NCBI GenBank assembly: GCA_964195975.1
Contig: CAXMQZ010000087.1
Location: 747-64,746, forward strand
Source of the DNA: an uncultured Polyangiaceae bacterium
Lineage (GTDB): Bacteria; Acidobacteriota; Thermoanaerobaculia; Multivoradales; JAHEKO01
Direction of reading: 5' to 3'
DNA: 64,000 nt
Of the stretch, positions 1 through 64,000 are shown one piece after another. How positions within the stretch are numbered: the first letter of the stretch is position 1; every line of letters starts with the position of its first letter. The notes beneath the pieces were generated by a model. It did not search any database and was not told the origin of the DNA. It worked only from the letters and a program-made list of their open reading frames with translations. A program made the translations under genes and the position numbers.

Positions 1-847
1 TCTCCACATCGGACGGGCGTAGTCGATCAGGATCGACCTCCAACTCGACTTCGGCTTGCGAGAGCGCCAGCAGTCTGTCCAACAGCTCACGGATCGTAAT
101 TGCCTTGCCGGAGGCGATGTTGTAGACCTCCCCAGGAGTACCCTTTTCTACTGCGATCCAGTAGGCCCTTACCGTGTCCCGTACGTCCGTAAAGTCGCGT
201 TGCGCGCTCAGATTGCCGACTCGAATTACCGGTTCCTGGAGACCAGCCTCGATCGAGGCTATTTGCTTTGCGAAGTTCGACGTCACGAACACCTCTCCCC
301 TCCTGGGTCCGGTATGGTTGAACCCCCGGGTTCGGATGGTCTTGAGCCCGTAGCTCTTGAAGTACTGATAGGCCAGAAGATCCTGACCCACTTTTGAAAC
401 CGCGTAGGGCGACAAAGGTCGAAGTGGGTTGTCTTCCGTGATCGGAACCTCATCGGGCAAGACGAGGCCGTACTCCTCGCTGGAGCCAGCGATCTGAATG
501 GTGCAATCGAGACCCAACGAACGGATCGCTTCGAAGATATGGGTCTGGGAATTGATGTTGGTGCTCAGTGTCTCCGCCGGTGCCTTCCAACTGGCCGGAA
601 CAAAGCTTTGCGCGGCCAAATGAAAGATCAGGTCCGGGCGAACCTCGGCCAACGTTGTCTGCACAGCACTTGCATCGTTCAAATCGCATTCGACAAGTTC
701 GACCCGGTCGCCAAGGTGCTCGATGTTCTCCGTTCGGCTGCGCCAACGGCGAGTACCAAAAACTTCCACATCGGGATGATCGGCCAACAGATAGTCGGCG
801 AGATGTGAACCAGCGAATCCGGTAATACCGGTGATGAGTGCACGCAT
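1..847 (-). CDS. NAD-dependent epimerase/dehydratase (GDP-6-deoxy-mannose reductase / GDP-mannose dehydratase-like), 3' end outside window
   Basis: Reverse-complement translation from ATG at 847 gives MRALITGITGFAGSHLADYLL..., a GxxGxxG Rossmann N-terminus. It continues with a YxxxK-type SDR body in frame to position 1. It is absent from the ORF track because it is truncated at the window edge. Confidence 0.7.
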   Translation of the reverse strand, partial: MRALITGITGFAGSHLADYLLADHPDVEVFGTRRWRSRTENIEHLGDRVELVECDLNDASAVQTTLAEVRPDLIFHLAAQSFVPASWKAPAETLSTNINSQTHIFEAIRSLGLDCTIQIAGSSEEYGLVLPDEVPITEDNPLRPLSPYAVSKVGQDLLAYQYFKSYGLKTIRTRGFNHTGPRRGEVFVTSNFAKQIASIEAGLQEPVIRVGNLSAQRDFTDVRDTVRAYWIAVEKGTPGEVYNIASGKAITIRELLDRLLALSQAEVELEVDPDRLRPSDVE

Positions 848-905
848 CGGAACTCTCCTGCTCTAGTCTGACCTCAATAGCTACGCCTACCGCCACCACC
901 TGGTA

Positions 906-3278
906 TCAGAAGCCCGGACTGAAACCATACTGCGACCCTCCGCTCAGATCCAGAAAGGTACCGATGTTCTTGAGTGTGATGGCAAACCGGAAGTCCCGCT
1001 CCTTCTCGGCGGCGAAGTTGCGTTGATACTCCCGCACCTCGAGTCTGATCCCAAAACACTGCGAAAAATAGGACATGACATAGCGTTGACTCTGAAGATA
1101 CGACCGCTCGAAGTCGTAGTTGATTTGAGCATCGACCCGAAACCGGTTCGGCCACACACCGATTCCGGTATAGAACCGAATCTGATTGCTATTGGTATCG
1201 CCGGTCACCTTGTCGAAGCGGGTGAACCAGGTCAGACCAACGCTGTGGTTGTTGCCGATTCCCAAACCGCCGGTGATCGATGTCGATGTCAGCTGGCTGA
1301 ACAGGGTGCTGTAGGTCGCCTTGGCTTCCAGGCTCGATCGTTGGGAGGGGTTGAAACGATATCGCCCCGCAAGAGGGCCGGTGGTCGATGACTTGAACTC
1401 TTCATCAACGCCCCCAGAATCCAGCGTTTTGTCGTCGTCGAGACTGAAAAACTGGGTGATCTCGAGCGACATGATCTCGCGGGCACCACCCCCACCCGCG
1501 GATTCCTCTGCGGGCTTTGCCAACAGACGGTTGACAAAGTTGTAAGAAAAAATGTTGAACCCCTGAACCAGATCGACTTGGTCAAACTGAAGAATATCCC
1601 CGGCATCGTCATAGTCGCTGACAAAGCCATAGTTCCAGCGCGGCTCGATAATGTGCTTGAATTTCGCGAAGGGCCCGATGTTGCCGTCGAAAACTCGCGA
1701 GAACGATGGGCCAATGATTGCGCCGCTCGCAGTCGTCACGGTCCGGGTCAAACTCTCACCGGTGGTCTGGCCAATTTCCCGATCGATGCTGTCACTCCAG
1801 TAGGTCACCCGGCCTCCGCCCGTAACCGTTGCGGACAACCATGGCAGTGTGCTCAACGAGGCTGTCAGATTGGGTCCGAAATCGAAGCGTCCCCAGTTCC
1901 GATCGAAGCTTCTGCTGTTTTCATCGTCAGGGGGCAATCCGTCGCTACGTTCAGAGGTAATGTAGTTGGCCGAGCTGAGCGCATCGACATACAGCGGCAA
2001 ACCCCAGAGCTGAGTAGCTCTCAGACGATACTCGGCCTCGGGCAGCTGGCGGTTGGTCTGGGTGTCATCGTCTCTAATAAACGTTTCGTTCTGCTCTACC
2101 AGCATGTTGAAGGACTGCTGACCCCAGCTTCCGGACAAGAAGCCGCTCGAGATCAGACGCCGGATCGAGACGTTGTTGAAATCGCGTTCGAAATCACGGA
2201 AAAAATCAAAATCTGAGAAATCCTGAAACCGAATCACACCGCGGAGACCGCCAGGAAGATCGTTGCTGGTGTGGGTGTAGAAAACCTTCCAGCGGAGGCT
2301 GTCACTGTCTGGATCGTCGATGATCTGCCCTTCGAAATTACCCGCTGTGTGCTCGCTCGGTCGATATCGAAACTCGTTTCCGACGGCAAGAAAGTTCTCG
2401 CTGTAGATGTCTACAAGAAAGGTCGTGTCGTAGCTGTCGCCGAGGGTCTGAAAGTAGGCCAGACCCAAAACCGCACCGCGTTGGTTCGAGTAACCGATAT
2501 TGGGAAACAGGAGCCCTGATTGCCGCTCGGTCTTGGCCGGGTAGGCAAAGTAGGGGAAATAGAAGATCGGTGCTTTCTTGATACGAAATCGCGAGTTCTT
2601 GAGCTTTGCATAACCCTCGAGCTGCACCTCACCCCGGCTCACGCGCATATTCCAATCGGGGTTCTTGTCGAGACAGGAGGTCACCATACCGTCAACCAGT
2701 CGATATCTGTCCTCGCCCAGTTTGGTGATTTCGGCGCCTTCAAAATAGATATCGGGGTCGACATAGGCTTTGGCGTTGGTTACCGTTCCCGTCTCGGTCT
2801 CGAGATCGAAGAACATCGTGTCACCGACCAGGCGTTTGGGCCCTTCATCGAAAATGACATCGCCTTCGGCAGTGATTTGCTCGGCCTTGAGGTCTACGGC
2901 CACCTTTTCGCCCTGAAACAGATACTGCCGGAATCGCAACTCCACGCCACCACTCAAGACCACATAGTCTTCCCGCACATACTCTAGATGGCCAGCGGTG
3001 CCCACTGCGGTGCCCCCACCCTTGTCCGCGGGAAAAGGCACCTGGAAGGTGATGCGATCTAACCGTGGCCCCGTCGGGACCTGCGCGGCCCCCTCCTCGA
3101 GCTCGGCGTCTTGGTTCTCGAGTACGTCTGATTCAGCGTCCTGCTCCTGAATCGGGTCATCTTTGAAGAGATCATCTTGCAGGCTGTAGTCCTGGGACCT
3201 GGCGGGCATCGAAAGGCACACCGCAATTGAGGCGACAAGCGTCGCTCGGATCCAGCCCGAAATCCGATTTTGGTTCAA
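906..3278 (-). CDS. lptD: LPS-assembly outer-membrane protein LptD (OstA family)
   Basis: The 790 aa product has a signal peptide, an OstA-like N-terminal domain (ITAEGDVIFDEG...) and a long C-terminal beta-barrel with aromatic-rich strands. Confidence 0.85.
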   Translation of the reverse strand: MNQNRISGWIRATLVASIAVCLSMPARSQDYSLQDDLFKDDPIQEQDAESDVLENQDAELEEGAAQVPTGPRLDRITFQVPFPADKGGGTAVGTAGHLEYVREDYVVLSGGVELRFRQYLFQGEKVAVDLKAEQITAEGDVIFDEGPKRLVGDTMFFDLETETGTVTNAKAYVDPDIYFEGAEITKLGEDRYRLVDGMVTSCLDKNPDWNMRVSRGEVQLEGYAKLKNSRFRIKKAPIFYFPYFAYPAKTERQSGLLFPNIGYSNQRGAVLGLAYFQTLGDSYDTTFLVDIYSENFLAVGNEFRYRPSEHTAGNFEGQIIDDPDSDSLRWKVFYTHTSNDLPGGLRGVIRFQDFSDFDFFRDFERDFNNVSIRRLISSGFLSGSWGQQSFNMLVEQNETFIRDDDTQTNRQLPEAEYRLRATQLWGLPLYVDALSSANYITSERSDGLPPDDENSRSFDRNWGRFDFGPNLTASLSTLPWLSATVTGGGRVTYWSDSIDREIGQTTGESLTRTVTTASGAIIGPSFSRVFDGNIGPFAKFKHIIEPRWNYGFVSDYDDAGDILQFDQVDLVQGFNIFSYNFVNRLLAKPAEESAGGGGAREIMSLEITQFFSLDDDKTLDSGGVDEEFKSSTTGPLAGRYRFNPSQRSSLEAKATYSTLFSQLTSTSITGGLGIGNNHSVGLTWFTRFDKVTGDTNSNQIRFYTGIGVWPNRFRVDAQINYDFERSYLQSQRYVMSYFSQCFGIRLEVREYQRNFAAEKERDFRFAITLKNIGTFLDLSGGSQYGFSPGF

Positions 3279-4462
3279 CTCGCGATCTCCCGATCGATGA
3301 TCACAGCCGTGGCCTCACCTCCGCCGATACAAATAGCGGCACAGCCTCGCCTGAGTCCACGTTGTTCGAGCGCATGTAGCAAAGTCACGATGATCCGAGC
3401 GCCGGATGCACCAATTGGATGACCCAAAGCAACCGCTCCACCGTTGACATTGACCTTGTCGGTGGAGATACCGATCTCCTGGACGAACGCCATCGCCACG
3501 ACCGCAAACGCCTCGTTGACTTCCCAAAGGTCGATGTCATCGCGTTGAAGACCGGCTCGATCGAGCACGAGATCGACGATGTTGGTGGGCGCGGTCGTAA
3601 ACCACTCCGGTTCCTGGGCAATCGATGCTTGCGCCACCAGCCTCGCCATCGGTCGCAGACCAGACTGTCGAGCGTAGGCGGAGGTCGTCAAAGCGAGGGC
3701 AGCAGCGCCATCGTTGATTTTGCTCGCATTGGCCGCCGTGACCGTACCATCCTTTTGAAAAGCCGGTCTAAGGCCCGACATTCGGCTCAGGTCGACGCGA
3801 AACGGCTCTTCGTCGCGATCAACCGTAATCGGGTCACCCTTGCGCTGAGGCACTTCCACCGGAACGATCTCCGCATCGAATCGTCCACTTTCCGTCGCCT
3901 CTGTTGCGCGACGATAGCTCTCTGCAGCAAAAGCGTCCTGAGCCTGCCGCGAAAACTCATACTTTGCAGCACACATCTCAGCGCAGCTGCCCATATGGGT
4001 GTCGTTGTAGGGATCCCACAAACCGTCGTGAACCATGGAGTCGATGAGCTTCCCGTTGCCCAGTCTCAAACCATCGCGCGCCCCTACCGCTAAGTAAGGG
4101 GCGTTGGACATACTCTCCATTCCACCAGCTGCTACAAGGTTGAAATCGCCGCATCGGAGATCGTTGGCTGCTGTCATCACCGCTCTCATCGATGAGCCAC
4201 AAACCTTGCCAACGGTCACCGCACCCGTGGATACCGGGCATCCAGCGCCCAGTGCCACCTGCCGAGCAGGCGCTTGACCGACACCAGCGGTCAAAACGCA
4301 CCCCATGTACACCTGATCAATTTGATCAGCCGTGACACCGGCTTTATCGATCGATCCCGCCAACGCGATTGCGCCCAACTCGGGCGCAGCCAGCGTCCTC
4401 AGAGATCCCTGAAAGCTGCCTACTGGCGTGCGTACAGCACTCAGGATGACGATGTCTTGCAT
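3275..4462 (-). CDS. acetyl-CoA C-acetyltransferase (thiolase II)
   Basis: The 395 aa product starts MQDIVILSAVRTPVGSFQGSL and carries thiolase signature regions including the C-terminal GGGEATAVII. It overlaps lptD by 4 bp. Confidence 0.85.
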   Translation of the reverse strand: MQDIVILSAVRTPVGSFQGSLRTLAAPELGAIALAGSIDKAGVTADQIDQVYMGCVLTAGVGQAPARQVALGAGCPVSTGAVTVGKVCGSSMRAVMTAANDLRCGDFNLVAAGGMESMSNAPYLAVGARDGLRLGNGKLIDSMVHDGLWDPYNDTHMGSCAEMCAAKYEFSRQAQDAFAAESYRRATEATESGRFDAEIVPVEVPQRKGDPITVDRDEEPFRVDLSRMSGLRPAFQKDGTVTAANASKINDGAAALALTTSAYARQSGLRPMARLVAQASIAQEPEWFTTAPTNIVDLVLDRAGLQRDDIDLWEVNEAFAVVAMAFVQEIGISTDKVNVNGGAVALGHPIGASGARIIVTLLHALEQRGLRRGCAAICIGGGEATAVIIDREIAS

Positions 4463-4702
4463 GGCCTCCTCTCGCTAACCTCGAGGGTCTTTCGTCGCTC
4501 TATGGCACCACTGCCAACCTGCTGAAGACGAGGTGTCCGAGAAGGTCTCTTGTACCCGTCCGAAGCGGCATCATCGTAGCACAGCTATCCGCGTCAAATT
4601 ACCGACAAATGCTGATTAATCGAGGCCCCATCGTCCCCGTTCTTAACCTTCCGATGGTATCGTCGGTCGGCCCACACTCATGCTTGGTGGATACCTCTTC
4701 AG

Positions 4703-5131
4703 ATGAGAATACTGGCCATCGATTTTGGCGAAAAACGGATCGGCCTGGCTCTATCGGACCCCGACGCCAATCTGGCTCTTCCACTTACCACTCTAAATCG
4801 ACGCAGCGACAAAGAGGCCATAGCGGCGATTGCCCAGATAGTTCAAGATCAACAAGTGGGTCTGCTTGTGGTCGGCGAGCCGTTGAATATGGATGGGAGT
4901 CGAGGTGACTCGGCACGGCGCACCGCCAGCTTTGCCCGAAAGCTGCAATCCGCAACCGGTCTGCGATGCGTGATGGTCGACGAGACTCTGACTTCCATAG
5001 CCGCCAGGGATCGACTGATCGAGGCCGGGGTTGATTTACGTCGCCACCCAGAACGGGTAGATGCCGTGGCTGCGCAGCTGTTGTTGGAAGAGTTCCTCGC
5101 CAACTCTGACCCGAGCAGTCAGAATGACTAA
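4703..5131 (+). CDS. ruvX: Holliday-junction resolvase-like YqgF/RuvX
   Basis: The 142 aa product starts MRILAIDFGEKRIGLALSD and has the LLVVGEPLNMDGS motif of the RNase H-fold YqgF family. Confidence 0.85.
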   Translation: MRILAIDFGEKRIGLALSDPDANLALPLTTLNRRSDKEAIAAIAQIVQDQQVGLLVVGEPLNMDGSRGDSARRTASFARKLQSATGLRCVMVDETLTSIAARDRLIEAGVDLRRHPERVDAVAAQLLLEEFLANSDPSSQND

Positions 5132-6191
5132 GAACCTCAAGAAGGTACTGCTTTTCCTGGCCGTCGCTGTTTTGGCGATCTTGGCAACAATCGCTACGAT
5201 CGGATATCACTCCTGGAACCTGATCCACAGCCCATTCAAAGGGTACGCGACCGACCACGTTCAGCTGGAGATCAGGCGTGGTACCGACGCGCGAACGATC
5301 TTGGACCGGCTCGACGATGAGGGTGTGGTGGCCAACTCCGATCTGGCCAGGTATTTCCTCGTTTACCAACTCGGAGACCCTCCACTCCAGGCCGGTGAAT
5401 ATCGTTTCGAAGGCCCTCTCACGACGCCAGAAGTGCTGGATCAGTTGATCCAGGGTAGGGTCGTAACGTATCCCGTCACGATCGTAGAGGGTCTGACCCT
5501 TACCGAGACCGCTTCCGAGCTCTCGGTAGCCGGGTTTGGTAGCCGGGAGATCTTTGAATCGGAGATGAAATCGCCCCGGCTCGTTGCCGATCTAGACCCA
5601 GAAGCCACCAATCTTGAAGGGTATCTCTTCCCTGACACCTACAGCTTCACAAAAGGTACGCCGGAAGCCGAGATCGTCAAAACCATGGTCGAGAATTTTC
5701 GGCACCGGTTCGAAGTCGCGGTCTCTCCTCTGAGAGATGCTATGGATGAACGGAGCGTCCGCGATGTGGTCATCCTTGCCTCGATCGTCGAGAAGGAAGC
5801 GCGACTGGATGATGAACGAAGCCTGATAGCCGGTGTCTATTTCAATCGACTGAATCGCGGGATCGCACTCTATGCCGACCCGACAATCATCTACGCGTTG
5901 AAGCTACTCGGTCGCTGGGATGGAAATCTCCGCCGAGATGATCTCAAGCTCGATTCTCCCTACAACACGTACGTTCACCCGGGCTTGACCCCAGGACCGA
6001 TTGCATCTCCGGGCCTCGCCAGCTTGCAAGCGGCTGCTCAGCCGGCTCGGGTGCCCTATCTCTACTTTGTCAGCCGAAACGACGGTTCACACGTGTTTGC
6101 GAAGACTCTCGCTGAGCACAACCGCAACGTCTATCAATGGCAGAAACTCTATTGGAGACAACGGTGGGCAAAGGAGAAGGAGGGGGGCTAG
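5124..6191 (+). CDS. mltG: endolytic murein transglycosylase MltG (YceG-like)
   Basis: Starts at the internal Met MTKNLKK, with an N-terminal TM segment followed by a YceG domain (..LASIVEKEA.., ..YNTY..PGLTPGPI..). It overlaps ruvX by 8 bp. Confidence 0.85.
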   Translation: MTKNLKKVLLFLAVAVLAILATIATIGYHSWNLIHSPFKGYATDHVQLEIRRGTDARTILDRLDDEGVVANSDLARYFLVYQLGDPPLQAGEYRFEGPLTTPEVLDQLIQGRVVTYPVTIVEGLTLTETASELSVAGFGSREIFESEMKSPRLVADLDPEATNLEGYLFPDTYSFTKGTPEAEIVKTMVENFRHRFEVAVSPLRDAMDERSVRDVVILASIVEKEARLDDERSLIAGVYFNRLNRGIALYADPTIIYALKLLGRWDGNLRRDDLKLDSPYNTYVHPGLTPGPIASPGLASLQAAAQPARVPYLYFVSRNDGSHVFAKTLAEHNRNVYQWQKLYWRQRWAKEKEGG

Positions 6192-6232
6192 GTTCCCTGT
6201 CCGGGTAGCCGGCACAGTTGCGTTACGGGCTC

Positions 6233-7156
6233 CTACGGTAGGTTGACTCGCATACCGCGCTCGACTCCAGCAGCATCACCTGAGGTGATCGAGCAAAGGG
6301 CGACCTTCTCCTTGACCTCCTCAGCACGAACCCGGGCCACTTCAGTCATGCTTTCGTCGAGAAGCTCACCGGTCTCGGGATCTCGGACTGTCTCGACGCT
6401 GCCGACGACGAAGTCTTGACCGACAACAACACCTTCACGCCTACCCCGATTGACATAGATTTTCCCGTCCTTTACCAGTGCGACGGATCCGGCCCACGGA
6501 ATCCCCGGTAATTGATCCACGATCCAACCGACGGATTCGTCCACAGCAGCTTCTACGGCTTTTCCACGATTATCGCTCTTGAAGAGGTCGATATCGCCGC
6601 CAAAGTCGACTCCCGAGTATCCGAATGTGCCCGATTTCCGATCCGACTTTCCAACGACGTTGGTGGTGGCAACGACTTGACCCGTAGTCGAATCCACGAC
6701 GTAAACGGTCACGTTCACAACCGCGGTATCCTTCTTGCCGCCGATTCTGAATCCCTTCACTCGCACTCTTCCGCCGCCACCCGTTGTGCTGTGCTGTGTG
6801 TGAGTGATTACGCCTTTGACCAGTAGTTGGGCTGGCGTCATCTGACCACTCACCGGTGTCCTGCTCCCCTGGACGGTCGAGCCCGACGTCGCGAGATCTT
6901 GCTCCGCCATGGCCTCCGCCCTCATATCGGGCTCTCCGAGAACTACGAACCGACCACTTTGATTGAGCATGTCGGTCATGACCGCGCCCCAGGCGTCACC
7001 CAGGTTCCACGGACCCCAGTACCATTGATGACCGGATCGATTCTCGAATTTCGACACTGTGATGGTGTAGCGCAGCTCTTCTAATTCAGCCGCAAGCGCA
7101 CTCGGCAACGCCATGACGATCGCGGCAATTGTGGTTGTGATCAAGAGCTTTCTCAT
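6233..7156 (-). CDS. CsgG/HfaB-family secreted protein
   Basis: It has a signal peptide and the CsgG-like pattern TVSKFENRSG...SGRFVVLGEPDMRAEAMAEQDLATSG...AQLLVKGVITH. There is no lipobox cysteine. Confidence 0.5.
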   Translation of the reverse strand: MRKLLITTTIAAIVMALPSALAAELEELRYTITVSKFENRSGHQWYWGPWNLGDAWGAVMTDMLNQSGRFVVLGEPDMRAEAMAEQDLATSGSTVQGSRTPVSGQMTPAQLLVKGVITHTQHSTTGGGGRVRVKGFRIGGKKDTAVVNVTVYVVDSTTGQVVATTNVVGKSDRKSGTFGYSGVDFGGDIDLFKSDNRGKAVEAAVDESVGWIVDQLPGIPWAGSVALVKDGKIYVNRGRREGVVVGQDFVVGSVETVRDPETGELLDESMTEVARVRAEEVKEKVALCSITSGDAAGVERGMRVNLP

Positions 7157-7299
7157 TGCTGCCCCTACTTCATGACCGCTTGCTTACGAACCCGGATCGG
7201 ATGCGCACCGGGTCCGCTGGCCAGCGGGTCTATACCCGATCATGCACGCAGCAATCGTGCCAAGGGTCCCAACCAGCGTGATCGAGTAGGCTAGGTCTC

Positions 7300-7998
7300 G
7301 TGATAATCGTGAATGAAGGTCAAAATCTTCGAGTAATCACTCAGCCTGATCATGCCCGCTTCTCGGGCGAGCTGCTCGAGCTTTGGCTTCTAGATGCACT
7401 GCCAGACCACTCGAGACGTTCGGATCTTCTCTTTGCCGTGCGCGAACACGACAACGGCTGGAGGGAGGCGGATGCGTCGCCCCTAGTCGATCCGATTACC
7501 GCAACCCCCCACGACTTTCTCAGCTTTCCGGAGATGGAGAGACTCGAGGTCTGGAAGCGAGGTGTCGATCGATACGCCGACACCAGACCCTATTCAGCAT
7601 TGTTGATTCTGGAGCATGCCCGAGTGCTACACACCGCCTCGGACGATCTTTGGAGAGCCTTCCTGGACGAGCTCGAAGCCAAGCGTTCGGAGCTAGTCGA
7701 CAAGCTGGGACTCGATGAGGATCAATTGAAGGCCGACTACACCTACTTGCGTCTGACAGACAAGCTGTCATTGACTGTCTGCAATAAATGGCTGGACAGA
7801 TTGCGCTATGCGGGTGTCGAGAGCCAGGCCAGCGAAGACTCGATCACCCTGGATCCATTTCCTTTGGCCGGTGCGACGACTTTCCGAATTCCCTGTCGGT
7901 ATATTCCCAATCGGCCCTATGCCAGCGACTCCGACTTGGGTGGAGAATTGGCCACAGCTCGGTGGAACGAGCTCGAAATTCGGGTAAGACCGTCCTAG
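7300..7998 (+). CDS. hypothetical protein (possibly DUF3891-like)
   Basis: Intact 232 aa ORF. Its TAG stop codon (7996-7998) lies in the CCTAG target-site repeat of the adjacent IS element. Confidence 0.45.
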   Translation: MIIVNEGQNLRVITQPDHARFSGELLELWLLDALPDHSRRSDLLFAVREHDNGWREADASPLVDPITATPHDFLSFPEMERLEVWKRGVDRYADTRPYSALLILEHARVLHTASDDLWRAFLDELEAKRSELVDKLGLDEDQLKADYTYLRLTDKLSLTVCNKWLDRLRYAGVESQASEDSITLDPFPLAGATTFRIPCRYIPNRPYASDSDLGGELATARWNELEIRVRPS

Positions 7999-8942
7999 TT
8001 GTGGATTCCCATGAGGTTGTTCAGTAGCGGGAGTCTACTGATGGGTGGTTTGTTTCCAAGACTCATGTGTTGTCGGTGAAAGTTGTAGAAGTGGAGATAG
8101 AGCGGGAGCCGTTGAGTTCGCTGTTTGGAATGGCTGTAGATCCATCGGTAGGCCCATTCTCTCAGGAGCGTCTGGATAAAGCGTTCAGCTTTGCCGTTGG
8201 TCTGCGGTCGGTAGGGTCGAGTTCGCTTGGCTCGCAGGCCCAGCTGGCGACAGGTGGCCACGAAGCGCTTGGCGATGTAGCAGCCGCCGTTGTCGGTGAG
8301 AATGGCGCGGGCCTGGATTCCTTTGCCGGCAAACCAGGCCACTGCCCGCTTGAGGAAGGCAATAGCCGAGTCCTGGCGCTCATCGGGGAGGATCTCAACA
8401 TAGGCGAGCCGAGAGTGATCATCGATGCAGACGTGGACAAACTCCCAGCCGCCGCCTCGAGCCCGTTGGCGGTAGTCGCCGGTGACGCGATGTCCAATGG
8501 TGCCGATGCGGCCCAGCTTCTTGATGTCCAGGTGCAGGAGCTCACCGGGAAACTGCTTTTCGTAGCGCCTCACAGGCTCGTGCGGCTCGAGGGAGCGAAG
8601 ACGACCAAGGCCACAGCGCTGAAGGATGCGAGCCACCGTCGAGCGAGGCAAGCCCAGGCGGGCTGCAATCTCACTTCCCGTCAGACGTCGGCGGCGCAGA
8701 GCGACGATCTGAGCCACTTTCCCCGCAGGGGTCTGGGTCGGCATCCGGTGAGGTCGCGACGAGCGCTCCACGAGCCCAGACGGGCCCTCGGCCCGGTACC
8801 GGGCCAGCCACCGGTAGGCCGATCGCTGGCTGAGGCCCAGGGCCTCAGCCGCCTGCTTCACCGTCCACCCCTCCTCGCACACCCGCCGTACAAGCAGGGC
8901 TCGACTTGCGACGCAGCTTCGGGCATTCTTGTGGATGTCCAT
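7995..8942 (-). CDS. IS481-family DDE transposase
   Basis: The 315 aa product starts MDIHKNARSCVASRALLVRRV with an HTH, followed by an rve integrase core (...HLDIKKLGRI...TDNGGCY...RPYRPQTNGKAERF). Its stop codon is the flanking CTAG. Confidence 0.9.
   Translation of the reverse strand: MDIHKNARSCVASRALLVRRVCEEGWTVKQAAEALGLSQRSAYRWLARYRAEGPSGLVERSSRPHRMPTQTPAGKVAQIVALRRRRLTGSEIAARLGLPRSTVARILQRCGLGRLRSLEPHEPVRRYEKQFPGELLHLDIKKLGRIGTIGHRVTGDYRQRARGGGWEFVHVCIDDHSRLAYVEILPDERQDSAIAFLKRAVAWFAGKGIQARAILTDNGGCYIAKRFVATCRQLGLRAKRTRPYRPQTNGKAERFIQTLLREWAYRWIYSHSKQRTQRLPLYLHFYNFHRQHMSLGNKPPISRLPLLNNLMGIHN
8000..8041. repeat. IS481-family left terminal inverted repeat
   Basis: TTGTGGATTCCCATGAGGTTGTTCAGTAGCGGGAG pairs with the reverse complement of the right end at about 29 of 40 positions. 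Confidence 0.6.
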
Positions 8943-9003
8943 CCGGGTCTCCTTTCGGGTACTGATCGGTTAGGTCCCAATCAGCTTCTCCGAAAAAGCT
9001 CGG

Positions 9004-9045
9004 ATGGACAACTCCTTTCACTGAACAACGTGCTGAGACTCCACA
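9004..9045. repeat. IS481-family right terminal inverted repeat
   Basis: The reverse complement reads GTGTGGAGTCTCAGCACGTTGTTCAGTGAAAGGAG. Confidence 0.6.
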
Positions 9046-9105
9046 CCTAGGAGCCCTTCCGAGTAACTCGCGCAGCTATGCGGATTACTCGGAAGGGCTC
9101 CTAGG
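9046..9105. repeat. perfect 21-bp inverted repeat (hairpin) with an 18-nt loop
   Basis: CCTAGGAGCCCTTCCGAGTAA ... TTACTCGGAAGGGCTCCTAGG. Its first 5 nt are the right direct repeat of the IS. Confidence 0.8.
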
Positions 9106-9131
9106 CTAGCGAGCGTGATAACATCTCTGGC

Positions 9132-9698
9132 ATGCCGGAACCTGATTCCGACGTGGGTCTTCTGACGCCTGAACCGCTTGTAGAACCGACCCGAATCCGC
9201 ATCCCCTCCGCGCTCGGCACCCTGGGCGTCGAGCTCACGGGCGACGTGGTGACCCATGTCGTCATCGTCCCAAGAGGAAAAGCACGAAGTCAGTTTCGGG
9301 ATTTCTCAGATCTCAAGAGATCCGAGAGGTCCGATTTCCTGGACGAGGTTCTTGGTAGGTTTTCGGAGTTTTTGGCAGGCGCTAGACGAAGTCTGGGTCT
9401 CGAATACGATCTCAGTGCCACCGGAGTGACCGGTTTTACTCGCCGTGTGTTGAAACAAACCGCCAAGATCCCGTATGGCAAGACCCGAAGCTATCAACAG
9501 ATAGCAGAGGCGGCGGGAAGACCCACTGGCTATCGCCAAGTTCAATCAACCCTGATGGCGAATCCTCTTCCTTTGATTGTTCCCTGTCACCGGGTGGTTC
9601 CTGGAAAAACTGGAATTGGCAGCTTCATAGGCGGCGCCAAGAAAAAGAAATGGCTTCTCAGGCTCGAAGAGCGCACCCTAGCTATCGACGACCTGTAA
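9132..9698 (+). CDS. ogt: methylated-DNA-protein-cysteine methyltransferase (O6-alkylguanine alkyltransferase)
   Basis: Contains the IPYGKTRSYQQIAEAAG region and the PCHRVV active-site motif. Confidence 0.85.
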   Translation: MPEPDSDVGLLTPEPLVEPTRIRIPSALGTLGVELTGDVVTHVVIVPRGKARSQFRDFSDLKRSERSDFLDEVLGRFSEFLAGARRSLGLEYDLSATGVTGFTRRVLKQTAKIPYGKTRSYQQIAEAAGRPTGYRQVQSTLMANPLPLIVPCHRVVPGKTGIGSFIGGAKKKKWLLRLEERTLAIDDL

Positions 9699-10676
9699 GG
9701 GGCCACTGGCGAGACGAGCTGCTAGAACCTCAGCTCCGAGATTGACGAGATCCTCGGAGATCGCCTGCCGACGCTCAGGCGGGCACAAAAGCAGCACACA
9801 TCCCCCACCTCCCGCTCCACAGGCCTTCCCTCCCCAAGCACCCGCGGTAAGAGCTCGATCCAATATCGTCTCGATCATCGGTGTCGATTTGTGCTCGGAG
9901 AGCTGCCGTCGCCACTCCCACTCCTGAGAGACAAGTCGTCCAACCCTCTCGAGCTCGCCCCGTTCCAACGCCTCGACAACCTTCTGCGCAATGTCTCGAA
10001 TAGCATCGAGACTTCTGATGACCGCCGCATCCTTGTCAAGCCTTTTACGAACTACTGTCCAATTGTTTCCGGCGGAGAAGTGGCTTTGTCCGGTATAGGC
10101 AATCACAACGGAATCGCCCAAGACATCCAGATCAGTTTCGATTCTTCGCACCCGTTCGCCACCCGGTTCGTACCGTATCTCCAACGCACCGCCAAGAAGC
10201 GCTGGATAGTGATCTTGCCGACCTGTCGGAAGCTGCATCAGTCGAGCCTCTATGTCGCGGGCGAGAGCTGAACGCGCCTCAGGAGAGGACTCCTCGCGGC
10301 CAACCATGGCTTCGCCGGCGGCGATCGCAGCGACAGCGAGCGCGGAGCTGGCTCCGAGGCCACCACCACGCGGGGAATCGCTTTTGATTCGAGCATCGAA
10401 CGGGGGCAGCGAGAGGGCTTGCGCTATTTGACCCAAAAGCGCACCATCCTTGGTCTTTGCCAGCTCCTCTAGAGAGTGGGTTTCAATCAGCGAGTCACCC
10501 TGGCGAACTCTGTAGCCGGACTCGATCGGAGAGATCTCGACCTCGACCGCCAGATCAAGCGCCACATTCACGGTGCAGGCGCCTGGGTGAAGTATGCCGA
10601 GCGGCCAGATATCCAGCGTCCCACCTGCCAGGTCCGCCCGACACCACCCACGGGCTCGAACAGATCGAACAGACAA
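9678..10676 (-). CDS. GHMP-family sugar kinase (HddA-like heptose-7-phosphate kinase or galactokinase-like)
   Basis: N-terminal R..DLAGGTLDI matches the HddA-type RISFAGGGTD motif. The GHMP ATP motif GGGLGASSALAVAAIAA is present, and the C-terminal GAGGGGC is GHMP_C-like. Confidence 0.6.
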   Translation of the reverse strand: MSVRSVRARGWCRADLAGGTLDIWPLGILHPGACTVNVALDLAVEVEISPIESGYRVRQGDSLIETHSLEELAKTKDGALLGQIAQALSLPPFDARIKSDSPRGGGLGASSALAVAAIAAGEAMVGREESSPEARSALARDIEARLMQLPTGRQDHYPALLGGALEIRYEPGGERVRRIETDLDVLGDSVVIAYTGQSHFSAGNNWTVVRKRLDKDAAVIRSLDAIRDIAQKVVEALERGELERVGRLVSQEWEWRRQLSEHKSTPMIETILDRALTAGAWGGKACGAGGGGCVLLLCPPERRQAISEDLVNLGAEVLAARLASGPLQVVDS

Positions 10677-10684
10677 GGTTTTTC

Positions 10685-12058
10685 CTATCGACCTCGTGGA
10701 CGCGCCACGGCTGCAGGCTCGTCGTCAACAACAGCTACTGTTGCCGTCTTGACAGAAGGAAGAGTCTCGAGCACCTCTGCCGAATCCACTGCCTGACGGA
10801 GTTGATCTCTCCAGGCCGCGAATGCAGGCATTTGATCTGGAGAGATGGGCTCGGCTGGCTTGTTATCGAGATTGAGCGGGTTGATCCACCTGCCATCCTG
10901 CTGAATACGGTAGTCGAGATGGGACGCCGTTGCGAGCCCAGTCGATCCGACATAACCAATAACGTCACCCTGTCGCACTCGTCGGCCAGGTCGAATGCCA
11001 CTGGCGAACCGCGAAAGATGAAGGTAGGCGGTCAAGTATCCATTCGGGTGTCGAACCTTGACGGTCTTTCCTCCGCCACGATCCCAACCCGCAAATCGAA
11101 CTGTTCCACTCCCAGTCACCCGAACCGGTGTGCCGGTAGGCGCTCCGTAGTCCACACCATAATGGGGTCTATAGCGCTTGAGTATCGGATGAAAACGCCG
11201 GCTAGTGAATCCCGAGGTGATTCTCGAGTACCGTAAGGGAGAGCGAAGAAAAAGTTTTCTCAGGGGATTTCCATCAGCGTCGTAGTGCCCACCATCGTCT
11301 CCAAAACGGTAGGCCTCCAAACTTCTATTTTCGTTGACGTAATGCAGTGCCAGAACCTCGCCCACCCTATGGAACTCGCCATCGAGGAAAACCCGCTCGT
11401 AGATGACTTCGAAGGTGTCTCCCAGCCGAAGATCTCGATTGAAGTCGAGGTCCCACTGGAGAACCTCTGCCATTTCGTAGGCCAGGACGATCTCTCCTCC
11501 GGCCTGCCGGATCGAGGTCTCTAGAGCGCCGTGCAAGGATCCTCTGACCATTCGGATCGCCGTCTCCACGAGGAATGGGTGCCAGGTACCTCGCCAACCT
11601 TGATTCTCCCGCGCAACCACAAGATGGCCTTTGCCATCTATGGTCAGGCGTAGTCCTCGCAGCTCAGAGTCGAGATCCACCAAGATCGCATAGCGATCCA
11701 CTGGACGAATCCGTCGAACATTCACATGACGCGCGACCTCAGAGACAAGAGCTTGGGCCTCCTCAGGCTCCAGACCTAACTCATCGACCACGTCGCTGAG
11801 TGTCTCGCCCCGGCGAAAGGAAAACTCGACAGGCAACTCGGAACTCGGGAGCTCATGGTCCGGTCTTGCAGCCCACACGGACGACGCGATGAGATTTTGG
11901 TCGAACTCCAGAGCCCGAACAAGCGGATAGGGCGACTGGGAATACGATTCCAAGTGGTGCGTCATCCAGAGGAGAGCTGAGGCCAGCACCCCAAGGAAGA
12001 TGGGAACGCCCAACCTGAGGATGCGGCGGGTCTGTCTCGTTGTTTTCTTAACAGGCAT
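10685..12058 (-). CDS. M23 family murein endopeptidase (LysM-less, N-terminal TM anchor)
   Basis: C-terminal M23 core: HYGVDYGAPTGTPVRVTGSGTV...GGGKTVKVRHPNGYLTAYLHL...GYVGSTGLATASHLDY. Confidence 0.8.
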   Translation of the reverse strand: MPVKKTTRQTRRILRLGVPIFLGVLASALLWMTHHLESYSQSPYPLVRALEFDQNLIASSVWAARPDHELPSSELPVEFSFRRGETLSDVVDELGLEPEEAQALVSEVARHVNVRRIRPVDRYAILVDLDSELRGLRLTIDGKGHLVVARENQGWRGTWHPFLVETAIRMVRGSLHGALETSIRQAGGEIVLAYEMAEVLQWDLDFNRDLRLGDTFEVIYERVFLDGEFHRVGEVLALHYVNENRSLEAYRFGDDGGHYDADGNPLRKLFLRSPLRYSRITSGFTSRRFHPILKRYRPHYGVDYGAPTGTPVRVTGSGTVRFAGWDRGGGKTVKVRHPNGYLTAYLHLSRFASGIRPGRRVRQGDVIGYVGSTGLATASHLDYRIQQDGRWINPLNLDNKPAEPISPDQMPAFAAWRDQLRQAVDSAEVLETLPSVKTATVAVVDDEPAAVARPRGR

Positions 12059-12160
12059 GCGGGTTTAGCGATCGCCAGCCCGAGATTGAAGGTCGTCTAT
12101 CGCGGGCACTTTACCACAGCCACGAGTCCTATTCTGGGACTGCTGGAACTCGACCCTTGG

Positions 12161-12625
12161 CTAACCCAGCGCCTGTGAGATGACCGCGTCGGAGTCTTTT
12201 GTCAGCCTGCCAGAGAACACGGCGCTTCCGTCTTTGAGAATCAGCAGCCCAGGCAGGTGGGTTACCGAATAGCGCTTGGAAAAGGAGCCGTCTTTGTCGA
12301 GGTAGACGGCCGCCTTGGAGCTCTTGCCTTGGAGAAAGGCCTCGACATCCGATCTGTCCTCTTGAAAGTCGACCATGATCACCTTCGCCTGTTTGCCCCA
12401 CCGGTCATAGATCTGATTGGTCTGATTCACCACGTCTTTGCCTCGCGGGGACCAGGAGGCAAATACAACCACGATAACGGCACCCTTGCTCAGATTCGAC
12501 GCGCCCAACGTGCCACCTCCCAGACCTTCTAGCTGGTACTGCCGAGCCTGGGCCGCAAGTGGCATGACTGAGACTGCTGGAAGTGCCAGCAACAACAAGA
12601 CTGCAAAGGTTTTTCTCATGAGCAC
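12161..12625 (-). CDS. secreted TlpA/redoxin-like thioredoxin-fold protein lacking the CXXC active site
   Basis: It has a signal peptide. The motif VVVFASWSPRGKD replaces the canonical ..WCxxC.. of redoxins. Confidence 0.6.
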   Translation of the reverse strand: MLMRKTFAVLLLLALPAVSVMPLAAQARQYQLEGLGGGTLGASNLSKGAVIVVVFASWSPRGKDVVNQTNQIYDRWGKQAKVIMVDFQEDRSDVEAFLQGKSSKAAVYLDKDGSFSKRYSVTHLPGLLILKDGSAVFSGRLTKDSDAVISQALG

Positions 12626-12630
12626 TGACC

Positions 12631-12867
12631 TCAGAATCCTTCGCGCCTATGCGGAAGGCTGGTGAGAATTCTTCTACGCAGGCTCTCAGGAGCCGGTGTT
12701 TTGGAGCACCCCTTGCGTAACACCATCAACATTCTTTGCGTGTACTTGATTTGGCGAGCACAGTGAGGACAGATCACGAGGTGTTCTCGGAACGAGATCA
12801 GGAGGTCCTCCTCCATTTCATTGTCCGTGAAGAGGAAGATTACTTCTTTGACCCTGGTGCAATTCAT
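12631..12867 (-). CDS. zinc-binding anti-sigma factor (ZAS/RsrA-like)
   Basis: The 78 aa product has an H-x3-C-x2-C motif (EHLVICPHCAR) plus an N-terminal Cys. It lies immediately downstream of the ECF sigma gene. Confidence 0.65.
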   Translation of the reverse strand: MNCTRVKEVIFLFTDNEMEEDLLISFREHLVICPHCARQIKYTQRMLMVLRKGCSKTPAPESLRRRILTSLPHRREGF

Positions 12868-12931
12868 TCGCGGTCCTCGATCGACCTTGGACTCTGGTCG
12901 CCTTGCGGATTCCTCCGAGGCTCCTCTCTAG

Positions 12932-13606
12932 CTAACTACTCGTCTTACGACTATATTCCGCGTCGTCTTTTTTGTTCGAGTTGTTTACCGCCTTGTTTTC
13001 GCCCTTGCTTCTCATCTTGCTGGGCTCGCCTGCCCTCAGGTAGCCATGCTCGCGGGCGTACTCGAGCATTCCGACCTCGAGAAGCTTGCGGCCTCGATAG
13101 AGTCGGCTCATCACAGTCCCAAGCGGTAGCTCCAGAATCTCAGCGATCTCCTTGTACGAGAATCCTTCGAGATCCGCCAGGATGACCGCCATCTTGTAGT
13201 CGGTCGGCAGCCTGTCGAGTGCCTTCTGGACATCCTCGTCAAGAACATTCTCCAGGAGTTCCTCCTCTGGACTCTTTATCTTGCCAGTGGCGTCCTTGCT
13301 GACTTGCGTCTCGAAGGCGTCTTCGATGTCGGCGAAATCGCTTTGTGGTGGGGTTTTCTGCTTCTTTCGGTAATTATTGATAAAGGTGTTTTTGAGAATC
13401 TTGAACAGCCAGGCCTTGAAGTTAGTGCCCTCTTGGAACTTGTCGTAGTAGCGATAGGCCTTGAAATAGGTCTCCTGAACCAGATCCTCGGCATCTTGGG
13501 CATTCCGCGTCATGCGGTAGGCCGTGTTGTAGAGCGAGTCGACAAACGGCATGGCTGCCGCCTCGAAGTCCCATCCTCGTTGCTCACTAGTGGTGCTTTT
13601 GCTCAT
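12932..13606 (-). CDS. ECF-type RNA polymerase sigma-70 factor with Lys-rich C-terminal tail
   Basis: Region 2 (DAEDLVQETYFKAYR..) and region 4 (GFSYKEIAEILELPLGTVMSRLYRGR) are present. There is an unusual roughly 40 aa K/N/S-rich C-terminal extension. Confidence 0.85.
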   Translation of the reverse strand: MSKSTTSEQRGWDFEAAAMPFVDSLYNTAYRMTRNAQDAEDLVQETYFKAYRYYDKFQEGTNFKAWLFKILKNTFINNYRKKQKTPPQSDFADIEDAFETQVSKDATGKIKSPEEELLENVLDEDVQKALDRLPTDYKMAVILADLEGFSYKEIAEILELPLGTVMSRLYRGRKLLEVGMLEYAREHGYLRAGEPSKMRSKGENKAVNNSNKKDDAEYSRKTSS

Positions 13607-13737
13607 CGGTTTTCGCTGTGAGACACCCGACTCTGCCTCGAGAATTTGTAGACCCTGATTACTGGCAACGACCTATGCAGGGATCACACCAATAGTCTAA
13701 CCCGACCCTGAAGTGCGTGCTTGTTGCTATCTCGGCG

Positions 13738-15207
13738 TCAGAACAGGTTCCAACCAACCGAAATGACGCTACTGCGGGCCAGTTCGACTAGAGAACCTGG
13801 CAGAAGCCCCAACAACACCGTAACAAAAGCGCAGAGCCCCAACGTCGCAACCAGGACGGGTGCTCGCAGCGGCATCGGTGTGGTGTCGTCGGCATCCTTG
13901 AAGTACATCTGCACAACGACACCCATGTAGTAGTAAAGCGAAACTGCACTCGTCAGGACACCGATTACTGCCACCCAGGTCCAACCTGCCTCGACGGCAG
14001 CTGCAAACAGATACACCTTGCCGAAGAACCCACCCGTCGGAGGTATTCCAGTCAGTGCCAGCATGAAGACGAGCATCATGGCCGCTAGGTGTGGTGCTCG
14101 CCGAGCCAACCCCGCATAATCGCTGTAGGTCTCCCCAGCGTATTCCTTGCGCTCGAGCAAGAGTACGATGCCAAAAGCTCCAAGGGTAAAGAAGCTATAC
14201 GCGAACATGTAGAACATGGCGGCCCACAGCCCCATCTCGCTTGCCGCCAGGACACCCAGAAGGACGTAGCCCGCATGCGCGATCGAGCTATAGGCCAGCA
14301 TACGTTTCACGTTGGTCTGAGTCAGTGCTGCGACGTTGCCCCAGATCATCGACAGTCCCGCAACTGCAGCGACGACGACTTGCCACTCCACGACGAGCGG
14401 GCCGAGACCCTGGTAGAGGATTCTGATCAAGATAGCGAAAGAAGCCGCTTTCGAGGCAGTAGCCAGATATGCAGTTACAGGTGTCGGTGCACCGACATAG
14501 ACATCGGGTGTCCACACATGAAATGGAACGGCGGCAATCTTGAAGAAAAGTCCAATCACCAACAAGATCCAGCCTACGGTTGCCAGGAGGTTGCCATTCA
14601 ATGTCGCATTGATCAGACCTCCTGCAAGCTGTTCGAGGTTGAGGGTCCCCGTAGAACCGTAAAGCAACGAAATGCCATACAGCAAGAACCCGCTCGAAAG
14701 GGCTCCCAGAACAAAGTATTTGATTGCCGCTTCGTTCGACCGTGTCTCGCGCTTGAAGTACCCAGCCAGCACATAACTCGACAGCGCCATCAACTCGAGC
14801 GAGATCCAGATCGACAGCAGATTGAAGCCGCTAGCCATGAAAAGCATGCCCGTCGTAGCGAGCAGGATCAACGAGTAGTACTCACCAGCTCGGTACCGAC
14901 CCTCTTCGATGAATCGAACCGATAAGAGGATGGTCAAAGCCGTTGCGATCAGGAACACGAGCTTCCAGAAGAACGCGAAATTGTCGAGGATGAACATCTT
15001 GGCCAGTATCGGAAGACCGTTCGACTGGCCATGCGCCCAAAAAAGCAGACCCGTCGTGACCGCAATGCCAACAAGCGACAAAAAGGCGGTCTTGCGGCTA
15101 TCCAGGCCGCGACCGATAGAGCCTACGACCAACAGCACGAGGGCACAAACCGTGAGAAAGATCTCCGGTGCCAGCAGCAGGAACTCTTGTGGGTCGAAAG
15201 GCAACAT
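13738..15207 (-). CDS. nuoN: NADH-quinone oxidoreductase subunit N
   Basis: The 489 aa polytopic antiporter-like subunit is last in the nuo operon. Confidence 0.85.
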   Translation of the reverse strand: MLPFDPQEFLLLAPEIFLTVCALVLLVVGSIGRGLDSRKTAFLSLVGIAVTTGLLFWAHGQSNGLPILAKMFILDNFAFFWKLVFLIATALTILLSVRFIEEGRYRAGEYYSLILLATTGMLFMASGFNLLSIWISLELMALSSYVLAGYFKRETRSNEAAIKYFVLGALSSGFLLYGISLLYGSTGTLNLEQLAGGLINATLNGNLLATVGWILLVIGLFFKIAAVPFHVWTPDVYVGAPTPVTAYLATASKAASFAILIRILYQGLGPLVVEWQVVVAAVAGLSMIWGNVAALTQTNVKRMLAYSSIAHAGYVLLGVLAASEMGLWAAMFYMFAYSFFTLGAFGIVLLLERKEYAGETYSDYAGLARRAPHLAAMMLVFMLALTGIPPTGGFFGKVYLFAAAVEAGWTWVAVIGVLTSAVSLYYYMGVVVQMYFKDADDTTPMPLRAPVLVATLGLCAFVTVLLGLLPGSLVELARSSVISVGWNLF

Positions 15208-15211
15208 CGCG

Positions 15212-16807
15212 CTAGTTCTCTAGCTCCGCAAGCTTTTCCTCTACAACTCTGCCGTCGATTACTGCCAGCCCACCATTCTCGGCCAGGTCTATCTTGGTGA
15301 CCACATAGTCGACCGGCTTTTCCAGAATCTCGAAGAACGGCTTCGGGTAGAGACCGATCCAAAAGCAGAGCACGACAATCGGCACGAGATAGAGCATCTC
15401 CCTTCCGCTCAGGTCCGCGAGCCCCTCGTTCTCCGGGTTGGTGATGTTTCCAAAGAACACTCTTTGATACATCCAGAGCATGTACGCAGCACCGAGAACG
15501 ATCCCGATGACGCCCACCAGCGCCCACCACCAGACTCTATTGAAAGCCCCGACAAGAATGGTGAACTCACCGATAAAGCCATTGAGCACCGGAAGTCCGA
15601 TCGAAGACATCGTGATGATCATGAAAATCGTGGCGAACTTCGGCATGACGCTCGAGATGCCGCCATAGTCGGCGATCATTCTTGTATGTCTGCGTTCGTA
15701 GATCACACCGACCAAAAGGAAGAGAGCGCCGGTGGAAAGACCGTGATTGATCATCTGCAAGATACCGCCGTTCAACCCGGCCGTGTTGAGCGCAAAGACT
15801 CCCAACATCACGAACCCGAGATGGCTGACCGAAGAGTAGGCGACCAACTTCTTCATGTCTTTTTGCGCCATCGCTACCAAGGCTCCATAGATGATTCCGA
15901 TAATGGCGAGTCCAGCCATCCACGGCAGCAGCTGCAGGGTCGCTTCAGGCAGAATCGGTAGCGAGAAGCGCACAAAGCCATAGGTACCCATTTTCAACAA
16001 GACACCAGCCAGAATGACCGACCCTGCTGTCGGTGCCTCGACGTGTGCGTCGGGAAGCCACGTGTGGAATGGAAACATAGGCACCTTGATCGCAAAAGCA
16101 ACAAAGAAAACGAGAAATATCCAGATCTGAAGGTCGAGCGGTATCTCCGCTGAAATCTCATGAAATTGAGGTATGAAGAAGGTGCGTTCGTTTCCGAGCC
16201 CGCCCCAACCCAGAAGACCAGTGCTGTTGTAGAAGTAGAGTGCCAGAATTCCGAGAATCATCAGCACCGAGCCAACCAAGGTGTAGAGAAAAAACTTGAT
16301 AGCTGCATAGAGCCGTCTCGGACCACCCCAAATCCCGATGAGAAAGTACATCGGTACCAGCATCACTTCCCAAAACACATAGAACAGGAAGAAATCCATC
16401 GCCATGAACACGCCAAGCATCCCCGTCTGCAGCAGAAGCATGAAGACGTAGTACTCCTTCTCACGGTTGTCGATCGCGCTCCACGATGAGAGAAAAGCCA
16501 GGACACCCAGCAACGTCGTCAACAGAATCAGCAAAAGCGCAATGCCATCGATGCCGAACTCGTAGCGGGCTCCGAGCGATTCGATCCAACTAGCGCTCTC
16601 TCGAAACTGAAACAGATCTCCATCGCGATCGAAGGCGAACCAGAGTGGCACAGAGATCACGAAATCGAGCGCAGCCACCGCAGTCGCAAAGCGGCGGATC
16701 GACGCCCCATTCCCGCTACGCATGAAAAAGATGACAAATAGCGCCCCCAGCAGTGGCACATAACAGATGATGCTGAGGATCGGTATTCCTTGCAGCCAGT
16801 CAAACAT
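15212..16807 (-). CDS. nuoM: NADH-quinone oxidoreductase subunit M
   Basis: 531 aa antiporter-like subunit of the NuoM/ND4 family. Confidence 0.85.
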   Translation of the reverse strand: MFDWLQGIPILSIICYVPLLGALFVIFFMRSGNGASIRRFATAVAALDFVISVPLWFAFDRDGDLFQFRESASWIESLGARYEFGIDGIALLLILLTTLLGVLAFLSSWSAIDNREKEYYVFMLLLQTGMLGVFMAMDFFLFYVFWEVMLVPMYFLIGIWGGPRRLYAAIKFFLYTLVGSVLMILGILALYFYNSTGLLGWGGLGNERTFFIPQFHEISAEIPLDLQIWIFLVFFVAFAIKVPMFPFHTWLPDAHVEAPTAGSVILAGVLLKMGTYGFVRFSLPILPEATLQLLPWMAGLAIIGIIYGALVAMAQKDMKKLVAYSSVSHLGFVMLGVFALNTAGLNGGILQMINHGLSTGALFLLVGVIYERRHTRMIADYGGISSVMPKFATIFMIITMSSIGLPVLNGFIGEFTILVGAFNRVWWWALVGVIGIVLGAAYMLWMYQRVFFGNITNPENEGLADLSGREMLYLVPIVVLCFWIGLYPKPFFEILEKPVDYVVTKIDLAENGGLAVIDGRVVEEKLAELEN

Positions 16808-16860
16808 GAAGCCCCCTTACAATGCGACGCGCCGATTCTTCTCGGTCAAAAACATGATCC

Positions 16861-18933
16861 TCAACCCCTTATTGCGACGACGACGTAGAAAAGCACTAGT
16901 ACGAACATTCCCACGGCCATGACCAGGGCGTACTGAGATACAAGCCCTGTCTGTAGCCTGCGGAAGAACTTCGATCCGGTCTCGAAAATCCACCCCACCA
17001 AATTGACCAGACCGTCCACAACATACTTGTCGAAGAAACCCGAAATATACGCCGACAGCACCGTGAGATTACGGGTGCCCATGACGAGAAACCCATCAAT
17101 AAACCCAGTATCAAATCGGAACAACGCTCTGGCAGAGGCCCACGTACCGCGGACAATGGTCGCGTCGTAAAACTCATCGACCCAATATTTGTTGACCAGG
17201 ACACGATAGACCAGGGGAAATCGCTCCGCCCAGCGTTGGCCTCCAGCAAGCCCCTGGTTTCCACCATAGGTCTTCCAAGCGACGAAAATACCGAAGCCGG
17301 CTACCGCCACCGACAGGGTCATCAGGATCAACTCGACACCCACGCTCAAATGGTGCTCCCCGCCGTGGCCGCCGATCGTCTCGGTGACAGGAGCAAGAAA
17401 GTGTCCAAACCAGTTCCAATCCCAGTGTCCCACGCGCGGGATCCCGATCCATCCCGAGAAAACGGCCCCGATGGCTAAGACGATCAACGGAGTCGTCATC
17501 ACCGAAGGTGACTCGTGTACATGCTCCCACTGCTGCTCGGTGCCACGAAAATCGCCCCAGAAGGTCAAGAAAAGGAGTCGAAACATGTAGCACGCCGTCA
17601 GACCAGCAGTGGTCAAACCAACCAGCCAGAGCCAACGATGACCATCGAAAGCAGCTGTCAAGATCTGGTCTTTGCTGAAGAATCCGGCAAAGCCTGGCAC
17701 ACCGGAAATGGCCAACGTGCCGACAAGAAAGGTCTTGTAGGTGGTGGGCATGACCTTCCGTAACCCACCCATCTTGCGCATGTCCTGCTCGCCGCTCATT
17801 CCATGGATTACCGAGCCGGAACCGAGAAACATCAGACCTTTGAAGAAAGCATGAGTGAACAGATGGAAAATAGCCACGCTGTACGCACCCACGCCCGCAG
17901 CCAAAAACATGTATCCCAGTTGCGACACTGTCGAGTAGGCCAGTACTTTCTTGATGTCTGTCTGCGCCAAACCGATCGTGGCCGCAAAAATCGCCGTTAT
18001 CGCGCCGATCACTGCAACCACCTCTGAGACACTCGGTGCCAATTGATAGATCACATTGGCGCGAACTACCATGTAAACACCGGCGGTCACCATGGTCGCA
18101 GCGTGGATCAAGGCCGATACCGGTGTCGGGCCCGCCATCGCATCGGGCAACCACACATAGAGGGGAATCTGAGCGCTTTTGCCCATTGCGCCGATAAACA
18201 AACTGATTGCCACAAAGGCAGCCACACTCAGACCGAGAACCAGCGTGGTTTCTACCACGGCCGGATCGACGGCTATCCTGTCGAAGATCTTGCGATAGTT
18301 GAGGGTGCCAAAGGTCGTGGCCAGCGCAAACAGTCCCATGAGAAAACCAGCGTCGCCTATCCTGTTGACAATAAACGCTTTGCGGCCAGCATACGGTGGA
18401 AACTCTTCGGTAAACCAGAATCCGATCAAGAGATACGAACAGAGCCCCACACCCTCCCAACCGACAAACAACACCAGGAAGTTGTTGCCGAGAATGAGCA
18501 GCAACATCGCACCCATGAAGAGATTCATATAGACAAAGAACCGCTGAAAACTCGCATCTTGACTCATGTATCCGATCGAGTAGACATGAATCCAGAAGCC
18601 GACGAAGGTCACCATGAATAGCATCACCGCTGACAGCGGATCCAACAGAAACCCGACCTCGACTTCGAAATTGGATACCGATCCGTCACTCAGAGCGAGC
18701 GGCCCTGCAGGAACCCATAGATACAAAATCTGCTCGAAGGGCTCGTGTGCCGCATACTCAGGGCTCGCCATATAGCCGGCGATGGCTCCGATTCCAATCA
18801 AACAGGAGAGCCCGACGGTGCCACAAGCGATAATCGCCACCGCCTTCTTCGGAATCCTCTTCCACAACACAACGCCGTTGAGTAAAGAACCCAGAAGGGG
18901 AAGCAGCGGCACGATCCAGAGCAACTGTTTCAT
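16861..18933 (-). CDS. nuoL: NADH-quinone oxidoreductase subunit L
   Basis: The 690 aa product is of NuoL/ND5 length with a long C-terminal amphipathic helix region. Confidence 0.85.
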   Translation of the reverse strand: MKQLLWIVPLLPLLGSLLNGVVLWKRIPKKAVAIIACGTVGLSCLIGIGAIAGYMASPEYAAHEPFEQILYLWVPAGPLALSDGSVSNFEVEVGFLLDPLSAVMLFMVTFVGFWIHVYSIGYMSQDASFQRFFVYMNLFMGAMLLLILGNNFLVLFVGWEGVGLCSYLLIGFWFTEEFPPYAGRKAFIVNRIGDAGFLMGLFALATTFGTLNYRKIFDRIAVDPAVVETTLVLGLSVAAFVAISLFIGAMGKSAQIPLYVWLPDAMAGPTPVSALIHAATMVTAGVYMVVRANVIYQLAPSVSEVVAVIGAITAIFAATIGLAQTDIKKVLAYSTVSQLGYMFLAAGVGAYSVAIFHLFTHAFFKGLMFLGSGSVIHGMSGEQDMRKMGGLRKVMPTTYKTFLVGTLAISGVPGFAGFFSKDQILTAAFDGHRWLWLVGLTTAGLTACYMFRLLFLTFWGDFRGTEQQWEHVHESPSVMTTPLIVLAIGAVFSGWIGIPRVGHWDWNWFGHFLAPVTETIGGHGGEHHLSVGVELILMTLSVAVAGFGIFVAWKTYGGNQGLAGGQRWAERFPLVYRVLVNKYWVDEFYDATIVRGTWASARALFRFDTGFIDGFLVMGTRNLTVLSAYISGFFDKYVVDGLVNLVGWIFETGSKFFRRLQTGLVSQYALVMAVGMFVLVLFYVVVAIRG

Positions 18934-18936
18934 CCG

Positions 18937-19242
18937 CTAACCCCTAAGCTCCGTAGCCTGCTCCAAATCGATGCTCGAATGAAGTCGATAAAAGGCAACC
19001 AGGATCCCCAAACCGACTGCGGCCTCGCCAGCGGCCACCGCGATCGTAAACACGGCCATGACTTGGCCTGTCAAATCAGACATCTGATACGAGAACGCCA
19101 CCAGATTCAAATTCACAGAATTCAAGACCAGCTCGATACTCATGAGAACGATGATCATGTTTCTCCGTGTGACGATCCCGACAAGACCGATCACAAAGAG
19201 GATGCCGCTCAGCACCAGATAGTGAGTAGTCGCAATCTCCAC
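18937..19242 (-). CDS. nuoK: NADH-quinone oxidoreductase subunit K
   Basis: The 101 aa product has 3 TM helices and the motif ...LMSIELVLNSVNLNLVAFS.... Confidence 0.9.
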   Translation of the reverse strand: MEIATTHYLVLSGILFVIGLVGIVTRRNMIIVLMSIELVLNSVNLNLVAFSYQMSDLTGQVMAVFTIAVAAGEAAVGLGILVAFYRLHSSIDLEQATELRG

Positions 19243-19246
19243 TTCC

Positions 19247-19780
19247 TCACTCCTTCCTCGCCAGAACTACAGCACCGATCATCGCCACGAGCAGAAAAAT
19301 GGAAGCGATCTCGAACGGCAGCAGATATTCCCGGTAAAGATGCCAGCCGACGGCCTCGGAATTTCCCAACGCCTCACCATCGACATCTACGAGCTGCTCA
19401 GGGTATGGATTGGGTGGCCCAAACGAGACGCTCATGACGACAACCACGATCAGACCGATTAGAAGAATCGCCAAAATCACCGCCATCGGCCACTGGACAC
19501 CGAAAAGTCGCATCTCCTTCAACTTGTGAAGATTGACCAACATGATCACGAACAAAAACAGCACCATGATTCCGCCGCCATAGACAAAAACCTGAACCAC
19601 AGCAATAAATTCGGCATGTCGTAGCAAGAACAGAGCAGCCATGCTCAAGAAACAGACCAGAAGCGAAATCGCCGAGTACATCGGGTTGCGCATCGTGATC
19701 ACCGCAATAGCGGAACCGACCGTGATTACCGCGAACAGGTAAAAAAGCACTGCTGTGCCGTTGGCGACTAGAAAATCCAT
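19247..19780 (-). CDS. nuoJ: NADH-quinone oxidoreductase subunit J
   Basis: The 177 aa product resembles ND6 or NuoJ (..MYSAISLLVCFLSMAALFLL..). Confidence 0.85.
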   Translation of the reverse strand: MDFLVANGTAVLFYLFAVITVGSAIAVITMRNPMYSAISLLVCFLSMAALFLLRHAEFIAVVQVFVYGGGIMVLFLFVIMLVNLHKLKEMRLFGVQWPMAVILAILLIGLIVVVVMSVSFGPPNPYPEQLVDVDGEALGNSEAVGWHLYREYLLPFEIASIFLLVAMIGAVVLARKE

Positions 19781-19843
19781 AGACTCTCGATATTCGATAT
19801 CAGCGAGGAGGCGAGCGGCTCACCCTCGTCGATCCTGATTCCT

Positions 19844-20326
19844 CTACTTCTCAATCTCACGATCGGTGTACTCTGGTCTGACTTTCCATTCTTGCAATTC
19901 AGCCATATCGATGTAGAGGTTCTCCCACCGCTCGTAGCTGGCCAGTTCATATGTCTTGGTAGTCAACCAGATCGATTTTGGGTTGGTCGGACAGGCCTCT
20001 TCGCAAAGACCGCAGAACATACAACGTTGGAGGTCAATGTCGAATCGATCCAGCAGCTTTTCCTTCTTCTCCGTCTCGGGATTCACTTCTTGGTGCCAAT
20101 CAATGTAGATGATGTCGATCGGGCAGTCCCTGGCGCAAAGAGTGCACTTGATGCAGCGATCCTCGTCGAGGCGGAACATCCCGCGGAACCGGTGCGACGG
20201 CTCCATCCTTTCCTCCGGATACTGCACGGTGACTTTCTTCTTGAATATGTACTTGAAAGTTATTCCGAGACCGGCGAACAGGTCGAGCAACATGATTCGA
20301 TCGAGAAATCTCTTAGTCGAAGTCAT
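19844..20326 (-). CDS. nuoI: NADH-quinone oxidoreductase subunit I (2x[4Fe-4S] ferredoxin)
   Basis: Two CxxCxxCxxxCP motifs are present: CIKCTLCARDCP and CMFCGLCEEACP. Confidence 0.9.
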   Translation of the reverse strand: MTSTKRFLDRIMLLDLFAGLGITFKYIFKKKVTVQYPEERMEPSHRFRGMFRLDEDRCIKCTLCARDCPIDIIYIDWHQEVNPETEKKEKLLDRFDIDLQRCMFCGLCEEACPTNPKSIWLTTKTYELASYERWENLYIDMAELQEWKVRPEYTDREIEK

Positions 20327-20332
20327 GACACA

Positions 20333-21427
20333 TCACCCAAAAAGAATCTTCGCCAATCCGGTGCCTACTACCGCGATCAGCGATGTCGGAATCAGCCATT
20401 TCCAGCCGAGATCCATTAGTTGATCAAATCGATAGCGAGGAAAGGTTCCCCGAAACCAGATAAATGTGAATAAGAACACAACCAGCTTCAGCGTAAACCA
20501 GACAAGACCCGCAAGACCCACTGGAAGAAAACCAAGATCGAGAAAAGAAAGTACCTCGACGTTCGGAAACGGCCTCGACCACCCACCCAGAAAGAGAGTT
20601 ACCCCGATCGCTGAGACCACGATCATGTTGGCGTACTCGCCCAGAAAAAAGAGCGCAAACCGCATACCGCTGTACTCGGTATGAAAACCAGCGACCAGCT
20701 CTGACTCTGCCTCGGGAAGATCAAACGGGTTCCGATTCGACTCTGCAACACCCGCTACGAAATAGACAAAGAAGGCCAGGAACCCAAACGGAAAGAACCC
20801 GAATGCGAACCAACGTCCCTGCTCCAGCTGAGACATGACGATTCCATTCAGCGACATCGTTCCGGCCATCAATAGGGGTACGACCAGAGAGAATCCCTGA
20901 GGCACCTCGTACGAGATCATCTGTGCCGCCGACCTCAACCCACCAAGCAACGAAAATTTGCTGTTGGATGACCACCCACCGAGAATGATTCCGTAAACGC
21001 TTATGGTCGCCATGGCGATAACGAACAGCAAACCCACATTCACATCGGTGATAAACCAATTGGCGCCACCTGTGGTCGCCGACGAAGGACCGAAGGGAAC
21101 TACCGCAAAAATCACCAGGGCCGGACCCACCACCAGACAGGGCGCCAACACAAAAGCCCATCGCACCGCTCGATCCGGAATGGAGTCCTCTTTGACCAGT
21201 AACTTCGCCACATCGGCGATGGGTTGCAGAACCCCCCATGGGCCGACCCGGTTTGGACCGGTGCGGACTTGGAGAAAACCCAGAATCTTGCGTTCGGCAA
21301 GGGTCAGATAGGCGATCAATCCGAGAACGACCGCCATCACAAGTGCGATCTTGAGGGCGGGTTGGATCGTGTAGTCGAACAGGAAAGGACCAGCCGCCTC
21401 TCTCAACCCACTGAGAAGCTCTGCCAT
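20333..21427 (-). CDS. nuoH: NADH-quinone oxidoreductase subunit H
   Basis: The 364 aa product resembles ND1 or NuoH (..RTGPNRVGPWGVLQPIADV.., ..NRNPFDLPEAESELVAG..). Confidence 0.9.
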   Translation of the reverse strand: MAELLSGLREAAGPFLFDYTIQPALKIALVMAVVLGLIAYLTLAERKILGFLQVRTGPNRVGPWGVLQPIADVAKLLVKEDSIPDRAVRWAFVLAPCLVVGPALVIFAVVPFGPSSATTGGANWFITDVNVGLLFVIAMATISVYGIILGGWSSNSKFSLLGGLRSAAQMISYEVPQGFSLVVPLLMAGTMSLNGIVMSQLEQGRWFAFGFFPFGFLAFFVYFVAGVAESNRNPFDLPEAESELVAGFHTEYSGMRFALFFLGEYANMIVVSAIGVTLFLGGWSRPFPNVEVLSFLDLGFLPVGLAGLVWFTLKLVVFLFTFIWFRGTFPRYRFDQLMDLGWKWLIPTSLIAVVGTGLAKILFG

Positions 21428-22569
21428 CAGCGATCTACCTCACCCAAGACGATGTCGGTCGTACCGATCACCGCTATGAGATCCGCCAACAGGTCACCCC
21501 GAATCATCTCTGGAAGGACCTGCAGGTTGAGAAATGATGGAGGGCGGACCCGGCAGCGATAGGGATTGGGCGATCCATCCCCAATGATGTAGAAACCGAT
21601 CTCGCCCTTGGGTCCTTCGACTCCGTAATAGACCTCACCCTCTTTGGGAGCCTTCAGGACTCGAGGTTTCTTGGCCATGATCGGCCCATCCGGTAGCTGG
21701 TCGAGACACTGACGAAGAATCCTTACCGACTGCCTCATCTCTTCCATCCTGACCAGATACCGATCGTAGGTGTCGCAGTTGAAAAAGACCGGAACATCGA
21801 ACTCGACTTCCGAGTAGGCTTCATAGGGTCGAGCCTTGCGCAAGTCCCAGTCGATTCCGCTGCCACGGAGCATCGGTCCCGTGACGCCATAGTCCAGTGC
21901 CACATCGGGGTCGAGAACTCCGACTCCGACCGTTCGTTTCTTCCAAATCCGATTGTTGGTCAGGAGGCCCTCGTACTCGGCGATATTCTCCGGAAAGCTC
22001 TCGATGAATTCGGCGCACTTCTCGGTCCACCCCACCGGCAGATCGAAGGGTTGCCCGCCGGGGCGCATGCAATTGAGGGTCAGTCGCGCGCCGCAGTAGT
22101 CCTCGAACAGATCGAGCACGTGTTCGCGTTCCCGAAAGGTGTAGAAAAAAGGAGTCATGGCGCCAATGTCGATGGCGTGCGTTGCCAACCAGAGCAAGTG
22201 ACTCGAGATCCTCTGCAGCTCGGCCAGAATAGTGCGTATGTAGCGAGCCCGAGGCGGCACAATAATTCCAATAAGCTTCTCCACGGCTCCGACGTAGGCC
22301 AGATTGTTCGTGGCAGCAGCAACGTAGTCCATCCGGTCGGTATGGGGCACATTCTGAAAGAAGGGATGGAGCTCGAATAGCTTCTCCGTGCCTCGATGCA
22401 AATACCCGATAATCGGATAGCAATCGACGATTCGTTCACCGTCGAGCTTCACTTTTAGCCTCAAAACACCGTGAGTAGCAGGGTGTTGCGGCCCGAAATT
22501 GAGCTCCATTTCCTCGACCCCAAGCAGGGTCTCGGACGGCTGTGGAGCGGTGGTTTCGATGTCGGTCAT
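21427..22569 (-). CDS. nuoD: NADH-quinone oxidoreductase subunit D
   Basis: The 380 aa product is 49 kDa-subunit-like (..FGPQHPATHGVLRL.., C-terminal ..GEVDR). Confidence 0.9.
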   Translation of the reverse strand: MTDIETTAPQPSETLLGVEEMELNFGPQHPATHGVLRLKVKLDGERIVDCYPIIGYLHRGTEKLFELHPFFQNVPHTDRMDYVAAATNNLAYVGAVEKLIGIIVPPRARYIRTILAELQRISSHLLWLATHAIDIGAMTPFFYTFREREHVLDLFEDYCGARLTLNCMRPGGQPFDLPVGWTEKCAEFIESFPENIAEYEGLLTNNRIWKKRTVGVGVLDPDVALDYGVTGPMLRGSGIDWDLRKARPYEAYSEVEFDVPVFFNCDTYDRYLVRMEEMRQSVRILRQCLDQLPDGPIMAKKPRVLKAPKEGEVYYGVEGPKGEIGFYIIGDGSPNPYRCRVRPPSFLNLQVLPEMIRGDLLADLIAVIGTTDIVLGEVDR

Positions 22570-22615
22570 GGACGGATCAAACGTTCTTGGTCGTCACCTG
22601 GTTGCAATGGGTCTC

Positions 22616-23395
22616 TCAACTCTCCTCACCAGAGGATTCCGGGGCGGATTGCGATGTTTTCTCTTCGGGCGGCGCAGGTGGCCTCCAGCCAGTCCCTGTC
22701 CCCGCAACTGGGCCAGCATTGTCGGTGTAGGTCTCTGGATAGATGGCAGCCCCGGTATCGATACCCTCGACCGGAAAATCCTTCAGCAACGGATGGCCGT
22801 TGAATCCCTCCCAGAGAAGAATTCGCGTCATGTCTGGATGATCGGTAAAGCGGATCCCATACATGTCGTAGGTCTCCCGCTCGGCCCAGTTGGCACCCGC
22901 GTAAACCTTAGCTACCGACGGAACCTCGACTCCTACGTCGACTCTTACCTTCAATCGAACCTGATCGTTGGTCTCCAGGTTGTGAAGAATGTAAACGACT
23001 TCCAACTCTTTTTCTTCTCGGTTGTCGAAATGTGCACCGCAACTATCGACAAAGAGCTTGTAACCGTGCTCCTCTTTCAAGCTCCTGCAAACTTCGCGGA
23101 TCGACTGGCTATCGATCTCGAGGACCAGATCTCCAGCGAAACTTCGGGCCGAAAGAACTGCGTCGGCATGCGCTGCCCTCAATGAATCGACCAGGAGGCT
23201 ATCTTCGACCTCTTCCCAGCTTGGTGTCGACGGGTCTCTCTCCCACGGCTCCTTTGCCGCCTCGGCTTCTGCCAGAGCCTTCGCTTTAGCAGCCTTGGCC
23301 TTCGCTGCCGCTTCTTCCTTGGCCTTGGCCTCGGCTTCTGCGGAATCCGTTGGCGGGGTTTCGTCTAGGGGCTTGCCGTTATCGGAATCGGTCAT
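22616..23395 (-). CDS. nuoC: NADH-quinone oxidoreductase subunit C with Ala/Lys/Glu-rich N-terminal extension and Pro/Ser/Glu C-terminal tail
   Basis: The core 30 kDa-subunit motif is ..ETYDMYGIRFTDHPDMTRILL... A roughly 55 aa low-complexity N-terminal extension reads AEAEAKAKEEAAAKAKAAKAKA. Confidence 0.85.
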   Translation of the reverse strand: MTDSDNGKPLDETPPTDSAEAEAKAKEEAAAKAKAAKAKALAEAEAAKEPWERDPSTPSWEEVEDSLLVDSLRAAHADAVLSARSFAGDLVLEIDSQSIREVCRSLKEEHGYKLFVDSCGAHFDNREEKELEVVYILHNLETNDQVRLKVRVDVGVEVPSVAKVYAGANWAERETYDMYGIRFTDHPDMTRILLWEGFNGHPLLKDFPVEGIDTGAAIYPETYTDNAGPVAGTGTGWRPPAPPEEKTSQSAPESSGEES

Positions 23396-23398
23396 GGT

Positions 23399-23902
23399 TC
23401 AGCTCGGGCTCATCGGGCCCTGGTCGTCGAGATTGGATACCGACATGCGATCGATCCTGCGCTGGAGATGCATCAAACCCCACAACAGAGCCTCGGGTCT
23501 TGGAGGACACCCGGGGACATAGACCGATACCGGAATGACTCTGTCGACACCCTGGGTCACCGCATAGGTCCGATAGGGTCCTCCACAAGTGGCACACGCA
23601 CCCATCGCCAGAGCCCACTTGGGCTCCGGCATTTGATCCCACAACCGCTTCACAATCGGTGCCATCTTTTCAGTGACCGTTCCAGCAACAATCATCAGAT
23701 CGCACTGTCGGGGAGTCCCGCGCATGACCTCGGCACCAAACCTCGACATGTCGTGGCGAGGATCGAGCACAGCCATCATCTCGATGGCACAACAGGCCAA
23801 CCCGAACTGCATCGGCCAGATTGCGGATCGTCGAGCCCAATTGAAAATCTTGTCGTAGGTGGTGGTGAGGACGTTAGCCTCGACGTTATCCATCAGGCCC
23901 AA
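23399..23902 (-). CDS. nuoB: NADH-quinone oxidoreductase subunit B
   Basis: Contains [13 protein letters not shown]...[10 protein letters not shown]...[11 protein letters not shown], the conserved N2-cluster cysteines. Confidence 0.9.
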
Positions 23903-24249
23903 TTCAACGCCCCCCTATTCCACACGTAGATGTATCCAACAACCAGAATTGCCAGAAAAATCATCATCTCGATAAAGCCAAAAAGCGCCAACTTGTCGAG
24001 CAACACTGCCCATGGAAACAAGAAAATCGTCTCCACATCGAAAACAACAAACAGAACCGCGATCAGGTAGTAGCGAATAGCGAAAGGCTGATCGTGCGCA
24101 AACGTTTCGGGCTCATTGCCACATTCGTAGGGCTCGCTATTGGTCAATCCCCTGCCGCCGTGACGAAACAGCTTCGCCGCCATGAGAGTGACGAAGAGAA
24201 ACAAAATAACAATGACAATAAAGACGAGAATCGGAATATAGCCAGCCAC
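23893..24249 (-). CDS. nuoA: NADH-quinone oxidoreductase subunit A
   Basis: The 118 aa product has 3 TM helices (..YECGNEP....[18 protein letters not shown]..). Confidence 0.9.
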
Positions 24250-24500
24250 AGAAATCTCCGGTCGGGACTTCGGCCCGTAGCTCTCGGATTATCTTACCTG
24301 GAATGAAACGTAGAAAACGGTTGCATGGCCGTAGGGGACATCGCTACGTGCAAGAGTCGGAATGATCTCGACAACCTGACCCTGCGTCAGTTCAGTTGAC
24401 TCCGCAGCCCTACTCCGTCCTCCCGGGGGTAACCATATCCCACTTGATTTCAATCGCTCCTTCAACGATCGATTTTGCGTGTCTTCCAAGCTAAGCGAGG

Positions 24501-25571
24501 CTATTGTATAGGAGGGTGGGGGCCTGTCAAGGCGACCTCGAATAAGGAATCAGGAGCCACTCCTTTGCTCTGAACGAGCACTCGAATCTCGTCCCCCATG
24601 CCGCCCGGATCCAGCAGGGTCATGGCGTCGACCCTGTCCTGTTGGGAGACCTGGTCCAGCCCTTCGAAGATCCCACATGAAACCAACCATGACGCTTGAC
24701 GGGTCAGGGCAATGGTTTCGAGCCCAACCCGTTCTCCCTCCTCCCGAAGAGTCGTGAAGTCGATATGGGCCGAAAGATCCTGACCTCCCACATCGACCAG
24801 AGCGTTTCGATGCACCTGCTGACTCCGGTAGCAGGCCAGTGTACCCTCCATCCTGATCCGAGGATCCAGAAGTCTCTGTCGCTCGAAACCATAGTCGCAA
24901 GTAACCAGAATTCCACGATCCAGGCTCGATGCGAGACGACCATAAAGAGGACGCCAGTCAACCGAGAGATCGGCCACCTGCCCCGGACTCAGCTCAGTCT
25001 CCATTTCGCACCACATGGCCATGAGATCGGGACTCGACAGCTCTTTCTGGCAATACGAGAAAGTGCCTTCGTCTACGTCGACCCATAGCTCTCCAACTTC
25101 CCCGCCTTCGAGGCCGACAAGGCGGTGGACTGGCAGAGCATCGAAAAGCTCGTAGGAGAAAATCATCCCGCTCACGCCCTCCAAAAGCAGGCTGCCCAAA
25201 TCATCGAGCTGTTCGACCCCCACCGGGACACGCCTCGCTATCCTGTCCCATCCCATCAGCCGGCGCTCTGAAACGTGGTCGAGCGCGCCGACCAGGTGAC
25301 CCAGGTGGATCGCCGCCCCATAACCCGCTTCGAGATAGTCGGCCCTCACACCAAGGGCCCCATCCAACCGCTCCAGCAGTCGTGCTGTCGTACGTCCAAA
25401 AAGAGGCGACAGAGATGAGCCGGTGACAAAATCGCCCTCTTTTCCGATAGGAAGATCCTCGTGAGCGTAGTACCCACCATCTCCATACAGAGCCTCCTCC
25501 ATGAACTCCGAAAATGGAATCGGACCATTCTCAACGATCCGTGCTCGGAGTCGATCGGCGGGAAACGACAT
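24501..25571 (-). CDS. MidA/NDUFAF7-family SAM-dependent methyltransferase (COG1565, DUF185)
   Basis: Contains GPIPFSEFMEEALYGDGGYY...GDFVTGSSLSPLFG. The start was chosen at the internal Met MSFPADRL. The longer ORF reaching 25667 would overlap the divergent kinase gene by 19 bp. Confidence 0.7.
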   Translation of the reverse strand: MSFPADRLRARIVENGPIPFSEFMEEALYGDGGYYAHEDLPIGKEGDFVTGSSLSPLFGRTTARLLERLDGALGVRADYLEAGYGAAIHLGHLVGALDHVSERRLMGWDRIARRVPVGVEQLDDLGSLLLEGVSGMIFSYELFDALPVHRLVGLEGGEVGELWVDVDEGTFSYCQKELSSPDLMAMWCEMETELSPGQVADLSVDWRPLYGRLASSLDRGILVTCDYGFERQRLLDPRIRMEGTLACYRSQQVHRNALVDVGGQDLSAHIDFTTLREEGERVGLETIALTRQASWLVSCGIFEGLDQVSQQDRVDAMTLLDPGGMGDEIRVLVQSKGVAPDSLFEVALTGPHPPIQ

Positions 25572-25648
25572 AACAAGTCGGAGTTTACCGACCCTCTCAA
25601 GCCCGAGGCCCACAAGCGGCCTTTCCCGCGTGCTAAGATCCGCCGCAA

Positions 25649-26698
25649 ATGACTGACCCACCGTCACTTCCGACGACCGACAGGTTGCTCGAGATCATCG
25701 ATCTGATGGCCGGACAGCCGATCCTGATGCTGGTGGATCTGGTCCTCGATCGCTTTATCACCGGTAGACCGAAACGGATCAGCCGCGAGGCCCCGGTACT
25801 GATCTTGACCCACGAGAGCGAAGACATGACTCCCGGAGGGGGTGCCAACGCGGTCGCAAACATCGTGGCGTTGGACGGCGTACCGCTGCCCCTGGGTGTG
25901 GTGGGTGACGACGAGAGCGGCGGGCAGCTACTCGAGATCCTGCGCCGCTCCCGAGTCGACACCGCCGGCATCATCGAGCGGCGGGGTTTTCGCACCCCTA
26001 CCAAAACCAGAATTCTCGGTGGCGGCCATCACTCGATCAAACAGCAGATCGTGCGCTACGACATCGAGGACAAAATCGAGCTCACTCAGACCGAGATACA
26101 GCAGCTCGAAAAACAGATCGAGTGCTGGGACACCGAGGCTACAGTTGCGGTCTTGAGCGATTATGGGTACGGTGCGGTCTCTCCTTCCTTCTTGACCAGG
26201 ATGCGACAAGCCCTTGGAACCGACGGCACGGTGTTGTGTGACAGTCGCTACCGGCTCGGCGATTTCGCCGGTCTCGACGGGGCAACACCCAACGAGGAGG
26301 AAGCTCAAAGCCTCCTTGGTTCGCCGATCTCCGAAACCGAGGACCAGTTGCTGTCGGCGGGATCGAGTCTTGTCGATACTCTGTCTGCTCGCTTCTTGCT
26401 GATCACCCGAGGTAGCTATGGGATGAGCCTGTTCGACGACGGTTATTGCTGCCAGATTCCGGTTCATGGTACCGATGAAGTAGCGGATGTCACCGGCGCG
26501 GGCGACACCGTCATCGGTACGTTCGGATTGGCGCTGGCGTCAGGCGCGAGCGCCCTAGAGGCAGCTTTGCTCGCCAACTACGCTGGTGGAGTGGTGGTCA
26601 TGAAGCGGGGAACCGCAACTCTCGATCGCCAAGAATTGAGCGAAGCCGTGAGCTCCGACCGACGTCCACTCGAGGAGTCGAAATGGGCGAAGCTTTAG
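25649..26698 (+). CDS. D-glycero-beta-D-manno-heptose-7-phosphate kinase (HldE domain I / RfaE1-type, PfkB family)
   Basis: PfkB-kinase motifs are present: ..GGGANAVANI.. and C-terminal DVTGAGDTVIGTF. Confidence 0.8.
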   Translation: MTDPPSLPTTDRLLEIIDLMAGQPILMLVDLVLDRFITGRPKRISREAPVLILTHESEDMTPGGGANAVANIVALDGVPLPLGVVGDDESGGQLLEILRRSRVDTAGIIERRGFRTPTKTRILGGGHHSIKQQIVRYDIEDKIELTQTEIQQLEKQIECWDTEATVAVLSDYGYGAVSPSFLTRMRQALGTDGTVLCDSRYRLGDFAGLDGATPNEEEAQSLLGSPISETEDQLLSAGSSLVDTLSARFLLITRGSYGMSLFDDGYCCQIPVHGTDEVADVTGAGDTVIGTFGLALASGASALEAALLANYAGGVVVMKRGTATLDRQELSEAVSSDRRPLEESKWAKL

Positions 26699-27162
26699 GT
26701 CTCGAAGACCTGAAAACCAGGCTGGATGGTTTCAGACCAAGCGGCGGAAAAGTCGTCCTTGCCAACGGTCACTTCGACGTTCTTCATGTCGGTCATTTGC
26801 GCTATCTCGAGGCTGCCAAGGAGCAAGGAGACCTGCTCGTCGTCGCTATCAACGACGACAACTCGGTCGCTCGACTCAAGGGCAAGGGTCGACCTGTAGT
26901 CCCGGCCTCCGAAAGAGCCGAGCTGCTGGCCGCGCTGATTCCGGTCGATTTCGTCGTGGTCTTCAGTGGCGATTCGCCCGGCGATCTGCTGCAGGAGTTG
27001 CAGCCTGACGTGCACTGCAAGGGAACAGACTACGGTTCCCCCGATCGGGTGCCAGAGTATGAGGTAGTCCGGGCCTATGGCGGTGCTACGGCGCTAGTCG
27101 GAGACCCGAAAGATCATTCCACCACCGATCTGATCTCGAAAATCAAGAACCTGCCTGACTGA
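26683..27162 (+). CDS. D-glycero-beta-D-manno-heptose-1-phosphate adenylyltransferase (HldE domain II / RfaE2-type)
   Basis: This is a cytidylyltransferase-like nucleotidyltransferase (VVLANGHFDVLHVGHLRYLEAAK, (T/H)xGH motif). It overlaps the kinase gene by 16 bp. Confidence 0.8.
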   Translation: MGEALGLEDLKTRLDGFRPSGGKVVLANGHFDVLHVGHLRYLEAAKEQGDLLVVAINDDNSVARLKGKGRPVVPASERAELLAALIPVDFVVVFSGDSPGDLLQELQPDVHCKGTDYGSPDRVPEYEVVRAYGGATALVGDPKDHSTTDLISKIKNLPD

Positions 27163-27186
27163 TTGTTAGACATTCGAAGCTATCGG

Positions 27187-28218
27187 ATGGCCTCTACGAG
27201 AATCCTTCTCATACGCACCAGCGCCCTCGGGGATGTGATCCATGCCCTACCCGTGCTCACTGCACTAAGGCGGAACCTGCCCGAGGCTCGAATCGCTTGG
27301 CTGGTGGAAGAGGCCTACGTACCCTTACTCCAGTCGCATCCGGACCTCGACGAAGTAATACCGGTACGACTCCGTGACTGGCGAAAAAGGCCAATCTCCC
27401 GTTCAACATGGTCTGGGATTCGCGCCTTTCTCAAGCAACTAGAAAACTACCGTGCAGAAATCGTGCTCGACCTGATGGGAAATCACAAGGCTGGCATTCT
27501 GGCCGCGCTGACCATGTCGGATCGAAGGATTGGGCTCGCCCGGAGGTTTCGCCGCGAACCCTCGAGCGCAATCTGGATCAGCGAATCGATCCGGCCAAGT
27601 GGTGAGCATACGGTCGATCGAATGTTGAGCCTGTTGGAGGCTTTGGGGTTGCCGGAGCAGCCAGTCGACTTCGGACCTGAAAAGCTCCGCACAGCGCTGG
27701 GGGTAGCGACGGACCTCTCCAACCTGGATCCACCTAGAATCGTAGTCCACCCCGGAGCTGGCTGGCCCAACAAGCGCTACCCTCCAGATCGCTGGGGTGT
27801 AGTCGCAAAAATTCTCCACGAGCGGACGGGGCTTCGTACTCGAGTCATCTCGACCGAATCGGAAGTGGAGCTCGCTCGAGCCATCGAGCGGACAAGCTCG
27901 GGCGCTGCGAAGGTAGTCTCGGCGCCCGATTTGTCTAGCTTGGCCGCAGAGCTCCTCAGCGCGACTTTGGTGATGGGCGGTGACACCGGACCGATTCACC
28001 TCGCTCATGCTCTCGGCCGAACAGTTCTGTGTCTCATGGGTCCCACCGACCCGGCGCGAAATGGACCGTATGGGGCCATTGAGAACGCCCTTTGGCATCC
28101 GTTGCCCTGTAGCTTTTGCTACAAGCGATACCAAGATGCCCAGACCTGTATGTTGGAACTGACACCCGAGGTGGTTGCTGATCGAGCCTTGGATCTTCTG
28201 GAACCAAGGCTCTCCTAG
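27187..28218 (+). CDS. ADP-heptose:LPS heptosyltransferase (glycosyltransferase family 9)
   Basis: N-terminus RILLIRTSALGDVIHALP plus ..VVHPGAGWPNKRYP.. and ..MGGDTGPIHLAHALG.., typical of WaaC/WaaF/RfaQ. Confidence 0.75.
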   Translation: MASTRILLIRTSALGDVIHALPVLTALRRNLPEARIAWLVEEAYVPLLQSHPDLDEVIPVRLRDWRKRPISRSTWSGIRAFLKQLENYRAEIVLDLMGNHKAGILAALTMSDRRIGLARRFRREPSSAIWISESIRPSGEHTVDRMLSLLEALGLPEQPVDFGPEKLRTALGVATDLSNLDPPRIVVHPGAGWPNKRYPPDRWGVVAKILHERTGLRTRVISTESEVELARAIERTSSGAAKVVSAPDLSSLAAELLSATLVMGGDTGPIHLAHALGRTVLCLMGPTDPARNGPYGAIENALWHPLPCSFCYKRYQDAQTCMLELTPEVVADRALDLLEPRLS

Positions 28219-28406
28219 GGGCCAAATCAGGGTGCGGCTAGCGCCTTTATGGACTAGTCCATTGACCTGATTTCCGTGCGATTGCTAGACTCTCTCACCG
28301 TGCTACTCGTAGTGACCGGCTGCTTCTTGGTAATTTCTGACCATATGTCGAGTGGGCCAACCCACGGCCGGATGAGCTCCAAGGTACCGGAAGAGGAAAT
28401 CGAATC

Positions 28407-30119
28407 GTGACTCGACTCGGCGAGCTACTAGTCAAAGCGGGCAAGATCACTGACGATCAGCTCGAGAACGCTCTTTCGGCGCAGCAGACCGACGGTGGTC
28501 GGGTCGGAACTCATCTCGTCAAGTTGGGTTTTATCGACGACGACGACTTGGTCGAGTTCTTGTCGCAGAGATATGGGGTCCCGGCAATCAATCTTGGTGA
28601 GATCGAGGTCGACGAGTCGATCATAGGAATCATTCCAGCCGAAGTCGCGCGCAAGTACACAATCCTGCCGGTATCGAAAGCAGGAGCCAAGCTGACCATT
28701 GCAATGGTCGATCCGACCAATGTCTTCGCGATGGATGACGTGAAGTTCATGACGGGCTACAACGTCGAGCCGGTCGTAGCCTCGGACTCCTCGCTGCGCG
28801 GCGCAATCGACCAGTACTACGGCAGCACTCACTCCATCGAGCTCAAAAAGGTCATGGAGGATCTGGCCGACACCGATGAAACCGATCTGGAAGTTCTCGA
28901 AGAAGAGGAAGATCTCGATCTCGAGGCTCTGGAAGCAGAATCGGAGGAGGCGCCTGTTGTACGACTGGTCAACATCATCTTGACCGATGCCATCAAGCGT
29001 GGGGCTTCGGATATTCATGTCGAGCCTTATGAGAAGGACTTCCGGGTTCGCTACAGACTGGATGGTCTTCTCTACGAAATGATGCGTCCGCCCTTGAGGC
29101 TCAAGGAGGCCATCACCAGCCGTCTCAAGATCATGGCCAAGCTCGACATCGCCGAGAAGCGACTGCCGCAGGATGGCCGCATCAAGATCAAGACGCGGGT
29201 CGGTGGCAAGGTCAAGGATCTCGACTTTCGAGTCTCCGTCCTACCGACGATTTTTGGCGAGAAGATCGTTCTTCGCTTACTCGACAAAGACAACCTGGAG
29301 CTCGACATGACCAAGCTGGGATTCGAGTCGGAATCCTTGCGTCGATTCGAACAGGCTGTTCTCAGGCCCTTTGGCATGGTGCTTGTTACCGGTCCAACGG
29401 GATCTGGGAAGACAAATACTCTGTACTCCGCTCTATCTCGAATCAACACACCCGAGACCAACATCATGACGGCCGAGGATCCGGTCGAATTCAACCTGGT
29501 TGGTGTCAACCAGGTCCAGATGAAAGAGCAGATCGGTCTCAATTTCGCTTCAGCTCTACGCTCCTTCCTGCGTCAGGATCCAAACATCATTCTTGTGGGT
29601 GAGATTCGAGATTTCGAAACCGCAGAAGTCGCTATCAAGGCAGCGCTAACCGGCCACTTGGTGTTGTCCACTCTTCATACCAATGATGCCCCTTCTTCGA
29701 TCAACCGCATGATGAACATGGGCATCGAGCCTTTTCTGGTGGCGAGCTCGGTGAATCTCATTGCGGCGCAGCGTCTCATTCGAAGGATATGCACGACCTG
29801 TAAAGAGCCGCTCGAAGTGCCGGAGCAGGCCCTTCTGGACATCGGTTTCTCGAAGTCAGATACCGAGGCCCTCAAGCTCTTCCGAGGAAAGGGCTGCGAG
29901 CGATGCGGTGGTACGGGCTTCAAAGGGAGAATCGCCCTGTTTGAAGTCATGGACGTCGACGAAGGGATCCGCGAGTTGATTCTCTCCGGCGGCAGTGCAA
30001 ACGAGCTGCGGATGCAATCCCTCGAGAACGGAATGATCAGTCTTCGCGCCAGTGGCCTGCAGAAGATTCGTCAAGGTCTGACAACTCTCGAAGAGGTACT
30101 TCGAGAAACGGTCGCCTAA
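28407..30119 (+). CDS. GspE/PilB-family secretion ATPase (type II secretion / type IV pilus assembly)
   Basis: It has a T2SSE_N domain and Walker A GPTGSGKTN. It also carries the tetracysteine motif CTTC...CERCGG. Confidence 0.85.
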   Translation: MTRLGELLVKAGKITDDQLENALSAQQTDGGRVGTHLVKLGFIDDDDLVEFLSQRYGVPAINLGEIEVDESIIGIIPAEVARKYTILPVSKAGAKLTIAMVDPTNVFAMDDVKFMTGYNVEPVVASDSSLRGAIDQYYGSTHSIELKKVMEDLADTDETDLEVLEEEEDLDLEALEAESEEAPVVRLVNIILTDAIKRGASDIHVEPYEKDFRVRYRLDGLLYEMMRPPLRLKEAITSRLKIMAKLDIAEKRLPQDGRIKIKTRVGGKVKDLDFRVSVLPTIFGEKIVLRLLDKDNLELDMTKLGFESESLRRFEQAVLRPFGMVLVTGPTGSGKTNTLYSALSRINTPETNIMTAEDPVEFNLVGVNQVQMKEQIGLNFASALRSFLRQDPNIILVGEIRDFETAEVAIKAALTGHLVLSTLHTNDAPSSINRMMNMGIEPFLVASSVNLIAAQRLIRRICTTCKEPLEVPEQALLDIGFSKSDTEALKLFRGKGCERCGGTGFKGRIALFEVMDVDEGIRELILSGGSANELRMQSLENGMISLRASGLQKIRQGLTTLEEVLRETVA

Positions 30120-30137
30120 AAGTCCGTCCAAGTTCTG

Positions 30138-30701
30138 TCAGGCCCGACTATCCCAGAGCACTTCCGGAACACCCTTCTTCAGATTCTCGTAACGCGCCAT
30201 TACAAACAGGGCGTCAGAAAGACGGTTGAGGTATTCGATCGCTACCGGATTGACTGCCTCTTGCGCGGACAAACCTACGAGGTCTCGCTCGGCCCTGCGG
30301 CACACAGTTCGAGCCATGTGGAGTTGTGCGGCGCCACCGCTTCCGCCTGGCAGAATGAAGTTTTCGAGCGGTGGCAACTCTTCTGAAAATGAATCCATGA
30401 TCGACTCGAGAGAATCGACATGCCGTTGCTCGATGACCGGAACAGGCATGGCTTGCTTGTCCTCTTCGAGGATGCATAGATCCGATCCGAGGTTGAAGAG
30501 CTCATTCTGAATTCGACCCAGTTTGTCTCTGATCGAACCCTCCAGACCGGTTGTCATGGCGACTCCGATCGCGGAGTTGAGCTCATCCACCGTTCCATAG
30601 GCGTTGATCCGCAGTGAGTTTTTCCTGACTCGCTGGCCACCACCGAGCGCGGTTGTACCGTCGTCTCCAGTTCGCGTGTAAACTTTTGTAATCCTCGGCA
30701 T
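30138..30701 (-). CDS. PduO-type ATP:cob(I)alamin adenosyltransferase
   Basis: The N-terminus [17 protein letters not shown] is characteristic of the PduO/MMAB family. Confidence 0.8.
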
Positions 30702-30758
30702 TCGTCACCGCTCTTTTGGAGCAGCACCGAGTCTAACTCAAGCGTCGCCTGCACATAA

Positions 30759-32600
30759 GTGGCCCCCTCGATGGTTCAACCGCGCTCGACACCAACCCCC
30801 TCTCCACGGGTGGTGCTCCAGGTGCCCCGGGGAGACGACATCAGGTGGATGGAGTTTCTCGCCCCGACTGAGATTCTTCAGACCCGGGATCTCTCTCAGG
30901 TTCACTTCATTCTGGACAGAGTCGACCGTGCAGCCGCCGCAGGTCAATTCGCCGCCGGCTTCGTGAGTTACGAAGCGGCTCCGGCCTTCGACTCCGCCTT
31001 GACCACAGCCCAGCCAGCCGGCCCACCATTGGTTTGGTTTGGACTTTTTGACCAGAATCGAATCTTGGAGCCTGCGCCGACCGAACGAGCCAAGGTCATC
31101 CAACAGCTCGACTGGCAACCGATCATCTCAAAACAAACCTATTACTCCTGCGTTGAAACCATTCACCGACATATCGCGAACGGCGACACCTACCAGGTCA
31201 ATCTGACCTTTCCTCTCGAGGCCAACTCGAGCGGTGTCGAGCCCTGGGAGCTCTTCGTGCAGCTCTGCCGCCAGCAGAGATCGAGTTGCTGCGCCTTTGT
31301 CGACACGGGCGACTGGGTATTATGCTCTGCCTCGCCGGAGCTCTTCTTCGCACTCGATCAAAATCGAATCGTTTGTCGACCGATGAAAGGAACAGTGGGG
31401 CGAGGGCGGACCCTCCGCGAAGACGAGTGCAATTCCGCATGGCTTCGCAACTCTGAGAAAAACCGAGCCGAAAACGTGATGATCGTCGACATGGTTCGAA
31501 ACGATCTCGGCCGTATTGCCCATCCCGAGACTGTCGAAGTCACACGACTCTGGGAACTGGAGAGGTATCCGTCGCTGTTTCAGCTCACCTCGACAGTCGA
31601 GGCGGATACCGATGCCCAATTGCCCGAGATTTTCTCGGCATTGTTTCCCTGTGCGTCGATCACCGGAGCACCCAAGATCCGAGCCAGCGAGATCATTATG
31701 GATCTCGAGCGTCAGCCCAGAGGCGTCTATACGGGCGCCATCGGGTTTGTCGGTCCTCAAAGGCAGGCTAGATTCAATGTCGCCATTCGGACCATCCAGA
31801 TCGATCGCAAACTGGATCTCGCTCGGTATGGAACCGGTGGCGGTATTGTCTGGGAATCCTCAGCCGAGGATGAGTGGCTGGAGTGTCGAACCAAGGGACT
31901 GGTTCTGAAATCGGCCCAGCCGGACTTCGATCTCCTCGAAACCCTTCTCTGGACTCCTTCCGAGGGATACCTGCTTCTCGACAGGCATCTCGAGCGCCTC
32001 CGAGATTCGGCAAACTTCTTCGACTACCCCCTCGATCTGGACACAGTACGCGCCGAGTTGGACCGGCAGACGAAAAGTAACGGAGCCTCCGACAAGCGAA
32101 TTAGACTGTTGGTGAGCGAGTCAGGTGCTGTCAGAGTCGAGGCCGCGGCAGTCGATTCTGATTCGAGACCGTGGAGAGTCGCTTTGGCCTCCGACCCAAT
32201 CGATTCGAGTGATCATTTCTTGTTCCACAAGACGACGAACCGGACTGTTTACGACCGGCGGCGTCAGGAGTTTCCCGACTTCGAAGATGTCATCTTGTGG
32301 AACGAGAGACACGAACTGACGGAGTCCAGCCTGGCCAATATTGTCCTTCGTTTCGGAGATAAGCTCTACACTCCACCGATCGATTCTGGGCTACTTGCAG
32401 GCACCATGCGTGCCGAGTTGCTCGAACAGGGTCGAATCATGGAACGAAGGCTAGACATCCAAGACTTGTTTCGAGCTGACGAGCTTGTTCTGATCAATTC
32501 CGTCCGAGGCTGGATAGAGGCTCGGCTTATGAACTCCAGCGACCCCGAGGCGGGCGTTCAGATCGAGCTTTCCGAACCGGTCGCAGCCAAGCCCGATTGA
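30759..32600 (+). CDS. bifunctional aminodeoxychorismate synthase component I / aminodeoxychorismate lyase (PabB-PabC fusion)
   Basis: A chorismate-binding domain (..GDTYQVNLTFP.., ..PMKGT.., ..SITGAPKIRA..) is followed by a class-IV aminotransferase (PabC-like) C-terminal domain. Confidence 0.75.
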   Translation: MAPSMVQPRSTPTPSPRVVLQVPRGDDIRWMEFLAPTEILQTRDLSQVHFILDRVDRAAAAGQFAAGFVSYEAAPAFDSALTTAQPAGPPLVWFGLFDQNRILEPAPTERAKVIQQLDWQPIISKQTYYSCVETIHRHIANGDTYQVNLTFPLEANSSGVEPWELFVQLCRQQRSSCCAFVDTGDWVLCSASPELFFALDQNRIVCRPMKGTVGRGRTLREDECNSAWLRNSEKNRAENVMIVDMVRNDLGRIAHPETVEVTRLWELERYPSLFQLTSTVEADTDAQLPEIFSALFPCASITGAPKIRASEIIMDLERQPRGVYTGAIGFVGPQRQARFNVAIRTIQIDRKLDLARYGTGGGIVWESSAEDEWLECRTKGLVLKSAQPDFDLLETLLWTPSEGYLLLDRHLERLRDSANFFDYPLDLDTVRAELDRQTKSNGASDKRIRLLVSESGAVRVEAAAVDSDSRPWRVALASDPIDSSDHFLFHKTTNRTVYDRRRQEFPDFEDVILWNERHELTESSLANIVLRFGDKLYTPPIDSGLLAGTMRAELLEQGRIMERRLDIQDLFRADELVLINSVRGWIEARLMNSSDPEAGVQIELSEPVAAKPD

Positions 32601-32664
32601 GTTCCAGCAGGGGTTGAAACAACCATCCCCTGCTCGCCGTAAAGATGATAGGAGGAGCTATCCC

Positions 32665-32943
32665 ATGCTTGAATTCATCCTTATCTCTGGCCTGATGATC
32701 GCGGTTGCGATCTTCGGCGTTATCCTCTTCGTGCTCGGGTTTTTTCTCAAGCTGGTGTTTCGAGTCCTGCTGCTCCCATTTGCGCTTCTCGGTGGTGTCT
32801 TGAAAGTTGTGCTACTTCTTCCGCTGCTGATAGTTGGGTTGGTGGTGGCACCGGTCATATTTGCCGTGTTGCTCCTGATGGCGCTACCGATCCTGCTCTT
32901 GATGGGTCTATTCGGCTTCGGTTGGGCTGTCGTAGCTGCCTGA
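32665..32943 (+). CDS. small hydrophobic membrane protein (hypothetical)
   Basis: About 92 aa with 3 predicted TM helices. An AGGAGG ribosome-binding site lies 8 nt upstream of ATG 32665. Confidence 0.3.
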   Translation: MLEFILISGLMIAVAIFGVILFVLGFFLKLVFRVLLLPFALLGGVLKVVLLLPLLIVGLVVAPVIFAVLLLMALPILLLMGLFGFGWAVVAA

Positions 32944-33093
32944 CACCACTCCTGGCCACCGCTGCGAGACACGCCGTCCCCACGACTCTGGCAGGTCCGA
33001 CCCTCTAGCAGGTTGAGGCGACGATATACTGGTCGAAGATCTGTCGTTGTTCAACGTTTGCCCAAATTATTCATGGGGGCTAGGAGGGACGAG

Positions 33094-33684
33094 ATGTTCA
33101 AAAGACCCTTATCATGGTTGCTTGCGCCTGTCGGCATCGTCGCACTGACCTTGCTGACAGGATGTGGTCCGTACAACAACTTGGTAGCGCTGGAGGAGGG
33201 CGTAGATACTGCTTGGAGCCAAGTCGAGAATGTCTATCAACGACGTGCCGATTTGATTCCCAACCTTGTAAACACGGTCAAAGGAGCTGCCGATTTCGAA
33301 CAGGACACGCTGACACAGGTTGTCGAGGCCCGCGCCAAGGTTGGACAAGTCAACTTCCAGGGGGCCCCGGACGCCGGGCAACTCCAGCAGTTTCAGGCCG
33401 CTCAAGACCAGCTGTCATCGGCCCTATCCCGCTTGCTAGTAGTCGTAGAGCAGTATCCCGACATCAAAGCGACCCAGTCGTTTCGTGACCTGCAGGCCCA
33501 ATTGGAGGGCACCGAGAATCGGATCGCTGTGGAACGGCGTCGGTTCAACGAGGCGACCCAGGTATACAACACCACGCGTCGGCAGTTCCCATCGGTTCTC
33601 TACGCCAAGGCTTTCGACTTCGAGCAAAAGCCGTACTTCGAGTCCAGTCCGGGTGCCGAAGAGGTTCCAGTAGTCGAGTTCTAG
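33094..33684 (+). CDS. lemA: LemA family protein
   Basis: N-terminal TM segment followed by a LemA core (..VENVYQRRADLIPNLVNTVKG.., ..QYPDIKATQSFRDLQAQLEGTENRIAVERRRFNE..). Confidence 0.8.
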   Translation: MFKRPLSWLLAPVGIVALTLLTGCGPYNNLVALEEGVDTAWSQVENVYQRRADLIPNLVNTVKGAADFEQDTLTQVVEARAKVGQVNFQGAPDAGQLQQFQAAQDQLSSALSRLLVVVEQYPDIKATQSFRDLQAQLEGTENRIAVERRRFNEATQVYNTTRRQFPSVLYAKAFDFEQKPYFESSPGAEEVPVVEF

Positions 33685-33695
33685 GGTCTCTCGAA

Positions 33696-34352
33696 TTGGC
33701 TGTGACCGATTTCTTCTCCGAGCAGGAACTGGAAGCCGTTCGAGCCGCAACCCTCGCGGCTGAGTCCCAGACCGGTGGTGAGTTGGTCTGCGTGATCGTC
33801 GAACGCTGCGACAGCTATGAAGCTTCCTGGTGGAAGGTTGCCACGCTCGGCGCCCTGGCCGGATCCATATTGGCCTCCCTTTGGTACTCATCGAGAGGTG
33901 GCTGGGGTGGACCGACGGCGTCGTGGATACTGCTTCCTCCGGTGACAGGCGCTGCGGTTGGCCTCTTGCTGGTCCTGATCGTGCCGTGGCTTCAGCGGCT
34001 TCTGATTCCAGCAGGAGTCATCGAGCGCCGAGTCGACCGTCGAGCTGCGGTGGCGTTTCTCGAAGAGGAGGTCTTTGCCACTCGCGATCGGACCGGAGTG
34101 CTGATCTTCTTGGCCCTATTCGAACATCAGATTCGAATTCTTCGCGACCAAGGTGTCGAAGACAAAGTCCCTCCAACCGCATGGTCTGAGATCGCAGACG
34201 ATTTGACTCGGGGTCTTCGATCCGGACATCCAGGATCGGCCCTCGTTCGTGCAATCGAAGCCTCCGGCAACCTGCTCACCAAAAGCGGCGTAGCGCGACG
34301 GACCGATGACCGTGACGAGTTGAGCAATGAGCCCAGACTCCACGATGAGTAG
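33696..34352 (+). CDS. TPM-domain-like membrane protein of LemA operon
   Basis: The N-terminus FSEQELEAVRAATLAAESQTGGELVCVIV resembles the TPM or DUF477 pattern. Two TM helices follow. Confidence 0.5.
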   Translation: MAVTDFFSEQELEAVRAATLAAESQTGGELVCVIVERCDSYEASWWKVATLGALAGSILASLWYSSRGGWGGPTASWILLPPVTGAAVGLLLVLIVPWLQRLLIPAGVIERRVDRRAAVAFLEEEVFATRDRTGVLIFLALFEHQIRILRDQGVEDKVPPTAWSEIADDLTRGLRSGHPGSALVRAIEASGNLLTKSGVARRTDDRDELSNEPRLHDE

Positions 34353-35280
34353 CCGTCGAGTGTGGCGACTGACCGCGCTGGTTGCTTGTGCTGTCGGATG
34401 GGGCTGGATCTCGCCCGCCGCAGGCAAGGAAGTTCCTTTTCTCTCCGGGCGAGTCAACGACCTGGCAGATCTCCTGTCTAGCCAAGCAGAGAACGATATC
34501 GAAATGCGGCTCGAAGCGCTCGAGACCGAGAGCGGAGCGCAGATTGCCGTGCTGACAATCCACAGTCTGGAAGGCGAGGTTCTAGAAGATTACAGTCTTC
34601 AAGTGGCCGAGACCTGGAAATTGGGTCGTGGACAATTCGACGACGGTGCATTGTTACTGATTGTCCGAGACGAGCGTAAGATGAGACTCGAGGTGGGTTA
34701 TGGCCTCGAGCCCATTTTGCCGGATGCCATCGCCAAACGTATCCTCGATACCGTACTTCAACCCCGCTTCCGTGAAGGTGATTTTGACGGCGGAGTGATC
34801 GCCTCGATCGATACTATCGCGGGTCTTGTCAAGGGTGATGGAACGTTGCCTCCACCCGCAATCGATCCAGCTGCCGGCAGCCGACGACATGGTCCCTCAA
34901 ACGCGATCGGCTTCCTCGTGTTCCTGGCAATTGTGGGGCTGTTCTCACTGCAGGCCCTATCCTCTCGAGGGTGTGCGGGTTGGGGATTGTATCTGTTCTT
35001 GCTGCCGTTCTGGATCTTCTTCCCGATCGCAATCTTCGGTAGACCGGGAGGCTATATCCCGGGAGTCCTTTGGATTGTCGGGTTCCCCTTGCTTTGGCTT
35101 GTGCTCCACCGCACCTCTGGCGGCAAGAAGTGGTTCGATCGCCACGATGGGGGTGGTGGTGGACCCCTCATCTTTGGCGGTGGTGGTGGTGGCTGGTCGT
35201 CTTCGGGAGGCGGTTTTGGTGGCGGATTCAGCGGTGGAGGTGGAAGCTTTGGCGGTGGCGGGGCCTCGGGCAGTTGGTAG
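34327..35280 (+). CDS. TPM-domain protein (YgcG-like) with Gly-rich C-terminal tail
   Basis: It has a signal peptide and a TPM core (..LEALETESGAQIAVLTIHSLEG...LLLIVRDERKMRLEVGYGLEPILPDAIAKRI..). These are followed by TM segments and a GGGGGxxGGGG tail. Confidence 0.75.
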   Translation: MSPDSTMSSRRVWRLTALVACAVGWGWISPAAGKEVPFLSGRVNDLADLLSSQAENDIEMRLEALETESGAQIAVLTIHSLEGEVLEDYSLQVAETWKLGRGQFDDGALLLIVRDERKMRLEVGYGLEPILPDAIAKRILDTVLQPRFREGDFDGGVIASIDTIAGLVKGDGTLPPPAIDPAAGSRRHGPSNAIGFLVFLAIVGLFSLQALSSRGCAGWGLYLFLLPFWIFFPIAIFGRPGGYIPGVLWIVGFPLLWLVLHRTSGGKKWFDRHDGGGGGPLIFGGGGGGWSSSGGGFGGGFSGGGGSFGGGGASGSW

Positions 35281-35411
35281 ACAGCCTTGGCACGATCCTC
35301 TTGTTTTGTCGGCTTCGACAGCCCTGTGTAGCCTCGCACAGACCCAAAACCAGAATAAACGATAGGATTCGGGGGCGAATCGGCCTCAAAAGCCGATCAG
35401 GGAAGTCACTA

Positions 35412-36632
35412 ATGAGCTCGAAACGTTGCCACTGGTTTGTCCTAGGACTTCTGATCGCCCTGATCAGTTCGGCCGGTTTTGCGGCCGGGTTTGTCGAGGA
35501 GATAGTTTCGTTCTCGACTCACGATGGACTGACACTCGAAGGCGTATTGACCTACCCGGCAGGTGAAGTCGGGCCATTTCCTGGCATGCTTCTGATTGCG
35601 GGGAGCGGCCTTCAAGACGCAGACGTGTCGATTCACGAGCCAACTCTGAGCATCACCTATGGGATGCAGAAGCACTTTCAGGTACTGAGTCGGCACTTCA
35701 GTCGAAACGGATGGGCCGTCCTGCGCTATAACAAGCGCGGTGCGAGCTTCGATCACATCGACGATCGTCCCGATATCCTGAAAGCATCGAGTCTTGATGA
35801 TCTTGTCGAGGACGCACGAAGTGCTCTCCGCGAGCTTCTGAGACACCCAAAGGTCGCCGCAAAACCCCTGGTCATCTATGGGCATTCCGAGGGCACCATG
35901 GTTGCGACTCGGCTGGCCGCCGACCAGGGGCAACTCGACCTTCTGGTGCTGGCTGGTAGCGTCGCCGGAGACTATTCAGAGCTGCTCGAATACCAGTTGG
36001 TAGACCGCAACCTCATGTTTTTCCGCCAGGCTGCAGACACCGACGGAGACGGAGCACTGACCCGAAAAGAGCTGAACGCCCTCGACAACCAGAATGGTAT
36101 GGGGTCGATATACGTTCGTAATTCAGCAGAGCTATTGTTCGAGCTCGTCAAGTCCCCTAGCGGTACGTCCCTGGTTCGAGGGTTCAATCCAGCTACGGAT
36201 AGAAATGCTGACGGTCAGCTGCAGATTGCAGATGAGATCGATCCTGCGTTGCGAGCTGCAGCAAGCCGACTTGTCGCTCTGGGTCGGACCGGCGTTCTTG
36301 GTGAGTACCTTCAAAGCCTGTTGATGGCAAGGCCGAACAAGTCGATCATTCATCGTGTCAATGCACGCGTGCTCTTTGTGCATGGCGAGTTGGACGTGCA
36401 AACGCCCTTGGATGAGGCGTTGATTCTGATGGCCAAGATGGAATCAAACGACCGCAGCGATTACGACGCCCTGTTCCTTCCGAATCTCGGTCACACATTC
36501 TCTCCACCCAACGACTACTTTGCCGGCGATGGCAAGCTGTCGATCCTGGACAACCTGACGCTCAACGTGCCCAAGTTCGAAGTCCGCCGACGGCTGTTGG
36601 GGCGCATCGAAGACATACTCCAGATTCAGTAG
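35412..36632 (+). CDS. secreted alpha/beta-hydrolase with inserted EF-hand-like Ca-binding loops
   Basis: It has a signal peptide and a GHSEG nucleophile elbow. DxDxDG loops are present (DTDGDGALTRKELNALD and DRNADGQLQIADEID). Confidence 0.65.
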   Translation: MSSKRCHWFVLGLLIALISSAGFAAGFVEEIVSFSTHDGLTLEGVLTYPAGEVGPFPGMLLIAGSGLQDADVSIHEPTLSITYGMQKHFQVLSRHFSRNGWAVLRYNKRGASFDHIDDRPDILKASSLDDLVEDARSALRELLRHPKVAAKPLVIYGHSEGTMVATRLAADQGQLDLLVLAGSVAGDYSELLEYQLVDRNLMFFRQAADTDGDGALTRKELNALDNQNGMGSIYVRNSAELLFELVKSPSGTSLVRGFNPATDRNADGQLQIADEIDPALRAAASRLVALGRTGVLGEYLQSLLMARPNKSIIHRVNARVLFVHGELDVQTPLDEALILMAKMESNDRSDYDALFLPNLGHTFSPPNDYFAGDGKLSILDNLTLNVPKFEVRRRLLGRIEDILQIQ

Positions 36633-36725
36633 TTCTCAGTCCGGCGTGTTCATAACCGCGCTGGAATCCCCTTGCAGCGGAAGACATCACAGCCGATCTG
36701 TTGAGTCACTGGCAAACTCGACAGG

Positions 36726-39170
36726 TTGAACAGCGCCCATCCATTCAGTTCCCGCCGAGCGGAGTTGGTCCACCTCGTCAATATCGTGGTGGTGGCGCTG
36801 TTTGCGACAACCCCGGTTGTGGCCCATATGCCACCAACGGAGGCCGCCAATCAGGCAAGCCAGGGCGCGATGATCCCCGGGCCCAATTCGACGCCACCCT
36901 TTCTTCGTCGCTATATCGATGTCGACTACGGTGGGAACGGAAAGCCGGGATGGGTCCATGCGGCGGACATGGACAGGGATGGCGACCTCGACATCGTCGC
37001 CGGTGGAGGCTTCGCCCTGTTCATCTATGAGAACGACGGCGAAGAAGGTGGCTGGAAGCGGTTTGGAAATCTCGACGTCTCCAACGCTATCGGTGCCAAC
37101 GGTGGAGAGCTCTATGATGTCGACAACGACGGGCATATCGATGTCGTTTCAGCCAAGTACCAGGACGATGTCGGCTGGTGGAAAAACCCCGGGCCCCCTC
37201 TCAGCAGCACTCCCTGGGATTTTTTCATCATTAGCACCGAGACTCGATACATGCACGACCTGATTCGTGTCGATATCGATGGTGATCAGGTCGCAGAGGA
37301 GTTCATTGCCGACCTGAATCAAGGCTACTGGAACGCCAGGATCACAATCAAATGGTTTCGCCCCGGCACTGATCCCCAACAGGCCTGGGAGCAACACACT
37401 ATCGAGGTCGATCGGCCCGAGGGTTCGCCCCATGGGCACTCGGGTCTCGATCTTGCGGACATCGACGACGACGGCCAATTGGATCTTGCCTATTCCAACG
37501 GCTGGTATAAGGGGCCGGCCGATCCGGCAGGGGTATGGACCTGGTACGAAGTCACAGACGAGTACGGCATCTCGAACACTCTTGCCCGGGATATGGATGA
37601 GGACACCGATCTCGATTTATTGATGGGCGCCGGTCACCATGGTCAGGGAGTCTATTGGTACGAGCAACCTGAGGATCCAATCGCAGGAGTCTGGACCAAG
37701 CACGATATCGACGCCTCGATCCATCACCCGGAGTGTCTACAGACGACCGACGACGGCAACGACGGTGACATCGACGTCGTAACCTGCAACCTCTTTTTTG
37801 GTGAGGATCCCGGAGAGCCCGATTGGTCGGAGGAAGTTCACGACATATTCATGTTTGAGAATCTCCCCGGAAAAAACAACTGGGACATGACCCTGATCAG
37901 CCCCAACTCCTTTCCCAGTCATCAACTACAGCTGAGCGATGTCAATCGGGATGGTCGACTGGATATCTTGAGCGAGTCGGCAGCACACTCGGTCATCAGC
38001 TACTACGAGAACGCCTTTGATCGCCTTCGACTCGACCTCGAAGTCGTCGACGAAACCTACCCGGGGAATGGCCGACCCGGCTGGTCGAGCACCGGGTACA
38101 TCGATGGCGACAACCTTCTCGATGTGATCGCTGGAGGCGGTGGAGCTATTCACTGGTATCGAGCACCCGATTGGACGCGATTCCCTATCGAGGTCATTTC
38201 CACCGCAGGCGGCAACGGGGGTCTCATCATGCAGGTCGACGACGATCCCTATCCCGACGTCGTCGCGGCACTGTTTGACGGCGATCTTGTCTGGTGGCGC
38301 AACCCCGGACCCGGTTCGGTAACCGGAGTTTGGACCCGTCACATCATTGACGGTGCTATCTCCGACTTCAACCACGATCTCGTCATGGGAAACCTAGACG
38401 AGGATCCCGACGAAGAGATCGTTGCCCTTTTTGTCGATGGGGGAGTCTTCTGGTACGACATCCCCGCCGATCCGTTGACCTCGCCGTGGCCCAGGACCAC
38501 CATCCTCAATACGATCAGCGACCCTTTTGTTGGACTGGCAATGTGCAATTTAGACGGTGATTCCGATCTCGACGTCGTGATCTCGAACCGCTGGTATGAA
38601 ACGCCGGCGAACCCCTCGACGCCGAACTGGGTTTCGCACCAACTCTTCAGCCAGAATGTTCAAAACGTCACTTGTGCTCAGGTCAACAGTGACGCCAGGA
38701 TGGATGTCGTCGCAGCCGAAGGATTTGTTCATCCGAATGGTCGTATTCTCTGGTCGGAGTCACCACCCGACCCGCGCAATGATTCCTGGGCTGAACATGT
38801 CATTTTGGATGGGCTTGATGGACCCGAGAACATCTGGGCCGGCGATCTCGATGGCGACGGCGACACCGATATCGTAAGTGGCGAAATGGGAACCTCGACC
38901 GGATGGGACGACTCTGACAGCAACCTTTTTATTCTTTTCGGACGCACCACACCAACTCTCGGTTGGGAGCGTCGAGATCAAGCCTGGAGCGTAGGCGTCA
39001 GCGCGCGGGTCAACCCATCCGATTTCGACACCGATGGCGATATCGACTTCGTCGCCGACGGCAACGCCGAGGGTCACATCTATCTCTGGCGCCATGTCGG
39101 GACCAACGCCTTTTTCAGCGACGGCTTCGAGACCGCCGACATGTCGGCTTGGACAGCCTTCCAACCGTAG
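36726..39170 (+). CDS. FG-GAP/VCBS-repeat beta-propeller protein
   Basis: At least 9 DxDxDGxxD(I/L/V)V repeats, for example DMDRDGDLDIV, DVDNDGHIDVV and DLDGDGDTDIV. Confidence 0.7.
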   Translation: MNSAHPFSSRRAELVHLVNIVVVALFATTPVVAHMPPTEAANQASQGAMIPGPNSTPPFLRRYIDVDYGGNGKPGWVHAADMDRDGDLDIVAGGGFALFIYENDGEEGGWKRFGNLDVSNAIGANGGELYDVDNDGHIDVVSAKYQDDVGWWKNPGPPLSSTPWDFFIISTETRYMHDLIRVDIDGDQVAEEFIADLNQGYWNARITIKWFRPGTDPQQAWEQHTIEVDRPEGSPHGHSGLDLADIDDDGQLDLAYSNGWYKGPADPAGVWTWYEVTDEYGISNTLARDMDEDTDLDLLMGAGHHGQGVYWYEQPEDPIAGVWTKHDIDASIHHPECLQTTDDGNDGDIDVVTCNLFFGEDPGEPDWSEEVHDIFMFENLPGKNNWDMTLISPNSFPSHQLQLSDVNRDGRLDILSESAAHSVISYYENAFDRLRLDLEVVDETYPGNGRPGWSSTGYIDGDNLLDVIAGGGGAIHWYRAPDWTRFPIEVISTAGGNGGLIMQVDDDPYPDVVAALFDGDLVWWRNPGPGSVTGVWTRHIIDGAISDFNHDLVMGNLDEDPDEEIVALFVDGGVFWYDIPADPLTSPWPRTTILNTISDPFVGLAMCNLDGDSDLDVVISNRWYETPANPSTPNWVSHQLFSQNVQNVTCAQVNSDARMDVVAAEGFVHPNGRILWSESPPDPRNDSWAEHVILDGLDGPENIWAGDLDGDGDTDIVSGEMGTSTGWDDSDSNLFILFGRTTPTLGWERRDQAWSVGVSARVNPSDFDTDGDIDFVADGNAEGHIYLWRHVGTNAFFSDGFETADMSAWTAFQP

Positions 39171-39178
39171 ATTGGAAC

Positions 39179-40186
39179 TCAGCGCATACTGTTGAGTCCG
39201 ACAAAGGTGCCACCGTTGCGGCGGCAAAGAATGCGCATGAGGGTGGCAAACCGGACGCCTGTAGTATCGGAGACGCCGGCGACCGTAAAGATAACCGGAA
39301 ATCCGATTGCGTGAATCCTCACCAAACGACTGCCTGATTTGTCGCTCTTGTTGATTCGATCGACGGTTCGCACCACCTCGTCGATGGATCGGCCAGTGAA
39401 CTCGTCACCAAACACGTAGATGCTCACCTTCTTGTCCGGAGCCGCAAAGGTCCTGATGGCTCGCGTAATCCCTTCGACCGGGCTACTGTTGCTAAAAACA
39501 CTCCAGCTGCGCAGGCGATCAAGAATCACTTTCCGGCGTGCCGGTGTATCGGGTATCCACTTTCCGGAGTAGCGCGAGAACATGTACTGGCCCATGTCGT
39601 TCATGACCTGCAAACCCTTGACCGTTGGATAGGCGTCCAGTACCTGCGTCATCTTTTGCTGAACCAGCGGCCAGGCATAGGTAAACATGCTGCCCGAAGT
39701 GTCGATCACGAAGATGATGTACTCGCTATCGACAGGAATTCCTCCGACTAGCTCCTGTTCGATCTTCCGCCTGCCGGTCTGCTGTTGAAGACGGAGCATC
39801 TCGGCTGTGAGATCCTGCTGAGCCGCCTCGAGCCGCCCTGCGATGATCTCACTCACAGCCGAGTCCTGGCTCGATGCGGCAAACTCGCCTTGGATCTCCA
39901 GTAGATCGCCTTTGAGACGTGCGAGCTTCTCCTGCTCTTTCGAGAGTTGTTCGATCCGGCCAGGAAGCTCTCGGTTCAAGATCGTGGTCTCTCCTCGAAT
40001 CTCGAAGAGCTCTTCTTGAAGTTTGGCTATCAACCCATCCAGATCGACTCGTGCCATTTCGATCGCACGGGGCTCGCCGATCTTAGTAAGGACAAGAAGC
40101 AACACAATGGCTCCAAATCCACAACAGATGACGTCCAGGAAGGAGAGACTGAAACCGTCCAGACCAGCCCTGTTTCTTTTTCTCAT
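39179..40186 (-). CDS. ExbD/TolR-like TM anchor + coiled coil + vWA domain protein (paralog 2)
   Basis: The N-terminus SLSFLDVICCGFGAIVLLLVL has an Asp in the ExbD/TolR position. It is followed by a long coiled coil and a vWA motif IIFVIDTSGSM. Confidence 0.6.
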   Translation of the reverse strand: MRKRNRAGLDGFSLSFLDVICCGFGAIVLLLVLTKIGEPRAIEMARVDLDGLIAKLQEELFEIRGETTILNRELPGRIEQLSKEQEKLARLKGDLLEIQGEFAASSQDSAVSEIIAGRLEAAQQDLTAEMLRLQQQTGRRKIEQELVGGIPVDSEYIIFVIDTSGSMFTYAWPLVQQKMTQVLDAYPTVKGLQVMNDMGQYMFSRYSGKWIPDTPARRKVILDRLRSWSVFSNSSPVEGITRAIRTFAAPDKKVSIYVFGDEFTGRSIDEVVRTVDRINKSDKSGSRLVRIHAIGFPVIFTVAGVSDTTGVRFATLMRILCRRNGGTFVGLNSMR

Positions 40187-41307
40187 GGCCAGTCGTCCGA
40201 TGGGCTCAAGAACGACCCTCGCGTGGCCATAGCAAGCCGCCAGAAGGCACTCGATGCTTCGGGGTCTCCCTCCATCGGGAAGAGGATTACGTTGACGGGA
40301 ATGCTCTTGGGTAGCTGATCAAAAGCTCGATTGAACAGCTTGAGTCGCTGTTTGGCGCTGACCTTGTTGGATTTCGGGGGGGTGCGTCCCATCGTAGGTA
40401 GGCCATCGACCAGCAGCACGATATTGTCCGGTTTGGGCTGGAGCGTTGCCACTGATTCGAATGCCCTGTACAGATTGGTACCCTTGTCCGGTGGGGTGAT
40501 CCGGAGGCGCTCGACCGCCTCGTCCAAAAAACCGGGATCGTTGGCTCGCAACCAGGTCCCTTTGGTGTCGGGGATCAAGGATTCAACCCTCTCATTGAAC
40601 GTATAAATCTGAAACTGACTGTCCTCGGGCATTTGGGCCGTTAACCAGTCGACGGTAGCAACAGCCTGACGCCACTTGCCAGACAGAATTTTCTGACGGT
40701 CAGGGAGGTTCCGTCGCCGAATCACATTGACCACAGTAGAGCCCAACATGCTTGCGGAGCTATCCACCAAGATTAGGATCCTGTTTCCACCTACTTTCAA
40801 TCCGGTCAAATACTGACGAGTCCCGTCGCCAATGACCGTGCGGATCTGATCACCTCCTGAGTCTCCTTCGGTCACCGCTAGGGCGGCAAATCGCCGAGTA
40901 CTCTCCTCGAGCGATTTCAAATCGGCCATCAACTTGTTGAGATGCTCCTGCTGCGCAAGACTGAGGTTCTCGTGTGTAGCGAGCTCGACTTGAAGGGCCT
41001 CGATCTCTTCGATGAGCCGTCTAGACAGCCCTTGCGCGATAACTTTTTTCTTGACGATGTCTCGAAGCGAGTTGCGAAGCTCGACGAGTCGCTCATGACC
41101 TTCCAGCACTTCGTAGTCCAGCCGGTCCACTTCGGCCTGCAGGTCTTCGGTCATCCTGTCGGATCTCAGACCCACCGAGGCATTGATCACCATGAACAAG
41201 AGCACCACGGAGCCAAAGCCGCACGTCATCGCATCTAGAAACGACAGGCTGAAGACGCTCGCTTGACCTCTTGACGCTCGTCTAGCCATCGTTCTCCAAC
41301 ACGACAA
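40183..41307 (-). CDS. ExbD/TolR-like TM anchor + coiled coil + vWA domain protein (paralog 1)
   Basis: The N-terminus FSLSFLDAMTCGFGSVVLLF is followed by a coiled coil and the vWA motif ILILVDSSASM. Confidence 0.6.
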   Translation of the reverse strand: MSCWRTMARRASRGQASVFSLSFLDAMTCGFGSVVLLFMVINASVGLRSDRMTEDLQAEVDRLDYEVLEGHERLVELRNSLRDIVKKKVIAQGLSRRLIEEIEALQVELATHENLSLAQQEHLNKLMADLKSLEESTRRFAALAVTEGDSGGDQIRTVIGDGTRQYLTGLKVGGNRILILVDSSASMLGSTVVNVIRRRNLPDRQKILSGKWRQAVATVDWLTAQMPEDSQFQIYTFNERVESLIPDTKGTWLRANDPGFLDEAVERLRITPPDKGTNLYRAFESVATLQPKPDNIVLLVDGLPTMGRTPPKSNKVSAKQRLKLFNRAFDQLPKSIPVNVILFPMEGDPEASSAFWRLAMATRGSFLSPSDDWP

Positions 41308-42691
41308 TCAACGGAATTTCGATACCAGGGCTTCCCAAACCGAGACGATCTCCTGCTTCGGCTTCACAAGTTCCGTCGATCGGTCGGTCGTTGAGGTAGG
41401 TCCCATAGGTACTGTGGTCCTCGATCAGAACCCGATCACCATCTCGGCGGATATGGCAGTGAGATCTCGAGACACCAGTGGTGTCTCCCGTCAGGTTTAC
41501 ACCCCGTTGATCACCAGCCAGGGCCACACCCAACCAGAACGGTTCCTCCCCAATTGGATAGGCGGTGCCACCGTAGACCAGGTGAGTCGGTGGACGCCTC
41601 GCCAGAGTCGGGGCTGTTGTGACGATCGGCTGTTCTCCAGGCTGTGTCGCCACGATATCGACCGTCGGTTTACCCAGTCGAACCACAAAAGGAAGCTCAT
41701 CACCTTCGGCCTCGATTTGGAGGCGATTGACCAGAGCACCAACCGCCGCTGCTCCTTCGGGCAGGACGACGACGTCGGTTCCACTCAGTTCGGCCAACCT
41801 GGATTGCAGCCCTGGAATCGCCGCAGCGCGCGAAGTCAACAGGATCTGCGGCGCGTCTCCTGACGCCGTAAGCGCTCCTGCCAGATTCGAGACTGTTCTG
41901 AGTTGATCTTGCACAGCTGCGATGAACTGACTCCTCGCAACGTCGATCGTATAGATCCGACCTCCATACTCGAGACTCACCTCTGCGACGTCTTCGTCTC
42001 TCAACATGTCCAGCCAAGCCGGCAAGCTGTCGTAGAGAGCCTGCTCGCTGGCTGCGTTGTGCAAAGGGTCGAAACGGGTACTGCGCACAAACTGCCCTGC
42101 GATGAGCTTCGCCCACAGGTCCTGCATCGTGGCAAGACCAACAGCCCCGCTCTCTTGGACCCGCTGGCGGACAAGGCCCGAAGTCTGATCCATCTCGGTC
42201 CAGACAAACCGATGTAGAAGAATCTCCAGATGAAGTATCCGATCGGCGTTCGAGTGACCAGCAACAGATGCGAGCGCGCTATCTACCAGCCCGGAGACAG
42301 GCATCCCGGCGGATCGGGCGATGCCGAGCAGCAGGCCTAGCTGCCAGGTCAGAAACGACCCCGGTACGGCCAGCAACATGCCCTCGACCCCGTCGCCGTC
42401 ACGAGTTGCACTGACAGCCTCCTTCGACAAAGCTTCGAGGTGTCGGTGAACCAGATCCGCCTGAGTGAGCTGTTCGGGGAATGGCCGAGGCAGGGAGTCG
42501 GTACCCAGACTATCCCAGAAGTCATTCAGCGAGCGACGCGGGTTGAGCCGCGCCTGGGCTCTTGCTTCTTGGCCAACAACCACCGATGTGCCGTCCAAGA
42601 GAGCATAACCAGGACTTGGGCCCACGATCAGCCCCTGGCCGTCCGAGATCAAAATGCCCGGGTCGGTAAGCTCGATCGCCAGAATAGACAC
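41282..42691 (-). CDS. Hsp70/actin-fold (possibly catalytically degenerate) protein with C-terminal FHA domain
   Basis: The N-terminus AIELTDPGILIS...VVVGQEARAQARLNPRRSL resembles DnaK GIDLGTTNS...VGQPAKRQAVTNP. The C-terminal FHA signature is GVSRSHCHIRRDGDRVLIEDHSTYGTYLNDRPI. Confidence 0.55.
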   Translation of the reverse strand: MSILAIELTDPGILISDGQGLIVGPSPGYALLDGTSVVVGQEARAQARLNPRRSLNDFWDSLGTDSLPRPFPEQLTQADLVHRHLEALSKEAVSATRDGDGVEGMLLAVPGSFLTWQLGLLLGIARSAGMPVSGLVDSALASVAGHSNADRILHLEILLHRFVWTEMDQTSGLVRQRVQESGAVGLATMQDLWAKLIAGQFVRSTRFDPLHNAASEQALYDSLPAWLDMLRDEDVAEVSLEYGGRIYTIDVARSQFIAAVQDQLRTVSNLAGALTASGDAPQILLTSRAAAIPGLQSRLAELSGTDVVVLPEGAAAVGALVNRLQIEAEGDELPFVVRLGKPTVDIVATQPGEQPIVTTAPTLARRPPTHLVYGGTAYPIGEEPFWLGVALAGDQRGVNLTGDTTGVSRSHCHIRRDGDRVLIEDHSTYGTYLNDRPIDGTCEAEAGDRLGLGSPGIEIPLIVVLENDG

Positions 42692-42741
42692 GACGCTCCC
42701 TTGTCAGACCCGTTGATTCAAAGAGTCCTTCGGTTCCATCT

Positions 42742-43554
42742 TCAGCTTCTTGTCTCCCCGGCTATTTGAAGATGTCGAATGAGGTTTCGGTCGAGATAGT
42801 TCTCCGTTTCCAGCACCAACCTCTCCTGTTGAAGCTGCAGCTGATGCAGCAAGAACATCAACACGATGCTTATGAGTAGAGCGACAAAAGTCGAGTTGAA
42901 CGCTACCCCCAGGCTCTGGGTAACACCTGCAATATCTCCTTCGACCGCCTTGTGGGCCTGACCCAGGGCCTCACCGATTCCCCGCACTGTTCCTAGAAAG
43001 CCTATCGAAGGGATGGCCCAAGCAATATAGCGAACCATCGACAACTCGGAATCCAGTCGCTCTGACTCGGCATTGACGATTGCATGGGCGGTTGTGGAGA
43101 CATCTTGAATGTTGCGCGTGGCACCAAAGCGATCCAATGAAGCCAGCAATGCCCTGGGAAGAAGATAGTACTGTTCTGACTCCGGTAGCGACTGAATCTG
43201 CCGCGCGTACTCTCGCGCATCTTCCGGAAGGATCTTGGTTCCGTCAGCGAGAAGCACCAACTCCTCTTGCAACTGTTTGTGCTCCTTGGCGGTCTCGATT
43301 CCTTTGTACACCATGATCGCAATCGCCCAAAACATCAGGACAAAACAAGCCTCTTGCTCGAAATCTCGAATAACCACCCAGACGGATCGTTCTTGCACAT
43401 AGGATGGGTCGACCTGCATCAGCGCTGTCTGCTCCGCCAGAATCACAGCAGCGCGAGGTCGAACCACAATCACATAGAAAGCGTGGACGACGATCAGCGA
43501 CACCGCTAGCGATAGGGCTTGGTAAACGAACTCGACCGGGTAGTTCTTTTTCAT
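42742..43554 (-). CDS. MotA/TolQ/ExbB-family proton-channel protein
   Basis: Three TM helices with the conserved YIAWAIPSIGFLGTVRGIGEALG and ...STFVALLISI... signature. Confidence 0.75.
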   Translation of the reverse strand: MKKNYPVEFVYQALSLAVSLIVVHAFYVIVVRPRAAVILAEQTALMQVDPSYVQERSVWVVIRDFEQEACFVLMFWAIAIMVYKGIETAKEHKQLQEELVLLADGTKILPEDAREYARQIQSLPESEQYYLLPRALLASLDRFGATRNIQDVSTTAHAIVNAESERLDSELSMVRYIAWAIPSIGFLGTVRGIGEALGQAHKAVEGDIAGVTQSLGVAFNSTFVALLISIVLMFLLHQLQLQQERLVLETENYLDRNLIRHLQIAGETRS

Positions 43555-43567
43555 GAGAGAAGTGGCC

Positions 43568-43843
43568 TCAGATATCCACAGGAAAGGAAACCGAGCTGCC
43601 AGCCGGCAACTTCTCGGTCGGAACAAAAACCTTCAAAGACTCGGTGGGCCGATCTTGCTGTGACTCCTCGTCCCCACTCTCCTCTTCCGGCGCGCCGCTG
43701 GCCTCAGAGTCCGGTTCCTGCTCGGGGGTGGCTTCGACTTGCTCCGATTCTGACCCGGTTTGGGCCACGGACGGAGAGTCCAGCGTCCACAGCCAACCTG
43801 CCATGACTACCGCGGTGAATAGGACAACGACGATCAATTTCAT
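43568..43843 (-). CDS. small TM-anchored acidic, disordered protein (hypothetical)
   Basis: The 91 aa ORF sits between operon genes with 13-14 bp spacers. It has an N-terminal hydrophobic helix followed by an E/S/D-rich region. Confidence 0.35.
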   Translation of the reverse strand: MKLIVVVLFTAVVMAGWLWTLDSPSVAQTGSESEQVEATPEQEPDSEASGAPEEESGDEESQQDRPTESLKVFVPTEKLPAGSSVSFPVDI

Positions 43844-43857
43844 TTATCTCTCCTAGG

Positions 43858-46311
43858 CTATTCAGCAAATCGGGCCACGCGAAAGCCGACATCGGGTCGA
43901 GCTTTGTTGCCATAGTCCCGATAGCTCAGCCTGAGCTCGGTTATTGTCGAATCCATCCAACTCGAACCTCGAATGACACGATAGTCCCCCTCCGCCGGCC
44001 CCAAGGGGTCGACATCAGGTCCTTGCGTCGTCGGTGGCGGTATCGAGTAGTAGTCCTGCACCCACTCGGCGACATTACCGCCCATGTTCTTGACCCCGAC
44101 ATCGTTGGCGTCGAAGCTGTCAACTGGTGCTGTCGCTGGATATCGGTCGTTGTAACCCGAAAGTGTCTTTTGGAGCATCTCAGCTGCCGATTGATCGCCA
44201 TAGTTACCCGATCCTGATGGTACCGGCAACGAATCTCCCCAGGGGAACTTGAGCGCCTGCTGTCGACCAGCAAACCGAGCGGCCCAGGCCCACTCGGCTT
44301 CCGTTGGCAAACGATACCCGGTATTGAACGGTTGCACGAGGACGAATGTGCCACCCTCTCCAGTATAGGCCTTGGGAAGCGAGTCCTGTTCACTCAACCA
44401 GTTGCAAAACCTCACGGCGTCCTCCCAGGTTACTCCAACCACGGGGTGGTCATCTTTTTCCAGACTTGCGCTCTCCGCCCTTCCAGATCGATGACTCGGC
44501 TGAAACTTCTTGAACTGCCGATTGGAGATCTCGCGAGCACCGATGTAGAAAGCTCGTGTAAGCTGAACATCGCGCAGCGTCTCATTGGCCCTGCGGCCCG
44601 GCTCGCGTCGCGACGCGCCCATTCGAAACGAGCCCGGCTCGATCAGCACCAGCTCCTGACCCAGCGAATTACGAAGTGTCGCTGGTGTGGACGCCCTGCG
44701 AACCTCCTCGGGTGTTCTAAGTGTCACCCGAATCTGTTGCGGGAAGCCCGGACGAGGTGTAATGGTCTGCCGAAAGGTCTCGAAACCCTCCTTTTCAACT
44801 ACGATCTCGTGCGGTATGGCTTGCAAACGCAGCGTCTGGTTTGCCCCACCTCTCGATTCGCCATCGACAATGAGCTCTGCATCGGCTGGCCTGCCATCGA
44901 TCTCGATCTCGCCAAATAGGGGTACCAGCTCGACAGTCACCTCGTGTCGTTTTCCGGACACTATTTCGACCGACTCGTTCGAGGCTTCGAAACCCAGCTT
45001 GGATAGACCGATCTCATATGACTTACCTGGCTTGAGCTCCAGCTTCAACGGAGTCTGTCCGGCATATTCGCCATCGATCGACACCGTTGCCTCTCGAGGC
45101 TGACTCGCCAGAACCAAGATTCCATCGCTAGGTTGTAAGACGATTGATGGCAGTGACTGCGGTACATTCGCCTGGACCAGCAGCTGACTCCGATACGATT
45201 TGTACCCTCTCAGACTCACTTCCACCTTTCGACTTCCAGCAGCCACATCGGCTACCACCGGTGTCTTGCCGACCGACATGCCATCAATTTGAATCGTGGC
45301 TCCGGTCGGTTGTGATTTGAATTCGACCGCGGCCCAATTCGGAGTCAAATCAACCGACAAATCGAAGATCGCCCCCGCGCCCTCCACCGGCACCGTAGTC
45401 GAGAACGGGACGTAACTCGGATGAATGATTTCAACAAGGTGGTTGCCCTCCGCCAGCGGCACTGGATCGATTGGTGTTCGGCCGACCGACTTGCCATCGA
45501 CCAGCACCTCTGCGTCACCGCTGGGACGGGCCGTTATGACAAGCAGACCTGGCATCTTCTCTAGCGTGTACTGATAGCTCTGACTAGCCTCACGCGTTAC
45601 TTCGAGTGGTGCTGCCAAAGGAAGATAGCCCTCCTTTTCGAGCCGCACTTGGTATTCGCCCGGGCGAAGAAGATAGCGACCACCCAGCTCGATCTTCAAC
45701 CGAGTTCCGTCGACCGAGACTCGATCCGCCGGCGGATCGCTCGAGATCTCTACAGCCCGGGCGGTAAACAGGAACCAGGCCGCAGAACCCAAAAGCACCA
45801 AACTTGCAAGAACCACTATTCTTGCAAGACTCGGCTTCTTCCTTCTGGCTCGCGTTCGGTCAATCGAAGCCGGCGTAAACTCCACTGGGCTTACTCGCGT
45901 GTCTATCTCATGATCGGCACCCTTTTCCGGCCGAGATCTCGCCTGAACGAGGGGTGGGTCGGTCTTTATCTCAGGGGGTCGATGCGCTATCTCGAAATGA
46001 AAGCCGTTCTCACGTTGGGACACCGAGATCTCACTTTGCCCCAGTCGAAGAATGTCTCCGCTACGCAGCCACTGCGACGCCGATAACGGTGCACCATTAC
46101 AGATCACGACCACATCGCCATCCATGGGTTGGACAAAGAGGTCGCCTCCCTCAAACCCCAGAATGGCCAGCGGTTTGTCGCCGGAATAGCCTGGGATGCG
46201 GATGTCGCTCTCGGGGCCACCTAGATGTAAGGGGAGCTCGTCGGACCGAAACCTGTCCTCTCCATCTGCGTGAACAACCACGATGGCTGTACTCAAATCT
46301 TCTCCTCGCAC
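43858..46311 (-). CDS. FHA - TM - multi-PEGA - FGE-sulfatase (formylglycine-generating-enzyme-like) domain protein
   Basis: An N-terminal FHA domain (..GDILRLGQSEISV..) and one TM helix are followed by at least 5 PEGA-like repeats (..VDGKSVGRTP.., ..IDGMSVGKTP.., ..IDGEYAGQTP..). The C-terminal FGE-sulfatase domain reads RMGAS...HPVVGVTWEDAVRFCNWLS...YRLPTEAEWAWAA...GNVAEWVQD...GFRVARF. Confidence 0.75.
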   Translation of the reverse strand: MRGEDLSTAIVVVHADGEDRFRSDELPLHLGGPESDIRIPGYSGDKPLAILGFEGGDLFVQPMDGDVVVICNGAPLSASQWLRSGDILRLGQSEISVSQRENGFHFEIAHRPPEIKTDPPLVQARSRPEKGADHEIDTRVSPVEFTPASIDRTRARRKKPSLARIVVLASLVLLGSAAWFLFTARAVEISSDPPADRVSVDGTRLKIELGGRYLLRPGEYQVRLEKEGYLPLAAPLEVTREASQSYQYTLEKMPGLLVITARPSGDAEVLVDGKSVGRTPIDPVPLAEGNHLVEIIHPSYVPFSTTVPVEGAGAIFDLSVDLTPNWAAVEFKSQPTGATIQIDGMSVGKTPVVADVAAGSRKVEVSLRGYKSYRSQLLVQANVPQSLPSIVLQPSDGILVLASQPREATVSIDGEYAGQTPLKLELKPGKSYEIGLSKLGFEASNESVEIVSGKRHEVTVELVPLFGEIEIDGRPADAELIVDGESRGGANQTLRLQAIPHEIVVEKEGFETFRQTITPRPGFPQQIRVTLRTPEEVRRASTPATLRNSLGQELVLIEPGSFRMGASRREPGRRANETLRDVQLTRAFYIGAREISNRQFKKFQPSHRSGRAESASLEKDDHPVVGVTWEDAVRFCNWLSEQDSLPKAYTGEGGTFVLVQPFNTGYRLPTEAEWAWAARFAGRQQALKFPWGDSLPVPSGSGNYGDQSAAEMLQKTLSGYNDRYPATAPVDSFDANDVGVKNMGGNVAEWVQDYYSIPPPTTQGPDVDPLGPAEGDYRVIRGSSWMDSTITELRLSYRDYGNKARPDVGFRVARFAE

Positions 46312-48350
46312 CGCACGACCACCGGATCCATTCTTCCCTCTGGGGAGACCTTGAATACACGTCGCACATCGCGGTACCCCTCACGGCTCCCTATCGCGGT
46401 GTAGGAGCCCGGTCGCAACTCGAGCTGACGTTGTTCGAACCGACCGAGCGACCCGACCCGGTAGACCACCACATAAGTGTAGTTGTCAGACACCAGTCGA
46501 ATCTGGACCGGAGTAGAAGCCACCTCGATCACCTGCTCGAGCTGAGTGATCTGGCGTCGGATTCTGGGGCCCTCCGGGAGAGCATCTCTGGCTTGGCCCA
46601 ATAGATCGATGGCCTCATTCAGCACCGGCTGAGTGGAGAATCGATCCGGATGCATGATGTGAAAATCGAGCCGATCGCTCAACTCGGCTCGCTCGGATGC
46701 GAGGCGCTGCCCTTCGATGGCAAAGCGGATCGCTGGGTCGAGCTTCAGGACCGCCGCGTACTCGGTCTCCGCTTCTCGCCAATGCTCGGTACTCGCAAGC
46801 TCCCGCGCCCTTTCGCGATGACTTTCAATCGCTGCTAGACGCATCTGTTGTTCGGCCCTGGCCAGACCATCGGCTGCCTCTCTGGAGTCGGGTCGGACCG
46901 CCAGCGCTCTCTGAAACGCTGCCTGTGCCTCCGAGAAGCTGTCTCGTTCGAGCGCACGCAGGCCAGCCGACATTGCCTCTGAAAAGGCCTTTACACCCTC
47001 GGAACTGGGTCGGCGATTCTGAGGAACCGACAGACGAGGCGGCTCCGGCAACGGCGTTGGCCTGGCAGACGACAGATCTTGATCGGGTGCGGGTGGCTCA
47101 GCTGCAGAAGCAACGACAGGAGAGGGTCGGGCCTCGATCGTCTCAATCGCGTCGCCATCCCCTGAGCTCGGCCCTGTTGACGGTCCTGGGGGCGGCTTGG
47201 CCAGCCCAGCGGGCCCGGACCTACCTTCCTCGGAATCAATTCGTATCGGTTCTCCAGCCTCGATCTCCTCTCCTACATCTTCAGCCGCCTCCGACCCGGG
47301 AACGGCGACCTGAGGATTCTCGCGCACCCAGTTGGGCAGAAGTACAAACACGGCCACCGCCAAGAGCCCAAGAAATCCAAATGCCAAGACGGTCATGATC
47401 CGGCCAGAGCTCCAGCGACTACCGACCCGCCCTTTCGTACGCTGAGCCGAAATAGATGCGGTAGCTATTCGCGATTCCAACGCACGAGGTGGAGCGCTGA
47501 TTCGAATGGGTGCTACCGGACGACCCTCGGGCTTCGCATCCGTGGTCGAGATCACGGCGAGTACTTCCTTCAAGGCTTGTCGAACAGATGCCATGTCCGA
47601 AGGCCTGTCTGAGGATCTTCGAGACAGCATGCTAGCGACCAGGTCATCAGCTTCGACAGGTAGCGAGCAGATCGAAGAGAGTCTGGTCGCCGTGCGACCA
47701 TAGCGGTCCTCGATCGAAGCGAGATCCGAAAAGACGGACTTTCCGGCGATGAGCTCGAACAACAGAGTGCCCAGCCCGTAGATGTCATCCGAGATGGCTG
47801 CAGGCTCCCCGCTCGATTGCTGTGGACTCTGATTGGTCTTCGAACCGCCACCAACCAGCTGCAAGTCTGTGGCGCTCGGTTCGAGCAGACCTGCTATTCC
47901 AAAATCACCGACGCGTAGCCGCCCTTGCTTGTCGAGCAGAATATTGCTGCACTTCAGATCGCGATGAATGACTCCGGCGGCATGCGCGTATTCCAGTGCG
48001 TCAACGACTCCACCTACTTTTTTCAGAATAGCAGGCAGAGAACCACCGAGTAGCTGCCCCATATCCCCGCCATCGAGATACTCAGCCGTGTAGAAGATCT
48101 CCTGATCGACTTCATGGAGCTCATAGACTCGGACGATGTTTTCGTGAACGAGTTTTTTCGCTATCCGAAACTCTTGCCGCAACAGATCAGCCGAGGTCCC
48201 CGAGGCATTGCCCCGCGCCAACTTGATCACCAGGTCGATATCGAACTCGGTGTCATGGGCGAGCCAAACCTCGCTCATACCCCCCGAGCCGATGCTTCGA
48301 ATCGCCTTGAAACGGGTACCGAGATGGCGTGAGCTACTCAAGTCAGGCAT
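46293..48350 (-). CDS. Hanks-type Ser/Thr protein kinase with TM segment and C-terminal TPR-like/unknown extracytoplasmic domain
   Basis: Kinase motifs GSGGMSEV, HRDLKCSNILL and DFG are present. A TM helix (IMTVLAFGFLGLLAVAVFVLL) is followed by a Pro-rich linker and helical repeats. It overlaps the downstream gene by 19 bp. Confidence 0.85.
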   Translation of the reverse strand: MPDLSSSRHLGTRFKAIRSIGSGGMSEVWLAHDTEFDIDLVIKLARGNASGTSADLLRQEFRIAKKLVHENIVRVYELHEVDQEIFYTAEYLDGGDMGQLLGGSLPAILKKVGGVVDALEYAHAAGVIHRDLKCSNILLDKQGRLRVGDFGIAGLLEPSATDLQLVGGGSKTNQSPQQSSGEPAAISDDIYGLGTLLFELIAGKSVFSDLASIEDRYGRTATRLSSICSLPVEADDLVASMLSRRSSDRPSDMASVRQALKEVLAVISTTDAKPEGRPVAPIRISAPPRALESRIATASISAQRTKGRVGSRWSSGRIMTVLAFGFLGLLAVAVFVLLPNWVRENPQVAVPGSEAAEDVGEEIEAGEPIRIDSEEGRSGPAGLAKPPPGPSTGPSSGDGDAIETIEARPSPVVASAAEPPAPDQDLSSARPTPLPEPPRLSVPQNRRPSSEGVKAFSEAMSAGLRALERDSFSEAQAAFQRALAVRPDSREAADGLARAEQQMRLAAIESHRERARELASTEHWREAETEYAAVLKLDPAIRFAIEGQRLASERAELSDRLDFHIMHPDRFSTQPVLNEAIDLLGQARDALPEGPRIRRQITQLEQVIEVASTPVQIRLVSDNYTYVVVYRVGSLGRFEQRQLELRPGSYTAIGSREGYRDVRRVFKVSPEGRMDPVVVRCEEKI

Positions 48351-48371
48351 GGCCTCGGGGACACGCCGGAC

Positions 48372-49610
48372 TCACTGCAAAGACGAGGTCTCGATGGCCA
48401 GCTCCGTGTCGGCGTTGGGGTCACCAGCAAGTCCGGTCTCCGTGGCATAGATTTGTTGAAGCAGACCTCGCCACTTGGCGTACTGGTTTTCGAGGTTACC
48501 GGTAAGGCGAACGGTCTCGCCCTCCACCTCCACCACCAACGGGGCGACCTCGGCATCGAACGAAACCCCGAGCTCCCTGATGGCTTCGCGATGCATCTTG
48601 GCTTCTTTTCCGGTTGCTATTCCGCTTCGCAGCACCATGATGCCACCGATCAGGGCAGCATCCCTGGCCACCGCCTCCAGACCGCTTCCTGGACTGGCTA
48701 CGACAGCTCCAAAGATCGCCAGTGCACCAATGATTTTGCGATTTCGAGCCTTTTTCTTGATCTCGTCCAATGCTATCTGCTCTTCGTAGGTGTAAGAGCG
48801 CCAGTCGTCGTAGGGAACCTCCATCGAAGCAGAGAAGTTGGCGTAGTTCTCATTGAGCGTGTCGATGAACATGTAGTCGCGCTCTCGTATCTGGACGATT
48901 CGGCCCATCATGGGATCGTCTTGCGCAGGCAGCTTCGCTACCGTATAGCGACCCTTCCTGTTGATCTCCAGATAGTCGTCGTAGAGCGTGGGTGCCAAGC
49001 CTCTTGCAAAACGCAGCTCGGAGATCCGTCTAAGCACCAGAAGATCTTCATTCTTCAGTTTTCTCCGAGTCTCGAGAAGCTCATTGGCTATGGCTCCATA
49101 GAGCGCCTCGAACGGCTCACGTGTCTCCAGTTCCTCGCTCTTCGGACCATAGGCGCGAGTGTCAGCCTCCTGTTTGAATCGCTTCTCCAGCCACTCGCGT
49201 CCGGATGAATCGGTGGCGCTTACCTCGACGACAAGCACTTTTCCATTCGACTTGATGATTCGACCGGTCACCGTCAGATCAACCGATGCGGTGTCTTGAG
49301 GCACGACCCGAACGGCACCCCATTGCCCCGTAGACTCGAGAGTCTCTTTCAAGCGCATGGGAATGTAGCGAGCCTCAGACTTTCGAACCTCAGGAAAGAC
49401 CTCGACCTGGTACTTCTTGTCTGTCGTCGGTTCCTCGGAGAGACCCGGATCAAAGAGCTCGATCCCCACATCGAGAAGGCTGTCCTCGGGTATGTCCTCG
49501 CGGGCCTGGATGGCCTTTGTGCTGGTCGTAGCGCTGGTTGCCGGACCGGATAGACCGGTAAGGAAAAGAGCTGCTGCCAGAAAAGTGCATCGAAGCTGAA
49601 GTCGTTTCAT
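48372..49610 (-). CDS. secreted hypothetical protein (signal peptide, C-terminal hydrophobic segment)
   Basis: The 412 aa ORF is in the operon. It has a signal peptide (MKRLQLRCTFLAAALFLTGLSGPATSA). Confidence 0.5.
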   Translation of the reverse strand: MKRLQLRCTFLAAALFLTGLSGPATSATTSTKAIQAREDIPEDSLLDVGIELFDPGLSEEPTTDKKYQVEVFPEVRKSEARYIPMRLKETLESTGQWGAVRVVPQDTASVDLTVTGRIIKSNGKVLVVEVSATDSSGREWLEKRFKQEADTRAYGPKSEELETREPFEALYGAIANELLETRRKLKNEDLLVLRRISELRFARGLAPTLYDDYLEINRKGRYTVAKLPAQDDPMMGRIVQIRERDYMFIDTLNENYANFSASMEVPYDDWRSYTYEEQIALDEIKKKARNRKIIGALAIFGAVVASPGSGLEAVARDAALIGGIMVLRSGIATGKEAKMHREAIRELGVSFDAEVAPLVVEVEGETVRLTGNLENQYAKWRGLLQQIYATETGLAGDPNADTELAIETSSLQ

Positions 49611-49636
49611 CTCGTGTCCCCTACAGTTCGTCCTGA

Positions 49637-50596
49637 TCAGCTCTTGCTGCTACCGGACTTGTAGTCCCGATACTCTTCCCACAGTTTCTCACGAAGCTCC
49701 GGATCGTCCTCGGTCATGGCTGCCTCTCGAAGCTGTCGCGCGATGATGTCGTCGTCGCTTCCATCACCGACATCCGATGGCACCCGGCCACCACCACCGC
49801 CTCCGGCAGATCCGCCACTCGCTTCACCTTCCTGCTCGGCCACTTCTTGTTGCTCGGCTTGTTCCGCGGCACCACCCGACTCCTCTCCTTCAGCCCCGGC
49901 CTCAACATCGGCGATCGCAGTGTCAGCATACTCTCCAGCACCCGAGTATCCTCCGCTTTCGGCTCCTGAGGCGGCCTCCTCCGCAGCGGCCGCGCTCGCC
50001 TCTTCCCGGCGCTCCTTTTCGAGAAGCTCCTGTTCTCGGAGCAACTCGCCATCGAACTCGGCAAGCGATCGCGCCAACTCTTCATCGAGAGCCGCGGTCC
50101 GCTCGCCGGCGGTCTGCGATCCTTGACGGATCGCGCCTCCAGAGGCTGCAGCCCTGGCATCATCGGGTACGGCGGGGCCACTTGGCTCGCTCGGCTCCCC
50201 AGAGGGATTTTCAGAACCCGGATCGCTCATAGAGGCTTTCTCAGGTTGACCACCCTCGGGCCCAGCAGCACCGTCCTCTCCAGAGGACATTTCATCGCTG
50301 CCGCCTTCAGCCGACTCGGCGCCCTCTCCAGGGGGCAGTACCTGCTCGACCTGAGAGGTTTCGGCTCCCCCTCCCGATTCCGAATCCGAAGGTGGCTGGC
50401 TGGGGTCAGAGGGGCTGGATGTCGGAGATGGAGGTGGAGGCGTCGAAGGTGTTTGCGGGGCCGACGGCGAGGGTGGAGTCGGCGGCGGCATCGATGGCGA
50501 AGGAGGCTGCGTCGAGGTACTCGAACAGCCCACGAAGGCCATCGCATGACCGATCAACGCTGCTACCAACAGTAGTTTTCTTGGCTTGACTCTCAT
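49637..50596 (-). CDS. lipoprotein with Pro/Ser-rich and acidic low-complexity regions
   Basis: Starts at MRVKPRKLLLVAALIGHAMAFVGC (lipobox-like). It has PPTPPSPSAPQTPSTPPPPSP and E/A/G-rich tracts. Confidence 0.5.
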   Translation of the reverse strand: MRVKPRKLLLVAALIGHAMAFVGCSSTSTQPPSPSMPPPTPPSPSAPQTPSTPPPPSPTSSPSDPSQPPSDSESGGGAETSQVEQVLPPGEGAESAEGGSDEMSSGEDGAAGPEGGQPEKASMSDPGSENPSGEPSEPSGPAVPDDARAAASGGAIRQGSQTAGERTAALDEELARSLAEFDGELLREQELLEKERREEASAAAAEEAASGAESGGYSGAGEYADTAIADVEAGAEGEESGGAAEQAEQQEVAEQEGEASGGSAGGGGGGRVPSDVGDGSDDDIIARQLREAAMTEDDPELREKLWEEYRDYKSGSSKS

Positions 50597-50774
50597 GACA
50601 TCAGCTCTCGTTAGCAGCGGCAACTCGAACAGGGCGCGATTCTCAGGTCCGGGCGATTCCCAACCGAACATTCCCGATGTGTCCGAGCAGGAACTGATTA
50701 CAGTCTAGCTCAAGCTCGTTCGACCTTGAGAACCGCTGCGTCTACCTCTAAATTCCTAGCAAATACCAGGCCAA

Positions 50775-51731
50775 TTACTTCGGTAGGGGAACTGCGAAGT
50801 GCTGTCGACAGAACTCCAAACGAGCCACAATCGAAGCTGGTTCACTCGAGATCGACTGCACCAATTCGAGACGACTCTGTAGCCCTGCTTCGTTGGCGAT
50901 CTGGATACTGAGACCCGGTCGGGCATTGAACTCGAGAATCAAAGGGCCAAGATCGCGGTCGATGACGATATCGATTCCAAGATATCCCAGTCCCGTGATC
51001 TCGTATCCTTCCGCCGCCATTTCTAGAATCTGGTTCCAAGCGGGCAGAACCATCCCTGCCAGCTTCTGACCAGTGTCAGGGTGCTCGCTGACGCAACGAT
51101 TGTCCAGAACACCCCCCAGGCTAGATCCGGTAGCGATGTCGACACCAACGCCTACCGCCCCCTGATGCAAGTTTGCTCGGCCATCGGAGAGCCGGGTCGG
51201 GAGCCGAGTCATCGCCATGACGGGATAACCCTGAAATACGATGAGTCGAATGTCGGGCACGCCGCGATAGCTCATCGGCGCCAGCGCCTCCGCGGTCTGG
51301 ACGCAGTACTCGACCATCACCCTGTCGCGTTGACCACCGAGGCTGTAGAGACCACTGAGCATGTTGGAAATGTGATGGGCCATCTCATCCCGATCGACCG
51401 GGGCACCGCTCGATTTGAAAAAGACATCTCGCCGACGACCCTTGATCACCAACACACCGTTGCCACCGCTACCGTGGGCTGGCTTTACGACAAACTGATC
51501 TCGAGCTCCCAATAAGTCTGTGAGATCTCGAATGTCATGCTGAGTCGATAAGACAGCAAACAGTTCCGGGACGGGCATTCCAGCCTCGACTGCCAGCTGT
51601 TTTGTGCGTAGCTTGTCGTCGACGAGGGGGTAGAGTCGCCGCGGGTTGAACCGGCGGATGTAGTCGACGTTGCGGCTATTAATGCCCAGCACACCAAGCC
51701 GTCGAAGATGTTGTACCCCGTTATTCATCAC
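50775..51731 (-). CDS. RimK-like ATP-grasp amidoligase (alpha-L-glutamate ligase-related)
   Basis: ATP-grasp motifs are present (..FVVKPAHGSGGNGV.., ..LGYLGIDIVID...ILEFNARPG). The N-terminal RLAN-like region is MMNNGV..LGINSRN. Confidence 0.75.
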   Translation of the reverse strand: MMNNGVQHLRRLGVLGINSRNVDYIRRFNPRRLYPLVDDKLRTKQLAVEAGMPVPELFAVLSTQHDIRDLTDLLGARDQFVVKPAHGSGGNGVLVIKGRRRDVFFKSSGAPVDRDEMAHHISNMLSGLYSLGGQRDRVMVEYCVQTAEALAPMSYRGVPDIRLIVFQGYPVMAMTRLPTRLSDGRANLHQGAVGVGVDIATGSSLGGVLDNRCVSEHPDTGQKLAGMVLPAWNQILEMAAEGYEITGLGYLGIDIVIDRDLGPLILEFNARPGLSIQIANEAGLQSRLELVQSISSEPASIVARLEFCRQHFAVPLPK

Positions 51732-53244
51732 GGCGGATCAGATCGCGGTAACGAAACAGCTCAAGCAGGCGATATCCCGTGTATCGACCCAGCAAGAGAA
51801 TCATCGCTAGAAGAATCAGAAGTACTTCAGGAAAAACCACCACCAAGTACTCGATCGAATCGAGACTCATGACCTGGTAGCAGATTGCGGCGACGAGCAA
51901 GGTGCCAACGCCCTGCTGGATCGCCTCGGTCGGCCCCACCTCCTCCCAGACAATCGACATGCGCTCGATCGCGATCGTCAGGATGACGAGTGGAAAGAGC
52001 GCCACCGATAACCCGATCTCCAAGCCAAGACGATGACTCAAGATGCTGATCGTCAGAAGCGCCAGGACGACCAGAATCAAGACCGCTGCCAGTCGGGGCA
52101 CCAGCAATAGCCTGAGACGGTCCAACAGAAAGCGCAGACCGACTCCTACACCTACGACCAGGACGAAAAGCACAATCCCAGCGAAAAGCCGAGTCTCGCG
52201 AAACGATAGCGCCACAAGGACAGGCAAGAACGTTCCAAAGGTCTTGACTCCAATAACGCTTCTAAGCAATACGATCAGAAAGGCGCCGATCGGAACCAGT
52301 AGCAAGACCTTGTACACCGCCTGTACTTGGATTGGAAGCCGAAGCAGCGAGTAATCGGCTACGGGTGAATCCAGGAGATCGGCTCGCCGTTCAGCAACCT
52401 CGAGCGCTTGAAGCACGTTGCGCCAGGTCGAGATCTCGACCTCGGGGTTACTCGCTCCGACGAAATCGATCAAAGGTCGACCGCCACGCCACCAGATAAA
52501 GAGATTTTCCGGCCGCACTCGCTCCCTTGATCCGGGGCTGTACCAGTGCCATGAAGAACCATCCCAGACTTCAAGGTAGGGCAGGAACATCGCCCTTCGC
52601 TCACCATCCCGCAAATCGAGGCCGTAGGCCACACGAGAAGCAACTTCACCCTTTGCGAGAAGCTGGGTCGCGATTTCAGCCTTGCGCCCAGGAGATCGGC
52701 CGCGAGATAAGAGAAGCTCCATGTTTTCGTCCGGGTCTGGATCGTTGATTCGACGAAGAACCTCGGTGGTGAAGCTGGTGATATCTGCAGACTGAGCCTG
52801 CGCCTGCTCGACGATGGTTTCGATAGCGGTCTCAAATGGCTCACCAAGACTTTCGATCACGACGGGCCCCGGCGTATCCGCATCCTGAACAGAAGGGTCG
52901 GGCGTAACGACGGCCCGGTAGTAAAAGGTTTGGCGACCAGCTGCTTCCCGGATCGCCCACTGAGCTTCGCGCCAGATCTCCTCTTCGACTACCGCCAAGC
53001 CAAAGCCCCGCGAAACGAAGTTCTCGTCGAGAATGACGAAGCCTGGGGGGTTCGAAGGCAGCTGCAACACTGCCTTTACCGGACGGGTATAGCTGTCAAC
53101 GGTAAATCGAGCCTGAACTGTCCACACACGCGATTCCACATCCGGCAGCAGGGGGTATCCGAGTGCCACAACCTTGTAGACGATCAGAGCCAAACCGGCC
53201 GCCGCCAGCAGACCGGCCGAGATCCACAGTGGGACACGGCTCAC
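51721..53244 (-). CDS. inactive transglutaminase-like domain fused to 7 transmembrane helices
   Basis: An N-terminal TM helix and a roughly 280 aa extracytoplasmic domain are followed by a 7-TM C-terminal block. Overlaps with its neighbours are 4 bp and 11 bp. Confidence 0.7.
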   Translation of the reverse strand: MSRVPLWISAGLLAAAGLALIVYKVVALGYPLLPDVESRVWTVQARFTVDSYTRPVKAVLQLPSNPPGFVILDENFVSRGFGLAVVEEEIWREAQWAIREAAGRQTFYYRAVVTPDPSVQDADTPGPVVIESLGEPFETAIETIVEQAQAQSADITSFTTEVLRRINDPDPDENMELLLSRGRSPGRKAEIATQLLAKGEVASRVAYGLDLRDGERRAMFLPYLEVWDGSSWHWYSPGSRERVRPENLFIWWRGGRPLIDFVGASNPEVEISTWRNVLQALEVAERRADLLDSPVADYSLLRLPIQVQAVYKVLLLVPIGAFLIVLLRSVIGVKTFGTFLPVLVALSFRETRLFAGIVLFVLVVGVGVGLRFLLDRLRLLLVPRLAAVLILVVLALLTISILSHRLGLEIGLSVALFPLVILTIAIERMSIVWEEVGPTEAIQQGVGTLLVAAICYQVMSLDSIEYLVVVFPEVLLILLAMILLLGRYTGYRLLELFRYRDLIRRDE

Positions 53245-53750
53245 TTGCCATCCTCCAACGGACAGGTGGGTTCGGTGGTGAACGACTCGCCGGCATCAAC
53301 CAGCGCGACATTCTCGAGAGCATTGCGCCCCAGGAGGACCGGATACTGGAATCCACTCCGGTCGACGAGACTGACCTCGACCTCATCGAGATGATCACCG
53401 AGGCAGATCTCTACTTGTACAACCGGACGGCGCTGGCTTGGCCCCTCGTGTTCTTTGATGTAGGCGTAACGAATCAATCTTTTCTTGTACCGAATTCGGC
53501 GGCCCGAGTTTCTGTCGATAACCAAGAACTCGACCCATCGATCACCGTCTCTCTCCCTATAGCGCCGAATCTTGGAGGCGTCGAGCGACGAGGTGTCAGC
53601 TCCAGTGTCCAGCTTGGCCTCCATCCTCAGGCGACTCTTGCCTATCTCTACCCGCTCGACCCAACCAAAGATGTCTTTCTTTCGAGAGACTGCCCACGAG
53701 GGTTCAACTAAAAGAACCACAAAGAGAAAAGCCGGAAGCGCAACTGACAC
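53241..53750 (-). CDS. retropepsin-like aspartyl protease (Pfam 'putative ATP-dependent zinc protease' family)
   Basis: It has a signal peptide and the LDTGADTSSL aspartyl-protease motif. The conserved partner genes lie downstream. Confidence 0.65.
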   Translation of the reverse strand: MSVALPAFLFVVLLVEPSWAVSRKKDIFGWVERVEIGKSRLRMEAKLDTGADTSSLDASKIRRYRERDGDRWVEFLVIDRNSGRRIRYKKRLIRYAYIKEHEGPSQRRPVVQVEICLGDHLDEVEVSLVDRSGFQYPVLLGRNALENVALVDAGESFTTEPTCPLEDGK

Positions 53751-54097
53751 GATTTTGAATCTCAGGTCGACCTCCGATGGAGTTGCTTTCCCAAATTTCT
53801 GCCTCGACCCTCTTAGGCGTTGGTTCAGAGAATTCTACAGCGTAGACCTCCAACCTTCAGGGCCTAGGTCAGGTGAGCCGCAGAAAAGGTCTTCAGCGCG
53901 GTTGCCGATCCCACTTCTCGGGAGATTTTCGAGACCCTTCGAAACCAAGGACCGCCTCGATCTGAAAGAGTTGCGGTTTGTTCGCAAAGAAGGCTGTGAG
54001 ATGAACTCGGAAGGCGAATCCGGCTCCTTCCACGGAGCCTCCTCGTCAATAGCCGCGTAGGCGAAACAAATCGGCCCTGAGCAGTGTAGTAAAACAT

Positions 54098-55936
54098 ATG
54101 AATGGACGCGAAGTTGCTCGGAGGAGCCCCATGGATAAATCTCGAAACATACCCAAGGTACTTTCTTGCCTCTGCTTGACAGGGACACTATTGAATCCCG
54201 GCCAAGCATCTGCGAACCACACAGACTGGGTAGTCGAAAGTAACGAATATTCTGAGCTCGTAACCCAGCTCTTTGGCAAGTACGTTCCAGAACTTCTCAC
54301 TAAACTGGGTGACGAGCGCTTCGATGAGTCGATTCGTCAGTATCCATTGGATTCCAATGAATTGGCGCGCAAAGACGAAACGCTGCTGATTGCCACGCTT
54401 GAGAAGGGCAGACGGGAAGAAACAGATCCCGCTGTGCTTCAGGACATCGACATCCTGATTCACCTCCTCGACCTCGACATCGAATTGACCGACGTCGAGG
54501 AGAGTCTGATGTTGCCCTACTTCGATCTGGCAAAACAGGTATATACGGGCCTCCGTCCTCTGCTCGACGCTCAGGTCTCAGCGGAGAGGCGAGAATTCGC
54601 CCTGGTGCGATTGCGGAAGTACACAGGACTCGATAACGACCTTGAACCGCTCGGCTCCCAGATCGAGACTTATGTGCGTGCTCGGCTCGACGACCCGGGT
54701 CTCCTGGGTCCGTTCAAAGGAGAGATTGAGACAGACTTGGCGCTAGCACCCCGCATCGCAGACGGACTTGGAAAGATGTTCGCGCAATTCGAGATTCCAG
54801 ACTACGAGGAGCCTCTCGAGATCCTTAGACAGCAGATCGAAAAACACGCGGAGTTTATTCAGGCCGAAGTGCTCCCTCGTGCTCGAGAGGATTTTCGACT
54901 TCCACCGGAGTTGTACGCCCTCAGGCTTCAAGAGATCGGGATCGATATGCCGATTCCCGAGCTGACCAGCCGGGCCCGAACCAGCTTCCGAGAGATCCAG
55001 AACGAGATGCAGGCCTTGGCGGTCCAGATCGCCAAGCAGAGAGACTTTGCTTCCACTGATTACCGGGATGTCATTCGCGAGCTCAAGGAGGAACAGCTTG
55101 CGGCCGACGAGATCGTCGACTTCTACCAGGAGACGATCAAGAGCGTCGAAGCAATCATTCGAGAGCAGGAGGTGGTCACGCTTCCGAGTCGAGTACTGCA
55201 AGTGCGTATCGCAAACGAAGCCGAGGAAGCCGTGATCAGAGCAGCCACCATCCGCTGGCCGAACCTGCTTGGCGACGCGGCCGAGGTGGGCGAGATCATC
55301 CTTCCTGTGCGTCGACCCAAGAGCGATCCTGCAGATGACCTGAAGTTCGATGACTTTACTCACAGGTCAGCAGCTTGGAGTCTAGTGATCCACGAAGGAA
55401 GACCCGGACATGAGCTCCAGATGGCATCCATCATGGAGAAAGGGGTCTCAACGGCACGAGCCTTTTATGCCTTCAACAGCACGAACGTCGAGGGATGGGC
55501 CCTATACGTCGAAGCGGTCATGAAACCCTATCTCCCTCTGGACGCTCAGCTCATCTCACTTCAGCATCGGCTACTCCGAGCGGCGCGCGCCTTTCTCGAT
55601 CCAGGGCTTCAAAGTGGGGAAATCACCACGGAGCAGGCCGCCCGGATTCTTTTCCACGATGTAGTTCTCTCCGCAGCTGTAGTCGACCAGGAGCTCGAAC
55701 GCTATACAAGCGACTCACCTGGACAAGCCACCTCCTACTTTTGCGGCTATCAGCGGTTGACCGAGCTACGAGCCCGAGTGGAATTGCTGCAGGGAGACAC
55801 CTTTAATCAGAAGGCCTTTCACAACTTCATTCTCGGCCAGGGTCTACTGCCCCCCTCCGCGCTCAGCCAAGCTGTGATGAAGGACTTTGTTGGATCCGGA
55901 GATCGCTCGGATGCGGAAGGTGTCAACACGCCCTGA
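54098..55936 (+). CDS. DUF885-family secreted/lipoprotein, putative metallopeptidase-like
   Basis: Contains a HEGRPGHELQ motif (HExxxGH..Q) typical of DUF885. A signal peptide is present if the start is at Met 54131. Confidence 0.6.
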   Translation: MNGREVARRSPMDKSRNIPKVLSCLCLTGTLLNPGQASANHTDWVVESNEYSELVTQLFGKYVPELLTKLGDERFDESIRQYPLDSNELARKDETLLIATLEKGRREETDPAVLQDIDILIHLLDLDIELTDVEESLMLPYFDLAKQVYTGLRPLLDAQVSAERREFALVRLRKYTGLDNDLEPLGSQIETYVRARLDDPGLLGPFKGEIETDLALAPRIADGLGKMFAQFEIPDYEEPLEILRQQIEKHAEFIQAEVLPRAREDFRLPPELYALRLQEIGIDMPIPELTSRARTSFREIQNEMQALAVQIAKQRDFASTDYRDVIRELKEEQLAADEIVDFYQETIKSVEAIIREQEVVTLPSRVLQVRIANEAEEAVIRAATIRWPNLLGDAAEVGEIILPVRRPKSDPADDLKFDDFTHRSAAWSLVIHEGRPGHELQMASIMEKGVSTARAFYAFNSTNVEGWALYVEAVMKPYLPLDAQLISLQHRLLRAARAFLDPGLQSGEITTEQAARILFHDVVLSAAVVDQELERYTSDSPGQATSYFCGYQRLTELRARVELLQGDTFNQKAFHNFILGQGLLPPSALSQAVMKDFVGSGDRSDAEGVNTP

Positions 55937-56087
55937 GGACGGGTAGCATCCAACACCAGGAGCCAGCCTCTCGCAATCGAGGGATCTCGGAGATGTAGGT
56001 GGATGACCGAGGCAACGAAAACCCCGGGGCGGCGAACTCTGCTCGAATTCAGATATCCTCAGCGCTCGACAAAACCGGAGGTTTTCA

Positions 56088-58223
56088 ATGCGTCGCATGT
56101 TCCCAGTCGTAAGCCTAGTTGTTTGTACGGCCCTGACTCTTCACGCCCAAGAACTCGATGATCTGTTCAGCGCTGCCCGTAGTGGCGACGTAGATGGAGT
56201 GAGGTCTGCGATAGGCGACGGTGTATCGGTGGATTCGGTAGATCAATACGGCATCACGGCTCTATCGATGGCGGCAGGTAACGGACACCTCGAACTAGTC
56301 GAGTTCCTCCTCGACAAAGGTGCCGATCCCAATATCGCAGAGAGCTTCTACTACTCCTTAGCTCTAGAGTCCGCGCTCTTTTCCAACCACCTGGATGTGG
56401 TGGAACTCTTGCTCGAGAGGCGATCCGATGGGCGTGAAGCGGCCCTCGTGTTCGCCTTCGATCAGGACCTGCCTCTGCTGGCTCGCGCCGCGGTCGATAG
56501 TGGACCGATCTACCAATCCGACCTGGCCGATCTTCAAAAGAGAAAAGACCTCGATCCAAAGCTGGCCGAGATTCTCGCCGATGCAACCTCTCGACCTGAT
56601 CCCAAACCGCCCATCTACAGCGTCGACGAGCTTCATGCCCACACCGGTATCTTCGAGGGTTGGGATTCAGGCATTCGTGCGGAAGTAGCTTTACGCGAAC
56701 GATCGCTCCTGATCGGTATTGATGGTGAATCGATGCGGGAGCTCGTTCTCACAAGGGAGCGGCATTTTGAGACTGCCGATCGAGAGGTCGAAATCGTCTT
56801 CTTCGGACGGGCGGGTTTGATCGAAGGATTCCAGCTCTACCAGAGCGAGGCGGAGCCCGTAGGGCTGCGAAGAAGCGTGGCCGAGCCGGTGTCGGCCGCA
56901 AGCCTCGGTCTCGAATCGATATCGACTGAGCCGGTCGGTTCCCCGGTAGTGAACTGGCCGAGCTTTCGGGGCGACAACGGCTCCGGGATCGGGGACGGAG
57001 TCGACACTCCATCGAGCTGGAATCTCGACAGCGGTGAATCTATCCGATGGCGAATCGGGCTTCCGGGTCTAGGCAACTCCAGCCCAGTAATCTGGCAAGA
57101 AAAACTGTTTGTCACTACCGCTGTCGCCAAGGATGTCGAGCAGACCATTCGAACCGGTTTGACCGGTTCTGGTGAAGGGGTCGATGAGGCCGTTACCCAC
57201 CGTTGGATGGTGATGGCCTACGACAAAAACACGGGAGCCGCCCTTTGGGAGACCGAGGTGGGAACCGGGATCCCCCTGACTCAACGCCACTTCAAGGCAA
57301 CACAGGCCAACTCAACCCCTGCCACCGATGGCAAGCACCTCGTGGTGGTGTTCCCCACCGCGGGTCTGGCCTGTCTCGATCTCGCTGGGAATCTGCTTTG
57401 GAAACACGACCTGGGGGGGCTGAACGCGGGCGCATTCACCGACCCGAACATTCAGTGGGGCTACGCCAGCTCACCCATTATTCTCGATGACATGGCCATC
57501 CTCCAGGTCGACATCCAAGAGGATCCTTATTTAGCCGCGTGGGATCTCGAGACCGGCGAACAGCTCTGGAGAACCGACCGAGATGTCGCACCCTCGTGGG
57601 CTACGCCAAGTTTGTTGCAAGCGTCGACCGGAGATGAGTTGATCGTGAATGGCTCGACGATCCACGGCTACGATCCAAGAACAGGCAAGGAGCTGTGGAG
57701 CCTGGGTCCAAACTCCGAGCTCGTGATCGCAACACCGGTGGTGGGCGATGGTGTGGTCTATGTATCGGCCGGATATCCGCCGGTCAAACCGATCTATGCC
57801 GTCCGGGCAGGCACGAGGGGGGCTTACGAAGTCGAACCCGGAACCGATCACGACCAGCTGCTCTGGAGTCAACAGAGAGGTGGCGCCTATATGCCGTCTC
57901 CTCTTCTCTATCGCGGATTTCTATTTATCGTCCATCACAACGGACGTCTGGTTGTTTACGACGCCAAGACCGGAACACCGGTTTACAAGGGTCGGTTTTC
58001 CCAGGGTGGGGTTTTTACGGCATCTCCAATCGCTGTCAACGGAAAACTGTACGCTCCAACCGAGGAAGGTCTTCTCTATGTCTTGGACACAAGTCCCGAG
58101 TTCGGTGAGCTCGCGGTCAACGACATGGGTGAGCCTTTGATGGCTACTCCGGCGGTCTCGGAAGGGATTCTGGTAATCCGGACGCCGTCCCATCTGACCG
58201 CAATAGCCAACAAGTCGAAATGA
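56088..58223 (+). CDS. ankyrin-repeat + PQQ-like beta-propeller (BamB-like) secreted protein
   Basis: It has a signal peptide and 3-4 ankyrin repeats (..GITALSMAAGNGHLELVEFLLDKGADPN..). Multiple PQQ-like blades follow (..LWKHDLGG.., ..GEQLWRTD.., ..GKELWSLG..). Confidence 0.7.
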   Translation: MRRMFPVVSLVVCTALTLHAQELDDLFSAARSGDVDGVRSAIGDGVSVDSVDQYGITALSMAAGNGHLELVEFLLDKGADPNIAESFYYSLALESALFSNHLDVVELLLERRSDGREAALVFAFDQDLPLLARAAVDSGPIYQSDLADLQKRKDLDPKLAEILADATSRPDPKPPIYSVDELHAHTGIFEGWDSGIRAEVALRERSLLIGIDGESMRELVLTRERHFETADREVEIVFFGRAGLIEGFQLYQSEAEPVGLRRSVAEPVSAASLGLESISTEPVGSPVVNWPSFRGDNGSGIGDGVDTPSSWNLDSGESIRWRIGLPGLGNSSPVIWQEKLFVTTAVAKDVEQTIRTGLTGSGEGVDEAVTHRWMVMAYDKNTGAALWETEVGTGIPLTQRHFKATQANSTPATDGKHLVVVFPTAGLACLDLAGNLLWKHDLGGLNAGAFTDPNIQWGYASSPIILDDMAILQVDIQEDPYLAAWDLETGEQLWRTDRDVAPSWATPSLLQASTGDELIVNGSTIHGYDPRTGKELWSLGPNSELVIATPVVGDGVVYVSAGYPPVKPIYAVRAGTRGAYEVEPGTDHDQLLWSQQRGGAYMPSPLLYRGFLFIVHHNGRLVVYDAKTGTPVYKGRFSQGGVFTASPIAVNGKLYAPTEEGLLYVLDTSPEFGELAVNDMGEPLMATPAVSEGILVIRTPSHLTAIANKSK

Positions 58224-58238
58224 GATCAGGGGCTACAG

Positions 58239-59972
58239 CTAGGCTGGGACAAGGGTCGGGTAGACGGGGTCCCAAATCCATGACTCGACTCGTGATGCGA
58301 TCTCATCACCCGTAGCCGCGGGGGCAGATCCCGACTCGCAGGCCTGATTGGCAACGGCTTCGGCAATGACTGCCGACACTTCTCTGAGTCGACTCAAATT
58401 TGGATAGAGCTGTCCGGCCGCCAACTCCTCGGTTGTCACTTGGCTCGCGAGTGTCTTGGCCGCGACTGTGAACATCGCGTCAGTAACCTCGGTAGCTGCT
58501 ACCGAGAGGGCTCCTAGACCAACCCCGGGGAAAATAAACACATTATTGCCCTGTCCGATTCTGTGGGTTCTGCCTTCGTATTCAACCGGATCGAAAGGGC
58601 TTCCGGTGGCAACAACGGCGCGACCCAGGGTCCACTCGATCAGATCCGCAGGCCTGGCCTCGGAGTTGGCAGTGGGATTGGAGAAGGGGAAAATCATCGG
58701 TCGGTCGACGGCCGTCGCCATGGTTCGGATGATCTCCTCGCCAAACGCCCCCGGCTGGCCGGACGTCCCGATAAGCACTGTGGGGCGAAGGACGCGAACC
58801 GTATCGGCAAGGTCGTATCCTTCGCGACCCTCGAGACCCAGACGCTGGCCGGCTTCGAGAGGAAACGAGAAGTCCTCTTTGTACTCGTCACCTTCACGGT
58901 ACTCTCGACCCTCGATAAGAAGTCCCCGGCTATCCAGAAGGGCCAACCTCGTCGCAATTTCGGCCCGAGTCAACCCCTCCTGAGCCAGGAAAGTTCGAAT
59001 CTGCTTGGCTATTCCCACTCCGGCAGCACCTGCCCCGAGAATGACAAACCGATGGTCAGCAAGAGGCACTTCGGTCGCGCGGACGCCTGCTAGAACCCCA
59101 GCAACGGCGACAGCCGCTGTTCCCTGAATATCGTCGTTGAATGACAACAGCTGGTGACGGTACCTCTCGAGAATACGCATCGCGTTGACCTTCTTGAAGT
59201 CCTCCCACTGAAGAAGGGCACGCGGATAGAGCGTCTTGACTGCCGATACGAATTCATCAACCAGAGAGTCGTACTCCTCGCCTCGGCACCTTGGATGTCG
59301 CCAACCGATATAGAGGTCGTCTTGCAGCAACGACTCGTTGTCGGTGCCAACATCCAGACACACGGGCAAAGTCCGACTCGGATGGATTCCCGCACCTACG
59401 GTATACAACGCAAGTTTGCCAATAGGTATGCCCATGCCGCCCGCGCCCTGGTCACCAAGGCCCAGGATCCGCTCGCCGTCGGTCACAACGATGAGTCGCA
59501 CGTCGCTGCACTCGGCATTGCCGAGGATGTCCTTGATCCGCCCCTTGTGTTCGGGCGTGATCCAAATGCCCCGCGCCCGTCTGAAAATATGGCTGTACCG
59601 TTGTGTGGCGAGACCGACGATCGGCGTGTAGACGATCGGTAGGAACTCTTCGAGGTTTTCGCTCAACAGGCGATAAAAGAGAGTCTCATTGCGATCCTGA
59701 AGGGCGACGAGGCCGATGTATTTCTCGAGAGGATCGGTCTTTCGGTCGATACTGCTGAAGTTGCGCTCGACTTGCTGAGCCATCGAGCTGACCATGTTCG
59801 GCAACAGCCCTTCCAGATCGAAGACTCGTCGTTCCTCGAGAGTGAAACCAGTGCCCTTGTTCAAGAGAGGATTGTGAAGGAGAGCTGCCCCTCTCTCGCG
59901 TACCTCGATCGGTTCGGACTCTCTCGCTTTCTTGCTCATGTCGCTGGCCATGGTCGTCTCCTCAAGGCGCAA
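58239..59972 (-). CDS. NAD(P)-dependent malic enzyme
   Basis: The 577 aa product contains ..NKGTGFTLEER.., Rossmann motifs ..VILGAGAAGVGIA.. and ..FNDDIQGTAAV... Confidence 0.85.
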   Translation of the reverse strand: MRLEETTMASDMSKKARESEPIEVRERGAALLHNPLLNKGTGFTLEERRVFDLEGLLPNMVSSMAQQVERNFSSIDRKTDPLEKYIGLVALQDRNETLFYRLLSENLEEFLPIVYTPIVGLATQRYSHIFRRARGIWITPEHKGRIKDILGNAECSDVRLIVVTDGERILGLGDQGAGGMGIPIGKLALYTVGAGIHPSRTLPVCLDVGTDNESLLQDDLYIGWRHPRCRGEEYDSLVDEFVSAVKTLYPRALLQWEDFKKVNAMRILERYRHQLLSFNDDIQGTAAVAVAGVLAGVRATEVPLADHRFVILGAGAAGVGIAKQIRTFLAQEGLTRAEIATRLALLDSRGLLIEGREYREGDEYKEDFSFPLEAGQRLGLEGREGYDLADTVRVLRPTVLIGTSGQPGAFGEEIIRTMATAVDRPMIFPFSNPTANSEARPADLIEWTLGRAVVATGSPFDPVEYEGRTHRIGQGNNVFIFPGVGLGALSVAATEVTDAMFTVAAKTLASQVTTEELAAGQLYPNLSRLREVSAVIAEAVANQACESGSAPAATGDEIASRVESWIWDPVYPTLVPA

Positions 59973-60031
59973 TCATACGGCGAAACACCGGATCTCGAAG
60001 CTAGGAGTAAACTCGTCGCTGAACCCGACCA

Positions 60032-61507
60032 TTGAAACAAAAGGAGAACCCTATGGATTATCCACGCAGACAGCTCTTGAAGGGCGCCGGCTTGGCACTC
60101 ATGGGCACTGGTTTTCTGGGTCGATACGACCAGGTCGCAGCGGCTCAGGCAGGGCCGATGTCCTTGACCGACAGTCTAAAGGCGCAAGCTGGAGGAGACA
60201 GCAACAAGCTGCTTCTAGGTCCTCAACCGGGCGAGGAGGGTCCACCCGAACCAGCCGACTACGACCGGCTACCGCTCGAATGGAACAAACGAGTGGTCTC
60301 CAACCTGAAAATGAAACTCGCGGCACGCGACATCGACGCGTTTCTGGTCAGAGACAAGCTCAACATCATCTATCTCACCGGCTACTGGCACACTACAACC
60401 GAGCGTCCGCAAGCAACGTTCATGAACAAAGACGATATGGACCCCTGGTTTCTCTATCCTGGATTGGACCGTGACATCGTCAAATCCTGGTGGTTTGGCG
60501 ACGGTCGAATGTACTTCGACTTCCAGCATGCCGACGGGGGTTTTCCCAACGAAGGAAAAGTCCTGCAGGGTGCCACAGTAGATCTGTTCAGATTCATGCT
60601 CGAAGGCATCAAAGAACATGGTATCCAGGGCTCTAGAATCGGTGTTGACGGCGAGCTCTATCCGTCTCAGATTGCGAAGTGGGACGAAATCCTTCCTGGG
60701 GTCGAATGGGTCGACATCTCGGATGTTCTGATGAAGATGCGTCAAGTCAAGACACCCGAGGAGCTCGCTCTGTGGAGAAGAGCCTACGTCTACTTCGACC
60801 AGGCCCACGCATTCGCCCGCGACTACATCTTGACTCACGGCACAGACATAACCGACTACGAGGTCGGTGTCGCAACCGAGCTCTACATCAACGATCGTCT
60901 GTATTCAGATCTGGATCTGGCTGGTGGTGCGCCCCATCATGGAGTCCAAAGCGGTGTCGGAATCGGGGTTCGAGCTGGCGAGGTGACAGGCTATCCCCAC
61001 CCCAACCAGCCCTATTTCAACAAGATTGGCAAAGGGATGGCCTTGCAAGTGGCGGGAGGGGCACGCATCGGCGGCTATGGGCACGAGAACTACAGGCCCT
61101 ACATCATTGCCGACAACGCCGGTCAATTCGACTCGCATATGCAGAAGCTCTGGGAAGTCAGCAAACACACTTGCGATATGCAGATGGAGCTGTCAGTCGA
61201 AGGAGTTACCTGCTCGCATGTCGCCTACCAGATTCACAAGTATCAGGTTGAACAGGGTGTTCAGCAGTATATTTACCACCGACCGGCCCATGGTGCGGGG
61301 ACCGAGGGTCATCAGTCGCCCTACATCGCACTGGGCGATTTCACCATGCTCGAGCGGAACATGACTTTTTCCGAGGAGCCCGGCCTCTATGACCCTGAGA
61401 ACGGTTGTGGCTTCAACTGGAGTGACACCGTGGTCGTCGGTCGCAAATCGGGATACCGGATGAGCCGCGTACCCTACTCCAAAGAGTGGTGCTGGATAAA
61501 ACTTTAG
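60032..61507 (+). CDS. Tat-exported M24-family metallopeptidase (Xaa-Pro aminopeptidase/creatinase-like)
   Basis: A twin-arginine motif (RRQLLKGAG) is present. The pita-bread fold reads ..HGVG.E.H....FSEEPGLY. Confidence 0.7.
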   Translation: MKQKENPMDYPRRQLLKGAGLALMGTGFLGRYDQVAAAQAGPMSLTDSLKAQAGGDSNKLLLGPQPGEEGPPEPADYDRLPLEWNKRVVSNLKMKLAARDIDAFLVRDKLNIIYLTGYWHTTTERPQATFMNKDDMDPWFLYPGLDRDIVKSWWFGDGRMYFDFQHADGGFPNEGKVLQGATVDLFRFMLEGIKEHGIQGSRIGVDGELYPSQIAKWDEILPGVEWVDISDVLMKMRQVKTPEELALWRRAYVYFDQAHAFARDYILTHGTDITDYEVGVATELYINDRLYSDLDLAGGAPHHGVQSGVGIGVRAGEVTGYPHPNQPYFNKIGKGMALQVAGGARIGGYGHENYRPYIIADNAGQFDSHMQKLWEVSKHTCDMQMELSVEGVTCSHVAYQIHKYQVEQGVQQYIYHRPAHGAGTEGHQSPYIALGDFTMLERNMTFSEEPGLYDPENGCGFNWSDTVVVGRKSGYRMSRVPYSKEWCWIKL

Positions 61508-61542
61508 CCTGAGCTCGGCCCTCTACAAAAAACCGACCCTGG

Positions 61543-62445
61543 ATGACTCGACACCCTAGACCTGCAAACCCTCTTACTCCTTTTTGGTACGCAAGGAGCT
61601 TCCTCGCGGTAGCGTGCGTGTCGCTCCTTACGTTGGCCGAGTTGATCGGTGCCCCAGCACTCCAGGCGCAGGAGGCGTCCGAAATCTCCACTCCGCCTGA
61701 TGTAGAGGCGATCATCGAGCAGATCCTCGAGCTCCGCGACCAACTCGACGCCCTGCTGGCGACGTTGCCACCTGAGCTTAGAGAAGAGGTCGAGCGCCAA
61801 TGGAAAACCAGGCTCGAGGCGAAAGAGCGAAGCGAGACGCCTCAGGTCTCACCGTCAGTTCCCGACGAATTCGAGGCCGAATCAGCTGAGCTCCCCTCCG
61901 CCCCCGAAGAGCCTGATCTGTTGGGCCGAGAAGCTCGTGAGACCACCGAGCTTGTAGACCAGATCGACCCCGAAAGCCCTGCTTCTCCCCCAGAGCCGGA
62001 GCCGGCCGCCGTGCAGACCTGCGTCCATCTGGCCGCCTTTGACACCAACGATGACGGAGTGGTGTCGGCGGGCGACAGATATTGGCGTTATTTGCGATTG
62101 TGGACCGATAACGGTAACGGTACTGTCGACGAAGAGCTCGAGATCAAGTCGCTCTTTGCGCTGGAGATTCAGGAGATTCGGATCGAGCTCGACTACTACG
62201 GACTACCGAATAATGTGTCTGGAGACATCAGGGTGGGCGATGACCTACAGCTTGTTATTGTCGATCCAAAACGAAACTCGACCTCTTACGCCACCTTGGT
62301 CGTGCAAGCAGGGCGGATGGCCAGGGGTGGGAATATCTGGCTAGCGGATCACTCCGGCCAGGTGCTCAGTGGCTATCAAACGGTGGGACCCGCGATTATC
62401 GCGGAGACGCAAGACGGCAAGCGCCTGCCGCTGGTGTGTCCATAA
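61543..62445 (+). CDS. secreted hypothetical protein with acidic, Pro-rich linker
   Basis: The 300 aa ORF has an N-terminal hydrophobic segment. No recognisable domain was found. Confidence 0.4.
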   Translation: MTRHPRPANPLTPFWYARSFLAVACVSLLTLAELIGAPALQAQEASEISTPPDVEAIIEQILELRDQLDALLATLPPELREEVERQWKTRLEAKERSETPQVSPSVPDEFEAESAELPSAPEEPDLLGREARETTELVDQIDPESPASPPEPEPAAVQTCVHLAAFDTNDDGVVSAGDRYWRYLRLWTDNGNGTVDEELEIKSLFALEIQEIRIELDYYGLPNNVSGDIRVGDDLQLVIVDPKRNSTSYATLVVQAGRMARGGNIWLADHSGQVLSGYQTVGPAIIAETQDGKRLPLVCP

Positions 62446-62564
62446 CAGCCCACAAAGCCTGTCGAAGGGCTTGAAATGGTCGAGCGTCTGCTATCGTTAC
62501 CTGGCTGTCAGTAGTGAGCTGTCAGCTCCTTGATAGCATTTCCCACTCGACAAGGTTTGCTCTC

Positions 62565-63011
62565 ATGAAGTATCTACTCTCCCTATCATTGCTGGCGCTT
62601 GTTGCCTGCACCAGCGATGGGCCAAGATTTACCCCCGAAAAGCTCGACATGCTGACCCTGCAGGGAGGCATGCCGGACGAGGGCGTGACCTTCGATCGGC
62701 AAGCCTTTACGGTGACCGAAAGCGGAACAGTCCAGTTCGAGATGACGACCCTCGAAGCAAGGAACGCTGTTACCGGTGTCCTTTTCGAAGACGCCGCTCT
62801 GATCGTGAACTTTGGCTCTCCCGGAATCGACATAGCGGGCGATCCGACCTGCCTGATCACCGTCACCAATTTCATGGGACAAGGCGACACCTTCTCCCTG
62901 GGCTTGAGACCAAGCCTCTATTGTCTGGTGCTGATTCGACCCAGCGAAATCGTCATCCCCACTTCGGCGATCATCGAGTACACGATGACGTTGACCGGCG
63001 CCTTCTCCTGA
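62565..63011 (+). CDS. lipoprotein (hypothetical)
   Basis: Starts MKYLLSLSLLALVAC, a lipobox (LVAC). Confidence 0.45.
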   Translation: MKYLLSLSLLALVACTSDGPRFTPEKLDMLTLQGGMPDEGVTFDRQAFTVTESGTVQFEMTTLEARNAVTGVLFEDAALIVNFGSPGIDIAGDPTCLITVTNFMGQGDTFSLGLRPSLYCLVLIRPSEIVIPTSAIIEYTMTLTGAFS

Positions 63012-63132
63012 GCCCAAGAAAATTGACGCCCCCCTCACCGCCGGGTTGTGACATAGGCGACATACCCTGGTAGGATCCAACTACGTTTGTACTTTGAATA
63101 GGAGTAGGGTCGTTCGAGAACCGATTGATAAT

Positions 63133-63185
63133 TCGCGTTTTTTCGATGGTTGCGTTTCTTTGATGGTAGCGTTTCTTTGATGAAG
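63133..63185. repeat. three imperfect tandem copies of a ~17-bp motif (CGCGTTTTTTCGATGG / TGCGTTTCTTTGATGG / AGCGTTTCTTTGATGA)
   Basis: Seen directly in the sequence. It ends about 10 bp upstream of the sortase ORF start. Confidence 0.6.
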
Positions 63186-63196
63186 GTGTAGCTCAA

Positions 63197-63952
63197 TTGA
63201 AGTGGCTAAAGGTAACCGAATACGTCGCTTGGGCGGTGGGCTTCGCCCTGCTGGGCTTCTATGTCGCCGCACGAAGCCAAAGCGCGTCCACCCGAGCAGG
63301 TGACATCGAGAAATTCAACCAGGCCAAAGCTGCCATCTCCTCAGGGTCGCCGTCAGCTCCTGAGTCGATCGCGGCCGGCCCTGTCGCCGCACCTCTATCC
63401 ACCTCGACGTCGATTGCGCCGGCTAGAAGTCTGCCCGACACTGCACCGTTTGATTTCACCCTGTGGGCGGAGGGCCGGATCAAAAAGTACGAGGAAAGTC
63501 TCGAGGCCGAGCTCGGTCTACCGATGGCAATCCTCCGGGTTCCAGAGCTAGATCTGGAAGTGCCGGTCCTCGAAGGGACTGACCATGTGGTTCTCGACCG
63601 AGCGGTGGGAAGAATCGCGGGAACCGTGCGACCTGGTGAAGTCGGAAACTCGGGAATCGCCGGCCATCGCGACGGTATTTTCCGAGGACTCAAAGACATC
63701 GATTTAGGCGACGTTATCGAAGTGGAGACCCTGACTGGCATTTCTTCCTTTGAAATCGATAAAATCTCCATCGTCAGTCCAACGCAGGTGGAAGTCTTGG
63801 AACCAACACCGGAGCCTGTAATTACACTTGTGACTTGTTATCCGTTCTACTTTGTTGGCAAAGCGCCCCAACGGTACATCGTGAGGGCTTCGCTTAAGCA
63901 ACCTGTAAGTGTTCAAGCTGCTCTAACCGATGCGAGGGTATCGGTTGACTAG
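63197..63952 (+). CDS. sortase-family transpeptidase (diderm-type, class 6-like)
   Basis: An N-terminal TM helix is followed by a conserved His (..IAGHRDG..). The catalytic motif TLxTC is present as ITLVTCYPF, and an Arg lies downstream (..YIVRA..). Confidence 0.7.
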   Translation: MKWLKVTEYVAWAVGFALLGFYVAARSQSASTRAGDIEKFNQAKAAISSGSPSAPESIAAGPVAAPLSTSTSIAPARSLPDTAPFDFTLWAEGRIKKYEESLEAELGLPMAILRVPELDLEVPVLEGTDHVVLDRAVGRIAGTVRPGEVGNSGIAGHRDGIFRGLKDIDLGDVIEVETLTGISSFEIDKISIVSPTQVEVLEPTPEPVITLVTCYPFYFVGKAPQRYIVRASLKQPVSVQAALTDARVSVD

Positions 63953-64000
63953 GCTCGAGGCTGGCTGAATCGAGCTGTTCGGCCGGCGATCGCTTTCAGG

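Follow-up and report, generated by a model that had tools for sequence, protein, structure and literature searches.

Very Probable Nesting of Two CTAG-Targeted Elements, a New IS481-Family Isoform and a Candidate IS1182-Type MITE, at a Stop Codon of an Uncultured Thermoanaerobaculia-Like Bacterium

What does a mobile element do to its neighborhood when it lands on the stop codon of one gene, just upstream of the next? And is the very strong hairpin that follows such a stop codon a terminator or something else? These questions are raised by a locus in the window, i.e., the whole 64-kb stretch of DNA that was analyzed, from an uncultured Thermoanaerobaculia-like bacterium. The initial annotation described here a recently inserted IS481-family element between a host gene and a palindrome, and it took the palindrome for a likely terminator, with likely effects on the downstream ogt. 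We find that the locus, part of a Thermoanaerobaculia-like (Acidobacteriota) genome, very probably consists of two CTAG-targeted elements nested at a CCTAGG that shares bases with a DUF3891 stop codon. The features are collected in the table below.

Features of the locus, in window coordinates (strand is given for genes, the insertion sequence, and the promoter-like box)
Feature	Position	Strand	Remarks
Host gene, DUF3891 family	7300..7998	+	232 aa; PF13030, 142.7 bits; TAG stop 7996-7998 in the left duplication
Single-base difference	7993		T here; G in L002, L004, L170, L173
Left target-site duplication copy	7994..7999		CCTAGT where CCTAGG is expected; mismatch at 7999, adjoining the IS end; empty site GGCCTAGGAG in L002/L004
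Transposase gene	7995..8942	-	315 aa plus stop; ORF overruns the IS end; last codon AAC spans the junction
IS481-family insertion sequence	8000..9045	-	1,046 bp; ends from L085/L165/L168 and size accounting
Terminal inverted repeat, transposase C-terminal end	8000..8025		TGTGGATTCCCATGAGGTTGTTCAGT; agrees with the reverse complement of 9020-9045 at 21/26 positions
Terminal inverted repeat upstream of transposase	9020..9045		Ends ...CTCCACA
Right target-site duplication copy	9046..9051		CCTAGG; the 50-bp mini-element begins with its final G
Left CTAG of the mini-element 4-bp duplication	9047..9050		L170 GCCTAG/GCTAGCG versus L002 GCCTAG(50 bp)CTAG/GCTAGCG
50-bp palindromic mini-element	9051..9100		Two abutted putative IS1182-type terminal repeats, GAGCCCTTCCGAGTAA... 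and ...TTACTCGGAAGGGCTC
Right CTAG of the mini-element 4-bp duplication	9101..9104		From sequence comparison with L170
Candidate extended -10 box (TGnTAnCAT)	9116..9124	+	TGATAACAT; 7 nt separate it from the ogt ATG downstream
ogt, methylated-DNA-protein-cysteine methyltransferase	9132..9698	+	188 aa; TIGR00589, 86.7 bits; PF01035; PCHRV active site

Results

The IS481-Family Element and Its Ends

The predicted transposase scores 321.9 bits against the NCBIfam IS481 model NF033577 (cutoff 224), covering profile positions 2-284 of 284, and contains PF13011 (LZ_Tnp_IS481), HTH, rve (PF00665), and PF13683 domains; the family assignment made at the outset is borne out by this score and these domains. 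The residues D139, D217, and E253 are invariant in an alignment with 12 homologues (55-97% identity). Elements of the IS481 family are approximately 1-1.3 kb long in ISfinder, and the window element has 1,046 bp with a single ORF and no programmed frameshift. Its GC content is 61.9%, compared with 56.7% for the whole window, which holds one copy of the IS. Among genomes, the nearest relatives are unnamed copies in Thermoanaerobaculia and Acidobacteriota MAGs (64-75%), and the closest named element found is ISRel2-like, from Rhizobium plasmids (approximately 52% amino acid identity). An exact-sequence look-up of the transposase protein gave no match on record. The element is a new isoform of the IS481 family, and its behavior is that of ordinary, already-described mobile DNA.

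Multi-copy relatives, together with copies of this IS at other sites, fix its ends at 8000 and 9045. Three loci (L085, L165, L168) align to IS positions 1-1046 at 94-97.6% nucleotide identity, and near-identical copies occupy different sites in other metagenomes. Both ends open with TGTGGA, in keeping with the TGT start of the family, and form imperfect inverted repeats of approximately 26 bp. Inside the IS proper, 21/26 and 27/40 positions are identical; an independent search reports 42 nt at 76% with the CTAG included. The GTTGTTCAG box of the terminal repeat is conserved among relatives. The element boundaries and TGTGG inverted repeats proposed in the initial annotation are present exactly where it put them, with TGTGG at 8000-8004 and CCACA at 9041-9045, followed outward by CCTAG at 7994-7998 and CCTAGG at 9046-9051.

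The Empty Site and the Target-Site Duplication

Removal of the IS and one repeat had been predicted to restore an uninterrupted site, and this site exists in nature. Two metagenome contigs (L002 and L004), with flanks 99.6% identical to those of the window, carry the empty site GACCGGCCTAGGAGCCC and read ...AGACCGGCCTAG/GAGCCCTTCCGAGTAA... at this position. Compared with them, the window is longer by exactly 1,052 bp, i.e., the 1,046 bp of the IS and a 6-bp NCTAGN duplication. The direct repeats that had been described as CCTAG are thus a real NCTAGN duplication, but its length is 6 bp rather than 5, and the left copy is CCTAGT while the right copy is CCTAGG. The same IS has CCTAGG on both sides at the three loci where both junctions are present (L085, L165, L168); for two further loci with only the right-junction flank, this flank is CCTAGC (L166) or CCTAGG (L169). 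This isoform is found almost only at CCTAGG: each of the six sites seen has a CCTAGG copy except L166. In a relative with a 75% identical transposase, which is present in 11 copies in one MAG with Mb-sized contigs, ten copies have perfect NCTAGN repeats with varying N.

Two bases at the left junction, the mismatch at 7999 and the changed base at 7993, are not predicted by simple transposition. The change at 7993 converts the last codon of the DUF3891 gene from GCC (Ala) to TCC (Ser). Among 85 relatives whose duplications were parsed, both CTAG cores are intact in 72, and all mismatches in these 72 are at N positions. Such mismatches may come from recombination between copies or from chimeric short-read assembly, and we draw no mechanism from them. 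Two Logan contigs (L001 and L003), which break 28-30 bases inside the IS, were considered as a source of copy number and polymorphism data and were dropped because their two sides are inconsistent.

How should the left junction and the age of the insertion be read? The duplication could be of 5 bp (CCTAG), with the T at 7999 a donor base from cleavage one base outside the IS end. The size fits equally (1,047 + 5 = 1,052), and in relatives the base beside that IS end varies between sites, with A (on the transposase strand) being common. However, the other copies of the same IS and the ten copies in the MAG mentioned above show 6 bp, and the second change at 7993 would be left unexplained, so that a 5-bp duplication appears rather unlikely. 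The imperfect duplication, the single copy in the 64-kb window, and the lack of any record of the exact transposase protein elsewhere would also be compatible with an old, fixed, and immobile relic. We consider a relic unlikely, since the site is empty in 99.6% identical strains, the ORF has its full length and its catalytic residues are invariant, and near-identical copies are found at different sites in other metagenomes. The original description of a recent and intact insertion agrees well with this polymorphism among close strains. The IS looks transposition-competent.

Stop Codons in the Duplicated CTAG

The reading frame of the transposase has no stop inside the IS. Its TAG (7997-7995, minus strand) lies beyond the IS end, inside the target CTAG. 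As CTAG reads TAG on both strands, the left copy of the duplication still terminates the DUF3891 gene, and the same four bases (7995-7998) terminate the transposase. That both stop codons lie in the duplicated CTAG had been noticed from the start, and the coordinates confirm it. In 138 of 148 relatives, too, the transposase stop lies in the flanking CTAG, and the same has been reported for several members of the family. On the other side of the junction, the same DUF3891 gene is called in L002, L004, and L170-L174.

Origin of the Hairpin

The hairpin that borders the right end of the IS has arms at 9046-9066 and 9085-9105 and a loop of 18 nt. No other hairpin in the 64-kb window comes close to it in length, and it folds with -54.4 kcal/mol (z = -8.7; no shuffled sequence folded as well). 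Rfam at gathering thresholds had no match in the whole window. Where does it come from? It is absent in L170, L171, L172, L173, and L174, i.e., it is not conserved at the orthologous position as would be expected of a terminator; four of the relatives without it are syntenic, and one of these has flanks 92.6-94.5% identical. The spacer between the DUF3891 gene and ogt is 21-35 bp in L170 and L172-L174, compared with 81 bp in L002. L002 and L170 differ by a clean 54-bp indel, composed of 50 bp and a 4-bp CTAG duplication, and the 1,106 extra bp of the window relative to L170 are accounted for by 1,052 + 54.

The arms of the hairpin resemble the ends of IS1182-family elements. They are 14-15/16 identical to the termini of the ISMno8, ISMno38, and Xanthobacter IS1182 elements, in register with the element ends. 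We examined six IS1182 loci (five distinct elements), all of which have GAG at their two termini and a CTAG on either side; the identity of 14-15/16 holds for the four closest of them. The blastn match of an arm to ISMno8 has an E-value of 0.1 when taken alone; its weight comes from its exact, in-register landing on the IS terminus with the same CTAG flanks. ISMno8 itself is a clear family member, with a transposase score of 371 bits against NF033551 (cutoff 270). The 50-bp element thus shares with an autonomous IS family both homologous terminal repeats and the target duplication (CTAG), as is characteristic of MITEs. As far as can be judged from its sequence, it is a miniature IS1182-type transposon and a candidate MITE, and not a conserved terminator. 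A tblastn search with the ISMno8 transposase found no IS1182 transposase in the window, and a protein search for an Acidobacteriota partner found none, giving matches of 75-93% identity of which all source-named ones are alphaproteobacterial. Literature searches for CTAG targeting by IS1182 elements yielded nothing of direct use; ISPsy36, of the same family, targets GGCC, another 4-bp palindrome.

Two other assignments of the hairpin were tried and rejected. A MITE of 48 bp, moved by an IS481-type enzyme and flanked by a CCTAGG duplication of 6 bp, would have the ends AGCCC/GAGCCC, unlike the TGTG ends of all approximately 150 relatives; these ends agree with those of IS1182 elements, whose target duplication is the 4-bp CTAG. 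A REP/RAYT or IS200/IS605-type element inserted 3' of CTAG is rejected on the same grounds.

Several other histories of the palindrome can be weighed against a miniature IS1182-type transposon. The initial annotation held it to be a native intrinsic terminator of the DUF3891 gene, with its first arm broken by the IS and termination and ogt expression altered as a result. The hairpin does begin directly at the stop codon, and its fold is extremely stable. Hairpins of the MITE or REP type can serve as terminators or mRNA stabilizers, and this one could function in termination even though it is not conserved. However, the stem of 21-26 bp is far longer than usual terminator stems and is followed by CTAGCGAGCGTGATAAC and not by a T-run, and a promoter/terminator scan made no call here or at the IS ends. 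Four syntenic relatives, one with 93-94% identical flanks, do without the hairpin, its arms correspond to the terminal repeats of IS1182 elements and are flanked by a CTAG duplication, and a conserved promoter-like box lies downstream of it. Nor was the first arm broken: the IS inserted at the CTAG on the left border of the hairpin, which is intact. We therefore regard a native terminator as very unlikely and give up this part of the earlier description. Alternatively, the hairpin might be ancestral, and slippage between the CTAG/CCTAGG repeats on its two sides might have deleted it precisely in the relatives. Palindromes between direct repeats are prone to deletion, but independent precise losses would be needed in or before four lineages with 65-92% protein identity, and the homology of the arms to IS1182 termini and the CTAG flanks point to gain; such a course seems extremely unlikely. 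More serious is a variant of the IS1182-type explanation itself, in which a full-length IS1182 copy inserted and lost its interior in place, and the 50-bp unit has no history of movement as a MITE. No further copy of this unit was found in the window or in the set of 175 sequences (174 fetched loci and the window, 0.76 Mb), a scan of viral contigs for the hairpin arm gave 0 matches, and 50 bp is smaller than typical MITEs. The deletion would have to take out approximately 1.4 kb in such a way that each of the two remaining arms measures exactly 25 bp, and we hold in-place loss to be a real possibility, though not the probable one.

The Region Upstream of ogt

Between the hairpin and ogt, the five loci that were aligned (L002 and its four syntenic relatives) share a block, CGTGATAnCATC, in which a single position varies between A and G. 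It contains TGATAACAT, a candidate extended -10 box by its letters, whose distance to the ogt ATG is constant in these loci; a two-hexamer promoter scan found nothing at this position. The location of the conserved box, downstream of both insertions and upstream of the ogt ATG, argues against a strong dependence of ogt on upstream read-through. The insertion may well be without effect on ogt.

Discussion

The order of the two insertions can be read directly from the sites compared: the mini-element came first and the IS second, since L170 has neither, L002 and L004 have the mini-element only, and the window has both. In the history that we propose, a 50-bp element composed only of two IS1182-type terminal repeats would have arrived with a 4-bp CTAG duplication and formed the hairpin. 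The arriving element may have been a MITE, or else a full copy whose interior was lost afterwards. The 1,046-bp IS would then have integrated at the CTAG on the left border of the hairpin. Its DDE (integrase-like) transposase would recognize NCTAGN and cut with a stagger of 6 bp, and repair would duplicate CCTAGG, leaving both neighboring ORFs, the hairpin, and the promoter-like box before ogt unharmed. IS481-family transposition is probably copy-and-paste. The IS would have moved by copy-out/paste-in and may be active at present, and the polymorphic site and the near-identical copies elsewhere are indirect support for actual transposition; a literature search for IS481 circle junctions yielded nothing of direct use.

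For the IS481 family, NCTAGN targeting and stop codons whose TAG is taken over from the target have been published before, and the window adds little to them. ISRe46/TnRErm46 of Rhodococcus equi has a 6-bp NCTAGN duplication in which the TAG of the flanking CTAG is the transposase stop, and the CTAG on the other side can give the stop codon of the target gene parB, which remains uninterrupted (PMC6794481). The DUF3891 gene is in the same arrangement here, a likeness that is drawn from the published description and not from sequence. There are differences as well: ISRe46 is the transposase module of the 6.9-kb TnRErm46, which carries erm(46) as cargo in an actinobacterium, while the window has a plain 1,046-bp IS in an Acidobacteriota-like genome. 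In ISLxc2 and ISLxx4, too, the transposase stop lies in the host insertion site (PMC2516522). IS481/IS1002 of Bordetella pertussis and ISLxc2 of Leifsonia xyli resemble the window element in having one DDE ORF, TGT-type repeats, a length of approximately 1-1.1 kb, and an NCTAGN duplication, but they are distant from it in sequence.

For the mini-element, the closest comparison is with ISMno8 and ISMno38 (IS1182 family) of Methylobacterium nodulans plasmids, whose termini read GAGCC(C/T)GTCCGAGTAA with CTAG flanks; the hairpin likewise has GAGCCCTTCCGAGTAA at both ends and CTAG flanks. ISMno8 is 1,466 bp long and encodes a 444 amino acid IS1182 transposase, whereas the mini-element has no interior and resides in another host phylum. 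Bacterial MITEs and REP-like palindromes (e.g., Correia elements) are similarly short, non-coding, and hairpin-forming, with terminal repeats and a target duplication, and they are similarly placed in intergenic spacers just 3' of a stop codon. A length of 50 bp is at the extreme small end for MITEs, and a MITE family is defined by repetition in the genome, of which the window shows one copy.

For annotation, the locus provides a new IS481-family isoform from an uncultured Thermoanaerobaculia-like bacterium, with well-defined limits and an empty site that is proven, and a clear case of a "silent" insertion that spares both adjacent ORFs. It also provides a very strong post-stop hairpin that appears to be a 50-bp pair of IS1182 repeats and not a terminator, which matters where operons are deduced from hairpins in poorly known phyla.

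One may ask whether the CTAG at the DUF3891 stop codon works as a "safe" landing pad that regenerates itself. An IS1182-type and then an IS481-type element, from two unrelated families of DDE transposons, would have used the pad here, each restoring the stop codon and leaving fresh CTAGs. We think this idea doubtful. Each IS1182-type mini-element imports two new CTAGs, and if the idea is true, such elements could systematically seed hot spots for IS481-type insertion. More speculatively still, the G-to-T changes at 7993 and 7999 might represent donor-flank carry-over at paste-in, e.g., through a CTAG-containing 5' flap that anneals to the gap. In the window as a whole CTAG is scarce, with 89 occurrences compared with approximately 133 expected, and CCTAGG occurs six times compared with approximately 19 expected.

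An IS481-Family Element between Two Host Genes

A DUF3891 protein gene and ogt (TIGR00589, with the PCHRV motif) flank an IS481-family insertion sequence (IS), the window reading ...AGACCGTCCTAGT/TGTGGATTCC...(IS)...GACTCCACA/CCTAGGAGCCCTTCCGAGTAA-18 nt-TTACTCGGAAGGGCTCCTAGGCTAGCG... The coordinates and features of the initial annotation proved correct: layout, terminal inverted repeat (detected independently by a repeat finder), hairpin and open reading frames (ORFs) were all recovered. The family assignment also holds. The 315-amino-acid protein matches the NCBIfam profile NF033577 “IS481 family transposase” end to end at 321.9 bits (cutoff, 224 bits), has the Pfam domains LZ_Tnp_IS481, HTH and rve, and in an alignment with 11 homologues (55-97% identity) D139 (HLD), D217 (TDNG) and E253 (NGKAER) are invariant. 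There is a single copy within the 64-kb window, with a GC content of 61.9% (window, 56.7%). The named hosts of homologues of both the transposase and the DUF3891 protein point to Thermoanaerobaculia/Acidobacteriota.

Features of the DUF3891-ogt region (window coordinates)
Feature	Position	Strand	Remarks
DUF3891 gene	7300-7998	+	232 aa, ORF listing
IS terminal inverted repeat	7993-8034 vs 9011-9052		76%
Target duplication of IS	7994-7999 and 9046-9051		CCTAGT and CCTAGG
Transposase ORF	7995-8942	-	315 aa, ORF listing
IS481-family element	8000-9045		1,046 bp
Antisense ORF	8067-9050	+	327 aa
TCCGA-N6-TCGGA stem	8976-9010
Hairpin	9046-9071 vs 9080-9105		92% over 26 nt (repeat finder)
CTAG duplication of mini-element	9047-9050 and 9101-9104		4 bp
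Mini-element	9051-9100		50 bp, two abutted IS1182-type terminal repeats
CGTGATA(G/A)CATC block	9113-9124
ogt	9132-9698	+	188 aa, ORF listing

Duplications of 4, 5 or 6 bp are inseparable from one copy, so we turned to relatives. In a Candidatus Multivoradales (Thermoanaerobaculia) metagenome-assembled genome (MAG) with Mb-sized contigs, all 11 full copies of a related IS (transposase 75% identical) start with TGTG and finish with CACA, and identical NCTAGN hexamers, whose N bases vary by site, flank 10 of them. The IS of the window was itself found at other sites (94-97.6% nucleotide identity over 1-1046), with CCTAGG on both sides in L085, L165 and L168 and one readable junction each in L166 (CCTAGC) and L169 (CCTAGG). 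Together these copies fix the ends of the element, and the target duplication is the hexamer on either side (see table). The NCTAGN targeting proposed earlier therefore stands, whereas the repeats are 6 bp long, per the relatives' hexamers, and not the 5-bp CCTAG.

The transposase frame ends ...ATC CAC A/AC TAG, the TAG lying inside the flanking CTAG, and 138 of 148 relatives with a readable stop (52-97% identity) end in the same way. In ISRe46/TnRErm46 a flanking CTAG supplies the stop of the transposase, and the CTAG on the opposite side can supply that of the target gene (e.g., parB, at the left end) (PMC6794481); in ISLxc2 and ISLxx4 the transposase stop likewise lies in the target (PMC2516522). 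At L168 (ENA ERZ23499045 scaffold_1085, 1095-1101), which holds the same IS, one CTAG is the stop of both the transposase and a convergent glyoxalase-family host gene on the minus strand, as host gene and transposase share theirs in the window. The shared stop, which makes this case look special, is thus a known IS481-family trait. The element is a new, apparently active member of the family with its published target and stop-codon behaviour.

Two further features overlap the element. The antisense ORF, opposite nearly the whole transposase gene, is in all likelihood a shadow ORF produced by GC-rich coding DNA. The small conserved TCCGA-N6-TCGGA stem (upstream of the start on the minus strand) separates the inverted repeat from the ribosome-binding site of the transposase; it has the same place in related elements (L005-L026) and might protect against read-in expression of the transposase.

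The Empty Site

The predicted empty site, with the gene stop followed by the hairpin, exists in L002 and L004, a pair of metagenome contigs from JGI found by exact-protein look-up of ogt. Their DUF3891-ogt distance is 81 bp, and the site reads ...AGACCGGCCTAG/GAGCCCTTCC... with CCTAGG as target. They match the window at 99.6% identity in the flanks, and the window is longer by exactly 1,052 bp. Both IS junctions are present in two Logan contigs (L001 and L003, run ERR13301390) that are 100% identical to the window, so the insertion is no artefact of window assembly.

The left duplication copy is CCTAGT instead of CCTAGG, and position 7993, just outside it, is T in the window and G in L002, L004 and the related loci L170 and L173. 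These two G-to-T differences (7993 and 7999) fall within 7 bp, against a background divergence of 0.4%; they change the last DUF3891 codon from Ala to Ser and the last transposase codon from Thr to Asn, respectively. Error-prone gap repair, donor-flank carry-over and chance are possible explanations. In relatives with both CTAG cores intact, repeat copies mismatch only at the N positions, a count confounded by recombination and chimeric assembly.

A Hairpin of IS1182-Type Ends

With a folding energy of -54.4 kcal/mol (z = -8.7), the hairpin is the only long one within the 64-kb window. It had been read as a likely terminator. We compared the genomic context of DUF3891 homologues at L170 and L171 (92% amino acid identity), L172 (74%), L173 (75%) and L174 (65%). 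The order YceG-CsgG-DUF3891-ogt-GHMP kinase is kept among them (CsgG is uncalled in L173; L171, a 903-bp contig, holds only DUF3891 and the spacer start), and the DUF3891-ogt spacer is just 21-35 bp in the four loci where the ogt start is present. L170 reads ...GACCAGCCTAG/GCTAGCGAGCGTGATAGCATCTCTGGCATG, and at the slash L002 has 54 additional bases (alignment A1). Compared with L170, which matches its flanks at 92.6-94.5% identity, the window has a surplus of 1,106 bp (1,052 + 54). There is no T-run 3' of the stem, and a terminator scan did not call the hairpin. Given the short spacers, the missing 54 bp, the lack of a T-run and the silent scan, we rejected a conserved terminator and do not retain the earlier reading; it is possible that the RNA hairpin still behaves like a terminator or 3' stabiliser.

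The hairpin, searched by blastn against plasmids, gave a weak match (27 nt, 92.6%, E = 0.1) exactly at the terminus of the annotated “IS1182-like element ISMno8” of Methylobacterium nodulans pMNOD02 (...CTAG/GAGCCCGTCCGAGTAACGGG...(1,466 bp)...CTTACTCGGACAGGCTC/CTAG...), whose transposase scores 371 bits against NF033551 (IS1182; cutoff, 270). Six loci with five distinct elements were compared (ISMno8 in two copies, ISMno38, and elements of Xanthobacter, Mesorhizobium and Halomonas). All six have CTAG at both flanks and a GAG start, and the four closest are identical to the hairpin arms GAGCCCTTCCGAGTAA at 14-15 of 16 positions. The matching termini and CTAG flanks indicate that the 54-bp insertion is a 50-bp element plus a 4-bp CTAG duplication. 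This mini-element shares terminal repeats and CTAG flanks with ISMno8 but is 50 bp long instead of 1,466 bp; it could have arrived by transposition as a MITE or represent what is left of a complete copy. No second copy was found in the window, the fetched loci (0.76 Mb including the window) or viral contigs. No partner IS1182 transposase was found in the window, and in a protein search all hits with a source name (75-93% identical) were alphaproteobacterial.

Order of Insertion and ogt

Neither element occurs in L170, the mini-element alone occurs in L002 and L004, and the window carries the pair, so the mini-element arrived first. The CTAG at the left border of the mini-element was then the target of the IS481-type element; the 6-bp duplication takes in the first G of the mini-element. 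The IS insertion left both ORFs as well as the hairpin undamaged. The whole case is an ordinary object, an IS481 member nested against a miniature IS1182-type element.

The block CGTGATA(G/A)CATC upstream of ogt has the same place in L170, L172, L173 and L174 and is invariant, bar one A/G position, in five aligned loci (L002 and these four relatives, 65-92% protein identity). From the end of its TA(G/A)CAT hexamer to the ogt ATG is a constant 7 nt, while the remaining spacer is variable. We infer from this pattern a putative extended -10 element (TGnTAnnnT) and a leaderless or near-leaderless ogt mRNA. Both insertions are upstream of this block, so a likely effect of the IS on ogt, as claimed earlier, is unsupported, although an effect may exist.

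CTAG Sites and Repeated Targets

CTAG is rarer than expected in the window (89 sites vs. 133 +/- 12 in shuffles), as is CCTAGG (6 vs. approximately 19 from base composition). Two of the six CCTAGG sites are the feet of the mini-element; another, unoccupied, is among five CTAGs in the intergenic region 28214-28431. In the Ca. Multivoradales MAG CBDCXF01 (L010, L013 and L014, approximately 2900-3000 and 3945-4000), related IS copies (75% transposase identity) lie within short tandem repeats with a CTAG inside or next to them (L014, for instance, has (CCACTAG)n and L013 a GTGGGTA repeat); arrays of this kind provide CTAG targets. Many related copies in the Acidobacteriota MAG CBDCMH01 (L015-L026) and the alphaproteobacterial MAG CAVZBZ01 (L055-L075) are centred in palindromic flanks that recur, among them CCCGGGCTAGCCCGGG and TCCCGC-TCTAGA-GCGGGA. 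These elements apparently insert time and again into CTAG-containing repeated palindromes, REP-like or of other kinds.

Follow-up and report, generated by a model that had tools for sequence, protein, structure and literature searches.

A MidA/NDUFAF7-family methyltransferase gene beside an 11-subunit complex I operon in a member of the Thermoanaerobaculia, and recurrent linkage of the family to nuoD/ndhH in other bacterial phyla

The gene at 24501-25571 on the minus strand of the window (the whole 64,000-nucleotide stretch analyzed here) encodes a methyltransferase that very probably services complex I, like its mitochondrial relative, and we draw this conclusion because its homologs are also paired with complex I genes in at least six further bacterial lineages. 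The more specific reading, which we consider probable, is that the product is a SAM-dependent protein arginine methyltransferase of the MidA/NDUFAF7 type which matures the 11-subunit complex I encoded downstream of it by way of the subunit NuoD. The observations behind this reading are the family of the protein (by HMM, profile and predicted fold), its SAM signature, the presence of the target arginine in NuoD and a linkage to nuo that spans phyla and is strongest for NuoD/NdhH.

The midA-like ORF runs from an ATG at 25571 to a TAG at 24503-24501 and encodes a protein of 356 aa (MidA/NDUFAF7/COG1565 family, PF02636); a protein 100% identical to the midA product bears the JGI name "SAM-dependent MidA family methyltransferase". 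The initial annotation had placed a MidA/NDUFAF7-type methyltransferase at 23893-25571, directly upstream of nuoA on the same strand. That interval does contain the methyltransferase gene, and there is indeed no gene between midA and nuoA, but it also takes in nuoA itself (23893-24249) and a non-coding spacer (24250-24500). At 1679 nt, which is no multiple of 3, the interval cannot be one gene, and we rejected it as such in favor of two genes and a spacer. A longer version of the methyltransferase gene produced by mechanical ORF calling (GTG start at 25667, 388 aa) was also rejected: it overlaps the divergent rfaE1-like kinase gene (25649-26698, plus strand), and the homologs start where the ATG at 25571 lies. 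The 77-bp divergent intergenic region that separates the two genes (25572-25648) is the presumed promoter region of midA.

The assignment of this protein to the MidA/NDUFAF7 (COG1565) family, first made from its letters, is borne out by the Pfam HMM, by a profile search against solved structures and by the predicted fold, all of which agree. The match to PF02636 (Methyltransf_28) has an E-value of 1.4e-28 and 100.5 bits against a cut-off of 23.3 bits, with an alignment that covers only profile positions 91-245 of 249 (the C-terminal 60%). A profile built from 40 relatives found the solved structures 4f3n (7.8e-91), 1zkd (1.9e-63) and Dictyostelium MidA 5ztz (8.6e-57), and a single-sequence search without the profile reached Dictyostelium MidA at an E-value of 7.9e-6 only; NCBIfam returned no model for the methyltransferase. 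The AF2 model of the protein (pLDDT 94.6, pTM 0.93) gave Foldseek TM scores of 0.83 to Burkholderia 4g67, 0.75 to Dictyostelium MidA 5zu0 and 0.72 to 1zkd, and of at most 0.41 to all other methyltransferases and folds; the next fold scored 0.35. The closest solved structure is that of the functionally uncharacterized COG1565 protein of Burkholderia thailandensis (4F3N/4G67), with 26-27% identity, relative to 18-19% for Dictyostelium MidA and the alpha-proteobacterial 1ZKD of Rhodopseudomonas palustris. The latter protein (18% identity) belongs to a different branch of the family and its complex I has 14 subunits; to judge from these comparisons, the window protein appears to be part of a broad bacterial branch rather than of the alpha-proteobacterial/mitochondrial NDUFAF7 branch.

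With the characterized members, human NDUFAF7 and MidA of Dictyostelium discoideum (5ZTZ/5ZU0/5ZZW), the window protein shares PF02636, the predicted fold, the N-terminal motifs and the SAM signature, as well as a proposed substrate, NuoD, which is the homolog of NDUFS2 and has the arginine of the HRGTEK motif. It differs from them in being bacterial and about 19% identical, in having no targeting peptide and 356 aa as opposed to approximately 400-440 aa, and in having a partner enzyme of 11 subunits without the NADH-oxidizing module; its activity, too, is predicted.

Both sequence motifs by which the family had originally been recognized are found in the 356-aa ORF. The N-terminal motif GPIPFSEFMEEALY occupies residues 16-29 (25485-25526, minus strand, as are all motifs here), and its G16, F20, F23, L28 and Y29 are almost invariant in our alignment of the family, while GDFVTG at residues 46-51 (25419-25436) has two invariant residues, D47 and T50, and an almost invariant one, G46. 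These two stretches, with SYELFDALP at residues 139-147 (25131-25157; family consensus SNELFDALP), correspond to the family motifs GPIxFxxFMxxALY, GDFxT and (S/A)(N/Y)E(L/F)xDA(L/F)P, and a further family motif, QD(L/I)T(A/S)HV(D/N)F, is present at residues 264-272; in the alignment the protein retains 16 of the 16 family-invariant residues. SYELFDALP was also one of the two peptide patterns that we used for finding relatives, and F138, Y140, E141, D144 and A145 around it are invariant in the clade. In SAM-binding motif I, E81-A-G83-Y-G85-A-A87 (25311-25331; family consensus E-x-G-x-G-x-G), E81 is present in 121 of the 121 clade members, G83 in 117 and G85 in 121, and the residue after strand beta2, D109, is acidic (D or E) in 120. 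The SAM-binding signature is therefore retained, as read from the alignment, and binding itself is predicted.

Is the protein an active arginine methyltransferase of NuoD? It could instead act on complex I in another way, by methylating a different residue or subunit (NuoB or NuoC) or mainly as a NuoD-binding chaperone for which methylation is secondary or absent. Some features of the protein are what might be expected in that case: the Rossmann region of the clade is shortened by a segment of approximately 17 residues after strand beta2, position 87 of motif I is Ala in the window protein, as in 8 clade members relative to Gly in 113, and identity to characterized MidA is low. Against this, the catalytic-site signatures are strongly conserved in the 121 clade members, which would argue for an active enzyme, and, together with the identity of the neighboring genes considered below, leads us to regard such an alternative role in complex I assembly as unlikely.

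Downstream of midA and on its strand, the operon of eleven genes in the order nuoABCDHIJKLMN was confirmed, each gene with a Pfam match. It begins with nuoA (118 aa; PF00507, E 9.3e-33), which has a GTG start with GGAG before it, and continues with nuoB for the N2 cluster subunit (23399-23902; PF01058, E 5.2e-27), nuoC (22616-23395), whose product matches PF00329 (E 4.7e-39) over residues 93-211 only and has an Ala/Lys/Glu-rich N-terminal extension, and nuoD (21427-22569; PF00346, E 1.9e-104). The product of the latter, the NDUFS2 homolog and putative substrate, also passed the NCBIfam equivalog TIGR01962 with 522 bits relative to a cut-off of 459 bits. Then follow nuoH (20333-21427; PF00146, E 1.7e-123), nuoI (19844-20326; Fer4 dicluster families), nuoJ (19247-19780; PF00499), nuoK (18937-19242; PF00420), nuoL (16861-18933; PF00361 and PF00662), nuoM (15212-16807; PF00361) and nuoN (13738-15207; PF00361). 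The complex I encoded at this locus has 11 subunits: in the window there is no nuoE, nuoF or nuoG between nuoD and nuoH, nor room for them, since the stop of nuoD and the start of nuoH overlap at 21427.

The adjacency of midA and nuoA is not unique to this genome. Among the 13 Thermoanaerobaculia contexts that could be evaluated, 11 have nuoA downstream of midA on the same strand, with a gap of 18-272 bp in seven and of 1-7 kb, filled by inserted toxin-antitoxin or mobile genes, in the remaining four; in relatives L088 and L090, where added genes lie between rfaE1 and midA, the midA-nuoA junction is still intact. In the window the two genes are 251 bp apart (24250-24500, minus strand) and there is no translational coupling between them. 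This spacer, a putative nuo leader, gave no Rfam match at E <= 1, and its RNA folding was no better than that of shuffled sequences (z = -1.37). A sigma-70-like promoter candidate, TTGACA-16-TACAAT (24503-24530, minus strand; 11/12 matches), overlaps the end of midA (its last codons and the stop) and would give nuo a leader of approximately 245 nt; it is identical in one relative (L002) and similar in another (L013), and the relatives with inserted genes have a conserved TTGACAC-N17-TAGAAT approximately 60-70 nt before nuoA. Transcription of midA would probably start in the 77-bp region that it has in common with the rfaE1-like gene, and nuo probably has a sigma-70-type promoter of its own, which overlaps the stop codon of midA. 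Transcripts of midA may also read through into nuo, as no terminator was found on the minus strand between midA and nuoA, and, given the promoter-like element and the 251-bp spacer, membership of a single operon and co-transcription are putative.

Could midA lie beside nuo solely through shared ancestry within the class, its cellular role being an unrelated one? The promoter-like element of nuo itself and, in several relatives, the variable genes that have entered the midA-nuoA interval are compatible with such passive synteny, as is a relative with a 5.9-Mb contig in which no nuo gene lies within 10 kb of the midA homolog. We consider it very improbable, and already disfavored, on account of what we found outside the clade, where we sampled 73 species-level loci with a midA homolog from 20 lineages, the alpha-proteobacteria not being among them. 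In most of these loci (58/73) no nuo gene is within reach; NuoD/NdhH is encoded within 10 kb of the midA homolog in 15, and the layouts are varied. The homolog precedes nuoA by approximately 180-215 bp in Nitrospirota (n=5) and is likewise upstream of it in Chloroflexia (n=2), it is head-to-head (divergent) with nuoA in one locus each from Verrucomicrobia and Handelsmanbacteria, and in Terriglobia (n=1) it lies between nuoB and nuoC. In cyanobacteria (n=6) it adjoins a stand-alone ndhH, the NDUFS2 homolog, and in three of them the two genes are 81-320 bp apart; the neighbors pass the NCBIfam equivalog cut-off as bona fide NdhH, and the methyltransferases are full-length PF02636 proteins. In beta- and gamma-proteobacterial loci the neighbors, which from their sequence starts only we take to be tsaD, plsY and folK, are not nuo genes.

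Linkage in at least six other lineages, in differing gene order and orientation, is difficult to reconcile with passive synteny, and so is the behavior of the other genes around midA in the window: rfaE1, rfaE2, the heptosyltransferase and the pilB-like gene never recur outside the clade, the first three, as controls, being found near midA homologs in 0 of the 73 loci each. Unbiased clustering of neighbors ranked NuoD, NuoA and NuoB at the top, and binomial estimates were 4e-9 for at least 15 of 73 loci on a background of 3% and 2e-5 for at least 6 of 20 lineages. Branching in the MidA tree agrees with taxonomy, which places the linked cases in separate clades. This, together with the differing layouts, disfavors horizontal co-transfer of a midA-nuo block as the cause of the recurrence. 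Methanoperedens, with its archaeal Fpo, encodes a homolog too. The conserved functional link in bacteria that the initial annotation proposed from a single locus is thus supported on genomic grounds. The neighborhoods tie the gene to nuo rather than to any particular residue, which leaves some room for the chaperone or alternative-target role described above, but NuoD/NdhH is the commonest partner, and in the linked cyanobacteria ndhH is the sole complex I gene nearby, which points to the NuoD subunit.

If NuoD is the substrate, as we think probable, which residue would be modified? The best candidate is Arg59 in the loop GYLH-R-GTEK (codon CGA at 22393-22395, minus strand; position read from the sequence). 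By its motif it appears to correspond to Arg85 (mature numbering) of bovine and human NDUFS2, a symmetrically dimethylated residue which by our own count from the motif alignment we take to be R118 of the human precursor, and to R121 in Yarrowia. NDUFAF7 dimethylates Arg85 of NDUFS2 (PMC3829151), and Nqo4 of Paracoccus denitrificans carries the same dimethyl-arginine (PMC3750175), while Thermus has Thr at the equivalent site (PMC3750175), which is consistent with the assignment of the position. The target arginine is retained in 23 of 23 MidA-linked NuoD/NdhH genes. Since the HRG arginine is present even in E. coli, where it is unmethylated (PMC8042128), the presence of Arg59 is necessary, not diagnostic. 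The substrate, modified residue, type of methylation and effect on assembly that we infer would fit together as follows: the methyltransferase would bind newly made NuoD and symmetrically dimethylate Arg59; the modified loop would pack against cluster N2 of NuoB in the assembled enzyme; and the modification, by analogy with mitochondrial NDUFAF7/NDUFS2, may favor or stabilize the docking of NuoD to NuoB and the environment of N2 and the quinone site.

A different class of substrate, for instance DNA (adenine/cytosine) or other proteins, with an effect on gene expression, also has to be considered, as Wolbachia MidA was reported to cause adenine and cytosine DNA methylation in E. coli (PMC12455994) and the family has the fold of a generic class I methyltransferase core. 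However, the Wolbachia protein is a member of the alpha-proteobacterial branch, the DNA result is compatible with protein methylation, no restriction or DNA-modification partner adjoins midA in the window, and complex I genes are the sole recurrent neighbors across phyla. We therefore hold out little prospect for this explanation and prefer methylation of NuoD.

A functional link of this kind has been proposed for alpha-proteobacteria: in PMC9006661, which cites Shahul Hameed et al. 2018, NDUFAF7 homologs of that class are suggested to make the dimethyl-arginine of complex I. The adjacency has been noted once, for the Actinomarinales, in a passing mention of NDUFAF7 (K18164/PF02636) after an 11-subunit nuoABCDHIJKLMN in Ca. 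Actinomarina (bioRxiv 10.1101/2021.02.01.429150); in that actinobacterium, where the link was given no comparative test, the gene follows nuoN, whereas in the window it precedes nuoA. A methyltransferase "urf7" of the R. capsulatus nuo cluster has been described from docking and STRING only (PMC9036352). Our literature searches returned nothing relevant on a link between NDUFAF7 and cyanobacteria, on dimethyl-arginine in NdhH or on NDUFAF7 gene order, and for COG1565/DUF185 mostly unrelated DUF185x names. The comparative evidence given here is broader than the published work that we found.

For the window itself the outcome is a well-supported annotation and no surprise. More broadly, it is conceivable, although we put this forward tentatively and with less confidence than the role of the window protein, that MidA-type arginine methylation of NuoD-family subunits is not a proteobacterial invention but an ancient step in the maturation of complex-I-type enzymes that spans phyla, extending to Acidobacteriota, Nitrospirota, Chloroflexota, Verrucomicrobiota, Actinobacteria, the cyanobacterial NDH-1 (NdhH) and possibly the Fpo of Methanoperedens. 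If this is true, a dimethyl-arginine beside N2 would be the rule in bacterial complex I, and the classical structural models E. coli and Thermus would stand apart as outliers. The comparative pattern casts doubt on a purely proteobacterial origin of this arginine methylation, and it implies that photosynthetic NDH-1 should carry a modification not yet reported. The assembly factor NDUFAF7 is relevant to disease, and its product is a dimethyl-arginine 3-4 Å from cluster N2 for which we know of no settled mechanistic role. The physical linkage of midA to nuoD/ndhH in bacteria would offer simple, genetically tractable models, in cyanobacteria or by co-expression in E. coli, where the arginine of the native NuoCD is unmethylated, with which the effect of the modification on the potential of N2, the integrity of the quinone site and the assembly of the enzyme could be probed.

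The interval 23893-25571, which the initial annotation read as a MidA-type methyltransferase directly upstream of nuoA, merges nuoA (23893-24249), a 251-bp spacer (24250-24500) and midA; midA proper occupies 24501-25571 on the minus strand and encodes 356 aa (ATG at 25571, stop at 24503-24501). Both motifs cited for it can be read in the sequence: GPIPFSEFMEEALY spans residues 16-29 and GDFVTG spans 46-51. A mechanically called GTG start at 25667 was rejected, as it runs into the divergent rfaE1-like gene (25649-26698, plus strand) and homologues begin at the ATG. The claimed position of midA 5′ of nuoABCDHIJKLMN stands: after the spacer begin eleven co-oriented minus-strand genes, each with a Pfam family match, namely nuoA, nuoB (23399-23902), nuoC (22616-23395), nuoD (21427-22569, which also passes the NCBIfam NuoD equivalog cut-off), nuoH (20333-21427), nuoI (19844-20326), nuoJ (19247-19780), nuoK (18937-19242), nuoL (16861-18933), nuoM (15212-16807) and nuoN (13738-15207). 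The nuoD stop and the nuoH start overlap, leaving no space for nuoEFG in between, so the operon encodes 11 subunits. In Ca. Actinomarina NDUFAF7 follows an 11-subunit nuo operon (bioRxiv 10.1101/2021.02.01.429150), whereas here midA lies upstream of one.

The window NuoC begins with an Ala-, Lys- and Glu-rich extension of ~90 residues and ends in a C-terminal tail rich in Pro, Glu and Ser, both beyond the Pfam domain, which covers residues 93-211 only; NuoC length varies widely in relatives (170-351 aa as called). Directly 3′ of nuoN is an ECF-type sigma factor gene (12932-13606, minus strand), and also just downstream lies a gene (12161-12625, minus strand) for a thioredoxin/AhpC-like protein whose N-terminus is signal-like. 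The divergent cluster 5′ of midA encodes, by Pfam, a PfkB-family kinase, a cytidylyltransferase-like protein and a family-9 glycosyltransferase (heptosyltransferase), which are probably heptose/LPS-core genes, followed by a pilB-like ATPase gene.

Membership in COG1565/Methyltransf_28 was confirmed by sequence profile, structure profile and fold. PF02636 matches window MidA with an E-value of 1.4e-28, aligning profile positions 91-245 only, and a 100% identical public protein carries the name "SAM-dependent MidA family methyltransferase"; the closest relatives with a name, at 55-61% identity, are from Thermoanaerobaculia (Acidobacteriota), and the family numbers 6,096 representatives (50% clustering, E ≤ 1e-3). 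A profile built from 40 diverse relatives matched the solved structures 4f3n (Burkholderia COG1565; 7.8e-91), 1zkd (R. palustris DUF185; 1.9e-63) and 5ztz (Dictyostelium MidA; 8.6e-57), with weaker matches from the single sequence (1.1e-25, 2.5e-9 and 7.9e-6, respectively). The AlphaFold model (pLDDT 94.6, pTM 0.93) superposes on Burkholderia 4g67, MidA 5zu0 and 1zkd with TM scores of 0.83, 0.75 and 0.72, and on any other fold with at most 0.41. All 16 family-invariant residues are present, the SAM-binding signature E81-x-G83-x-G85-x-A87 is retained (of 121 clade members, 113 have Gly at its third position and the other eight, this one included, have Ala), and D109 comes after strand β2. The Pfam alignment is partial because the Thermoanaerobaculia clade lacks a ~17-residue segment found behind Rossmann strand β2 in the rest of the family; in the model a loop joins β2 (105-108) to β3 (119-122), the gap region being about residues 100-118 (window 25220-25270). 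Window MidA shares 26-27% identity with the Burkholderia protein and 18-19% with Dictyostelium MidA and 1zkd, which places it in the family's broad bacterial branch; it is not demonstrably a member of the alpha-proteobacterial/mitochondrial NDUFAF7 branch.

The adjacency is not unique to this genome. Among 13 evaluable contexts in the clade, 11 have nuoA 3′ of midA on the same strand, which bears out the co-occurrence expected in related taxa. The gap is 18 bp in locus L089, about 180 bp in L011, 183 bp in L090, about 220 bp in L013, about 240 bp in L002, 251 bp in the window, 271 bp in L088, 1.1 kb in L010, 2.1 kb in L004, 5.0 kb in L005 and 7.0 kb in L012, the larger gaps being filled with variable genes such as DUF885 and toxin-antitoxin genes of PIN/MazE type. 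L088 and L090 have genes inserted between rfaE1 and midA, yet their midA-nuoA junction is tight. No nuo genes were found within 10 kb of midA in L087, or in the 5 kb of contig sequence downstream of midA in L008. Both junctions of midA, with rfaE1 and with nuoA, are hot spots for variable genes in these relatives (L004 9044-11104; L005 9081-14075; L012 11059-18102; L087 11676-20039; L088 7213-9991), including PIN/MazE/PhD toxin-antitoxin pairs, an MmeI-like fragment, DUF885, HTH regulators, and cupin and DinB genes.

Scanning a single genome from each species gave 80 MidA loci, of which 73 lie outside the clade, and tblastn with the window Nuo proteins found complex I genes beside MidA homologues of six other lineages, in differing layouts. 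Five Nitrospirota have midA 176-216 bp 5′ of nuoA on the same strand; the 5-kb nuoD-nuoH gap there could fit nuoEFG, so these are putative 14-subunit operons. Two Chloroflexia have midA upstream of nuoA, and one Verrucomicrobia and one Handelsmanbacteria genome have the two genes head-to-head, ~150-250 bp apart (L035 8840-10404; L052 9540-10951); at about 316 aa the MidA of these last two is shorter, and it aligns, as the window protein does, with just the C-terminal part of the Pfam profile. A Terriglobia genome (L059 8702-13197) carries midA (9959-11002) within the operon on the same strand, between nuoA (8702-9070) and nuoB (9081-9650) on one side and nuoC (11202-12011) and nuoD (12079-13197) on the other. 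Six of 12 sampled cyanobacteria have midA adjoining a stand-alone ndhH, same strand and either order (L048 2553-4940; L063 8763-11089; L058 8526-11074; L073 7476-11116; L020 7444-11053; L085 2163-11137), three of these pairs being 81-320 bp apart. These neighbours are NdhH by NCBIfam equivalog (775-833 bits against a cut-off of 583), and the linked methyltransferases match PF02636, full-length in most. Directly 5′ of midA in L073 (7488-9990, Chroococcidiopsidaceae), two tandem ndhH-like N-terminal segments ~1.3 kb apart suggest duplicated ndhH copies.

Could this recurrence be passive synteny? When all window ORFs of at least 120 aa were searched against the same loci, only nuo genes recurred outside the clade (NuoD 15/73, NuoB 10/73, NuoH 8/73, NuoJ 8/73); rfaE1, rfaE2 and the heptosyltransferase were near MidA in 0/73, and the top non-nuo match, an ECF sigma factor of a large paralogous family at four unrelated loci of the 73, is probably paralogue noise. 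Unbiased clustering of every ORF within 5 kb of MidA at these 73 loci ranked NuoD first (13 loci), with NuoA and NuoB the next real neighbours (10 each) and lower-ranked clusters generic or lineage-restricted; a 12-loci cluster was discarded as an artefact, a reverse-strand ORF spanning nuo genes. If chance proximity is put at a generous, estimated 3%, the probability of at least 15 such loci among 73 is 4e-9; with lineages as the unit (at least 6 of about 20, lineage count and background both estimated), it is 2e-5. Neighbour joining of the MidA sequences gives a tree that agrees with taxonomy, so the nuo-linked cases fall in separate clades. Passive synteny is, in our judgment, very improbable.

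Elsewhere, beta- and gamma-proteobacterial loci (L038, L053, L056, L069, L086) have recurrent tsaD-, plsY- and folK-like neighbours, not nuo, as read from the start of the neighbour sequences only; a folK-like neighbour also occurs in the two nuo-linked Chloroflexia loci (L072, L080). Methanoperedens archaea, whose Fpo complex includes FpoD as its NuoD homologue, carry MidA-family genes (L041 2508-3518; L055 10001-11050), with no fpo genes seen within the fetched flanks.

A strong sigma-70-like element, TTGACA-16-TACAAT (11/12 matches, 24530-24503), overlaps the midA stop. L002 has the identical element and L013 a similar one, and relatives with inserted genes have a conserved TTGACAC-N17-TAGAAT ~60-70 nt 5′ of nuoA; for these reasons nuo most likely has its own promoter, separate from midA. 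The spacer has no detected minus-strand terminator, so read-through from midA into nuo is possible, and it matches no Rfam family and does not fold unusually. The 18-bp gap in L089 and the Terriglobia midA inside the operon show true co-transcription in some lineages.

What, then, would the enzyme modify? The dimethylated Arg85 of mature NDUFS2 we take to be the Arg of the HRGTEK motif, as counted on the human precursor. That placement agrees with the Thr at this site in Thermus (PMC3750175) and with R121 as the Yarrowia equivalent (PMC8042128). In window NuoD this Arg is position 59 (codon 22393-22395), and it is kept in 23/23 MidA-linked NuoD/NdhH genes among the loci. E. coli has this Arg too, in unmethylated form (PMC8042128), so the model requires the residue without being proved by it. 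We think it likely that window MidA is a SAM-dependent arginine methyltransferase that would bind NuoD and dimethylate R59 before or during docking onto NuoB, aiding formation of the N2/quinone-site module. The analysis itself establishes the family, fold, motifs, target Arg and genomic linkage; the substrate, chemistry and assembly effect are drawn from the function of NDUFAF7/MidA (PMC3829151), the dimethyl-Arg of Paracoccus (PMC3750175) and the conservation in bacteria proposed in PMC9006661, citing Shahul Hameed 2018. A role tied to complex I but with another target, or as a chaperone only, would fit the same linkage and seems to us unlikely; a substrate of another kind, for instance DNA, which Wolbachia MidA is reported to methylate in E. 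coli (PMC12455994), seems highly unlikely.

What NDUFAF7/MidA does is established for eukaryotes, one alpha-proteobacterium is known to carry the modification, and a bacterial role is proposed; the recurrent nuo linkage confirms and extends this existing hypothesis of a conserved bacterial link, and does not overturn it. In the searchable literature we found neither the breadth of midA-nuo linkage outside proteobacteria nor any mention of the cyanobacterial midA-ndhH pairing, which suggests that the partner of MidA is the NDUFS2 homologue. The linkage yields cheap, directly testable predictions, and the midA-ndhH pairing predicts an unreported arginine methylation of NdhH in photosynthetic NDH-1.

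Follow-up and report, generated by a model that had tools for sequence, protein, structure and literature searches.

Conserved operon joining a TolQ-like channel to paired vWA proteins: a candidate envelope-spanning motor

Ion-driven motors of the 5:2 type power flagella, TonB-dependent uptake, envelope maintenance by Tol-Pal, type IX secretion together with gliding, and defence by Zorya, and every new set of partners found for them so far has exposed a new use of the proton gradient beyond the inner membrane. The locus considered here lies in a 64-kb stretch of DNA, the whole of which we call the window, and it combines a channel gene of this general type with genes for vWA, FHA, PEGA and kinase domains. 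It raises the question of whether these genes belong to one of the known systems or encode a machine of another design.

An operon conserved between phyla

Positions 39179–50596 of the window are filled by nine minus-strand ORFs, with spacers of 13–50 bp and overlaps of 4–26 bp (Table 1). The tight packing of nine co-directional genes is as the original prediction described it; its placing of the Hsp70-like gene between the two vWA genes is wrong, the order being MotA-like, Hsp70-like/FHA, vWA1, vWA2.

Table 1. Genes of the operon, listed from the first operon position
Gene	Position	Strand	Feature or basis of assignment
Acidic lipoprotein	49637..50596	(-)	First operon position; signal peptide and lipobox
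Exported 412-aa protein	48372..49610	(-)	Outer-membrane-lipoprotein fold
Ser/Thr kinase-TM-TPR	46293..48350	(-)	Pkinase and TPR_2 (Pfam)
FHA-like-TM-5xPEGA-FGE-like	43858..46311	(-)	PEGA and FGE-sulfatase (Pfam); hhalign for FHA-like
Small secreted acidic protein	43568..43843	(-)	Signal peptide and near-invariant C-terminus
MotA/TolQ/ExbB-type channel, 270 aa	42742..43554	(-)	PF01618
Hsp70-NBD-like with C-terminal FHA	41282..42691	(-)	AF2/Foldseek fold; PF00498
vWA1 (TM-coiled-coil-vWA)	40183..41307	(-)	VWA_2 (Pfam)
vWA2 (TM-coiled-coil-vWA)	39179..40186	(-)	hhalign to vWA1 family

The comparison set comprised 80 loci from GTDB genomes of Acidobacteriota and Gammaproteobacteria, each with flanks of ±10 kb. 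The operon's genes stand in identical order and orientation in all 80, and every locus of sufficient length has the MotA-like, Hsp70-like, vWA1 and vWA2 genes side by side; a Myxococcales MAG retains the gene set in a rearranged order. Chance juxtaposition, which the original prediction had proposed to check by comparing gene neighbourhoods, therefore does not explain the arrangement. The nine-gene operon is real and strongly conserved, and it moves between phyla as a unit. Its most conserved product is the MotA-like protein, with 61–83% identity across the 80 loci in two phyla, and both members of the vWA pair are present in all complete loci.

The channel and its putative vWA partners

The presence of a MotA/TolQ/ExbB-type channel at the core of the operon is confirmed by a match to MotA_ExbB (PF01618, E 1.5e-14, 54 bits against a cut-off of 22.9). 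In the PDB and NCBIfam, TolQ is the best match: the protein aligns to E. coli TolQ (8odt_A) and matches TIGR02796 at 1e-7, below the cut-off. Specifically, the segments that carry the pore threonines correspond, GTVrGI aligning with GTVwGI of TolQ (T145) and afnsT with aliaT (T178); GTVRGIG and AFNST are conserved in the channel family, and both lumen threonines, which belong to the last two TM helices, are at least 95% conserved among 81 channel sequences. Hydropathy indicates an additional N-terminal hydrophobic segment preceding the TolQ-like core.

The two genes at the end of the operon encode, as predicted, single-pass proteins with a membrane Asp, a coiled coil and a vWA domain. The domain is recognized directly by Pfam in vWA1 (VWA_2, E 5.7e-8); vWA2 has no Pfam match and only coiled-coil matches in a PDB search, and its assignment comes from profile-profile comparison with the vWA1 family (hhalign probability 99.6%, E 7.5e-25), which covers 263 columns spanning the TM helix, coiled coil and MIDAS. 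Judged by their sequences, the two are true paralogues, 27% identical in the 198 N-terminal residues that align. In vWA1, whose true start is likely the ATG at 41289 (M7) by comparison with orthologues, a short basic cytoplasmic tail leads into a TM helix whose Asp25 is invariant; beyond the helix lie about 100 residues of coiled coil and a vWA domain with MIDAS residues D182-x-S184-x-S186, T277 and D301. Likewise, vWA2 has a basic tail, a TM helix with the invariant Asp18, a coiled coil (about 40–138) and a divergent vWA domain with MIDAS-type residues D162-T-S164-G-S166 and D261. From the basic residues before the TM helix, both the coiled coil and the vWA domain are periplasmic.

Across about 70 orthologues of each family the TM Asp is invariant and lies near the cytoplasmic end of the helix, within the motifs FLD.M.CG.G and SFLD..CGFGA, and the DxSxS motif and MIDAS residues are conserved in both heads. 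Neither TM helix (FSLSFLDVICCGFGAIVLLLVL and FSLSFLDAMTCGFGSVVLLFMV) contains a His, and the SHLS motif of TonB and TolA is missing, with Asp present instead. The description of these proteins as ExbD-like holds for the Asp-bearing TM helix and fails for the ExbD periplasmic domain, which they lack; that the similarity to ExbD and TolR is confined to one helix counts against reading the operon as a motor. The predicted lack of a canonical ExbD/TolR gene was upheld in the 64-kb window and in the 80 loci with their 10-kb flanks by phmmer, at single-sequence sensitivity and with E. coli TolR and ExbD as queries. The two Asp-bearing vWA proteins, with their coiled coils and MIDAS-bearing heads, would suit the role of the dimeric partner in a proton-driven motor.

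This core design has been predicted once before, in silico, in a 2025 study (Mol Biol Evol; PMC12204202, section 8, Fig. 4c–d) of tolQ-like genes that lack tolR and lie beside heterologous pairs of TM-tethered vWA proteins. There, the trans-pore helix of the vWA proteins has a conserved Asp, and AF3 puts the helix inside the pentamer with the Asp facing the Thr ring. That class, with Idiomarina loihiensis as its reference organism, and the family described here are matched by description, not by sequence; they share the tolQ-like gene without tolR or exbD, the adjoining heterologous vWA pair, the helix Asp, the missing SHLS motif and the channel Thr ring, and both occur in Proteobacteria and other diderms. 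The text of the paper covers only the channel and the vWA pair. The conserved set here is larger, with the Hsp70-like protein, the PEGA-FGE protein, a TPR protein that may or may not carry a kinase, a pair of exported proteins or lipoproteins and the small peptide, and its host range extends to Acidobacteriota. The novelty originally claimed does not extend to the core; of the other conserved genes we found no description in the literature.

It is also worth considering Zorya, in which ZorAB form a non-flagellar MotAB-type motor that likewise bears an unusually long coiled-coil extension. An anti-phage role, with a MotAB-like motor sensing envelope perturbation caused by phage, would accord with a PADLOC match to ZorA (E 2e-4), with generic kinase matches and with the repeated appearance, among predicted conflict systems, of vWA, FHA, kinase and FGE-like domains (PMC7159879). 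We consider such a role highly improbable. The ZorA match is weak and limited to the shared MotA domain, and membership in Zorya was rejected: the 270-aa channel has no ZorA tail, and the operon has no peptidoglycan-binding ZorB, no ZorC, ZorD or ZorE, and no nuclease, protease or NADase effector. Zorya has its long extension on ZorA, as a cytoplasmic tail, its ZorB binds peptidoglycan and its effectors are nucleases; here the coiled coil is predicted to be periplasmic and belongs to the B-like subunits. Furthermore, strict gene order and high sequence conservation across two phyla speak against defence, as does the fact that the system was not found on plasmids.

Putative scaffolds, exported proteins and a proposed optional phosphothreonine switch

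The Hsp70-like protein is cytoplasmic, with an NBD fold at residues 1–343, a disordered linker at 344–363 and a canonical FHA domain at about 365–462, which bears out the predicted actin/Hsp70-fold protein with a C-terminal FHA domain. Its AF2 model (pLDDT 90) finds its best Foldseek matches in the NBDs of Ssz1, Ssb, DnaK and BiP (E 1e-17 to 1e-19, TM about 0.7). The FHA domain (PF00498, E 7e-10) has profile matches to mycobacterial and Rad53 FHA domains, conserves S..H and N, and stands in place of a substrate-binding domain, for which neither Pfam nor the AF2 model gives a sign. The phosphate-binding loops of Hsp70 read DLGTT and DLGGGTFD; in place of these Gly-rich motifs, the loops here read LAIELTDPG and LHLEILLHR. 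Because they look degenerate, any role proposed for this protein is only a guess.

Three products of the operon are exported. The acidic lipoprotein is Pro-rich and largely disordered, with a signal peptide and the lipobox FVGC; the 344-aa ORF, the longest, begins at 50671 and contains 67 Asp and Glu against 23 Lys and Arg, and a Met at 50596 precedes the signal peptide. It has no match in Pfam, NCBIfam or PADLOC. Its C-terminal helix carries a conserved motif (DD.+A+Q+REAA..E.DP.L++.LW.EY+.Y), and a homologue is the first operon gene wherever the contig reaches that far. The 412-aa protein has a plain signal peptide in the window and is an L-x-G-C lipoprotein in Gammaproteobacteria and some Acidobacteriota; it has an N-terminal alpha/beta domain with the outer-membrane-lipoprotein fold of the PelC/CsgG/TolB-N/LptE type and a long helical hairpin with a Gly-rich hydrophobic tip at 293–330. 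In the small secreted protein a signal peptide precedes an acidic spacer that varies, and the chain ends in a near-invariant peptide, F-x-P-[ST]-E-x-x-x-x-D-x-x-x-x-F-P-x-D-I-COOH (in the window, FVPTEKLPAGSSVSFPVDI); in 67 of 71 loci, an ORF with an FPxDI-type C-terminus separates the FGE gene from the MotA gene.

Pfam supports both large membrane proteins of the original prediction. In the first, five PEGA stretches (E 7e-60) and a C-terminal FGE-sulfatase fold (E 5e-48) form the periplasmic part behind a TM helix at 165–183. FGE catalysis requires a Cys pair in a C-terminal RGGS.x.C....C motif. No such pair is found in the FGE-like domain (in the window, RGSSWMDSTITELRLSYRD), nor is a Cys conserved there among 72 orthologues, and the domain is therefore non-catalytic. 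The cytoplasmic N-terminus (about 20–100) has no FHA match in Pfam even at E≤1, and hhalign identifies it as a degenerate FHA-like homologue (96%, E 2.7e-9) without the Ser-x-x-His signature of phosphothreonine binding. The proposal of two FHA readers is thus sustained for the canonical domain of the Hsp70-like protein and not for this one.

The FGE fold matches GldK/PorK (9e-36, 124 bits against a cut-off of 350) and GldJ (4e-14, also below cut-off), which brings to mind a motor for gliding-type surface motility or adhesion that moves vWA adhesin heads or an outer-membrane track, as GldLM drives the GldK/GldN ring in Bacteroidota or as AglRQS-Glt works with the vWA adhesin CglB in Myxococcus. 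GldLM/PorLM is likewise driven by ions, has a dimeric subunit that reaches through the periplasm by itself and includes an FGE-sulfatase-fold component; TPR proteins and outer-membrane lipoproteins are present in our operon, vWA domains act as adhesins in Glt (PMC9946355), and the authors of PMC12204202 raise gliding for their other vWA family. We nonetheless regard a gliding motor as quite improbable, given that the vWA heads, tethered to the inner membrane, have no access to the cell surface, that homologues of GldL, GldM, GldN, SprA and Glt are missing, and that many hosts are planktonic marine Gammaproteobacteria. In addition, GldL lies outside the MotA_ExbB family, GldM has no vWA domain, and the FGE-like protein here has its anchor in the inner membrane, unlike GldK, a lipoprotein of the outer membrane. 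Assignment to the type IX/gliding motor (GldLMKN) was rejected, the GldK match being to the FGE fold only.

The second large protein has a cytoplasmic Hanks-type kinase (Pkinase, E 1.5e-34) with the GxGxxS, VIK, HRD and DFG motifs, a TM helix at 320–338 and, in the periplasm, a Pro-rich linker of about 110 aa, TPR (TPR_2) and a C-terminal PEGA-like beta domain, whose profile cross-matches the PEGA repeats of the adjoining gene. All members of the family share just the TM-TPR-beta part; kinase-less orthologues occur in loci L052, L073, L080 and L035. Of 59 complete loci, 27 have a fused kinase domain in the operon, 10 have the domain elsewhere within ±10 kb and 22 lack it within 10 kb, and in five the kinase and both FHA domains are all missing while every other gene is kept. 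Phospho-regulation is therefore an add-on and not a core property, which weakens the original reading of a machine regulated by phosphothreonine.

These counts also bear on whether the operon is instead a module for envelope surveillance, in which the periplasmic vWA, FGE-like, TPR and lipoprotein parts would detect envelope damage or a ligand, FHA domains would recognize the resulting Thr phosphorylation, and the channel would be only a sensor or gate. Such a module would resemble the threonine-phosphorylation pathway of the H1 type VI secretion system of P. aeruginosa (PpkA-PppA-Fha1-TagQRST), with PpkA as a membrane Hanks kinase bearing a periplasmic vWA domain, Fha1 as FHA reader, a lipoprotein and the FGE-like co-receptor TagR as accessory periplasmic protein. 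The vWA domain of PpkA is extracellular and is modulated by TagR (PMC3224232). A Hanks kinase, FHA domains, periplasmic vWA domains, an FGE-like domain and lipoproteins do occur together in the present operon. However, the loci that dispense with kinase and FHA domains yet keep the other genes imply that signalling cannot be the core function, and we judge this explanation unlikely: the operon has no linked response regulator, transcription factor or secretion system, and the channel is the most conserved member of the set. Moreover, the H1 pathway carries its vWA domain on the kinase itself and has a PP2C phosphatase and a secretion apparatus but no MotA-like channel, whereas our operon has no linked phosphatase and its kinase is dispensable in many lineages.

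A proposed motor and its relation to Tol-Pal

We think it probable that the operon encodes a PMF-driven, envelope-spanning machine built around a 5:2-type rotary motor, with the vWA heterodimer as its axle. From the domains, folds, conserved residues, topology signals and gene linkage we infer that the ion channel would be a pentamer of the MotA/TolQ-like protein, and that the vWA pair would insert its Asp-bearing N-terminal helices in the pore, replacing ExbD, TolR or MotB. With coiled coils of about 100 residues (roughly 15 nm), the axle would span the periplasm and bring its vWA heads towards partners in the outer membrane, and the MIDAS sites of the heads would grip an acidic ligand; candidates are the FPxDI-ended secreted peptide, the acidic lipoprotein and the 412-aa protein with its ring-forming type of outer-membrane-lipoprotein fold. 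The flow of protons would then rotate the pentamer against the axle, producing force or torque between the inner membrane on one side and the outer-membrane or cell-wall layer on the other. The TM-TPR-PEGA-like and TM-PEGA5-FGE-like proteins would serve as periplasmic scaffolds anchored in the inner membrane and the Hsp70-NBD-like protein as a cytoplasmic partner, probably a non-ATPase scaffold. In many lineages, including that of the window, the TPR-fused kinase and the FHA domain of the Hsp70-like protein would add an optional phosphothreonine switch, whose direction of signalling we would only surmise. Counting against the motor is that no peptidoglycan-binding domain of OmpA or LysM type is recognizable in the operon. 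PEGA domains are only suspected of wall binding.

Among the known systems, Tol-Pal (TolQRA-TolB-Pal-CpoB) likewise has a TolQ-type channel, a lipoprotein, a long helical periplasmic stalk with a globular head (TolA), a TPR protein (CpoB) and an exported partner whose N-domain resembles that of the 412-aa protein (TolB). In contrast, the pore helix and stalk form one polypeptide in the operon, which adds vWA heads, the Hsp70-like cytoplasmic partner and the optional kinase and FHA domains. Tol-Pal membership was rejected: a TolR with the ExbD-family periplasmic domain, TolA, the TolB beta-propeller and an OmpA-like Pal are all missing. More generally, PADLOC and NCBIfam agree with the original prediction that the layout is unlike Tol-Pal, Ton, Mot, Agl-Glt and Zorya, and it is unlike Gld as well. 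By analogy to Tol-Pal, our best guess at a physiological role is outer-membrane tethering or envelope mechanics.

More tentatively, and with slightly less than even confidence, we suggest that this is a distinct trans-envelope machine of at least nine components rather than a Tol or Ton variant, in which the two integrin-like vWA heads catch the FPxDI peptide or the outer-membrane ring protein, an Hsp70-fold pseudo-ATPase is coupled on the cytoplasmic side, and a phosphothreonine switch operates in many lineages. If so, 5:2 motors would have a further, new physiological use, in Acidobacteriota, Gammaproteobacteria and Myxococcota of marine and sediment habitats. The novelty of the design would be that the axle itself bears the working heads and comes with fixed periplasmic, outer-membrane and cytoplasmic partners, of which we found no discussion in the literature. 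The system is abundant, with vWA2 homologues in at least 8000 protein clusters at 90% identity (1375 at 50% identity) and carriers in at least 471 species genomes. At least one carrier, Sulfidibacter corallicola M133 (locus L035), is in culture, which opens the prediction to genetic and structural testing.

Layout and conservation of the nine-gene operon

The minus strand between positions 39179 and 50596 holds nine open reading frames, separated by spacers of 13–50 bp or overlapping by 4–26 bp, and these form the tight co-directional operon that the original prediction described; its list of domains also proved correct once Pfam was combined with fold and profile checks (see table). One element of the predicted gene order has to be revised. 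Specifically, the gene for the Hsp70-like protein with an FHA domain had been placed between the genes for two proteins consisting of a TM helix, a coiled coil and a vWA domain (vWA1 and vWA2), but it actually lies between the MotA-like gene and this pair. NCBIfam offers an equivalog for none of the nine proteins, an Rfam search of the window returned zero matches, and a scan of the operon for promoters and terminators gave nothing exceeding shuffled controls. The longest ORF for vWA1 starts with TTG at 41307; orthologues start at the position of its Met7 (ATG 41289), and this start reduces the overlap with the preceding gene from 26 bp to 8 bp.

Genes of the operon and adjoining features (window coordinates; genes listed in the direction of transcription)
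Feature	Coordinates	Strand	Details
Gene 1, acidic Pro-rich lipoprotein	50596–49637	−	lipobox FVGC; 67 Asp+Glu vs 23 Lys+Arg, 344-aa ORF
Gene 2, exported 412-aa protein	49610–48372	−	Pfam, NCBIfam and PADLOC all blank
Gene 3, Pkinase–TM–linker–TPR–beta protein	48350–46293	−	Pkinase E 1.5e-34; Pro-rich linker of ~110 aa; C-terminal beta domain
Gene 4, N-terminal cytoplasmic domain–TM–5 PEGA–FGE-sulfatase protein	46311–43858	−	PEGA E 7e-60; FGE-sulfatase E 5e-48
Gene 5, secreted acidic protein, 91 aa	43843–43568	−	
Gene 6, MotA_ExbB protein	43554–42742	−	E 1.5e-14
Gene 7, 469-aa protein with C-terminal FHA domain	42691–41282	−	FHA E 7e-10
Gene 8, vWA1, TM–coiled-coil–VWA_2 protein	41307–40183	−	VWA_2 Pfam match
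Gene 9, vWA2, second TM–coiled-coil protein	40186–39179	−	without Pfam match
FG-GAP-repeat protein, 814 aa	36726–39170	+	converges on operon; stop 8 bp from vWA2 stop
ATP-grasp_ST ligase, inactive-transglutaminase/7TM protein, putative Zn protease	50775–53750	−	104 bp upstream of operon

The operon is strongly conserved. A scan with the channel protein across one genome per GTDB species yielded at least 471 related loci, and in the best 80, which we took with 10-kb flanks (L001–L080), the gene set, order and orientation are identical as far as the contigs extend. About 30 of these 80 are labelled Acidobacteriota (Thermoanaerobaculia, Marinacidobacterales, Sulfomarinibacteraceae and the cultured Sulfidibacter corallicola M133, NZ_CP071793.1 at about 3.49–3.51 Mb) and about 44 are from Gammaproteobacteria. 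The channel of the window is 61–69 % identical to those of the Gammaproteobacteria, which suggests that the operon may have moved between phyla as one unit; a plasmid search found no homologue of the system. In a Myxococcales MAG (GCA_029863845.1) the whole set is present as two convergent operons, one with the small ORF, MotA-like, Hsp70-like, vWA1 and vWA2 genes and the other with a 382-aa gene, a 410-aa gene and the kinase/TPR, 174-aa and PEGA/FGE genes. The retention of the set despite this rearrangement is good evidence for functional linkage, and together with the order kept in the 80 loci it refutes a chance juxtaposition of the genes. In that MAG, the extra 174-aa gene precedes a shorter (604 aa) PEGA-FGE protein, and a separate 192-aa FHA gene lies about 2 kb upstream.

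The conservation also bears on whether the operon could be a Zorya-like defence system. PADLOC returned a weak ZorA match and generic kinase matches only, so a defence assignment was rejected; the missing effector and the strictness of the conservation both weaken this reading. The three-gene group upstream of the operon, which we take to be a known peptide-modification triad, was likewise considered as a part of it and dismissed: it occurs near the system in only 1 of the 80 loci (L002), where it lies downstream.

About 24 gammaproteobacterial loci carry two additional operon-linked genes of ~220–270 aa without a Pfam match, found either downstream, starting at the vWA2 stop codon (L040, L047, L051, L061, L064, L076–L078, L080), or about 1 kb upstream on the opposite strand (L027, L031, L036, L044, L046, L049, L053, L054, L060, L070, L074, L075). 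A third linked gammaproteobacterial gene, directly upstream of the acidic lipoprotein gene, encodes a TPR_12 protein of 500–570 aa whose tail looks TonB-C-like by eye. None of the three adjoins the operon in the window.

The channel and its paired vWA proteins

The sequence-level hallmarks of a 5:2 motor are present: a channel of the MotA/TolQ family, a pore lined by Thr, and a partner that crosses the membrane once and bears a protonatable Asp; the usual partner gene is missing. The assignment of the channel, made originally from sequence without database searches, is upheld by the MotA_ExbB match and by alignment to E. coli TolQ, in which GTVRGI corresponds to GTVWGI (T145) and AFNST to ALIAT (T178); both channel motifs are conserved at 95 % or above. 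An additional hydrophobic N-terminal segment (residues 5–30), a signal sequence or else a fourth TM helix, is followed by a loop of ~36 residues and then by the TolQ-like three-helix core. Single-sequence phmmer searches with E. coli TolR and ExbD as queries found no homologue in either the window or the 80 loci, in keeping with the predicted lack of a canonical partner.

The two proteins predicted to replace that partner are, on sequence comparison, true paralogues. BLASTP relates vWA1 to vWA2 across the N-terminal half (E 2e-9), and a profile–profile comparison of the orthologue families gives 99.6 % and E 7.5e-25 over 263 columns, taking in the TM helix and coiled coil as well as the first half of the vWA domain. 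It is this match to vWA1 that identifies vWA2 as a vWA protein; its own single-sequence and profile searches of the PDB returned nothing beyond coiled-coil or chance matches, with residues ~26–138 matching coiled-coil proteins only. Among ~70 orthologues of each, the membrane Asp (FLD.M.CG.G and SFLD..CGFGA) and the MIDAS DxSxS motif (D.SASM and IDTSGSM) are invariant, as are the MIDAS positions T277 and D301 in vWA1 and D261 in vWA2, so that the anticipated single-pass paralogues with a membrane Asp, coiled coil and vWA domain are borne out. Four basic residues precede each TM helix, which should place the coiled coil and vWA head in the periplasm, as in ExbD, TolR and MotB.

A core of this kind was found described in one paper, ‘Origin and Evolution of Bacterial Periplasmic Force Transducers’ (Mol Biol Evol 2025; PMC12204202). 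There, vWA homologues that are TM-tethered are very tightly associated with tolQ homologues, in the absence of tolR/exbD, and are mostly found in heterologous pairs. The SHLS motif is missing from them; they instead have a TolR/ExbD-like trans-pore helix with a conserved Asp, which AF3 places inside a TolQ-like pentamer with a Thr ring around it. The paper assigns the class no function and reports no phenotypes (PMC12204202). The operon has all of the features described for the class and may belong to it. The mechanistic reading of the core, in agreement with this independent published prediction, is well supported at the level of sequence.

Partner proteins and an optional phosphothreonine layer

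The predicted actin/Hsp70 fold of the 469-aa protein is supported by an AF2 model with pLDDT 90, which Foldseek matches to Hsp70 NBDs (Ssz1, Ssb, DnaK, BiP; E 1e-17 to 1e-19), with a TM of about 0.7 against NBD-only chains. At the phosphate-binding loop positions it has LAIELTDPG and LHLEILLHR. Judged against the Hsp70 motifs that we assume as a yardstick, these loops are replaced, and we therefore suspect a non-ATPase scaffold. Its C-terminal FHA domain retains both signatures, Ser-x-x-His and Asn. In the PEGA-FGE protein, the N-terminal domain has no Pfam match even at E<=1 but shows homology to the C-terminal FHA family (hhalign 96 %, E 2.7e-9, 80 columns), and it lacks Ser-x-x-His; its fold is FHA-like, and it may be unable to bind phosphothreonine. 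Hence, of the two FHA readers proposed originally, the C-terminal one is canonical and the other is only FHA-like. The FGE domain has no conserved Cys at the site of the catalytic pair of true FGEs, which makes it a binding module; its fold also matches the NCBIfam models GldK/PorK, GldJ and PvdO, all under the cut-off. In family HMMs, the TPR protein's C-terminal domain cross-matches the PEGA repeats of the next gene and so is PEGA-like. No significant Pfam match came from searching three regions separately: the C-terminus of the lipoprotein, the FHA-like N-terminus and the kinase C-terminal domain.

Phosphothreonine control had been proposed for the system as a whole, and it holds for part of the family. 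Among 59 complete loci, scored with family HMMs built from the loci, 5 have neither FHA domain and no kinase within 10 kb (see tally).

Kinase and FHA domains in 59 complete loci
Kinase	N-terminal FHA-like	C-terminal FHA	Loci
Fused in operon	yes	yes	17
None within 10 kb	yes	yes	14
Elsewhere in fetched ±10 kb locus	yes	yes	10
Fused in operon	no	yes	9
None within 10 kb	no	no	5
Remaining combinations			4

In L052, L073, L080 and L035 the TPR protein is TM-TPR-beta, with the kinase domain absent. Because kinase and FHA domains are absent from part of the loci, the phosphothreonine layer is an accessory regulator, and the dispensability of the kinase weakens a reading of the operon as nothing more than a signalling module. 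The invariant core consists of the two exported proteins, the TPR and PEGA-FGE proteins, the small peptide, the channel, the Hsp70-like domain, vWA1 and vWA2. Where the kinase is present, most copies retain the Gly loop, the VAxK Lys, HRD and DFG. An apparent non-conservation of the kinase N-terminus was discarded as mainly an artefact of start-codon choice, since the motif counts indicate canonical kinases in most loci. Three of 41 aligned orthologues have AHGTL... for HRD and ITGFA... for DFG with the position retained, and are probably pseudokinases.

Of the exported parts, the small acidic protein, which has the same position in L001–L080, begins with a signal peptide; an acidic spacer that varies in length follows, and the protein ends in a near-invariant peptide, F-x-P-[ST]-E-x-x-x-x-D-x-x-x-x-F-P-x-D-I-COOH. 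The ORF, which precedes the channel gene, was found in 67 of 71 loci from two phyla; tblastn detects it in only ~20, as merely ~20 residues are conserved. Given that it is conserved, acidic, flexibly tethered and encoded beside two MIDAS-bearing heads, we infer that the peptide is a candidate tethered ligand of those heads. For the 412-aa protein, single-sequence and profile searches against PDB sequences returned nothing and the fold search alone was informative. Its lipobox Cys is absent in the window and in many acidobacterial orthologues and present in gammaproteobacterial ones, and the protein is therefore anchored by lipid in only part of the family.

A proposed envelope motor and its place among known systems

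Building on the domains, folds, residues and linkage observed here, we favour a model in which vWA1 and vWA2 would form a heterodimeric axle within a pentamer of the channel protein. Coiled coils of ~100 residues (roughly 15 nm) would carry the vWA heads toward the outer membrane. The heads would grip an acidic ligand through their MIDAS, the candidates being the small peptide, the acidic lipoprotein or the 412-aa ring-fold protein. As protons flow, the pentamer would rotate relative to the axle and place torque or tension on the head–ligand link. The TPR-PEGA-like and PEGA5-FGE-like single-pass proteins, with their long periplasmic parts, may be scaffolds around the motor, and the Hsp70-fold protein may be its partner on the cytoplasmic side. 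In loci that have them, the kinase, which is joined to a periplasmic component, and the canonical FHA domain of the Hsp70-like protein could couple assembly or activity to phosphorylation.

By membership tests the operon falls outside Tol-Pal, Ton, Mot, Agl-Glt and Zorya, as had been predicted, and also outside Gld/Por, and assignments to Tol, ExbB or GldK were rejected for insufficient NCBIfam scores. A gliding or adhesion motor would be another use for such a channel, but Gld and Glt parts are missing and the vWA heads would be unable to reach the cell surface, both of which weaken it. As for novelty, the idea of a TolQ-like channel with paired vWA proteins was anticipated by PMC12204202, and this part of the original claim is lowered accordingly. 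The published text is silent on the Hsp70-like and PEGA-FGE proteins, the kinase/FHA layer, both exported proteins and the small peptide, and the conserved extended partner set with its optional phospho-switch appears to be undescribed. A survey of MotAB relatives mentions neither vWA nor FHA (PMC12505986), a review of 5:2 motors does not mention vWA (PMC9389320), and a survey of conflict systems mentions neither MotA nor ExbB (PMC7159879); PMC3224232 is the source of a T6SS analogy only. The operon would belong among the 5:2 motors as a variant with an extended partner set. For this axle-and-pentamer motor we infer the stoichiometry, the head ligand, the direction of signalling and the physiological role, our best guess for the last being Tol-Pal-like outer-membrane tethering or envelope mechanics.
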